A DNA stretch of 57,667 nucleotides. Source: Ancylonema sp. Taxonomy: Eukaryota. Every line of letters starts with the position of its first letter. Within the stretch, counting starts at the first letter, position 1. A model generated the notes under the pieces. It was not told the origin of the DNA. It ran no database searches and worked only from the letters and a program-made list of their open reading frames with translations. Below, piece by piece: positions 1 to 57,667 of the stretch. The translations under genes were made by a program, and so were the position numbers. The DNA is taken from NCBI GenBank assembly GCA_050230475.1, contig JBFLGF010000189.1:1-57667 (forward strand). Reading direction: 5' to 3'.

Positions 1-241
1 GATAGATCGTAGGCGACAGTGAAGGAACGCTGGTAGTGAGAGGGAGCAGGAGAGGGGGGAGTGCGTAGAAGCAGGGGAGACCGCGGGCCCAAGTGACATT
101 GTTTCGCTTCATAGCGGCATCACGGAGTCAGATTGAGAATCACTGGCCATTTTTTTGCTACATGAGAGAATTGTTTTTGCCAGCTTGTTTCTAACAAAAC
201 GGAGCTTGTTTCTAACCGTATCCAAAAAGAAATGTTGGGGG

Positions 242-1564
242 TAGGGTTGCGCAACCTTAAAAGCTGTAGCGATTTAAGAGCCTTAATGAAGGTTTTTAAG
301 TTAAGGTTTTAAACCCCTTGGATTATCGGGCCCTTAGAAACCCTTAAAATGTGGTCTCTTTGAAACCCTTTAAAAACGCCACGTAACCACGGAACAACAA
401 CGGAACCACTTAGCTACACATCGTCTATTTCTTTCGGCTGCCTCGTTCCTTAGCAACTGTCGGTCTGTACATCTGTCAGGCAATGAGTTCTTAATGGGTC
501 CTGAAATCATCAAATGTTAGGTGCCGAGCCGAATGGAAGTGCGTGCGGGGTCATCCTCGGCCACGGCGGAAGCGACATCGATGGGAGAGGGGGCGCCATC
601 GCATTCCCTTCAAGCGGAGAATGCAGACCGGGGTGTTGTAGAAGGCGATCCAGAATCGCATGTGTCCCTCTTGGTCGTCGTAGACCAAGAAGGAATTGAT
701 GTTGTTATAAACGAGTTGTTTCATGAACTTGAGTTGGAAGGATCAGAAGACATAGTTTTCGAAACTAGCGTTTCGAATGTTTCACAAGTGATTAGGAAGA
801 CGATGTTGTCACAAATATTTGGGCCACTATCGGTCTTGAATGATACAAACGTGGACACCGTTTAGAGACAATAGTACGTGGGTAAACATGGTTCCATCGT
901 CCTTGAGCCCGAGTTTTTCGTTTAAACGAATGCCTTTCTTAGTTCAAGAGCTTTTGTTTGAGGAGCCAGAGTATATGGATTATGGGGTCTTTCTCGAGAA
1001 CGAGGGTGCATGTGTTTGCAAGATGGTCTAACACAATTGAAGTGTAACTTATATTTCATGTTTTTTTTTTATAGTTTTAGACTTATAAAGACCGAGAGTC
1101 ATTTTCTTTTTAGAATGAGATAGAAATGAGAGCAAGAGTATTTGCGATGTCCTTTCATGGTCTACAAACATTATTATGCCTTCTATCACTATTTATCCAC
1201 ATAGTGGAATTGCCTCAAGACATAGTGGTTATGGCTACCAGCTGAGTCATCGTTTTCCTTAGACATGCATGTGCATAAGAATAAAAAAGATGTACGAAGA
1301 GATGATATACAATGATACGTAGCAATAGTTCACACACATCAATGAACGGTTCACATATCAACATATATGATTTTGTGTGAAACATTATTTTTCCTTCATA
1401 ATTGACATTTTTTAAGGTCGCCAATGAGCTCAGTGGTCTGATCTGGCTCCGAGAATATCTCTCTGGTGGATTATTAACAAGTTAAGGTTGTTAAGATTTG
1501 AAGTTTTGAAGGTTATAAATTGACCGAGGGGGTTTTAAAGACTTAAAGAAAAAACCCAACCCTA
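242..1564. mobile_element. Non-autonomous hAT-like DNA transposon
   Basis: Terminal inverted repeats TAGGGTTG (242-249) and CAACCCTA (1557-1564). Near-perfect 8-bp target-site duplication GTTGGGGG (234-241) / GCTGGGGG (1565-1572). Subterminal AAACCCTT/AAGGTTTT repeats at both ends. No transposase ORF recognised. Confidence 0.65.
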
Positions 1565-1909
1565 GCTGGGGGCGATCCCCGATCCCCGTTATTCGTCGAA
1601 CTCTCGATATAGTGACAACTTTATGTCGGACGGATGAGTACTACATCAGGAATTTTTAGATCGCGATGTATTCATTACACCCGCCTATGCATTTCTTACG
1701 AAGCTGCGGGAGGACGCGTCGACGCAGGTGCTTGAGTAGCCCCTCCAGAAAGTCTGTAGAGAAGTCTTCTTGTAGGGTTTTCTTGGCAGAAGATTCTGTG
1801 TGGCGCTCTTTTACTCGCTGTTACTACTGGAGTCCACTGTTACGGTCCTAATCTTGGAACCTGCTCTTGTCATTCCGAGCAGAGGCGCTGGAATTTAATC
1901 CTTGCGATC

Positions 1910-4900
1910 ATGGAGGCAATCGGGATTTCGATCCAACGCCAGTTAGTGGATAAATGTGGATCAACGCCACATGTAAGTACAAATTTTATACTACTTGAGT
2001 ATTGAAAGAGCAACTGAACTCGTTCGCGGTCAGTTTTCCCAACTCTTCAAGCGAGTAGGGCTTACATGTTACTGCAAACGAGTAATTTGTGCTTGATGCC
2101 AGAGGAGGAGAAGAGTGCTCCGGTAACTTTGTCACTTGCCTGCAAAGCGACTTTATTTTTTTATAAACCCCTCGAAATTGGGAAAATCTCATACTTTGAC
2201 TCTTTCGTACATCTGTCGTTGTCGGGCTTAACAACTGGGTGGCGTCCGATTTTGTTGCATGCAGGTCTGCAAGTTTGCGTCGTCTTTTAGTGGTCACCAG
2301 CTGGCGCTTCCGCAGCTCGCAAATAAGAAAAACAAGCGACATGTGGGTGGGGTACACGCAATCGCAGCACCTCCACCACAAAAGCAGGCGTCCGGAGGAC
2401 CAGTCTCGTCAGGAAAGGTACAGTTTTGATGCTACTGTGCGTGTGCTCTAACGGCTGGTTGGGAGAAAAGGTGGTGCTCAAATTATCACTACATAGTGTG
2501 AAGAAATATGTGCGTTTGTCGAAATTATTGTTGGTAAGTTATTTAACACACTTGATCATTATCTGTAGCAAGCAACCCAGAATATATTTCCAGGTATCAG
2601 CTATTCTGGGCAAACGCTGTGCTGGTGCACACGGTTTAGAATTCAGGTATGTTGAGGCAAACACAACTTAACATCTGGGCCTTAAATCGGCGATGAGTGA
2701 TTTGCTCGTCCAGCTAAGGATGAACAAACTTTCAGTGAAGGGATAATCAATGATCAATGATCAATAATCAATGATCAATAATAGATAGGTCCTGGAGGGT
2801 GATCTCCGTCTGGAGCCCTAGAGGCCGGACATGTAATAACCTCTTTTTTTATGATATTTCCTCTTCTTCTTCATATTGTGGCAGGTGAAGCACGCGATGA
2901 CGATGACGGAGAAGATCCTGGCACGTGCGTCGGATCGCAGCCAGGTGTCACCAGGAGAGAACGTTTGGGTGAAGGCGGACACGTTGATGACGCATGACGT
3001 GTGCGGTCCAGGAACCATCGGAATCTTTCACAAAGAGTTCGGGAGGGATGCCAAGGTCATACTCATGTCATATGATACGCATATATGTACTACATCAGGT
3101 GGAACTGGCTCAGGAGGAATTGACCTGCTGGAGTATGATAGTGATCAGAAGTGCAGGTCCACATGCCAAGAAATTTGGTCCTTCATTTGTCAGTTTGCAG
3201 TTCCGGTTTCCGGGCAGCATAAACCCGTTCATCCATCCAGGCAGTCAGGGTGGGTGTATGTCAATGTGAACGTGTATCCGTGCTGTCTGTTAACAGGTGT
3301 GGGACCGCGAGCGCATTGTACTCATTCCGGACCACTACATATTCACGTCAGACGAGCGAGCCAATCGCAATGTGGACATTTTGAGGGATTTCGCTCTCGA
3401 GCAGAAGATCAAGTATTTCTACGACATCACAGACAGGAGCGATTTCAGGGTAAGGGGTACTCATTTTGAGACCCATACCCTCCCTGTCGTATCCTGAAAG
3501 TAGTACACTGCAATCGGGTGGCGAAAGTGATCACGTCGGTTATGTGTGTTTGCATGGCATATAGCAGAAGATTATGTGTCTGCTAGTAGTAAAGCACTGT
3601 AAACCCCGATATAAGGAAGTTGAGGTTTCCACAGGTAAATGTGGTAGAAGCATTTGTTACAGAAAGTGTTACTGGGAACTCATTTGTTTCCTATATGGAG
3701 GTTTCAACGTAGTCGTGCGATCGATAACAAAACCTCGTAAAGACCAAGGGTAGCACACCCAGGGAATGACCCAGGGGACAACCCAGGGGAGACTTAGGGA
3801 ATGATACCCCCTGAGTTTGTCAACCACCTCTCTGTCGTTTTTCTACTCGAGAGAAGATCATCCCTTGTTATACAAATATCTGAGAAGAAAGGGAAACTGG
3901 ACACAGGTGCTCATGTCCCAGAAACCCCGCTTTTTTTTTCCGCAGGCGAATCCCGACTACAAGGGGGTGTGCCACGTGGCTCTCGCCCAAGAAGGGCACT
4001 GCAGACCAGGCGAGGTACCGTCCGCGTCCGTCCCCCCCCCCACCCCCCCCTCCGGACACTTGTTCATCTTTTCATCTGGTTCCCCCCCCACCTTGAGCAG
4101 GTCCTTTTTGGCACCGACTCCCACACGTGTAACGCGGGAGCTTTCGGGCAGTTCGCTACTGGGATTGGGAACACGGATGCGGGTTTCATCATGGGAACCG
4201 GGAAGCTGCTCATCAAGGTCGGGGGGAAGGAACTCAGACAGAGAGAGTTTGCTACAGCAGTTTTATTTTTGGACGTGTAAGGAGGGGAGGGGAAGCCTGA
4301 CCGTGTTTCCTTTCCCTTCCCAGGTCCCTCCCACCATCCGATTCGTGTTAGACGGAGAAATGCCTCCCTACCTACTGGCAAAAGACCTCATCCTGCAGGT
4401 GACTTTTGTTCTTTAAACCCATCTTGCCCCACCGGCGTCTGTGGGGATCCCAAGTGCTTACCCCTTCCCCACTGCCTTGTGTGGATATTCTGTGGTCATC
4501 CTGTGGTTCCAGATCATCGGGGAGATCAGTGTGGCTGGCGGCACATACCGAGCAATGGAATTCACAGGGACTGCAGTGGAGTCCATGTCTGTGAGAACGG
4601 GGTTCAGGGTCCAGGATTCTGGCTGTCGGGTTTAGGGTGTAGGGCTCAGGGTTTGGCAGGGAGGCCTGACTGCCGAGTTTCCAAACCTCACTCGAAGGTT
4701 ATGTTATGTTGTTATGTTGTTTTATTTTAAAAAAGGGAAATAAGTTGGTTTGTTTTGTTGTTCCCAGATGGAGGACCGCATGACTCTGTGCAATATGGTC
4801 ATCGAGGGTGGGGGGAAGAACGGAATCGTGGCGGCAGATAAAACCACTTTCGCGTACCTAGAGGTGACACCCCACAGCCCCCCCCTGTGCATCTGCCATT

Positions 4901-5881
4901 ATACCCGCAAACCCTCAAATTAGCAACCTAAAATTGCCCGGAAAAATTATTTGGACAAGGTTTTTTCCTTATAGTAATAACAATTCCTTATGCAGAAAAG
5001 CGATGAAAAAAACCGGGTCGAAAAGTAAGTGTCATGTATCTAAGTCTTATGTTTTGAGGTGTGAGTGTATCTAACGCCGAGGTTGCGCTGGGGACTGGGG
5101 ACTGGGGTGTTCAGGGGAAAACCACACTAGTAGAGGAGCAGCCGGTGCACACGGATGGGGGTGCCAGGTACGGATCCCCTTTCTCTTGGAGACGACAGCA
5201 AAACATCAAGTACGGCTGCTGACGTGGATGAGGGGGGGAGTGGGTGTTTGTCTATGTGGCGCAGCTTCTACAGCGAGTATCGGTTTGACGTAACAAAGCT
5301 GGAGCCCGTGGTCGCTAAGGTGCGGTTCACATCTTGCCTGCCGGGTACCACGTAGTGCTTGGAACAACACCAACTCGTACTGGGAAACCTTAATAGAATC
5401 AACTTTGGTCCTACAGTTTTCTTCGCTGCCAGAACCCACATCTTCATGTTCATTTTTCGGTGTTTTGCACACTAGAAGCGCGATAGTTGTAGGAGCCAAA
5501 TATCCGACCCATACGTAGCTTCCCTTCACCCTGCCTCCTGCCTGTCCCTGCAGCCCCACTCCCCAGACAACCGAGCGACCGCGCGAGAGTGCAAGGGGAC
5601 CAAAATCGATCGATCCTACATAGGCTCATGCACGGGGGGGAAGACGGAAGATTTCCTGGCGGCAGCCAAGGTGTTCCATGCCTCGGTAGGGGGGGGGGGG
5701 GGGGGGAGCACTTCCGCATGCATGCAGACCACAGTACAACCTGGATGGAAAAAGGAAAAAACGGAACACCTGTTTCGTAGCGATTTTTATCTGGGGACAT
5801 ATATTTTTTATCGGAGTTTTCTTGTAGGGATTGCTAATCGTGGAGTGACAGGGGGGTTTGTGAAGGCTTACACTCACAGCT

Positions 5882-5932
<51 letters not shown>

Positions 5933-7035
5933 TGTGTGCAGGGGAAGCAAGTGGTGGTGCCTACTTTCCTGGTGCCTGCCACGCAGAAGGTGAGGGGTCA
6001 CAGCTGGAGGGGTGAGAAAAATCATGTCAGGAAAGTGAAGAGGGAGAGATGTACTGCTTCTAAGTTGGATCTCCAGTCCCTTGTAGGCGTGTGTCTGTAG
6101 AAAACCAGATTCAAAATCATACGCTTCCTTTCAGATGCCAGTTTCGATTCTGGTTCTGATCTTACGTCTGATTCTGATACCGATTCTGATTCTGATTGTG
6201 GTACTCATTCTGATTCTGATTCTTGATTCTGATTCTGTTATTGCTTCTGTTTCTGTGTTCCTTCCCCTCAGGTGTGGATGGACGTGTACACCATGGAAGT
6301 CCCAGGGACGGGTATGACAATGGCACAGATTTTTGAGGCGGCAGGGTGCGATACGCCTGCTTCCCCCTCATGTGCCGCTTGCTTAGGGGGACCCAAAGAC
6401 ACGTATGCGCGGATGAATGAGCCGCAGGTATGTTGCGCCGGTCATGGAAACCGGTTATCACTGCTCAAATAAACAAGGGGGATGAGGTGGGTGACGCTTT
6501 AGATACAGTTTACATCTCATGTTTTGTTTCTTTCACCTCAAAAATAAATTTTGGGAAAAAAGGCGAGGGTCGATGGCATAACTTTAATTTTGGAAGAGTC
6601 GTTATTAAACGCATTTTGCTATAAGAACCCAATGTATGGTCATCTTTCATGATATATGCAGAACCCGATATACTAAAGTGTTTGAAACAGTTATCTGGAT
6701 TTATCTGGTCTAATATTGTGGTGCCTTGATTATTTCCCATATGTTTCTAAAGTTTTTGATTGTTAACTAAACGGCTATTTCTGAGCGAAGTCTTCTAGGG
6801 CACGTACTTGATGACGTAGGAACTTTTTTGCATGTGCAGTACTAAAGAGGAAGTGGATTTTTTTGTTTGGGTTTGTGGATGGTGGGTTGTGAAGGTGTGT
6901 GTTTCAACCACGAATCGCAACTTCCCCGGACGGATGGGGCATAAGGAAGCTCAAATATATTTAGCATCTCCATACACCGCAGCAGCGTCTGCACTAACAG
7001 GAACCATAACTGATCCCAGAGAGTTCTTGATGTAG
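1910..7035 (+). CDS. IIL1: 3-isopropylmalate dehydratase (isomerase) large subunit, plastid-targeted, multi-exon
   Basis: Spliced exons give [76 protein letters not shown] and [13 protein letters not shown]...DPREFLM* (stop 7033-7035), including the Fe-S cysteines. Putative transit-peptide exons 1910-1972 and 2265-2417 join in phase 0 to VKHAMTM. The start codon is inferred. Confidence 0.95.
6140..6258 (+). repeat. Degenerate (ATTCTG)n hexamer microsatellite in an IPMI intron
   Basis: Repeated attctg/gattct units. It explains the spurious ILILILI / NQNQNQ ORFs. Confidence 0.85.
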
Positions 7036-7948
7036 GAGTGCTTTGCATGTTATAAGTGTTGGTTTCCTACAATTACGGTAATAATATTGCTGAGCGCCTT
7101 ATGTGTACGGCAAGTGTAAGCACATAAGTAGGGTGCTAGGAGTCAAAGTCGACTTGGGAGCAAGAACTCATGTCCTAATCCGTTTTGTCCTCGTGCCGAG
7201 CTGGTTGGAGTGAGGGATTGGTTGTAACAACGTATATCACGTGGGATGTGGAGTAAGTCAAATCGTCACATCTTTGTGTCACTTACCACACGTGAAGAAC
7301 ATTTAATCAACATGAAAAGAAGGTCTTTGAGCAATGTGATCAGATCTGAAATTCTATTATTTTAAGGTGGTACAGTACCAATTTTGCCCAGGCATAGGTG
7401 CACTATGTGCTTGGCGGTATTCAGCACATGAGTGTAGAATGGAGTCCGTAAAAATGTTTGTGTCATCAACATTAATGTGTGAGCTACGTGTGTGTCAAAC
7501 ACGTTCGACACAAATCTATATTGCACAACATGTTGGTTGTTGAACGGATGTGCATACCTAGGATTCCATAATCAATCCACCACTTGCAGTGATTTTTGGA
7601 CATTGCCATAGTTGGCCCTTCATGCGTCCAGGGATCTCCGGACGCGCCCAGGACGTGTCCCGGCCCCGGCGTGGAGATTGCACCCTTCCGACTATGAATT
7701 GAGTCATGTGGAAAAGAAGCTTTGTGTTATGAAACATGGGTTGATGAGTTGCTTTGAAGTGTATTATTCTCATCAACAGTAGTAACTACAAAAGAAGCAA
7801 ATGTGTGTTTCCCCTTGTAGCAAACTCTACAGGAAGAAAGAGGGGGGGGGGGATTTAATTCCTCTAATTTAGTCCATTTCAAGACCACACGCTAAATGAT
7901 TTTAAAAAACATGTGCCTCGTGCTTATAATCGTTGATGCATCAACATA

Positions 7949-8350
7949 TACACTATACCGTAGTGGCCATACAGAACGACCCGGGTTTCAAAAAACAAAT
8001 TCATTCAGGTAAGAAACAACGACTTGACCCAACCCGCGCACCCAAAAGAAAATTTTCCGAAGTCCTAACAAATATTTGGTGTCTGGTCTGGAATGACCCA
8101 CTTTTGTGAAAAAATGAATTATTTAATTTGACCCGACCCACCCTTTTCATAATTATTTGACGGTCATTATGTGTGGCCAGTATGGTAACCTATCTAAAGG
8201 AATACTCTCTAAAGGAATAACCTCTATAAAGGAATAACAAATTCCAGTCCCAAAACCGGAATCGCTGGGAACGGTACCTGTATAAGTGAATAACCTCTCT
8301 AAAGGAATTCTCCCCCCCGAACAGTATTCCTTTAGACAAGTTACATTGTA
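7949..8350. mobile_element. Tc1/mariner-pogo-like MITE (family B), with its left TIR interrupted by a nested MITE
   Basis: Removing 7958-8185 plus one TA reconstitutes TACACTATAACCTATCTAAAGG, which matches the reverse complement of the right end (TACAATGTAACTTGTCTAAAGG) at 18/22 positions. Internal (TC)TAAAGGAATA repeats are present. Confidence 0.65.
7958..8185. mobile_element. MITE family A, copy 1 (CCGTAGTGGCCA TIR, TA duplication)
   Basis: TIRs CCGTAGTGGCCATACA / TGTGTGGCCAGTATGG, flanked by TA on both sides. Homologous along its length to 16136-16372 in the opposite orientation. Confidence 0.8.
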
Positions 8351-9420
8351 CATGGATGCAATGTCAATTCGCTCAAGACATGTGGACATGACCATTACGA
8401 ATAGTACATGCGTCGTGCTCGCGAAACTTGTGTATTGTATTCGCAATTTGACAATAATCAGGATGTCTAAAATAGTAAAATTATGGGGGTGTAGGGAAAT
8501 GATATCGGATGCCTAAACAATAGTGCATGCGCATTTATGAGGGAGACATTCGGCACAAGTATTTTTTAAAAGAAGAGGTGAAATAAAGGAGATCTGATTA
8601 GGTTTGCAAATGTAGATTCTTAACATGGATGAGGCTTTAACCGAGTAATGGGGAAACGTTTTTTTATTTTATTTTGAATAAGGTACAAACAAATGAAATG
8701 GACATAAGTAACAAACAATAGTCTGCGGGTTTATATACTTCAAATAAAGGATATCCTTGCAAACATGAGTCTTCCCCTTTCTCCTTTTGTTTACCCATTG
8801 TTGATTATGGTTCATTTATGGCGGATGGGTCAACTAATGGGCGTATATTATCGTAACATACGCCATATACACTTCGCAATGAAAACATCGGGAATGGTGT
8901 GGATGGCTTTCCTATATTCTGACAACATACGACTCGGTGACTATATCCGGGTGGGGTAGTCAAGGACGTGGCTCGTCTGTTCGAACTCTGAAGGCTGGAA
9001 CCCTACACGTGAAGCGAAAAAAGGAGAGACGTCGTTTTTTCGCTAACATTCTAAGACAAGATTGGCGACCGAGTTTGACATCGAGGCCTCTTTCCTCATG
9101 AACAACTTATTCGTACATTCAAAAAAAAAAAAAAAAAAACGACGTATAAGTGTATATTATTCGCCGAGAATACAAATTTAATGCCCAACACCACCGTTAG
9201 CCCAATCAAGTACCACGGGTAGGATCTAGAATTTTTGACTTTCGGGTTTTGCCAGAATTACGGCAACTACAATAATCTCCCGTTGAAACAAACCTCTTTA
9301 TAAAGACAATCTCGATATAACAAAAGTTTTATGAACTTTTGTTAAACTACTATAATTCTCCCTCGATATTAGCATCATGACACTCTATATGAGACCAATT
9401 TATTAGCGAATGTCGATATA

Positions 9421-10043
9421 CAGTGCTCCCTCGATATAACGACAAAAAAAAATCCATAAAAGTGTCGTTATATCGATGTGTCGTTATACACTGTATAACG
9501 ACATATACTACTAGAATCTGAAATCTATGTCGTTATATCGAGGGACTTTTCGAATGAAGCGAAGTGAATAAGCAAATGTGTTTATTATAATGTGTTTATG
9601 ATGTGTTTCTGCCTTGGCATGATTATCCAATTCAGCGTGTGGGTTGATATACGAGCTATACAAGTGCGTCATGATACTACTACATGCGGATGGACAAAAT
9701 ATACCACAAAATTTTAGGAGGAGAGTTGGGGAGGTATTTAGGTTGTTACAAAGCAACACTGGACACGCACATTCTATTGGACCTATATAGAATTCTATAC
9801 AGAATTTGAAGTGCCGTTCTAGATTTTTCTCGATTTCCACACATCGTTATCTGCGAGCAATAGAGTTATAAACACACTACAACGACATTCAGTAACATTT
9901 TTTTGATTTTTTTTGTCATTATATAGAGTGTCGTTATGCTTATATCGAGGGCGATTTCATATTGATTTTTAAAAAGTTCCAAAAAACTGTCGTTATACCG
10001 AGGTTATCGTTATATCGAGGGTCGTTATATCGAGGGAACACTA
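9421..10043. mobile_element. pogo/Tigger-like MITE
   Basis: TIRs CAGTGCTCCCTCGATATAACGAC (9421) / GTCGTTATATCGAGGGAACACTA (10021-10043), preceded by TA, with many internal GTCGTTATATCGAGGG subrepeats. Related ends occur at ~10581-10597 and ~42081-42098. Confidence 0.75.
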
Positions 10044-10827
10044 ACTGCTATTTCTCGCAGATAATGATTTATGGAGACCGCGACAAATTTATGGCAACCC
10101 CGTGAACAACACTCAACGAACTCGAGTGTTTGATTGTAATCTATATTCAATCACGAAAATGTCACAAATCTGGATTGTATTGTGTTTGTTAAAATGTATT
10201 TTGAAAAAAATGTTTCATTTCTCTTCATGACAAGTATTGGTGTGCCCTGCCTACCAAAAATGTATATGGTGTCCATGTCTATTGTGTTTGTTGCTTCGTA
10301 TGACTCATGATACTCCAACTCCAACTCTCCTCGTAAATATGTTTGAATATATTTGATGTATCATTCTCATTACAAAGTTGTATAGGTTGTATCACACCAC
10401 ACACGTTGAATTGGATGATGATCCCGAGGGAACGCATTCTAGGCAACATGTAAGCAAGTTGCTTCATTTATGGCTTTCCGCGATACAATGACACTGATTT
10501 CAACATCTACAACAATTTGTCGTTGTGTATAACGTCAGCTCGATATAACAACAGGTTTTTCTCTCAGTATTTTTTCGTTCTATCGAGGGTTACTGTATGT
10601 CGAATCTGAATGATTTCCCGCCCTGTCGACGCCATTATGGCGTCGCCATATGTAGGAGGAGCTTTCGGATTTTCGGTATTCACCTTCATATTTTCCTTTA
10701 TATAGTCACCGAGTCGTATGCTGTCAAAATGAAGGAGAGGACATTCCTAATGGTTTCACTGTGGGGTGTCCATGACGTGTAGTTTTGCTTCAGTACACGC
10801 CCACAAGATGACCCGTCCTCCATAGGT

Positions 10828-13800
10828 ATGATAAAAAAGAGACGAGAGGTAGACGTTGAAGAGGAGATGGAGGAAGAAAGCGAGCGTCGCAGTGCCGAAA
10901 AGGCTGTTGCAGAGGATGAAGGGACAGCTCCGTTACCAGAAAGAGTACGCTGAATGTTGCACGGCTTTTCCAACTGGCAGCAATCTTGCTTAGATCCACA
11001 TGCCGAATGGATGTAACGCTTATATCGTCCGGATTCGATGGAAACTTTCTGAACGGGTTACAAATATCAGAATGACTGGCTGTAATGTTTGAATTCGTTA
11101 GGACTCCACCCTGAAATAATGGTGTTGAGAGCAGGTGCAAGTTGGTGGATCGCCTGTGTACAAATGCGAGCGGAAACTTGGGATAGGTGGATTCGGTCAA
11201 GTCTATGTTGGGCGGAAAGTCATTGGTGGCACAGAGAGAGTAGGCCCGCAGGCTGTGGAGGTAATGGGAACGCACATTATCGTATTGCATTGGTTTGACT
11301 GGCTGAAAGCCTTGGTGTTTGGAGGCGGAGCTTCTGTTTCGTACTTTTGTGTACAATATTCTGGATTGTCACCTTCGTAATTTTCGACGCATGATTTTCT
11401 AGGACTGATGGCTCTGCTGGGGTTTCAGGTGGCGCTTAAATTTGAACATCGGAGTAGCAAAGGCTGCAACTATGGGCCACCGTACGAGTGGCAAGTGTAC
11501 AAGTACGTGGAGATCCGGGAAACGACCTGGGGTTTTACGTTTGCAGATGTATATTTCTAGCTGCAGCTCTTTGATGGAGTCAAATCGCACGGACATGCAC
11601 TATTTCGTATCGGGAGCCAGTCCACTGACACAGGATGTGGTTTGCAGTACTTGGAGGGAGCCATGGTGTTCACCGAGTCCATTTCAAAGGCCGCCAAGGA
11701 GACTACTATGTCATGGTATGGGCTATAATTATATACCGAGAGAGGATTCTGGTCCTGTCACCGTTTGGTTGAGCTCAGAGAATTTCGTGTATGTGTCATT
11801 TGTCAGGTGATGGACATGCTCGGACCCAGTCTCTGGGACGTGTGGAACAACTCAAATCAAGCGTGAGTGGTTCTGCATATAACAGGCTGGCACATTCGGT
11901 GGAGAGTGGGTTGGGTGGGCCAGTTATGCATTTCCGCTTCACCAGGCTGCTGAGGTTCTTGATTTAATCTGCTCCTGGCTATGGACGGATACTGTGATGC
12001 AGGATGTCAACGGAGATGGTTGCCTGCATAGCTGTTGAAGCTTTGTCCATCTTGGAGAAGATGCACCAGAGGGGGTGAGTCCCTAGCCAACTGGGGGGAT
12101 CGCAGTAAAGATCTGGATCCCCGAGGCTTATGTCTACAGGGGCTGATTCTGAGGCTATGACTCGTTTCGCTATTTCCTGAAACTTGCTGGGCTGGTCAAC
12201 TTGCTGCGCTAACAGGAGGTCATGTTTGAAAGGAGTTCCCTCACCTGACTGTCTCACCATGGTCGTGCAGATACGTACACGGGGATGTGAAGCCAGAAAA
12301 CTTTCTACTAGGCCAGGCCAATTCAACTGACGAGAAGAAACTGTACGTTGTGGATCTTGGTCTAGGTGAGTGCAATTTCATTCTCAGTGCACATGATCTG
12401 CCTTCGATCTGGTGCTAAGTGCCAGACTGGTGAACTTCCTTGCCAGCAATTCACTATTGGCGCCAAGTAGACTTAAATACTTCAACTGGTTTTCTTTGGT
12501 CTATAGTCTTTGTTGTTTATGGTGTCAATCTTCGTTGCCTGGTGGCTGTTTGCCTCTGCAGCAACAAGGTGGAAAGACGCCAGCAGCGGGTCGCACGTGG
12601 AGTACGATCAGCGGCCAGATATCTTCAGGTATGCATAATAAGTACTTGGGTGAGCTAGATGATGTCCATTCTCTTTACCAGAGTATAGTCCTCATTCTCT
12701 GCTTCTTGTTTCGATGCAGGGGAACCGTTCGGTACGCCAGTGTGCATGCCCACCTCGGGCGTACAGGAAGCAGGAGAGACGATCTGGAATCCCTGGCGTA
12801 CACCTTGGTCTTTTTGTTGCGAGGGAGACTTCCTTGGCAGGGATACCAGGTGTGGGCCCCAGCAGACCTGGATCTCTTATCGTATCATCTCAGTCGCCGA
12901 AGCTGGTGTAGCATCCAGTCCTTGCCGAGTCAGAAGTGCGTGAATTGCTGGTGTGAACTCAACCTTGTGCCTGAATCTCATGGCCGTTGCAGGGAGACAA
13001 TAAGGGGTTTCTGGTGTGCAAAAAGAAGATGGCCACTTCCCCGGAGATGTTGTGCTGCTTCTGCCCGACCCCCTTCAAGCTGTTTCTGGAGTACGTGGTG
13101 AACCTCAAGTTTGACGAGGAGCCCAACTACGCCAAGCTCATCTCGCTCTTTGACGGAGTCCTAGGCCCCAACCCGGCAGCCCGACCCATCAACACAGATG
13201 GGGCAGTGAAGGCAAGTTGGCAGTTGGCTGGGTTACGGAAGTAGCGGGAGTAGGTAGTGGGAAGGGTATTTCTTCACCTTTCTAAACCTTCGGTTTTGTT
13301 GGGAGTCATTGCAGGTGGGACAGAAGCGAGCACGTGCCATGGCTGCAGTCGACGACGTAGATGATGATCAGCCAAAGAAGAAGATCAGGCTGGGGATGCC
13401 CGCCACCCAATGGATAACCGTATACAACGCAAGGAGGCCCATGAAACAAAGGTAAGACAGATCCCTACCCTCGGGTATACAGCAAAAGGCACGGATGGGG
13501 GCTGGACCTGAGTCCCTGTTTCCTTTCCAGGTACCACTACAACGTGGCAGACACTCGGTTGGGTCAGCATGTGGAGAAAGGCAACGAGGACGGTCTGTTC
13601 ATCAGCAGCGTGGCTTCCTGCCAGAACCTGTGGGCGCTCATCATGGATGCAGGGACGTTGTTCACGGGTCAGGTGTACGAGCTGTCCACCGTATTCTTGC
13701 CCAAGGTACATGCTTCTTCTACCCCCGGGGGCAGAAACGTGGCCGCGTTTACGGCAGGGGGTGACTTGTGGACTTGTGCTGATGCGTTCTGTTGTGCTGT

Positions 13801-14527
13801 GGCGCGCTGTGGCTGTATTTGGTTTGCTTTGCAGGAGTGGATCATGGAGCAGTGGGAGACGAACTTCTACATCAGCGCGATCGCAGGGTCAACCAACGGA
13901 ACCTCGCTGGTCGTCATGTCCAAGGGTAAGTCCCCACACAGACACAGGAACAGGAAACAGGACCAATTTCCGTTCAGGCCGCCAATAATATGTCACCCGA
14001 AACCCCCCCTGTTCTCCTCAGGGACGTCGTACACCCAGCAGTCGTACAAAGTGAGCGACTCCTTCCCCTTCAAGTGGATCAACAAGAAGTGGCGTGAGGG
14101 GTTCTACGTCACCTCCATGGCCACAGCAGGGAGCCGGTGGGGGGTGGTCATGTCCCGGAATGCGGGCTTCACGGACCAGGTGGTAGAGCTGGACTTCCTG
14201 TACCCGAGTGAGGGCATCCACAGGCGATGGGACACCGGGTACCGCATCACTTCCACAGCAGCCACTTGGGATCAGGCAGCCTTTGTGCTCAGCGTGCCCA
14301 GGAGGAGGCCAGCAGATGAGACGCAGGAGACGCTGAGGACGTCGGCGTTCCCGAGCACGCACGTGAAGGTTGGGGGGGGGGGGGGGGTGGGGAAGAGAGG
14401 TGGGATGGCGATCCTTGGTTGGGTGCAGAGAGCTTACGGAGTCGAACGTGTCGTGTGTGGTTGGCAGGAAAAGTGGGCGAAGAATCTCTACATCGCTGCT
14501 GTTAGTTATGGACGGACAGTGTCTTGA
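10828..14527 (+). CDS. MUT9-like / photoregulatory (plant-specific casein kinase 1, MLK/PPK/HD16-type) Ser/Thr kinase, multi-exon
   Basis: Exons encode [64 protein letters not shown] and [10 protein letters not shown], plus the MLK-specific C-terminal domain ([48 protein letters not shown]). An additional 5' exon is possible. Confidence 0.93.
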
Positions 14528-16135
14528 TGGAGCACAGGATTCTCATCTCCTTTTTCTCTTTAAAGCATTGCTGACCAGGGATAAAATCTAATTGCATATA
14601 GGAACATTGGTAATGTGTTGTAGACATGTATGGGCAACGGCTGGTGTAATGTAGACCCTCATTTAGTCCTGGGTGGTTCGCCGCACATCAGGACTGGTGT
14701 CGTCTGAACAACAATATAGTGTGAGTTTAGGCTTCCTATCACATGGTGTTTAGTGCTTGGGAAGGCGATCAAGAATTGGTAGGTGTGTGGAGGGCGGGGT
14801 TGGTAGGTGTGCGGTGGCTTTGCATAGGGTTCCGAGCATGTGTTGTTGTTTCACATTGTATCGCAAATAAAAGCTTGAGCTTTGCATATTTAGTCTCTTT
14901 TCGTTTGGATTTACACTTGGGATGGGGTTGACTTGCCTCTAGACTAAATAATGCTAAAAATGTTCGGGTTATTATAATTTGTGTTGAAAATCTGAACTTC
15001 ACGAGGGAGTAAAAAGGGTGACGCATTCACCTTTTCACCAACACGTTTGAACAAGGGGTGATGAATAGGAAGCAATGAGATAGCAATCACTTCTAACGAG
15101 GGTGGTCTCACGAAGATTTCACAAGCTACTACTCGGTGAAATGCTCAGTGTAATGATCTTTGAGTGTCGAGTTTATACAACTCAAAATACAACGTCTTCA
15201 ATATCTGTGATGGCTTAGAGGAGCACGCCAAAGAGAAGGTGAGCGTGAAATTCAGCAACAATGAGAAATCGAGTGGAAGTGGTCGTCAAAGAGGAATTGT
15301 CTAAGCGGTTTTTGCACATTCCAAGTTTCATCTTCATCTTTTCATCCGATTTAGACTGTGATAACGAATCAAATTTCTTTTGCAAATCCCCCTCTATCCA
15401 CCCCAATGAGTTCACATGGCGCGAAATCGAACAATATTATTGACGGATTTCACACCCATACCGTTTTTTTGTGTTTGGGTCATTGACATGTGTTGTGGGA
15501 GTTTGGTGTGCCAAGAGCATGTAACTTGGAGAGGTAAGAAAACATCAGTAGGACCTTTGGGATCCTTGTTTTGTAGTTGAAACATGTGTCAACGAAATGG
15601 TGCCCTCCGCTTTAGTTTCTCGATCTCATTGGATAATGTTTGGTGCACAATTTTACAATTTTGGTGCCATACATATCTGATTTAGCAGTTAGTGTTATCA
15701 CTATGTCGTGATTTTGTCCTCAATTGATCATAATCATCATGGTCATCCGTTTTTGTGTTTTTTTTTTTCAATTTGCACCTTTCGAGAAAGTTACATGTAA
15801 TTCGCACATTGTTTCGATCAATTTACATACTAGCTTTTCCAACCATCTTCTATTCCTGCTTACAATTTGAATTTTGACTCACACTCCTCTTATTTTTCCC
15901 TCGCTATAAAAAAAAGTGCTTTGTGTGCAATCGTGCATGTATTGCCAATTCTTGCCTTTGGAATATTGACTTCAATAGCGTAGCTTACATAATCTTCGAT
16001 ATTTTCGAATTTCTTGTTCAGTCTTAATTCCTATAAGTAAATCATCTCGTACGAATCCCACGACCACACATGTGATACGTGTCAACACAGTAATTTGAAT
16101 TTGAAGTATAGTTGCAAGTCTAAGGAATGCATATA

Positions 16136-16372
16136 CCGTAGTGGCCACACATAATGACCCGCAAATAATTATGAGAAGGGTGGGTCGGGTCAAATTAAAT
16201 AATTCATTTTTTATAAAAAGTGGGTCATTTCATAATATGGGTCACCATATAACAAATATTTCCAAGGATTTTGACAATTTTCTTTTGGGTGCGCGGGTTG
16301 GGTCAAGTGGTGGTTTTTAAGCTAAATTAATTCGTTTTAAAAAACCCGGGTCATTATGTATGGCCACTACGG
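16136..16372. mobile_element. MITE family A, copy 2
   Basis: TIRs CCGTAGTGGCCACACATAATGACCCG / CGGGTCATTATGTATGGCCACTACGG. Reverse-complement homolog of 7958-8185. Confidence 0.8.
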
Positions 16373-16854
16373 GATGTTGTGTGTACACATTGAACACATA
16401 TGTTACAAAAACAATAGTATTGGGGACGAGAAAAAAACTAGTGGTGTCTTGTGACGATATGAACGATGCAAAACTAGGAATGTTGGAAGGTGCGAAACAG
16501 ATGAGGTGGGTGGTTCTATATTATAAACGTGTGCGGTACAACACAAACATAGGCACTCAATGTCCCGATTTGGTTACTTCGTCAAAATTAAGTATTTGTC
16601 TATTGTTATCATCGGGTGTCCCACCTCGACATTCTAAAATGTCCTAAATTATTGACAACAACATTGTAATCAAGGCTGATTCTGGTGAGAGTGTACTACT
16701 ACGATCAGGATTCCGATTTTGAAGGACATCAAGACAAGGTAAATCGAGATTCTTTGGATCGGACATCTAAACATTGGGGTACCAAAGGTTGAATATAAGA
16801 TTGCTAACTACATTGACAACCGTGTTTGATCACTGCATTGTAAAAAAAATGCAT

Positions 16855-19505
16855 TCACGTGGCAACCTCTCGAATGGCGGAAAGCGGAAGAGAGGCAAGT
16901 ATCTCCGGAGGCCATGGGTTGTGTTGTCGAGATTTCACCGTCTTCAATGCTCGCCACACAACACTCCCGCACTTAAAGCCGCTACCAAAGGCGATTTGCC
17001 ACACCCGGTCGCCTCTTTTGACCCGACCCTTCGCCTCGCAATACGCTAGCTCGTACCACACGGAAGCCGAAGAAACGTTTCCGAATCGATAGAGCGTCGC
17101 AAGGGAAGGCTCCATGTGGCGATCTTGGAGCCGCAAGTTCGCTTGCATCGTATCAATAACACTCTTTCCGCCCGCGTGAATGCAAAAGTGTTGGAAGGCC
17201 GTCGTGAAGTCCGGCACGTACGACTTGGCCTTGCGATTGAATATGCGCTTGTGAAAAGAACGAAAGACAAAGCGGAGTTGCTCCGAGAATGGCAAGACGA
17301 GTGGGCCAAGCACGGTGAGGTTCATCTTCACAGCCTGTGGATTAAAAAATTTAAAAAAAAAAAAAAAACAAACAAAAACAAGACAAAAACTTTTGAAACT
17401 TTGTTTATGGAAAGCTTGCATCTTCAATAACATAGGCTATTGAAAAGAAACGCAAGCATCCTCATTCATATGATTTTCTTATGTATTCTAGGGAGGGTAA
17501 ACGTGGCTTGACAAAGTATAATATTATGGAGACTCAAGACACGTACATATTCTGTTTTGCATGATCATATCGTTGATACTCGGATCGTTCATTTGCATCG
17601 GGATACTTCATTTACACCTCGGTTTACTTAATCTCTCGGGTCTATTTTAACAACCGTACTCACTTTTATATTTGTTTTTTAGAAAAGGAAGGCCTCTTTA
17701 GGCAACCACGCGAAGTTTCATGTTTAATTTGTAAAAAGGAGGCCTCTTGAAGCAAGCTTTCATCGATAACATTCATAGCTAGCATCGATAATATGCATAA
17801 CTTTTATTGATTGCCACCATTATTGGAGACGTCGTCCCCTCTTATCATCCCAAAAACGTGAAGCGGGGAAGTTTTGTAAGATAAATCAGTTTGAAGCAAG
17901 GGTCTAGTGGAAATAAAATTCACCTTGCCCGCGACTCCCATGAGCGACTTGGAGATTGACACGCCGAGCTCCCCATCTTCGTCCTCCTTGGCTTGGACGC
18001 ACGCGTACGCGTCGTCGTCGGCCCCACAATGCGTCCGTACGGTGTGAAGGAGTTGGTACTTGGCCCGCCGTCGATCTTGGGGGCGGTTGGAGAGGAGCAC
18101 CGCGGAGCAGCCCATGCGGAAGAGACAATTGGTGATGAGCATGTCGCGCCGCTTGCCAAAGTAGTAATTGCGCGAAATGTTCTCCGTGCTCACCAAGAGT
18201 GCGCGAGAATTGGGGTGATTGGCCAAAATGTCTTTGACTAGACCGACACCCAGCATCGATGCACTGTCACAAGTACGAGGAAGTATGTAAAAATATTGGT
18301 AAGATACGACGGGAAGACAAGAAATCAAAATAAAAGGATGGCGTGGATTTTCAGCACTTCCAATTATGTGCCCATCGATACATATTTGTAAGGGATTTCC
18401 AATCAAATTGACCAGATGTACTTTTCGGTCACACATAGCTCAAGATGCACACCGAGGTACTTGCTGATTACGTCAAAGATCTAAAGACTTTGGCACTCAT
18501 GGTTTGTGATCCACGAGCACAAGTTGTTTGCTTTGAAGATCCAGCAAGCTTTTCTAAGGAGGGTAACAAATTTTGTATGATACAAATCAGCAAGACACTT
18601 ATGTTAGTATATGATTTGTCAAACCGGAAGGTGCATGTATATCACCTGCATCCCATGCCTCCCAGATTGTAGGAGATAACGGAGCTCTTGAGTTTGAAGT
18701 GGTTGACGACCATGGCTGCAAGGGATGGCATTGGGCAGAATAGAGTGCAATTGACAATCACAATGTCGATCTCGCAAGGCTTCAATCCCGTCCGTGCGAT
18801 CAGATCCTCCACCGCGTCAAACACGACCGTCTGCGCCTCCCGATTGGCCGCACCAACCGACCTGTCGGGTGGCACCATCCGAAATTCTAGCGGGACGTAC
18901 GTCTCTTGTCCGAATCCAGACTTCTCCATGACCTTCATCTGGAATTCGCGGCTGGCGTCATCAAATGCATCGTTTGTAGCGATCGAATCCCTGAAATTCT
19001 CGTACGACAACTTCATTCGTTCGTCTTTTGGAATGCAGCATCCAAAATCGATCAAGTACACCGACCGGTTCCCCCCCCGTACAACCCAGCACGCCAAGAG
19101 ACCAGCCACGAAGCTTCCTAGAAGCAGAGCACCGATCGGCACATTACTGACGATCCTCCCACTCCAATATGTGCCATCTACTTTCGTCCACATCTGTGGA
19201 TCAGCATCGATGGTTTCCGGTAGCGGCTTCGCAGAAAAGTAGACGACGGGGTATCCAATGAGGTACTCCTTGGCAACTTCACCCAGGCTTCCTATATTAG
19301 ATTTCTCCCACCTGTCTGATATCGATCCCCACAAATTCTGGGCTTCGGTCGCGATACTATCAATAGACACATCTCGCACGCCCAGGGTTGGCCCAATCCA
19401 CTTTATGTACGCAGCCACTGTCAGGATAATGAGCGTAGCATTCCGAATGGACCACCAACTCTTGGCAGGTCCAGGACCTACAGTGCCGCCACTTTCTCAT
19501 GCCAT
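16855..19505 (-). CDS. KCS: 3-ketoacyl-CoA synthase (FAE1/KCS-type very-long-chain fatty acid condensing enzyme), 3 exons; 5' end ambiguous
   Basis: Exons 19505/19418-18646, 18263-17924 and 17334-16855 give hydrophobic N-terminal segments, [36 protein letters not shown] (catalytic Cys), [23 protein letters not shown] (His), RFGNVSSAS (Asn) and [11 protein letters not shown]. The best-context ATG (19505) is followed by an in-frame TGA at codon 3. Confidence 0.9.
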
Positions 19506-20693
19506 TGTTTTTCAGAGCTGAATGACAGAAAGCTCTGACTTTCCACGAGTGCTGAATGGGAAGCGTTGACTATGCAGTGCCGAAAGCTCATTGAAGTGTC
19601 GAATTCGTGGCTAGTCATTCCACTGCATATAAAACACCGCAGTCAGAAGCTGGAGTGACGTAGCCTCGTGTATACGCCTCGTGCAACAAGAGTGTCCCGA
19701 CGGTGGAAGATCACTTTTGTGGTCCACGTCGACATAGCTACTTTCCGTCCCCTTCGAAGATATCCACGACCGAGTACAGGAAGATGGGTTCTGTGCACAG
19801 GAGAGGTTATCGTTAATATTTATTAACTGGGTACTGATTTCAACGGGATCGTTCGGTACGACAAGTTTGTTTATGCTATCGAATATGTCTCGCGGCTCCT
19901 GCCGTACATTACGCACCACTCGACACCTCGTACCCATCAATGTGCAACCTAGAGTGCTCCCCGGCTTGGATTCTGTAAACATCTGTATATTTTGTTCCCC
20001 CCCCCGAGAAAATGACGTGTTTTCATGTTGGTAGACTCTACCAACGTATCGGTCGGTATTAGGGCGGACACACCAGTTCAATAAATATCTATCGATTTCA
20101 GCATCCTGTCGGTGGGAGGCGGTAGAATTACACATGGGGTCCACGTGGGGTCCACGTCGTACTATTTGTCTCATCTGGAACATCAATGAAACCGCGGTCG
20201 TTCATTGCCGCCGATTCGAGGTGAACGGATGATTCAAAGTGCGTCAGAGAGAGCATTTTGTCGATGGACGGTCCAGACCAAGAACAATCAATGATGTGGT
20301 CGCACGTCCGCCGCTGCCGTTAAAATTTGATTTCTCCCAGTTTTTCCACGTTGAATTTCCAGGGAATCCTTTGTCGTACTTAGGGTTGTCAGCGAATGAC
20401 ACGTGTTTGGTGTAAGGATGTTTTGTCGGTAATAACAAGATACGTCTGTCGAACTTTCATCGAAAACAAATCATCCGTGAAGGGGCTGGGAGCCTAGAAT
20501 AACACTCCTGACGTAGACGACAACTCGACATTATCGACACTGGTATACGGTGCGTCGCTCCAGAGAGCTGTGATATTCAAAGGTACTCTATCTCAACTCT
20601 CAGTAAGAACATGATGGTAGAGTTGTGCTGATCCAGAAAGGTGTTACATCTGCGAGAAGTATACGTTGTGTCAATTCAGTTGCAGAAGTCAAG
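19506..20693. promoter_or_regulatory. Candidate bidirectional promoter between KCS and FAAL-ACP-PKSIII
   Basis: The ~1.2-kb head-to-head spacer contains G-box CCACGTGG (20141-20148) within a short CACRTGGGGTC tandem, GACACGTG (~20398) and several other ACGT cores. Function is inferred only. Confidence 0.4.
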
Positions 20694-23600
20694 ATGCCTC
20701 CAAATGGAACGAGCGCTTTGATCACTCAAGAGTCTCCAACTTCAGAAGTAACCAAACCTATATCCCTGAACAACCGTCCCAAGGTCTCTAATGGAAGTCA
20801 CGATTCGGATCCAGAGCTAACAGAAACAAAAGAAGTGGCTCCCAACGGCATCGGGGATGTCGACCCGTCCACATCTCATCAATCTGCAGTGTATGGGCTG
20901 GATCAGACTCGTCCCGGCCCCACGGACGTTCCGGACCCCCGAAAATGGTCCCCCCCACCCTTCGTTTCCCCCCTTCCAGTCGAGGAGCGCCCAGAATGGC
21001 TGCGCGACGAATGTCTTCCGTTCTTGACTCAGTTTGACTTTCATGTGAAGCGGAGTCCCGATAAGAATGCAGTCTCGTGGATCGAGGACAGCGGTCAGGT
21101 GTCCCGATCACTCACGTATTTGGAGTTGCAAGCGCGGTCATGCCAGGTGGCGAGCTGCTTGGCCTCCAAGTGGCGTGCCAAAGAAGGAGATCGCGTTCTC
21201 CTCGTTTACCCCCCGGGACTCGATTTTCTTGTTGCCTTCATCGGCTGTCTCAGAGCGGGTAGAATTACAGGCTCCGTCACTGAAAAATTGATCCCTCCAC
21301 CCAAAACCATATTTCTCAAATTGTCTAGCAATGCATTCGACTAACATGATTTCACGTGAATGGCGTTTCCGAATGTGGACTATGCGTGACCGTGATGGTT
21401 TTGAGTGAGCTCTCCACCTGATTTTGAATAGAAGAATGGTAATATATAAGCTGAATATTTTGTTGATAATATGATCATGGTTTTGTTGATCTCTGGAAGT
21501 AAGAGGTGCCCACAAATGACTACAATGGACCACATAGCAATGCAAGTCAAACTGAGATTCGCCTCGCCGTTTTTGTGAGTTTTGTGATTCATAAAATTTG
21601 AATGAATCAAACAAATGTGGTGCATTAAAAAGATAAAAAAATAAAAATACATAAATGAATAGAGTCGTACAATAATTTTTGGCTTGTCGTCGATTCTTTT
21701 CGATAATTTGCAATTTGGTCCCCTTCATCCATTCCGAGTCTGAACGAAACGGATTTCGTTTGTGTGAGAAGGTAACGTACGGGTTCCCTTAAAGGTTTAT
21801 TTATTTAGCAAATATATCCTTGTCGAATATACAGGGGTCATCGCCGTGCCGGTATATCCCCCCAACCCGATGGATCTCCGCACCGATATTCCAAAGCTGC
21901 GGAAAATAGTGAGCGACTCGGGATCGAAGTTGGTGCTCACAACACGGCTCTACATGAGCGTCCTTCACGCATCCAAGCTGCAGTTCATGACCTGGCCCGG
22001 GGATCGATGGGTCACTACAAATGACCTGCCGGTGAGTAACACGGAGTATTGGAATATTGCACCGTTATTGGGCACATGTTTCTTGAATTGGAAATGAGTG
22101 AATCTCTCCATCCCTGATGATAAGGTGAAGCTTCGTCCCTGACATCGACACCGATATTCAAGGACACACATACTCGAGTGCGTAAAAAACGTTGTGCACT
22201 TGTTCGTTGCAGGATCCGAAAAAATCATGGAAGGCTCTAGAAGTGGTGGAAAAGGCGACCGCGCAAGCCGAGGTTGACGCTTCAGACAAGAGTATCGCTT
22301 TCTTGCAATACACGAGTGGATCGACTAGCGACCCTAAGGGCGTTATTGTCGGTCGTTGTTCCATCGCTCACAACAACATGTTCGTTAGACGGTACGTCGA
22401 CAACGCACCCTCATTCAAGGATGCTCCCAAATTCTCTGAACACAGTCAATGATTTTTCGCTTCCCGAAGCCGTGAAATTGATATTTCAAATTTATCAAAT
22501 TCTGAATTTAATCCGGGGGATCGTCCGTGTATGGTTGGTTTTCAGAACTCTACGGATCGACAGCGAGAGCCGTTTTTTGAGCTGGTTGCCACAGGTCAGT
22601 TTTGACCCTCCTTTCTTCCTTTCGTTTAAAGCATATGTACTACCATGTTTGGCCGAATATCTTGGTTGCTCTTGAATGATTCAGTTATACGAGTATAGTT
22701 TACTGTGCAACCTGCTCATCGATAGCATGTCATCGTTATGTGCTCTGAGATTGAGCTCGTTCAAGACCTAAATCAATTATCATGTAGGTCGATTACCTAG
22801 GGCGATAACTCCGTAGGTATTTTGATCCTTGGATTATTATATGAAACATATTGCAACATTCCAGTCCTGAACTTTCACGTCGTTGCATGACCAATTTACA
22901 CCAAGTCATGTGAGTTCAATATATCTATCTGGAAAGTCAATGATTGCTGACTCATCGTACACCTAACTGGAAAGTAAAACTCGATGATTGCTGACTCAGT
23001 GTGATATTCGTTGCGCAGTATCACGACATGGGCCTCATCGTCGCTTACCTCACCACTCTGTCTGCGGGCGCATCCGGTTTCTACCTTTCTCCAATTTCCT
23101 TCATTCAACGGCCCGCAATGTGGATCCATCTCCTATCCAAACATCGCATCACGCATTCCGCCACCCCTAATTTCGGTCTCGAGCTGTGCGTTCGGAAATT
23201 CTCCCCTGAGCGGGACATTCCGGCGGACGGTCTGGATCTATCTACAGTGGAATGCATCGTCAATGGAGCAGAGCCCGTGCGCGTCGAAAGCATGGTGAAG
23301 TTCAACAAGGCGTTCTCGCCGTATGGCTGGCATCCTTGCGCCATGTGCCCATCATACGGTTTGGCAGAAATGACAGTAGGGGCTACTGCATGGGGTAGCA
23401 AAATGGTAGTGGGACCCCCCAAATGTGGCGGGGAGATATCGATCCAGCAAGATGGTCAAATCGAGACCGTCCACAGTAGCGGTGATCTGGCCGCGAACCC
23501 TCCAGAGCAGGGTCATGCACGAAGCATCGATCCTGTCACGTGCGAAGAGCTACCAGACGGGGAGGTTGGCGAGATATGGATTCGCAGCCCTTCTGTGGCG

Positions 23601-26600
23601 CTTGGATATTGGCGAAAAGAGGTTCTCACACGAGAGATGTTTCACGCCAAGGTTGTCAAGGGCCTGACCAGCTCGCCTTACTTCGGCAAGGATGACATCT
23701 CGTATCTCCGTACGGGCGATCTCGGCTTCATTCTGGACCAGCAACTTTTCATCACTGGGCGCATGAAGGATTTGATAATCCTGAATGGTCGAAACTTCTA
23801 CCCCCAAGATCTTGAGCGCACGGTCGAGAAATCAGATTCTGCTATTCGGCCTGGATGCGTAGCCGCAGTCTGCTTCGTGGGTCCCACCGGCCAGGAATCG
23901 GTGGCGATAGTGGCAGAAGTCAATTCTGCCAAAGTCGGGGCGGCTAGGCTAGTGGAAGTGTCGATGGCAGTTCGTCGTTCAATCGGAGCGGAGCATCGGA
24001 TTTCCCCAACTGTCGTTGCAATCATTCCGCCGCGAACCGTAAGGCTCGCATCCAATTGACTTCCGATGAATTCGAATATATTGTAAAGGCTAATAAATAT
24101 ATTTGTTTTTTACATACACCTTTTTGTTCTTTTTTCGATGGTTGTAGAACAATGTTCAAAGGAGGGGAAGGATTTTCAATGAAAGGATGTATACATACGT
24201 TATCGTGTTTTGAATCTTTCTGAAACCATATGTGTCGATGAACATGAATAAGGAATCATGTCAAAGGGATCGACACGGACTCGATCGATGGTTGAGCCAA
24301 ATGATAGATGAATACACAATATGTATTACTACGTTCCGTTAACTCCATGACTATGTAATGACGTCAAACTTTCCTTGGTGCCAGATTCCCAAGACCACGA
24401 GCGGTAAAATTCGTCGAAGTGAGACGGGCAAAAGGCTTGCAGCTGGAAAACTCACCATCCTCAACACAACTACTTCCGGTCTCAACAAGGTAACAACGAT
24501 GCCGCATCGATTATTACATAAGAGGGGAAAAAAATTAACAAAGCGGCATGCATTGATGCTATTTCAATTCCCATTCGATCCTCCATGACCCCCAATAACA
24601 TTGCATCTCGATAATGCCGCCTCGCTTGCCCCTCTTCTCAGGGCACCAATACTACCAACCCCCCCACCACCGCCTCAAGCAACCCCTTGAACCCTCTCGA
24701 GTCTCTTCTCAATTGTTGGCAACAACTTTTTGGGGGCCCCACTGTCGCTCCCACCAACAGCATCGAAGCGGCCGTGCTTGATATTCTAGGAGTGCCACCT
24801 GGCACAAAGCTTCGGGGTAGTGATACTCTCTCCTCATTAGGCCTAACAAGTTTGTCTTCTGTCGAAGTTGCCGAGCTCATTCAAGATCGGACCGGAAAAT
24901 TGATCCCCCTCGAGCAACTATCGGCATTTTCACTAAGCGACATCCGAAAACTGAAAGGTGCAAAGCCGAAGGAGGCGACGATGGATATCACATCCAAATA
25001 TACTCAAGCGTCCGAGGGACAAGGGCTCAAACCGATTGCAGGCATTCTATCGTTTGGGACCGCCAACCCAGAGCAAGTTCACACTCAAGCTGTCTTCGCC
25101 CGAGACTACCCCAACGCGGTCAATATGGACGCCGAGTCAAGAATTAGGTTCAACAAAATTTGTAAGATCATCCACTCCTACCTGGTCTCTTGACATGGCG
25201 ATATTGAGGGTGGGATCCAAATTGTAGTCATTTTTGTTACTACAGTAACATAGATAATGCCAACAACCAGGGCATATTCAATGCGAGATTCACGCGTATT
25301 CAACGCAGATTCACGATTCAAAAAAATATTCAAACTTGTGCATGAATATACTAGTGCATGAATGAATGGTGATTGATCGGGCTAACTAGAGCTCAACAAT
25401 TTTCAGGCGAGATGTCCGGAATCGAAACTCGGCACATGGCTATGGAGGAGACGGTAGTGGAAGCCAATCCGGATCTGCGCATCTATGGTCGCCCCTCCCT
25501 TAAGGCCCGCCAGGACATTCTGGCGGTTGAAGGCCCCAAACTCGCACACGAGGCATGTGCAAAGGCATTGGCAGCGTGGGGTGGGCCGAGGGAGGCCATC
25601 ACTCACCTCATTGTTGTGACAGTGAGTGGGGTCCACTTGCCGGGAAGTGATTTGGCGCTCACCAAATCTCTCGGCTTGCGAAATGATGTCGGTCGCGTTA
25701 TGTTGCACATGTTGGGATGCTACGCTGGGGTCACCGGACTCCGTATTGCCAAGGACTTGGTGGAAAACAATCCTGGCGGTCGAGCGCTCGTTGTGTGTGT
25801 TGAGCTTAACAGTCTCATTTTCCAGGTACGCGAAATGGAAATAACAAGGACAACAAACTCATTTCCCATATCGTTGTGTGTCCTACTTTCTTTGATGAAC
25901 ATGTTTACGTTCTGATGCGACCGATGGCACACATTTTAACTATTTTGCATTGAGCTCAATTTCGGACGCAATAACCAAATCGTGTGCCTCGTGTCGGGTG
26001 TAGGCTCCTCATGATTCCCTCCCGGACAGTCTTGTCACTGCTGCTATCTTCGGAGACGGGGCAGCAGCACTTGTGATTGGTGCGGGCGACCTGCCCCCTA
26101 CCACATCAGCTTCTGCCCCCCTTGCGACCGAATCCCCTCCCATCGACGAGATTGTTGTCGCTCGCACCACCTATGTTCCTGAGAGCGAAAGACACATCGC
26201 TGGAGATCTGACTGAAGCAGGGCTACTGGTGCATCTGAAGCGGGAAGTGCCTCTGGTGCTCCCCCAACCTGTCAAGGACTTTTCGACGCGTCTCTTGAGC
26301 ATCGCTGGGGCAAGCTTCGAGGACAGCTTTTGGGCGGTGCATCCTGGAGGACGGGCGATTCTGGATGCTATTGAGAGGAAATGCCAGCTGGCACCTGACC
26401 AACTCGCAGCGAGCAGGTGGGGAAACCTTATAATCTCAAAAATTAGCCTGATTGTCTGCTTTCAAATTTGTGTACCACTCATGTCTTTTTGTCTGCAAAA
26501 TATGCTGACCAATTCAGGAATTTATTTTCAGGGAGGTGCTGCGGCGTTTTGGTAACATGTCGTCAGGCTCCGTCCTATTTGTGCTCGATGTCATGCATCA

Positions 26601-37345: not shown

Positions 37346-40300
37346 ATGGAGTCGAGCATTCCGAATGACCTTCTCGCCCAGGAAAATACAGGGGCAGATT
37401 TTTTGACGGAGTTGGACCAAGCTGAAAGTTTCTTGGCAGCTCCGACGGACGTCCCAGGTGCGGCTGTGGCAGCTGAGCCCCAGGACTCGGAAGCCGGGAC
37501 TGGACAAGGCCTGTCAGACGGCTTACTGGAAGCGGAAGAAGCTCCCCGCGGGCTTTCTTTTGCTAACAGCGGTGACTTCCTAGCGGAGCTGGAAGCTTTT
37601 TTCAAAAGTAGAGGCACGGAGTTCAAGATTCCCAAGTTTTATGGTGTTGAAGTGGACTTGTACAAGTGAGCTACCAACTCGATGTTACCAATCGATGGCT
37701 TCTTTCTCCCACACGTTTTCTTCTTGCTCCATTTTTTTGTCCCGGCCGGCGGTTTTACACCCGTCCTCCTCTCGCTCCTCTCACCCCCTTCACCCCCCGC
37801 TTGTTGTGTCCTCCTCGTTTTTGCCCCGTTTATGTGCTGCCGTTTCCTAGACTCCATATTGGTATCTAGATACCGAGCTGGCCTTCCTGCCATGGTTTGC
37901 CCCTTATACGTATTCACTTTTTCGTTCGGCAGTGGTGCTTACGTATTTCGTAGCCGATACCTTGTCCACTCAGTACCTTTTCTCTGGATGTGTCCAACAC
38001 GGGTATCCGCAAACAACGATGTCAGTTGGTCTACCCCCGCACCACTACATCCGTCATTATGCATGCATTGCTGTTTGGAGACCTCGCTTCCATGGGACGC
38101 CGAATGGAAGCAAACGAGTCAGCAGGGTGACACCTGTCCACTGAGTAGACAGGTGTCACCCGAGCGGCTGATGAACGGCGGTTTCTGAGAGTGAAGGTCC
38201 CTAGTGCCACATAGCGGTTGTGAGGCGCATGCATCTCAAACTCTCACACGAACGAGATGTCACCATTGTTTGCTGCTCGGTTACTATGGTTACTCGGTTA
38301 CCACTCCTTCCAAAGGCTACCAGTACGGGCTGAAATGAACACCCCTCTGTGGAAACCACCTGGGCCGCATCAGGGGGGAAGGCAGGCAGCACCATGCGGT
38401 TATCGACACTCTATGCGGTCACCGACACTGGGGAAGGTGTAGGCGCAGTAACAGTCAGGCAGATAGTTCGTACTCCGTATGTACTCATTCCGGTGCATTT
38501 CCCTTTCCCCTCTTCTGTGGTCTGTGGTCTGTGGGTCAGGCTGTGGAGAATAGTGAGTGCCCACGGGGGGTTTGAAAAAGTGACATCCAACAAGCTGTGG
38601 CGGTCTGTGGGGGACAAGTTCCACCCCCCCAAGTGAGCCCCCCGCCCCCCCCCCTCCCCCGGCTTACACCACGTTCACTCCACCCCTCCTCCCGTGCTGA
38701 CGTAATCAATGTCGGTGCTGACGTCATCCATGTCGGTGCTGACGTCACCCATGTCCCCAGGTCTTGCACCACGCTCTCCTGGTCCTTCCGAGGCTTCTAC
38801 GAGAAGGTACGGATCCACGAACCATGTCACCGTTTTTCTGGCAGCTGCCAGGTGGCGGATCGTGATTGGCAGGGGAGAGGGTGTTTGGGTCAGGCCCTGC
38901 TGGAGTACGAGAAGCACGTGGGAGTGGAGAACCTGCCACGTCAGCAGACGGTAAGAGAGGGGGCGGTGACGGGGTGGGAAGGACCAGTAGCGAGGGAGGG
39001 AGGGAGTTTGAGCCCCCCTCCTTTTTCTCCTGCAGGCGCCCAAGTTGGGGAAGAGGGCCAAAGCAGGTGGCGTCGACGCAGTAAGGGGGGCGGCTGCGCA
39101 GTTGGGGGTGGCGGTAGGCAGTGCCCATCCTCATCCTGGTGGACCGCGGGTTGGGGTTCAGAGTCCGAGCCCGAGCCCGTCCTCCAAACGCATGCGCCGC
39201 CACGACAGCTTGGGGGGTGGGCCCACCGCAGCGGCGGCAGGGGTGGAGAGGACAGAGGCCAAGACAGGGCCAGGTGGCGCCACAGGAGTGGAGGACAGGG
39301 AAGGGAGCGGGTTCCCAGCACTGAGGCCCATCAGGACGAGCCTGCCAGCTGTCCCGCCACCCGCCACGTCATCAGCCATGGTGCGGACGGAGAAGTCGCC
39401 CAACGGCGCCCCTGGGGGGCCGCCGGCCAGGGGGGGGGGGCAGAAGGGGGTGGGGGTCCCCACCCCCCCTGTGAAGAGCAGGGTGGTGCCGGGGGGATTT
39501 GAGGCCGCAGCCCTGGTGAGCGATGAGGGGCAGCCCGCGGATTGGGTGCGGATCAACGTGCAAAGGACGGTAGGAGGGGGGGGAGGAGGAGGGAGGGTGC
39601 GGTTAGGGAAGGCGATGCTGTGGTTGGGAGTAACATGGTTGTGGGGGGTGGTTGGGGGTGGGTGGATGCAGACGGAATGCTTTGAGATATATGCCCTGGT
39701 GCCGGGACTACTACGAGAAGAGGTAGGAGGGGGTGCAACCACTGATCCTATGTATGTCCATGCAAAATTGTAGCTATCCATCCATCTCTCTATCTATGTC
39801 TATCTATCCATCTATTCATCTACATATCTACCCTGACGTGAACATTTACATGCGCACGTGTATGTGTTTGCGTGTGTATATCTATGTGTGTGTGCACGTG
39901 TATGTTTACAAGCAATTGTGTGTAGGGGTATATGTATAAATCTACAATATCAAGTACATTAGTATGCACATATGTTAGTATATATTAATGTATGTATGTA
40001 TGTATATTTATGTATATGTATCTATATGAGCACATATGGAGTATCATGTCCATTTCTATTTATATAGTAATCATACTTGCGGCCATTTGCTTTGCATGTG
40101 GCATACGCCACGTGCCCCACACGGTCATGTATGAATGTCGACGTGTGGGGATTTCCATTCGACCGAATTGTGATTAAAAAACTTTTAATCCCTAATTTCA
40201 TGTTTTACTGCTTTTTGTTTTGGCATCAGTAGTTTGTAATTGCACCATTCTCATTAACATTTAAATTTCGTGTGATCATTGTATTTTCTTGGAATGGCTA

Positions 40301-41414
40301 TAAATATTATATACAGATCGTATATAGACAAGTCGGACATCTATATGAATTTACGTTTATCTAACATACATGATCCATTTTTCAATTCTAATGTTTTATT
40401 TCCTTTTATTCGACTATTTTGTCAACTTAATTCTTGTTGCATTAAATCACATTGTAATCACATCTGAGTATCAATATGTCACGGTTAGGCTGCTGAGTGA
40501 GAAGGGAATTAGCCTCAATGTATTCAATCGAAAACGGTTTGCTGAAAAGAATCCTTGGTAGTAAAAGTTTCAAGCACAAGGATAGCATCTGGACAAAAAA
40601 ACGTACCTTCGCCCCACACGCCCCTCATGTGCGCATGTAGCTGAGATTACCTTCTTAGATGTACCCTTAGATGTGCCCTCTCCGAGAGACACGGGACCAC
40701 GTGATCGAGCTTTAAACTACCCAGCTTTGCCCATCGTGTAGTTCGAAAATCTAGTTAGAACATATTGCGACGTACGGAAACCGTACATATGCCTACCAAG
40801 CATGTGTAATTTGGAGTGTGGTACGATTTCTCCTTGGTTGGTGCAACACTTCCAACCTTCCAAATGCATTTGTTGCGGGGCTTCCAAGTAGGGTGGGTAG
40901 TGGTCACCCACCTTCGCTCTTGTTGTTGGATCCTTGTGTGCAGGTGAGGGTTCAGATCGAGTCCGGCGGCAAGTTGGTGATTGCGGGAGATCCGGAGCAG
41001 CCCGAAAACCCGTGGGGGGTCACGGCATTCAAGAAGGTGGGACCCATCCCTTCAATGCCTCCAATTCAATCAATCTGGAACTCAGAAACGAATTTTACTT
41101 CTCCCCCATCGCGGTTGGGTTACTTTGTCGCCTAAAAAGAAACCAGTCATGGTTTAGATCGATGGTTTTTTTTCCCGATGGTTTCGATACTATCCAAGTG
41201 CTAATCACAATCTTGCATTCATTTTTCCTTCCAGGTCATCCTTTTGCCCACTTGTATCAACGCCCACCAGACCTCCGCGGTCATTACTCTTCATGGGCAG
41301 TTATATGTGCGGGCGCCGATTGCGAGGGGGGGGGAGGTGATTGGAGCTGGGGCAATGACTTTCCTCGACCCGTCTCGGGACATGAAAGCAAATGCGGGCT
41401 CAGCTTTCTTCTGA
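37346..41414 (+). CDS. ARID/BRIGHT DNA-binding protein with C-terminal HSP20/alpha-crystallin-like domain (AtARID3-type / LjSIP1-like)
   Basis: ARID: FFKSRGTEFKIPKFYGVEVDLYK-LWRIVSAHGGFEKVT...KLWRSVGDKFHPPK-SCTTLSWSFRGFYEK-ALLEYE. HSP20-like: PADWVRINVQRT-ECFEIYALVPGLLREE-VRVQ...PENPWGVTAFKK-VILLP..INAHQTSAVITLHGQLYVRAP. Stop at 41412-41414. Confidence 0.9.
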
Positions 41415-43269
41415 TTTCGCAAACTTCACGGGCGGGCACCGAATTCCGCGTAGGGGAGGGGACGGATTTTTACTTTGGAAGTTGACGCTCGGGAATATAT
41501 GTGACCCGAAAGTATTTGTACCATGTTAAGAAGTGCGATGTTGTTGGTGTGTGAGGAGGGGAAAGCGATTCCGGTGAGGGAGGAGTGTGTACTATGTGTT
41601 CATTTTGTAGGGCTTCAAAAGGGACGCCATTTTGTGGGATATGTACGAATACGGGGTGTGAAGTTGCAGAAAAAATGTTGTGCTTTATTGGGATTGCATG
41701 AGGGTTGAGGGGAGATAAGACACTTGTCCATTGTTTGTGTTCTCAAGGTTGTCTTCGGAAGGGAATGTTGTTCATCTTTACACCCTAGTGTGCGGTGTGG
41801 TTTTGTGTAATGGAAGATGAAACGTTGTGGCTCATAATTTATGACCACATCGATGTAATGAAAAAGTGAAGAGAGTTTTGAAAGACGGCCATTCGTCAAT
41901 TTCGTTTTGAAAGAAGGTCATTCATTCGTTTATTTCTCGACAAACAAGCGGCTTCTCCACTAGTTTTGTGCGCTCAGTTATTTACGTGTGTATAACACCC
42001 GTCCGGAAATTCTGAAAGATGCGCGTACCCAACTATGATCGAAACCATAGATGTATAGGCCTGTCGTATTCTCCGCCGGGTACAGTGCTCCCTCGTTATG
42101 AAAAAAAAGAGAATATGTGGAAAGATACACCAAGACTTGTCATGAAGTGAACTACAGTAGTTCCGTATTGTGAACCACAAACAAAATACACGATGTTGTA
42201 TACATTTCAACTCACCAAAATAATCCAAACCCTAGGTGTACATTTTCGTGATTGGAAACGGATCACAAGATAGTCACCAACAACTTCTAACATGGCATAA
42301 CAAACGTACACAAATTAACAACGACATGATTTTGACCCTAAGCTCAATGAAATAAATGTTGAATATTTGTTTGCCTCCCACCCATAATTTCTAACAATTG
42401 CATCGACGTGAATCTGTTACCAAAATGTTATAGCTCTGACGTATATTTGCCATGGCAAGTCGAATATGTTCTGGAGAATTTTGATCAGTACCGTTCAAAA
42501 GAATTCTATATATTCTCAATTTCCATATTTTTCTCGATTTTCATCATCTTATTGGACTTGTGAGTCGGATCGGTCAGAATCTAACATGGAATGCATGATT
42601 TAGATTTTCTTTCCGCTCGTATATTTGTGTATGCGTCTTTTTCAGTTTTATTTGTTGCATGTGCGCGAATCACGGTACATGCAACATCCTAAAGCCTCTC
42701 AGTCGACGGCCACGTCCTCAAAAAATTTTCGAAAGGTCTCTATATCAGCCTCCGTGTGAGAACGAGCAAGAATTTTTTTTCTTCTTTTTTTATTCTGAAG
42801 TATTTGATGACCGATAAACCGCCTTATCTCCGATGAGAATTATGAGATATTCATTTGGGAATTAACAAACACGACCCCGATTGGGGAAACAAGATCGTTG
42901 TATCGTTTCTTACGAGGTTCCACATGGATTATGCCGAATACGAGGTCGATCGAAAAAAACTCTAATTGCCAAAACGAAGGTCATATCGGAATTGGGAAGC
43001 ATCATAACATGAAAATGCGATGTGACGAATGATTATACTTTGAAAGGACGTGGGCCACGCATCTATCTACACATACGTCGATTTTTCCCCACCTACCGTT
43101 AGGGCTGCGTTTTGGCCCTAAAACATCCAGGCTCTTTGTTTACGCTACAAAGCCAAGGCATCAAAACATAGTGACGTTTGTAAAATCAAATTGAAATGGA
43201 AATTGATAAGTGTGGTTGAATGATGAGTTTGTTCGACATGCCAAAATGCATACACGTTACAAAAAATTG

Positions 43270-44900
43270 TACAGCCGTACGACATCGTGGAGCATCGCCA
43301 GGTTAAGGGTGAGATGATCAGACGCGCCAGAATCAACCAGAATCTTGTCGTGTTCTGGTATGCACACCAGCGCCTCGGTGTTAAACATGCAGCCCTATGA
43401 CACTCCCGCTTCCTCAAAATTTGTCGTCTTTTTGACCCGCCTCGGCTACTCACTGCTCCTCTCCTTCCCCCTATCATCCGTCGCTGACGATTTCTCCTTC
43501 CCCGCCTTCTTCATCCGGAAGGTCACCTCGAGGTGGCCCGTGGCGTGGCAGAAATTGCAGGCGAGGTGTTTCTTCGGGCAGTCAGGCTTCAGATGATCTG
43601 GACTGTCGCATCCGAAACAACGAAGCTTGAGGTTGCTACCGCTGCCCCTTGGGCCCCGCCCAGGGCCGCCCCCACCCCGCCCACCTCCTCGTGAGGAGCC
43701 ACCAGTGCCACGTCCGCCACCTCGACCGCTCCTACCGGCACCAGATACATAAAACGTCTCGTTAGCCACGTAAGCATTCGACTTCTTTCCACCCACAAAT
43801 TCATCAATTCTATCCGCATCCTCAAAGTGCTCGAAAATCTCATTCAGCGTAGGATTTGCAACAGACGAAAGAAGTTTGACTTGCAACGCCCATTGGGGGG
43901 ATGGTGTTGCAAGGAAAGCGGCAGCCAAGAGTTCCTCCGTCAAACCCTCCACCGAAGCCGTTCGGGCGTTGATGACGAGCTGAAGGAACCCGCGTTGTAG
44001 AGTAGCGGCAGTATCCGAGTCACTCATTTCGAATGATATGAGCGCCCCAAGGGCAATCCGCTTCTCTGCTATAGTCCGCTTGTTGTACTTCTGGTCTAAG
44101 CGCTTCGGCGCTTCGAAAGGATCCGAAAGATCCCGGATCTCCTCCAGATGGTAGACGTCAAGGATTTGATGTAGACAGAATAGAAGTTGTGCCTCCTTCA
44201 CCTCGAACGTCCTCCTCAAGGCCTCCTTGGCCTCGATCTCCTCTTCATTCAAAAGTCGCCCCACAGTACCACGAGGGGCATCCGCTGGCACCGCGTCATG
44301 GACTTCGGGAAGGCGAGGCGGTCTTGTCTTTGAACCGCTGGCTATGCCCGCATAGCCCTTCACCCTGCTGAACGTGTAGAAGACCAACTCCCATGTAGAC
44401 CAAGTCTTTTGGCCCGTTAGTTTTACTGATACGCCCTGTGCTCTGATACCAATGGATGTATTAGCTTGATCTAGCCCTAGATCCATAACTCAATACAATT
44501 GCTCTCAAGACTCAAATGAGAAGTATGATCTCCTGTTCTTTGTGTGATGGATTTATAACCATGAACTCATAATCATTGAGAATAAGCACCAATACTCAAT
44601 ACTCAAAGAATGTGTCACTTCCAAAGAAAAATGATAGTGTGCAAAAGAGATTTCTCCAAGTTGTTAATAGCTCCATGATAAACAAATGAAATATATAGGC
44701 AAAGACAATTGCCTAGAGCTAATGTCGAAATGACTTAAGTGGCTCCTTCCCTATGACAAGGCTACTTGTTGTCATTCATACAAGACATCTAAGCCACCCT
44801 AGCTTGTAGTGATGCCTATGCTTGCCATATGTCAAATATTCCACCCTATAATCTTCGCCACCTAATCATAATTCATACATGACATACATGTGTCAAATAC
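43270..44900 (-). mobile_element. Truncated Ty1/Copia LTR retrotransposon (5' LTR, tRNA-iMet PBS, gag, start of protease)
   Basis: PBS TGGTATCAGAGC (44451-44440), adjacent to an LTR ending in CA at ~44453. Gag ORF with an RGG-rich tract and zinc knuckles CFGCDSPDHLKPDC and CNFCHATGHLEVTF. Beyond two in-frame TAGs, the same frame gives the Copia protease motif ILVDSGASDHLT (Asp at 43334-43332). The outer LTR boundary is approximate. Confidence 0.85.
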
Positions 44901-45264
44901 GTGGCATGTTTACATGCAAAGGTGTCAAATTTTGACACCTTATTGCCACCTCCTTATAATTTGGACACCTCATGTGCCACCTCACCCAAAAACGTATTTT
45001 GCCCTCCAAAAAAAACAGAAAACAAAATACCCTGGTGCATAATATTAAGGTCGACAGCCGAAAGGTAAACTTTCGAGTAGAAAGTTCGGTTGTCAAACGG
45101 AGCGTTGACAGATGACTGAGCGTTGACAGATGTTGATTGATGGATTAGGTTTGTTGGTTCAGTTAGAACGTCAACAAGTGGTTGCGCGTCGTTATCGTAT
45201 TGGCTCGGTACGAGCGGTAACAGATCAGTTATGGCTTAGTAAGAGCGTCAGCAACGTGGTAGAC

Positions 45265-45494
45265 GGTTAGGACTGGCTCAGTAAGAGCGTCAGTACTAAG
45301 ATGTGCTGGTAAACAATCAAGTTTACAGGCTGGCTCAGTAAGAGCATCAGCAGAATACACAAGTAATGACAGGAAGTTGCGAAGGTCACTTCGGTCAACT
45401 TACAGAATTCGTCGACGGTAGTCGCACGAGTAATCGTAGACAAGACACGAAGATGATGGCAAGAACTGGCGTCAGAGGATACAATTGACACGAT
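45265..45494 (+). repeat. ~230-bp direct repeat, copy 1 (copy 2 at 50991-51240)
   Basis: GGTTAGGACTGGCTCA(G/C)TAAGAGCGTCAGTACTAA...GGTCACTTCGGTCAACTT...GATGATGGCAAGA...ATACAATTGACA is shared by both copies with scattered substitutions. Confidence 0.9.
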
Positions 45495-46011
45495 TTTGAG
45501 AGAATATATTTTGAAAGTTTATTGACGGCGCAATCAGACAGCGGAAGCTAGCAGATATGTACAAAAAAATGCCTTTATGCTACGATCGTCTAATCGTAAA
45601 AACTAACTAGAGTTAATCGACATGGTAAATCGACAGGTTGTACTCTAGAAATCTCTATTTAATCTTGGCGCTACAAATTCAGACGTCAAGTATTCTACGG
45701 CTGGATTTTATCGCCGGGATAATATCGACAAGTCGGAAAAATCATCGTCGATAACAAAGTTGCGCGAAGCGCTGAAAAATCGACACGCAATCTAAAGTGT
45801 ACGACTGCTGGATATTACACTCGGAAAAATACGCCACGCGTTATTTTCGAGTTTACAAAAAGTTGTTGGATTTTGCGGAGTACTGATTCTAACTTCACAC
45901 AAAATCATGAAATCTTTATATCGATTGCTTCTAACAAGGTATTTTACTAGAGAGGTCTGGATATTGTCATAAAGGGGTTTTACCCTTAACGATCTCTAGC
46001 GTCATGACAGC

Positions 46012-46127
46012 TGACGTGCGGTTTGGAGTCGGTTGCTCATGATGGGTTTCTGTATGTGGGGGTATATCTCTTTACTGGTCTTGGTGTCGATGTCGATAGT
46101 AGACGTAGTATGGCTCCGCTGCTCTCA
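46012..46127 (-). repeat. Short (116 bp) 3' LTR of the Gypsy element, with polypurine tract
   Basis: On the minus strand it reads TGAGAGCAGC...CCGCACGTCA (TG...CA), immediately preceded by a G11 polypurine tract (46138-46128). Confidence 0.75.
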
Positions 46128-49100
46128 CCCCCCCCCCCGAGTTGTGGAATTCTCGTGGAAGAGCTGGGTATTTGGAGCAGCGTCATCGTGGTGGTGAGGA
46201 CAAAACCATTGTCCAACAAGAATGCTAGGTAATGGAGGACGAAGGCAGTAGATGTGATAGCCGTCGTTGCAGTTATCACCGAGAATGATGTTGCGTTCAT
46301 CTTTGCGGGATCCGCATTGACGACAGAATGTAGGGTTTGCGCTGTTGAAGCGGCTCACGTCAATTTCATCATCCTAATGCTGAGGCTACATGGTGATATG
46401 TTGGCCATTTGCTCCCAATATTCTTCGTCCATCTTTGAATGTATCCGGAGGGACGGATTTGAGTGATCTTGAGTATTTGTGGGTGAGTCTTTACATCGAG
46501 AGTCCCTTTGGTCTGGCGTTTTGACAGTTGCCGCGCACCATAAACAAACTGTTTGCGGTGAAAGCGTGGTTTTGCTCTGGCCTTTGCTCTAGCCCAGTTG
46601 CCACTATGAACTCGGAAGTATTGATGTCGATCTCTTTGTTGTGCTATGGCGAGGTTGCGCATAGCAAGAGGCATGCCTTCCTCAAATAGTTTGCTGCGTT
46701 CGTGAATGAATTGTGGTAAGTCACGTAGTGCGTCGGGTAAAGGGTCATTTTCAGCTTGTTGGATTTGAGATTGAAAGATGGGGTGTCTTCCATATAGTAA
46801 ATAGTATAGGCTTGTTTGGTCATGCGGTAACCCATGGCTACGTATGGTAGGTACAGATCCCAATCTGTGCGGTGTTCTTTGAGTAGTATTTTGCGTAGAG
46901 AAAGTTTCATGGTTTGTACCATGCGTTCAGCTAATCCATCTGTTGTAGATGTTCTCTGGCTGCAGTGCGGTGTGTGATGTTGTGTCCAGCTAGTAAATTG
47001 GTGAAGGAACCTTCAAATTCTGCTCCTTGATCAGTGTGGATGTCTCCTGGTGCACCAAATCTGGAAAGAACATTGTATGATAGTGCGTTGGCTGCGGATT
47101 TGGCAAATTTATCCTTGAGTGGGATGAGTTCCACCCATTTAGTGAAGTGTTCAACAAAGATCATGACATAGATATTGCCATGTGTGGATGTTGGTAATGG
47201 TCCTGCGAAGTCGACTCCCCAACGGTAAAATAGTCCACGTATAGGCAGAGGTTGTAGTTGTATTCTTCCTTCTGCAAATGTGCCTTTCGAGCGTGAACAG
47301 TTGGCACAGTCTTTGATACACTGAATGACTTGGTCACCCATTCCGTGCCACCAATAGTCTTGTTGAAGTGCATGAAGTACTCTTTTGACACCAAAATGAC
47401 CATCGAGTGTGCATGGTCTTGATCAATGGTAATCTTTTTGGTGGTGGGGGTACAATTTCAAATGTCCGGTGTGGGGTATTTTGTATACATATCTCCCCAT
47501 CCAGCGGTATTTGAGTGCTCGGCGGTATGCCCGATCCTTTTTTTGTTGGTTCAGAGTTGGTATGTATTGGTGGGTTTTGAGTAATGTCATGGTCGCATTA
47601 TCATCCCAAATGTCAACTTTGAGGTCTTCAGGTTGTGGTATTTTCTGGTGGTAACTGAGGTAGTATGATGGTGATACTTGAATAGTTGGGGATGTCTGGA
47701 AGTAATAACATGGTGTTTTCTCTCCCAATGTCTCAATCTCATGGTTTTATGTGGTGGTTTCAGGTAGTGAACATCGGCTACATCCATCCGCGTTAGAGCT
47801 TGCAATGCCGGGGCGGTGAATAACCTAAAATTCGTATTCTTGGAGTAGGAGTGCCCATCGTGCCAATTTGCCCGTAAATTTTGTAGTAGTCATAATCCAT
47901 TTGAGTGGAGCATGGTCAGTGATCAAGTAAATGGTTTGCCAAATAGGAATTGTCTGAAGTGTTGTGCTGCCCAAATGACTGCAAGACACTCTCCATGGAA
48001 GCTACTATAATTTTTCTATGCGTTGTTGCAGCTGCGGGTGGCAAATGCGACTGCATATTCTTGTCCTTCGTTATCAACCTGACTGAGTACCGCACCTAAT
48101 CCATGAGCACTCCAATCGGTAGCCAGAATGTATGGTAAGTTGGTATCAAGTCGTCTAAGGACAAGTTCAGAGCAGAGCCTGTTTTTGAGTTCTTTGAATG
48201 CAGTATCTTGAGAGTCATCCCAGTGCCATTTGACATCACCTTTGAGAAGTCCATTGAGTGGTGAAGCAATACTGGAAAAGTGTGGTACAAATTTTTGGTA
48301 GTAAGAAAATAGTCCAAGGGCTGCTCGTAGTTGGTGAATATCCATGGGTGCAGGCATATCCTGGATTGCTCTGGTTTTCTCATCTTGTGGTGCAATACCT
48401 TTACCTGAGATCTTATGTCCCAAGAAGTCCATCTCATCTGCAAAGAATAAACATTTGCCTGGATGACATTTGATTTTGAATTGTCGCAAGCGGTGAAACA
48501 CTTGACGGAGATGTTGAATGTGGTCGTTGAAAGTGCTGCTCTAGTTGCTAATGTCATCAGTATAGCACCGGGAGTTGCGAAGACCAGCTGAAATGCGACC
48601 CATAGTGCGTTGGAAGAAAGGAGGTGCGTTTTTCAATCCATATGGTACAACATTCCATTCATACAGTTGACGGTCTGCTCCCCAAAATGCAGTTTTACAT
48701 TTGTCTTCCTCAGCGATTGGTATTTGGTGGTACCCTTGTCGTAAGTCCAGTTTGGAAAAGATCTGAGCATCCTTCATATCAAGAAAAATGTCCTCAATGC
48801 GTGGTAATTGATATCTGTCCTGTTGTGTTTGGTTGTTGATAGGGCGGTAATCTCCACATTGACGATAGTCTGTGTAGTTGCCTTCTTCATCCTTTTTGCG
48901 AACAACGACTGTGGCGGAAGCGTAATGGTTGCTATCATCGCTTTTTCGAATCATACCAAGTTCCAGAAGTTTTTGTCAGTTGCCGCGCACAAATCCCCAT
49001 TCTGTTTCAGACAGGCGGTGTGAGTTTTGGAAAATTGGTTGTGTAGTTTGGTGTGGTATTTCCATAGGTGTATGCTAGAAGGTAGTAGTTCTTCTAAAGA

Positions 49101-49519
49101 GAATGCGAATACATCTATATTTTCCTCGAGTAGTTCAATAACTTGAAGTTTTTGTTCCTTTGTCAAATTATTGTCTATCTTCCATGTAATTGGTTCGATC
49201 TCTGTGGTAAGATTGTTGTCGTGAGGTTGAGAAATGACATTATCATCTGTAACCGTGGTAGATTGATAATCAGTTTCAAATAATAGTGCCTGAGTCATGG
49301 AGATAGCGTGGTTCCGAAGTTGTGGTTCATTGTTTGGTACAATGTGTGCATAGTCATGGTTTGGGTAAAATTTTGATGTTTGGTTATCATAGTGAAGTGT
49401 ATGATATGCTTGTGGTATTTGGTTGTTGCCCCCCCCCCCCTATCATTGGTCGAAATGGTGGGGTTTGATTCCTATGGGAGGTTGTATGATGGTATTGCAT
49501 GAGTAGCCATAATCATGCC

Positions 49520-50490
49520 TCCTAGCCATGGCCATGTTGCGATCCATAGTTCTGCCCAACATAACTTTACGTTGGTCTTCCGTGATTCCTGGCACATGTA
49601 TCGCCGTTGTCAATCCCATGAGTCGTTCCCGTTCCTAGACGTTTGCTTCTTCCCAACGATGTTGTGTGTCAACATTGTAAAGCATGCCTGGTCCTGGTTC
49701 TTTCCATCGTTGAAAAGTGAACTGGTAACTGCCTGGGTAAGACACTAGAGTAGGTAATGCTCGGCGAGGTTGTCCAATTTTGTTAATTGGTGTAAATGGT
49801 GGTTTGTCATCGGTCAAGACCTTGTTAGGTCTGTGGTGTGGTTCCAGTATGTTGTCCAGAGGTGGTTAAGACCTTGTTAGGTCTGTGGTGTGGTTCCAGT
49901 ATTTTGTCTAGAGGTGGTAGGTTGGGTACATGTGGTATAGCGAGTTCCAGAATGTTTGGTGCCAACCAGTTGGTCCATAAACAACGAACTCTGTGTGCGG
50001 TACTACCAAAGCTACATGTATCGACAACTGCTGGAAAGCCTAGAAAAGATTTGATGAGAGTAGTGGTATCCTGTACCTCTTTGATGAGGTCACAGAATGG
50101 GTATGTGTTTTCAAGAACGAATACTGGTGGGAATTTTTTGCGGTCGTAGTATCCTTTGCCTTGTCCTGCCTTGTTGATCATCTGGCAGTCCCATCCTGCA
50201 AATATGAAGTCGATTGGTCCTCGTTGTGCAATGAGTTTGTCCAAATCATCGTTGGATATTTTGGAAATATCATGATCGAGACGTGTGTCAAACCCTTTGA
50301 TTGCACTAGTGGGTAGTAGTCCGGGATATCGAGTTTGTATCTTTGGTAAGAAAGCTCTGGTTACTCTCGAGCATCTTCATCGATACCTGTGTTGGTGTAG
50401 GTGCCAATCTTTTTGCCTTGTTCGACAGTCATTATGGCTCCACTGCAACTCATGCCCCCAAATGGTTCCCAAACATGTAGTCCATTTTGC
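49520..50490 (-). pseudogene. Retrotransposon-borne DNMT3/DRM-like C5 cytosine methyltransferase domain (disrupted)
   Basis: Motifs occur in canonical order: I-like LHVWEPFGG; IV-like GPIDFIFAGWDCQMINKAG; VI FVLEN; VIII AHRVRCLWTN; IX-X ERERLMGLT...TEDQRKVMLGRTMD. Broken by frameshifts, a TAG at 49635-49637 and a 52-bp tandem duplication. Confidence 0.8.
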
Positions 50491-50990
50491 AGTGCTTTGG
50501 GGTCAAAACGTGCGGTGTAGTCTGGTGTGATAGGAACCGCGTTCACGAATTGGTACACCCTTCCACTCAGTCCATGGTGGTAATGGTGATGTGTTGGCTT
50601 TGTCAATAGCATTGCGTAGGTAGGAAGCGCTGTGAATGCGTAGAGTATTGAGGCGGTTAGTTGCATGGTGTTCGTTAACTTGGTTCAGACATTTCGCTGC
50701 CATGTTCAATTGTGGTCGAATGGCTTGACGAATATCCGTGTGTTTGGTAGTGGCGAGATAGACCATGGTATTGGTTTCCCATTCTTGCAAGTTTGGTTCG
50801 TATGGTTGTTCTTGCGATGCATCAGATGAGTATTCTGGTTCGTGCAAACCATGTTTGGCAATATTGAATTCAAATGCGGTGAGTACATCATCGTCCTCAA
50901 AAGAATAATAACGCAAGATTGGGTTCTTGCATGAAAGTATCTACAGATGAAGTATATTTTTAAACAGATAGGTAACAGAATAAAAAGATA

Positions 50991-51240
50991 GGTTAGGACT
51001 GGCTCACTAAGAGCGTCAGTACTAATATGTGATGGTAAACAATCAAGTTTACAGGCTGGCTCAGTAAGAGCGTCAGCGGAATACACAAGTAATGACAAGT
51101 AGTTACGAAGGTCACTTCGGTCAACTTGCCAAATTCGTCGACGGTTGTCGCACGGGTAAGCGTAGACAAGACACGGAGATGATGGCAAGATTTGGCGTCA
51201 TCCTAGAGTTGCAGAATTCAGAGAATACAATTGACAAGAT
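50991..51240 (+). repeat. ~230-bp direct repeat, copy 2
   Basis: Homologous to 45265-45494, with a ~19-bp insertion near its right end. Confidence 0.9.
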
Positions 51241-51432
51241 AAATAAATAAATAAAAAATCTGAAGATTTTATTCTTTTTCATCAATTATCCTTTCCAGAC
51301 TTTATATTGTTGATAGTAATTGTCGACTAGCCCTCGGCGTCAAGTAGTGTTCCACACATTCACGCACGAGAAAGTGTGATAGAATTAGCGTAACACCTAG
51401 TTCTCAGCAGAGACTCAATCTGCAACCCTTAG

Positions 51433-51595
51433 TGAGAGGAGCAGAGCCATACTACCTCTACTATCGACATCGACATCAAGACCAGTAAAGAGATACATCA
51501 ACAAACAGACCACCAAGACCACACCTTGATAACCATGTAACTCAGATATACCCCCACAACCTCATTATAAGAAACCGACTCCAAACCGCACGTCA
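51433..51595 (+). repeat. Second LTR copy of the same family, in inverted orientation
   Basis: TGAGAGGAGCAGAGCCATACTAC...TATCGACATCGAC...AGTAAAGAGATA...AACCGACTCCAAACCGCACGTCA matches the reverse complement of 46012-46127, with an internal insertion. Confidence 0.8.
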
Positions 51596-51760
51596 GGGCT
51601 GGGCTCCACGGGCTCGCATCAGCAGGTCATAGGAAATGCGATTTTCGCGGCCAGCGGCTTGCCTCTCAAGGGCCTGAATATGACGTCAAATGTGGTCGGG
51701 TAACCGAATTATATGACGTCACATCAGTGGCAAGAGGCAGCGTCCATAGGTCATGCCCTT

Positions 51761-52200
51761 AGAGCATCCGTTACGGCCTCGCAAATATTTGAGCATAATT
51801 TTGAGATATGCTCGGTGATGATCAATTTATCATGCGGCAAAATGACATGTGCTCCGTTGGCAAACGTTACGGCCTGAGCATTCTGAAGCAAAATATTTGC
51901 CACGTAACAATTGGTTTTCAATTGGTCCGGATGAAACTCTTAAGTTTTCTGCCACGTAAGCGAACCGTACGAGAATCTGATTGGTCCAGAGGTTATGCTC
52001 AACCCGATGATTTACGCAAACTTCTAATCATATTTTGGGAAAATTTGCGACAAGATATGCGTAAATCATCCGGCAGAATGTCCTGAGCATAATAATTTTG
52101 ATATGCGCAGGCCGTAACGTTCGCCATTTTGGAAGATTTGAGCATATTAATGGCAGAAGTCGAAAATCAGGATGATATGCGAGGCCGTAGCGGATGCTCT
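51761..52200. mobile_element. PIF/Harbinger (Tourist-like) MITE
   Basis: TIRs AGAGCATCCGTTACGGCCTCGCA / TGCGAGGCCGTAGCGGATGCTCT in TTA-like flanks. An internal second inverted pair GTTACGGCCTGAGCAT / ATGCGCAGGCCGTAAC is present. Confidence 0.75.
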
Positions 52201-52523
52201 TTAGGGGTACCTTGCCCGTAATTACAAAAGAATAATACAGTAAAACCTGTCTTAATTCAGAATGTCGGAATCGGAAAATATTAGTGATTAAGATAGGTTA
52301 TTCACCTAAGACAGGATCGGTTCCAAATGACGTGAGACCAGTTTCTATGTGAATACAGCGCAGTTTCCCATGGTGTAACCATTCCTTGTTTGAGTTCAGT
52401 GACGTTGTTTCAGGAGTCAAAAAAAAGTCAAATGCCTTCATTACGTTGTCAATAAAGATTCCTCAGATTCCTCTTCAGTGTATGTGGGGTTATCCCCATG
52501 TAATGCCTCTCCTCTAGGAAAAC

Positions 52524-55500
52524 ATGACTTTTGGCAAGCTTGTAGTCCCGCGAGCACCCGAAGTGGTTGATAATATTTCAGGAGATAATCTTTCCAGGGG
52601 AGATACGAATGAAAATTTGCGACATCACGTTAGCTCGGGCTTGGAAAATGAGCTCTTTCTGACCAACGGTGTCCCTGAAACGGCTCCAAGCTCCTCTCTT
52701 GAGCCTGGCGCTTGTGAGGAAGGGAGCGCACCCTACAGTTTTTCATGGGGGGACTCATTACCCTCGCAGCGCCGTTTAGCAGCAGAATCTCTTTCTCTCT
52801 TTGTCTGTCTGCACCGATCCTTGGCCTTGACTGACAGGTACCAGTATCCCTTTGTTCGAATCCATGTATACCATCTCCGTCTGGAAGCCGAGGAGCTTCG
52901 AGCGTCATGGTTTTGGTCCAATTTGATCATTTAGAATATAATTTGTTTTTTTTTGGGATCTAAACCTGGCAATTTCGATCACTCTTGCCTGACATTGGTC
53001 GAGCCACGGTTGCCGTGAATTGTTGCTGGATTCCGCTCAGATGGGAGGTGGTAAAGACCTGGAGTCAGAAAATGGGAGAGCTCCTCAGAGACAGGTCAGC
53101 TGGGGCCCCTGCCAGCTCAGCTGATGAGCAGGTGAGTGTGCAGGAGTGGCAGAATGTGTTCCTTCGTGTGCTTCACGTTTGAGCACGAATATGTCAATCT
53201 CGGACTCCATTGACGGCTTCACCGCGCGAGTGCAGATGGAAGATGTCGTAGATGTCGGAGATGGGGGGGAGGAGGTGATGCTGCAGCGCCAAATGATGAG
53301 TGCGGTCTGGAAGATGGTGGAGATCTGCTACGTGGAGGACGAGCCTGGGGTGGGGGCTGGGGGGGCAGGCGCAGCAGAAGCCCTCGTTGGTTGGCTCTTG
53401 GTGGGCTCATTTACACTCTCTCTGTCCCGCTCCTGCCCCATCCCACGCCCACAGAAGGGGCGGGAGGGTCGGGTGGAACCAGGTCTCGTCTTGGGGCTTC
53501 TGTGGCCTGCCGAGTTATGACGAATCTGTGGTCTCTTGATGGGTTTAGGATCACGATGCGTTGCTGTCTCCGCAAGACAACACCATTGCTGCTCGGAAAC
53601 TGAGCCTGCAAGACAGACTCATTGCGGTGGAGGTACGCTGCTGAGGCATGAACCCTGAACCCTGAACCCTGAACCCTAAACTCTCAACCTTGAACCCTTA
53701 AACACGGGTTAGTTGGAACCCCTACGTTGAAGTGTACAGCTTAGCTTCGGGAGTGAATGGAGGTTAAGGGGCAAGAAAGATACTGTTCAGAATTCAAGAT
53801 GGTTGGATTTAAAGGACCACTTCTGTTCCATACCAAGGGTTTATCATCCGATGTTCGACAGTACTTGGGGTGGACAATGCCAGAAGCAGAAAGTGGATGT
53901 AGATTTTCCTGAGGTAAAAGAACGGTCTCCTTGTACCTGACCGGGCCGTTGTGATCTGTTGCTGCAGTTCCCGGAAGACGAGGAGCAATATTGGGAGGGA
54001 ATCGTGGAGAGTGCTAGTGTCGGATGGATGGATGTCGCGGTAAGGTCAGGGTTCAGGGTCAGGGTTCAGCTCCGCAGCAAGGTGGCAGGAGGTTGAGGTG
54101 TTCTTGTCGCTTCTCTATCCTACAGATTCAGCTTCTGCGGATGCATGGGTCCTACCGACAGGATCAGCTGCCATTGCGGACGGTAGGCTGGCGGGCGGGG
54201 TAGGGGGTGGGGGTTGGGGGGGCGTTGCTCTGGAGGACAGTCTGTGAGGTTGGCATTGCTGAACCGTGCAGGAGGAGAATGGGGTAGTAGAAGCTGTGGT
54301 CCAGCTCCTGGCGCAGATGCCTTGGCTGAACCCCAAACCCCAGAAAGTCGCAGGCACCACCCTGAACTCCTTTACTTCCCTTCCACAATACGCCCATGTA
54401 AGCAAAGCCTGTTCTTCTCCAGCATCCGGCTGTATTGGAGTAGGGTGGGTAGGGTTTTCGGGGCTGAGGTCAAACCTGTCCAGGCGTGAGAGTGACAAGT
54501 GTCCAATCCTGGCTCCTCATTGGCCAGGAACGCACGCGGTGGCTGAGGAGGCTCAGTGGGCTGGCCTCGCTAGGGGCATGGCAAAAAATATCGCACCAGC
54601 GAACAGAGGCAGGCCTGGGGCGGCTGCTGGCAATGCTGCAGGGCAGCCGAGAAATCTTACGGGAAACTGCCCGGAATTGGATGGAGGGGGTGGTGGGCAG
54701 GTGCTTGCATTTGGACGGGGCCAACGGGGTAATATACCTCACTTTTTTTTTTTACTTTTTTTTTGTCGTGAATCTGATGAACTTGAACACGCACGAGAAT
54801 GAGTATCCCGCAAGCCGCTCGCAGGGTCTGCGTTCCGTAGGCGCGATCGCGCGAAAGTATGTGGAGGGGGGACCTCCTCTACCCCCTTTTGAATCCATGG
54901 TGCTGGCTGCTTTGGAGCACAGCACAGAGGAGCTCGTGTCCGAAGCCTCTCGATTCTTTGACTCATGGTACGATATCACCACTTCTGACCGGTGCCCACT
55001 CGGGTACCCGAACGCTAAACCCTCAAACCTGAAACCTGAATCTGAACCCTAACCCCACACCTTAAACCCGGACCCCGAACTCTAAACCCCAAACTCTACA
55101 CCCTAAACCCTAAACCCTTGACCCTGGACCCTCCTGGATCCTGAACCCCTGCAGGATGGTCTTCCACCTCCTAGAGCTCATCCGCGTGGGCGGCAGTGCG
55201 TCCGACAGAGCCCTGGTAGAGGCGGAGGAAGGTCACACGCTGAGTCTGAGGGAGAGATACTGTCTGGAATACGTGCAGCATCTGGCCTCTCATCCCGCCA
55301 CCTGGCAGGTCTTGAGGCTGGCTTGGGGTGGGCGGTTGGAGTGATGGGGAACCGTTTCTCACAGGCTACGGCTGGTCTGCCTCGTTCTGTGCGTGCCAGG
55401 TGGCGCCTGCGTACGCCGCCACGTGTCCGACGAAGGGCCGGGGAGTGTTGGAGGCGATCTTGATCCGAGTGGCGAATCAAGGAGGCAGCGGGAGCAAGAC

Positions 55501-57045
55501 TGTCTACAAAGTGAGCGCTGAGAGGGATTTTTTTTGGAGCTCACAAACATGTTTTCCTCACATTGTGGAAAAAGCTGTGCAGGCGCTGGAGATCTGTCGG
55601 CAATACGATTTGGCGTCCACGTCAGCGTCGATCTGCCAGGTCAGCAGATTCCCCGTCCCCCATCCTGCCAGCTGTTTCATTCTACTGATCAACAAAACTG
55701 TGAAACTTTTGACCCTGTGATGAAGTTCTTTGAGGGGAATATGATGTAGGCTCTGCTCACGTTGTTGCTCTCTCCTGCCCCTGCTGCTCACTGCAGACCC
55801 AGGGGGCCCTCTGTTGGGAGCGGGGGAACTGCGCAGCTGCCGTCGCATGGTTTCGTAGGGGGAAGGATGACGCGTGGCTGCGGGCGGTGGCGGATGCGGT
55901 TGTGAAAGGGTTGGGGGGTGCAGGGGGGGAGGCAGCTGTACAGGTATGATGCCGAGGGTCCTTCAGAGGCGGCATGCCATGGGATTAGTGCGGTTTTCGG
56001 TGCCCATCTTTTTGGAACGGTTTGGGTGCAGGATGCTTGTGCGCTGATGGAGGAGGTGGGAGAGGAGTTGGGGGGGGGTGCAGAAGATGTACTCGGATTC
56101 TTGCAGAGGTACTTGGGGGACGGGTAACTAGTTGCCAGTCGATCGGGTGGGTGGGTTTCGAAGAGATTGGCAATTGATGGAATCGTGCATGACGGGCTCA
56201 TTTTTTGTCTTCTGCCTTCCTCCTTCTGCCTTCCGCCTCAGGTTCAAAGATTTGACTTCTGCCGTCGCAGAATTGAGGAGAGGTTGTGAAGAGGCGGCAG
56301 GGGAGAGTGAGAAGGTGGTGAAGAAGGCCGTGAAATGCCTGCTGGAGGTGGGGGGGGAGAAGGCAAACGGGAGGGTTCAGGTTCAAGGAGCCGGACAAAG
56401 GAATGTTACGAAATTTCGGGCTGGAGTCTTAGGGTTCAGGGTTCAGGGTTCAGGGTTCAGGGTCTTGCCCTGGTGATGTACGGTCATTCTGTGGTACCTG
56501 TACAGCTGTTGGAGCCCGGAGGTGTGCCGCCAGAGCTCTACTCTCGGACTTTAGAGTGTGCGGTAAGCACAAGGATTTCGCATGTAACTTGGGCGTGCGT
56601 TGGATCTTTTGAAGTTGGTACTTCATTTGTCGTTCCCTTGTTTTCTCTGGAGTGAGGTGTGGAGGGAGGCGGTAGAAAACCTGGTTGAGAAGCGGACGAC
56701 AGTGATTCAGGATTTGCTGTCGCAAGGGGATGTAACCTGAGTGTGTGCTTGTGTCATGCATCATGAGGTGGCATATACAATGAGGTGGCTTGTGGCATGA
56801 CAATTGGACAAGTGTTTTTTTTGTGGTTGATCCAGGTGGCGCTGTTGGAGTGGCCAGAAGGTGTGTTGGTGGGGTCTGAACACACTCAGGAAATAATGAG
56901 CCAGGTGCAGTACCGTACCTTTTTGGAAGATGCCCATCCCCGGGAAGGGGAAGTGGGGCGCAAGCGTCCTCGAGGGGAACAGATGCAACGCTTGACTCAT
57001 GCACTCACCTCGAACTTGGGTCGGGCAATCATGTGCGGTCGGTGA
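52524..57045 (+). CDS. NUP85: Nuclear pore complex protein NUP85, multi-exon
   Basis: Exons give AVWKMVEICYVE, ALVGWL, PEDEEQYWEG...VGWMDVA-IQLLRMHGSYRQDQL, ENGVVEAVVQLLAQMP, TARNWME, FFDSW-MVFHLLEL, LASHPATWQ-VAPAYAATC and ALTSNLGRAIMCGR*. These match the plant Nup85 pattern. The start codon is less certain. Confidence 0.85.
53651..53700 (+). repeat. Telomere-like (AACCCTG/AAACCCT)n repeats in a NUP85 intron
   Basis: aaccctgaaccctgaaccctgaaccctaaa. Similar arrays occur at 54045-54068, 55015-55150 and 56429-56463. Confidence 0.75.
55015..55150 (+). repeat. Degenerate telomere-like (CCCTRAA)n array filling an intron
   Basis: taaaccct/gaaccct/ggaccct heptamers run almost to the 3' splice site. 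Confidence 0.75.
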
Positions 57046-57667
57046 CGGGAGTACCGATTTCGACTATCATGTCGGTCTGTTGTAAAAAGGAGGGCGAGGT
57101 GCTGTATTTTTGTAGTGGTTTCCGTTAGTTGATGGGAGTATGTGGGGGTGTGGAAGCTTGGCGGAAAGGTGAGAGGTTGAGCTTCAGTTTTGTTTGGTTT
57201 TGAAGATTAGTTTGGGGCGAAGCAAGGGGTTTGTCAAGTTTACTCTGAGGTTCTATCAATTTCTACTGCATGTACCGTATGTTGCAAATCACGTGGTCAA
57301 GTGTTTCAGCTGACGTTTGTGCCATGTGGTCATGTATCTTGGTCTACCAGCTTGTGCATGGCGTCATGAATCATCTGTGTACACCAGGTTTTCACTATCT
57401 TCTTTCTGTTTTTCTATCTCAAGTCAACGCATGGTGTATATTGAATCCTTGGTAGGCCAAAATCTAGGGGCCGAAAAATATTTTATGACGGCCGCAATTC
57501 AAGAGCTTGAGCTACCACTCGAGCAATACTATGCATATTGCATAAAATTCGTTTCTGAGTGAATAGACACTGTTTGAAGGCCCTTTTCGTACAGCAAACC
57601 TGTAATTTTATGGGCAGGGCAACTAGTTTAAATCATGGCCTTTATAAATGGAACTCTTCGGAGTCAA

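Follow-up and report, generated by a model that had tools for sequence, protein, structure and literature searches.

DNA methyltransferases (DNMTs) located inside retrotransposons have been described in Symbiodinium, in the element SymbioDIRS-Dnmt3 as well as in SymbioLINE-Dnmt; retrotransposon DNMT3 domains of this organism have CG activity in yeast (de Mendoza et al., 2018, PMC5890265). SymbioDIRS-Dnmt3 combines split repeats with a DNMT3-type domain in Pol and occurs in two domain orders. In the streptophyte Klebsormidium nitens, the element KnitGypsy-Dnmt3 carries in its Gypsy Pol an unrearranged DNMT3-like domain, with the catalytic residues kept and under purifying selection, and has DIRS-like A-B-A-B repeats; its domain gave no methylation in yeast, a result called inconclusive by the authors (PMC5890265). 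The EpiLTRs/DAM-LTRs are Gypsy-type elements with a DNA methyltransferase and a histone reader, and their DNMTs are sister to DNMT4 and accompanied by DAM and a chromodomain; among the known cases, the same work names "streptophytes (Gypsy-DNMT3)" (Fernandez-Moreno et al., 2026, bioRxiv 10.64898/2026.05.21.726589). Passages of PMC6317226 on the REXdb lineages Chlamyvir, Tcn1, Phygy, and Selgy make no mention of a methyltransferase, and no print describing a moss, Zygnematophyceae, or chlorophyte Gypsy-DNMT3 was found; the supplement of PMC5890265 may show the PHD finger, motif, or domain order. As far as these texts go, DNMT-carrying Gypsy elements in print are the Klebsormidium case and a passing streptophyte mention.

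The window analyzed here, a stretch of 57,667 nucleotides from Ancylonema sp., contains an element that joins this known, published streptophyte Gypsy-DNMT3 kind, the range of which is wider than that found in print. Elements of the window kind share with KnitGypsy-Dnmt3 the Gypsy Pol with an unrearranged DNMT3-like domain, the kept catalytic residues, the purifying selection, the A-B-A-B repeats, and the streptophyte host, while the window element belongs to another host lineage and to a distinct reverse transcriptase (RT) subclade. Unlike in the K. nitens case, relatives are found here in Closterium, Sphagnum, and the chlorophyte Scenedesmus. The PHD finger, the E-C-Q motif, the 4-bp target duplication, and the CA-GC-TG junction discussed below are not mentioned in the KnitGypsy-Dnmt3 text, but may be in its figures. 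With SymbioDIRS-Dnmt3 the window kind also has in common its split repeats, the placing of a DNMT3-type domain in Pol, and the occurrence of two domain orders; however, the Symbiodinium elements use a tyrosine recombinase or a LINE endonuclease, whereas the window element has a DDE integrase and its relatives show 4-bp duplications. It differs from the EpiLTRs in pairing a DNMT3-like domain with a PHD finger, with no DAM seen.

The features of the element are collected in Table 1. RT, RNase H, integrase, and PHD finger lie downstream of the DNMT on the minus strand, all above Pfam cut-offs, in the RT-RNase H-integrase order with a DDE integrase that characterizes Ty3/Gypsy. Among 16 window pieces scanned with Pfam no tyrosine recombinase family was found, the integrase being of the rve family, and a DIRS/PAT tyrosine-recombinase retrotransposon is ruled out on both counts. 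The copy is dead and looks rearranged, and it cannot work: it has lost gag and protease, and none of its pol domains is left unbroken. By tblastn neither gag nor protease had a match in the window copy; both, the protease being of the aspartic type, lie upstream in P0002, P0005, P0112, and L009-type loci, and X1 copies continue differently beyond 50944. The frame breaks coincide with indels, which many other copies do not have. No tRNA genes were found in the window. The preliminary description, made from the sequence alone, had recognized a Gypsy element with its own DNMT in a streptophyte, which is supported, and had called this copy dead while allowing that intact relatives may exist, which were found as unbroken polyproteins. 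The repeats carry the element beyond the limits it gave, 46012..51240, to 45020 and 51596.

Table 1. Position of the element's features in the window (minus strand unless marked +).
Feature	Position	Strand	Evidence or remark
DNMT motif I, EPFGGM	50468-50451	-	
DNMT motif IV, AGWDCQ	50199-50182	-	
DNMT motif VI, VLENT	50118-50104	-	
DNMT motif VIII, AHRVR	49998-49984	-	
DNMT motif IX, ERERLMG	49634-49614	-	
DNMT motif X, MLGRTMD	49562-49542	-	
3' repeat A, proximal part	45020..46009	-	starts with TGTCATG at 46009, cut at 45020
B|A junction CA-GC-TG	46008..46013	-	palindrome; resembles two-LTR circle junction
Repeat B, first copy	46012..46127	-	directly behind polypurine tract
G-run polypurine tract	46128..46138	-	same position in relatives
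PHD finger, end of integrase	46191..46325	-	PF00628, E=4e-10
Frameshifted integrase with H2C2 zinc finger, DDE core, and C-terminal part	46440..47420	-	PF17921, PF00665, tblastn
RT and RNase H, with stops and frameshifts	47828..49184	-	PF00078, PF17919, PF17917
DNMT3-like C5 cytosine methyltransferase domain (predicted), four pieces	49500..50490	-	tblastn, family profile, motifs
Linker from (lost) protease to DNMT	50500..50940	-	matches P0132 from 50802, P0005 from 50691
5' repeat A remnant	50991..51274	-	self-match to 45265-45474; abuts linker where gag and protease are missing
Repeat A distal part and second B copy, opposite orientation	51280..51596	+	inverted self-match, read joints

The six C5-methyltransferase motifs that had been noted in order upstream of RT-RNase H-integrase, on the same strand, were all located. 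As for the catalytic motif, read as DCQ with its cysteine kept, the cysteine stands but the aspartate is private to the window copy; the family motif is ECQ, and W-E-C-Q accounts for 39110 of 39705 in depth over 32 contigs of X1. The suggested check with PF00145 failed in the window: the best value, obtained in one of the four pieces, is 10.8 bits (E=0.32) against a cut-off of 22, and a single DNMT piece gave chance-level matches only against the PDB. Unbroken relatives do pass PF00145, with 32-45 bits. A family profile scored 250 bits on the window pieces joined by X, whereas none of 500 shuffles went above 4.5 bits, and when all six frames of the window were scanned with it, the four DNMT pieces came out as its top four matches. 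Since this profile was seeded from matches to one window piece, the independent test is tblastn with polyproteins found through their RT alone, the DNMT domains of which match 50540-49536 with E-values of 1e-11 to 1e-39. The stretch from motif IV to motif VI lacks about 19 codons, and positions 49812-49915 hold a 52-bp duplication; neither is seen in other copies. By these homology comparisons, minus-strand positions 50490-49500 are confirmed as a broken, putative DNMT3-like C5-methyltransferase.

Beyond the window copy, the domain is non-permuted and DNMT3-like and lies in the Pol frame, a single frame in P0002 and P0005. The family profile finds DNMT3A/B/C as its best PDB matches (E about 1e-20), followed by DRM2 (1e-11) and HhaI (1e-10), with an insert after motif I that is extended relative to DNMT3A. 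For the domain of one relative, the predicted structure (pLDDT 95) agrees with DNMT3B/3A at an E-value of 2e-17 and a target-normalized TM of about 0.8. In an alignment of 106 rows, 16 or so of which are locus rows chosen by their motif VIII pattern, the cysteine of motif IV, the glutamate of motif VI, and both arginines of motif VIII are each kept in 105 rows, while the residue before the catalytic cysteine is glutamate instead of proline in 68 and P-C-Q is kept in 28. Host enzymes (animal DNMT3A/B; plant DNMT3 and DRM) share the fold and the motif order I-IV-VI-VIII-IX-X but only about 20% identity; the element domain is intronless, lies inside Pol, has E-C-Q or P-C-Q where the host has P-C-N, and is not permuted as DRM is. 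For 16 Sphagnum-type copies, a family related to the window copy's own, dN/dS was 0.39 in the DNMT, 0.32 in the RT, and 0.44 in the integrase, and these estimated ratios show purifying constraint on the DNMT domain in that related family.

The PHD finger, one zinc ligand of which is changed in the window copy, has its best PDB matches in the PHDs of CHD4, ATXR5, EHD3, KDM5A/B, and UHRF1, and is closest to the CHD4, KDM5 PHD1, UHRF1, and BAZ2 types. PHDs of these types read unmethylated H3 tails, and by way of its ADD domain DNMT3 is guided by the same state. We consider it rather probable that the window element is a decayed member of a multi-copy Gypsy family whose Pol has a DNMT3-like domain after the protease and before RT, together with a PHD finger behind integrase, and that active members methylate the CG sites of their own cDNA and dock on H3. 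Self-methylation is what we infer for the DNMT, which would act in cis because it would be made and packaged together with RT and integrase; the PHD finger would probably dock the integration complex on histone H3 tails. The benefit would be that a new copy arrives already bearing the host's CG "self" mark.

Within the window element, CG across codon boundaries is seen 29 times against 63.8 expected (0.45), compared with 0.81 in the adjacent Copia gag, the single comparator transposon, and 0.89 in host exons; its terminal repeats are not CG-poor (o/e 1.41). This depletion agrees with self-methylation, but can also stem from host methylation of an old copy. Sphagnum-type elements are less CG-depleted (0.46-0.56) than their own flanks (0.16-0.26). 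The host of the window has a CG o/e of 0.84 and GC-rich exons, unlike the Sphagnum-type loci, which is no more than a hint of an algal host; five window frames were absent from the protein collection.

The same element with the same ancestry could use its DNMT as a brake instead, silencing new or resident copies or acting in trans on host chromatin and so limiting harm, an option raised by De Mendoza et al. (PMC5890265). The H3-reading types to which the PHD finger is closest and the CG depletion of the element agree with such a role, which we nevertheless regard as unlikely: those authors argue that a domain lying within Pol should work chiefly in cis (PMC5890265), and the family is abundant, which would leave any brake weak (as a rough guide only, the summed X1 depth is 20,000-60,000, and that of single long pieces about 110-140). 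A second possibility, to which we give slightly less weight, is that the domain is kept for binding DNA or RNA or for a substrate other than CG in DNA (RNA, an RNA-DNA hybrid, or non-CG sites), with E-C-Q reflecting the shift. The replacement of proline in most rows, the extended insert after motif I, and the negative yeast result for the K. nitens domain (PMC5890265) would suit it, but the residues for SAM binding and catalysis are nearly invariant, the predicted fold is DNMT3-like, and P-C-Q persists in part of the family. Self-methylation of cDNA is retained as the preferred reading, and the many naturally unbroken PCQ and ECQ domains make the question of 2018, whether a Gypsy DNMT methylates its cDNA and what for, directly testable.

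The preliminary description had left open whether the capture was related to or independent of the Klebsormidium elements. A careful RT tree of 35 hand-picked rows places the window element in one clade (100/100) with elements of K. nitens, Coleochaete, Closterium, Sphagnum, and Scenedesmus; an earlier quick tree of 110 rows left the base unsettled. Within the group, the window's subclade branches off deepest, the remainder being supported at only 85/81. The clade includes K. nitens P0068, an RT-PHD protein with 43% identity to the window RT and no DNMT in its frame. Clustering the DNMT-carrying clade at 50% identity yields 279 sequence clusters. The DNMT follows RNase H in Scenedesmus-type elements and lies between protease and RT elsewhere, and the DNMT-before-RT group forms one clade in 12% of bootstrap trees only. 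Descent shared with the Klebsormidium elements fits better, judged from RT clade and split-repeat architecture. A Gypsy clade of the green lineage, to which KnitGypsy-Dnmt3 would belong, may have captured a DNMT3-type gene once, long ago, and the domain would later have moved behind RNase H in the chlorophyte branch. The other option, that this lineage captured a host DNMT3 independently, could draw on the two positions of the DNMT within Pol, on the deep placement and support values just given, and on the recurrence of DNMT capture in the literature; it fits worse and is very improbable, given that the DNMTs of both positions form one sequence family with common private features, that distances between the DNMTs vary together with those between the RTs (Mantel test on 49 elements, r 0.68, 0 of 2000 permutations), and that split repeats and PHD finger are held in common. 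Pattern scans for the DNMT family gave no related sequence among eight candidates from viral contigs and 12 from prokaryote genomes, weak negatives on a viral and a bacterial donor, respectively. In the Atlas, a phage cluster and a streptophyte cluster have equal feature scores.

The window element is a member of an abundant multi-copy family. Other copies cover the DNMT domain at 0.6-0.9 of the RT depth, 1532 contigs of X1 fall on the DNMT stretch, mostly less than 99% alike, and X1 contigs bridge motif IX/X into the RT linker; none spans the whole rearranged window copy. The nearest relatives are unbroken PR-DNMT-RT-RH-INT-PHD polyproteins, with 61-62% identity between the window RT-RNase H and P0002/P0005, and another retrotransposon domain adjoins 77 of 80 DNMT loci. 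PF00145 occurs in eight among the 120 RT matches listed, and for several close RT relatives (P0003-P0012, P0014, P0020, P0068) the predicted protein with the RT includes no DNMT. When a single DNMT piece was used in a word-indexed search, no match resulted, and a search with a 14-sequence DNMT alignment returned four proteins only, none from K. nitens. That a host gene fragment entered one copy by chance, which the preliminary description would have read from a missing PF00145 match or from family members without the domain, or that the assembly is chimeric, might be suspected from the rearranged, unspanned copy and its PF00145 failure, but is hardly credible, both being refuted by the unbroken fused proteins of other organisms, the neighboring retrotransposon domains, and the many divergent X1 contigs that carry the domain, as well as those that bridge it into the RT linker.

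The terminal repeats follow an A-coding-B-A-B arrangement, complete in L009, L023, L034, and L035; in the window it was pieced together from matches of the sequence to itself and from read joints, and one piece is inverted. Positions 45265-45474 match 50991-51200 at 92%, and 46011-46128 matches 51432-51596 in inverted orientation; opposite-strand read joints connect 45020 with 51291 and 45041 with 51280, and in other copies the 51280..51596 part continues from 45020. Plain paired LTRs are ruled out, since A recurs upstream in part only and B stands in inverted orientation. The complete relatives, one of which a flanking gene links to Sphagnum, show TG..CA ends and 4-bp target duplications, as well as the CA-GC-TG junction, which they share with the window element. 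No TGG-type primer site was seen by eye in three relatives. The evidence suggests that the clade is large and old, has two domain orders, and counts mosses and chlorophytes among its hosts. More tentatively, since we hold it possible rather than probable, this may be an unrecognized, very old Gypsy lineage of chlorophytes, charophytes, and mosses, whose Pol has rebuilt the "read H3, write 5mC" function of DNMT3 from a PHD finger and an ECQ enzyme, which would have no tRNA primer site, and which would integrate from a CA-GC-TG circle-junction template within its split repeats, a route that is not known to be described for integrase-using elements. How such elements, with split repeats and integrase footprints, are primed and integrated is a separate question. 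The 4-bp duplications were found in three of nine loci tested in relatives, the other six picks not being both true ends. Among Sphagnum-type loci, all 14 B|A junctions, several of which are the same site twice, carry CA-GC-TG or its C>T/G>A variants. Loose ends at 46009 (agreement 0.35) mark an element end in the window, and the proximal part of the 3' repeat A has a depth 4-9x that of the pol region.

The Gypsy element on the minus strand of the window carries its own DNA methyltransferase (DNMT). Reverse transcriptase (RT; E 1e-18), RNase H, the integrase zinc finger and core, and the PHD finger (E 4e-10) are confirmed in the window by Pfam, and the C5-methyltransferase motifs proposed in the preliminary description lie upstream of them, in order and on the same strand. 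The DNMT identification is based on relatives: PF00145 reaches E 0.32 at best in the window copy, with one of its four DNMT pieces, but an RT-RNase H query retrieves 168 proteins, PF00145 is present in eight among the 120 matches listed, and the DNMT domains of these proteins give E-values of 1e-11 to 1e-39 against the window. The family profile scores 250 bits against the window pieces read through with X, and no more than 4.5 bits in any of 500 shuffles.

Features of the window and of related metagenome loci
Feature	Position	Strand
Gypsy element: linker, C5-methyltransferase (4 pieces), RT, RNase H, integrase, PHD finger	~50940 to 46130	minus
DNMT motifs I, IV, VI, VIII, IX, X in order	50468 to 49542	minus
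Truncated Copia: LTR (~44458-45008), primer site, gag (PF14223)	43449-45008	minus
Gene with introns: AMP-binding (fatty acyl-AMP ligase-like, FAAL), ACP, type III polyketide synthase (PKS) in a row	20607-26715	plus
KCS gene, next to the gene at 20607-26715	16855-19496	minus
MITE-like element, inverted ends starting AGAGCATCCG, high depth in runs	~51760-52200	
Inverted-repeat pairs typical of small DNA transposons	7955-8187 and 16134-16375; 9287-10824	
Long extra 3′ frames (490-900 aa, no Pfam match) in RNase H-DNMT-integrase type elements	L001:10364-11830, L008:11450-13831, L006:11043-13766	

The DNMT domain belongs to the family of the window element and is not accidental. All 30 bins of 44400-52400 are covered by contigs of four sequencing runs (three samples, two studies), and the DNMT depth of other copies, at 0.68, 0.59, 0.76, and 0.86 of the RT-to-integrase depth, dismisses the chance insertion of a host gene fragment considered earlier. 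Depth rises 4- to 9-fold over the terminal repeats. In one run, X1, summed depth exceeds the depth of single long pieces by a factor of some hundreds, which is only a rough guide because contig depth is no copy number. In a run labelled glacier metagenome, the DNMT stretch is found in 23 contigs, none of them 99% alike. Judged by its KCS gene, the host is a streptophyte.

A search of solved structures with the family profile ranks DNMT3A, 3B, and 3C first (E ~1e-20), ahead of DRM2 (1e-11) and HhaI (1e-10). The predicted model of the DNMT domain of P0005, an unbroken related polyprotein, has a pLDDT of 95 and matches DNMT3B/3A (E 2e-17, ~20% identity). The motif IV Cys, the motif VI Glu, and both motif VIII Arg are each kept in 105 of 106 domain rows; the Cys is preceded by Glu in 68 rows, by Pro in 28, and by Asp in 4. 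The DCQ described earlier holds for its Cys, whose codon varies synonymously among copies of the family, but within that family its Asp is private to the window copy, other copies having Glu (ECQ) in 99% of X1 depth. The motif II Gly, a stop codon, the 52-bp duplication, and a gap of ~19 codons separating motifs IV and VI are likewise private to this copy; with gag and protease giving no match in the window, the copy is indeed dead.

In the accessible text of de Mendoza et al. (2018, PMC5890265), KnitGypsy-Dnmt3 of Klebsormidium nitens is described as a Gypsy element whose Pol contains a DNMT3 and whose repeats are DIRS-like. By RT and architecture, the window element is most likely a member of this Gypsy-DNMT3 kind and works like it. 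In the accessible parts of later publications, a 2019 opinion piece states that land plants such as tracheophytes lack such elements, a 2025 paper mentions streptophyte retrotransposons with DNMT3, and a 2026 preprint counts 'streptophytes (Gypsy-DNMT3)' among the known cases (Fernandez-Moreno et al., bioRxiv 10.64898/2026.05.21.726589). The literature searches gave no paper describing moss, Zygnematophyceae, or chlorophyte members; the clade breadth, the ECQ motif, and the repeat junction may be new.

Searching with one DNMT piece gives 279 clusters at 50% identity; among the 150 listed, the DNMT follows RNase H or directly precedes integrase in 44, follows protease in 3, and has no second domain in 103. 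Of the named carriers, Scenedesmus sp. PABB004 has the RNase H-DNMT-integrase order and Closterium the DNMT-RT order; an RT-PHD relative comes from Coleochaete scutata. Another retrotransposon domain lies alongside in 77 of 80 metagenome DNMT loci, many being one site across several samples, and a PPR-DYW gene adjoining the complete element of locus L009 groups with Sphagnum proteins. A careful RT-RNase H tree was computed from 35 selected rows, with no named reference of Chlamyvir, Tcn1, Phygy, or Selgy among them. In it, 26 rows (the window, the unbroken polyproteins P0002 and P0005, the K. nitens RT-PHD protein P0068, Coleochaete, Closterium, L009, and the Scenedesmus type) stand against nine other Gypsy elements (support 100/100). 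The window groups with P0002, P0005, P0003, and P0009 (100/99), the Scenedesmus type forms a single clade (100/100), and the elements with the DNMT before RT do not resolve as one clade. The DNMT tree gives the same split, and DNMT and RT distances co-vary across 49 elements (r 0.68, 0 of 2000 permutations). The dN/dS values of 16 Sphagnum-type copies (DNMT 0.39, RT 0.32, integrase 0.44) are inflated by decay after insertion. These data show the architecture of the element, its conservation, and the co-descent of DNMT and RT. The intact relatives anticipated earlier exist, P0005 among them. The predicted proteins of several near RT relatives have no DNMT, which counts against the picture of a broad DNMT-bearing clade. 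One entry of the P0014 cluster (226 members), a retrotransposon of the same clade, is filed under an uncultured Synechococcales cyanobacterium, most likely through plant-lineage contamination of a genome bin.

In active members, the DNMT probably methylates CG in cis on the cDNA of its own element. As a part of Pol that would be packaged together with RT and integrase, the enzyme would be the first to reach newly made cDNA, whose CG sites it would methylate de novo, and the new copy would thereby bear the common CG mark of the host; the PHD would steer integration. This finger resembles those of CHD4, ATXR5, KDM5 PHD1, UHRF1, and BAZ2, which bind unmethylated H3 tails. Observed/expected CG across codon boundaries is lower in the element (0.45) than in the Copia gag beside it (0.81) or in host exons (0.89), a depletion consistent with heavy CG methylation, whichever enzyme is responsible; whole-region CG ratios give no clear support for such methylation. 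A silencing or trans role of the DNMT is unlikely, and another substrate or a binding role slightly less likely still. In yeast, no activity was seen for the domain from K. nitens, which its authors deem inconclusive, while SymbioDIRS-Dnmt3 domains methylated CG (both from the accessible text of PMC5890265).

Four loci (L009, L023, L034, L035) are laid out as A-gag-PR-DNMT-RT-RH-INT-PHD-B-A-B, A and B being the split terminal repeats. Three of them have TG..CA ends and 4-bp duplications (GGTC, CCAA, AACC); at six further loci checked for ends, both true ends were not obtained. Other copies end after the first B (L010, L029, L042, L047, L056, L068, L073); the right flank of L047 is that of the complete L034, and these copies may therefore be recombined or collapsed in assembly. 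In the window, B lies behind a G-run and A starts with TGTCATG at 46009, matching the four complete loci, and contigs continue from this position into diverse flanks. The B-A junction of the window is CA-GC-TG, and 14 junctions in loci show the same 6-mer or C>T/G>A variants. A two-LTR circle junction has this form, so that both integrase attachment ends may be templated by CA-GC-TG.

Other copies run on from 45020 into sequence that the window has at 51280-51596 on the opposite strand. There are thus three readings: an inversion of the window copy relative to its last A-B piece, two abutting remnants, or an assembly error; no record spanning the 45020/51280 rearrangement was found. What remains of the 5′ A meets the PR-DNMT linker at the point where other copies diverge, and the two A copies of the window differ at 17 of 210 sites. 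The truncated Copia abuts the cut end of repeat A at 45008. A G-rich stretch between DNMT and RT, coding LGG/MGGG-like motifs, is present at ~49429-49440 of the window and in P0002, P0005, P0027, and P0017, with cleavage, recoding, or a central purine tract as possible roles. Outside the element, the plus-strand gene likely represents a streptophyte fusion of FAAL, ACP, and type III PKS; its ACP and first PKS residues lie in one open frame (24615-25190).
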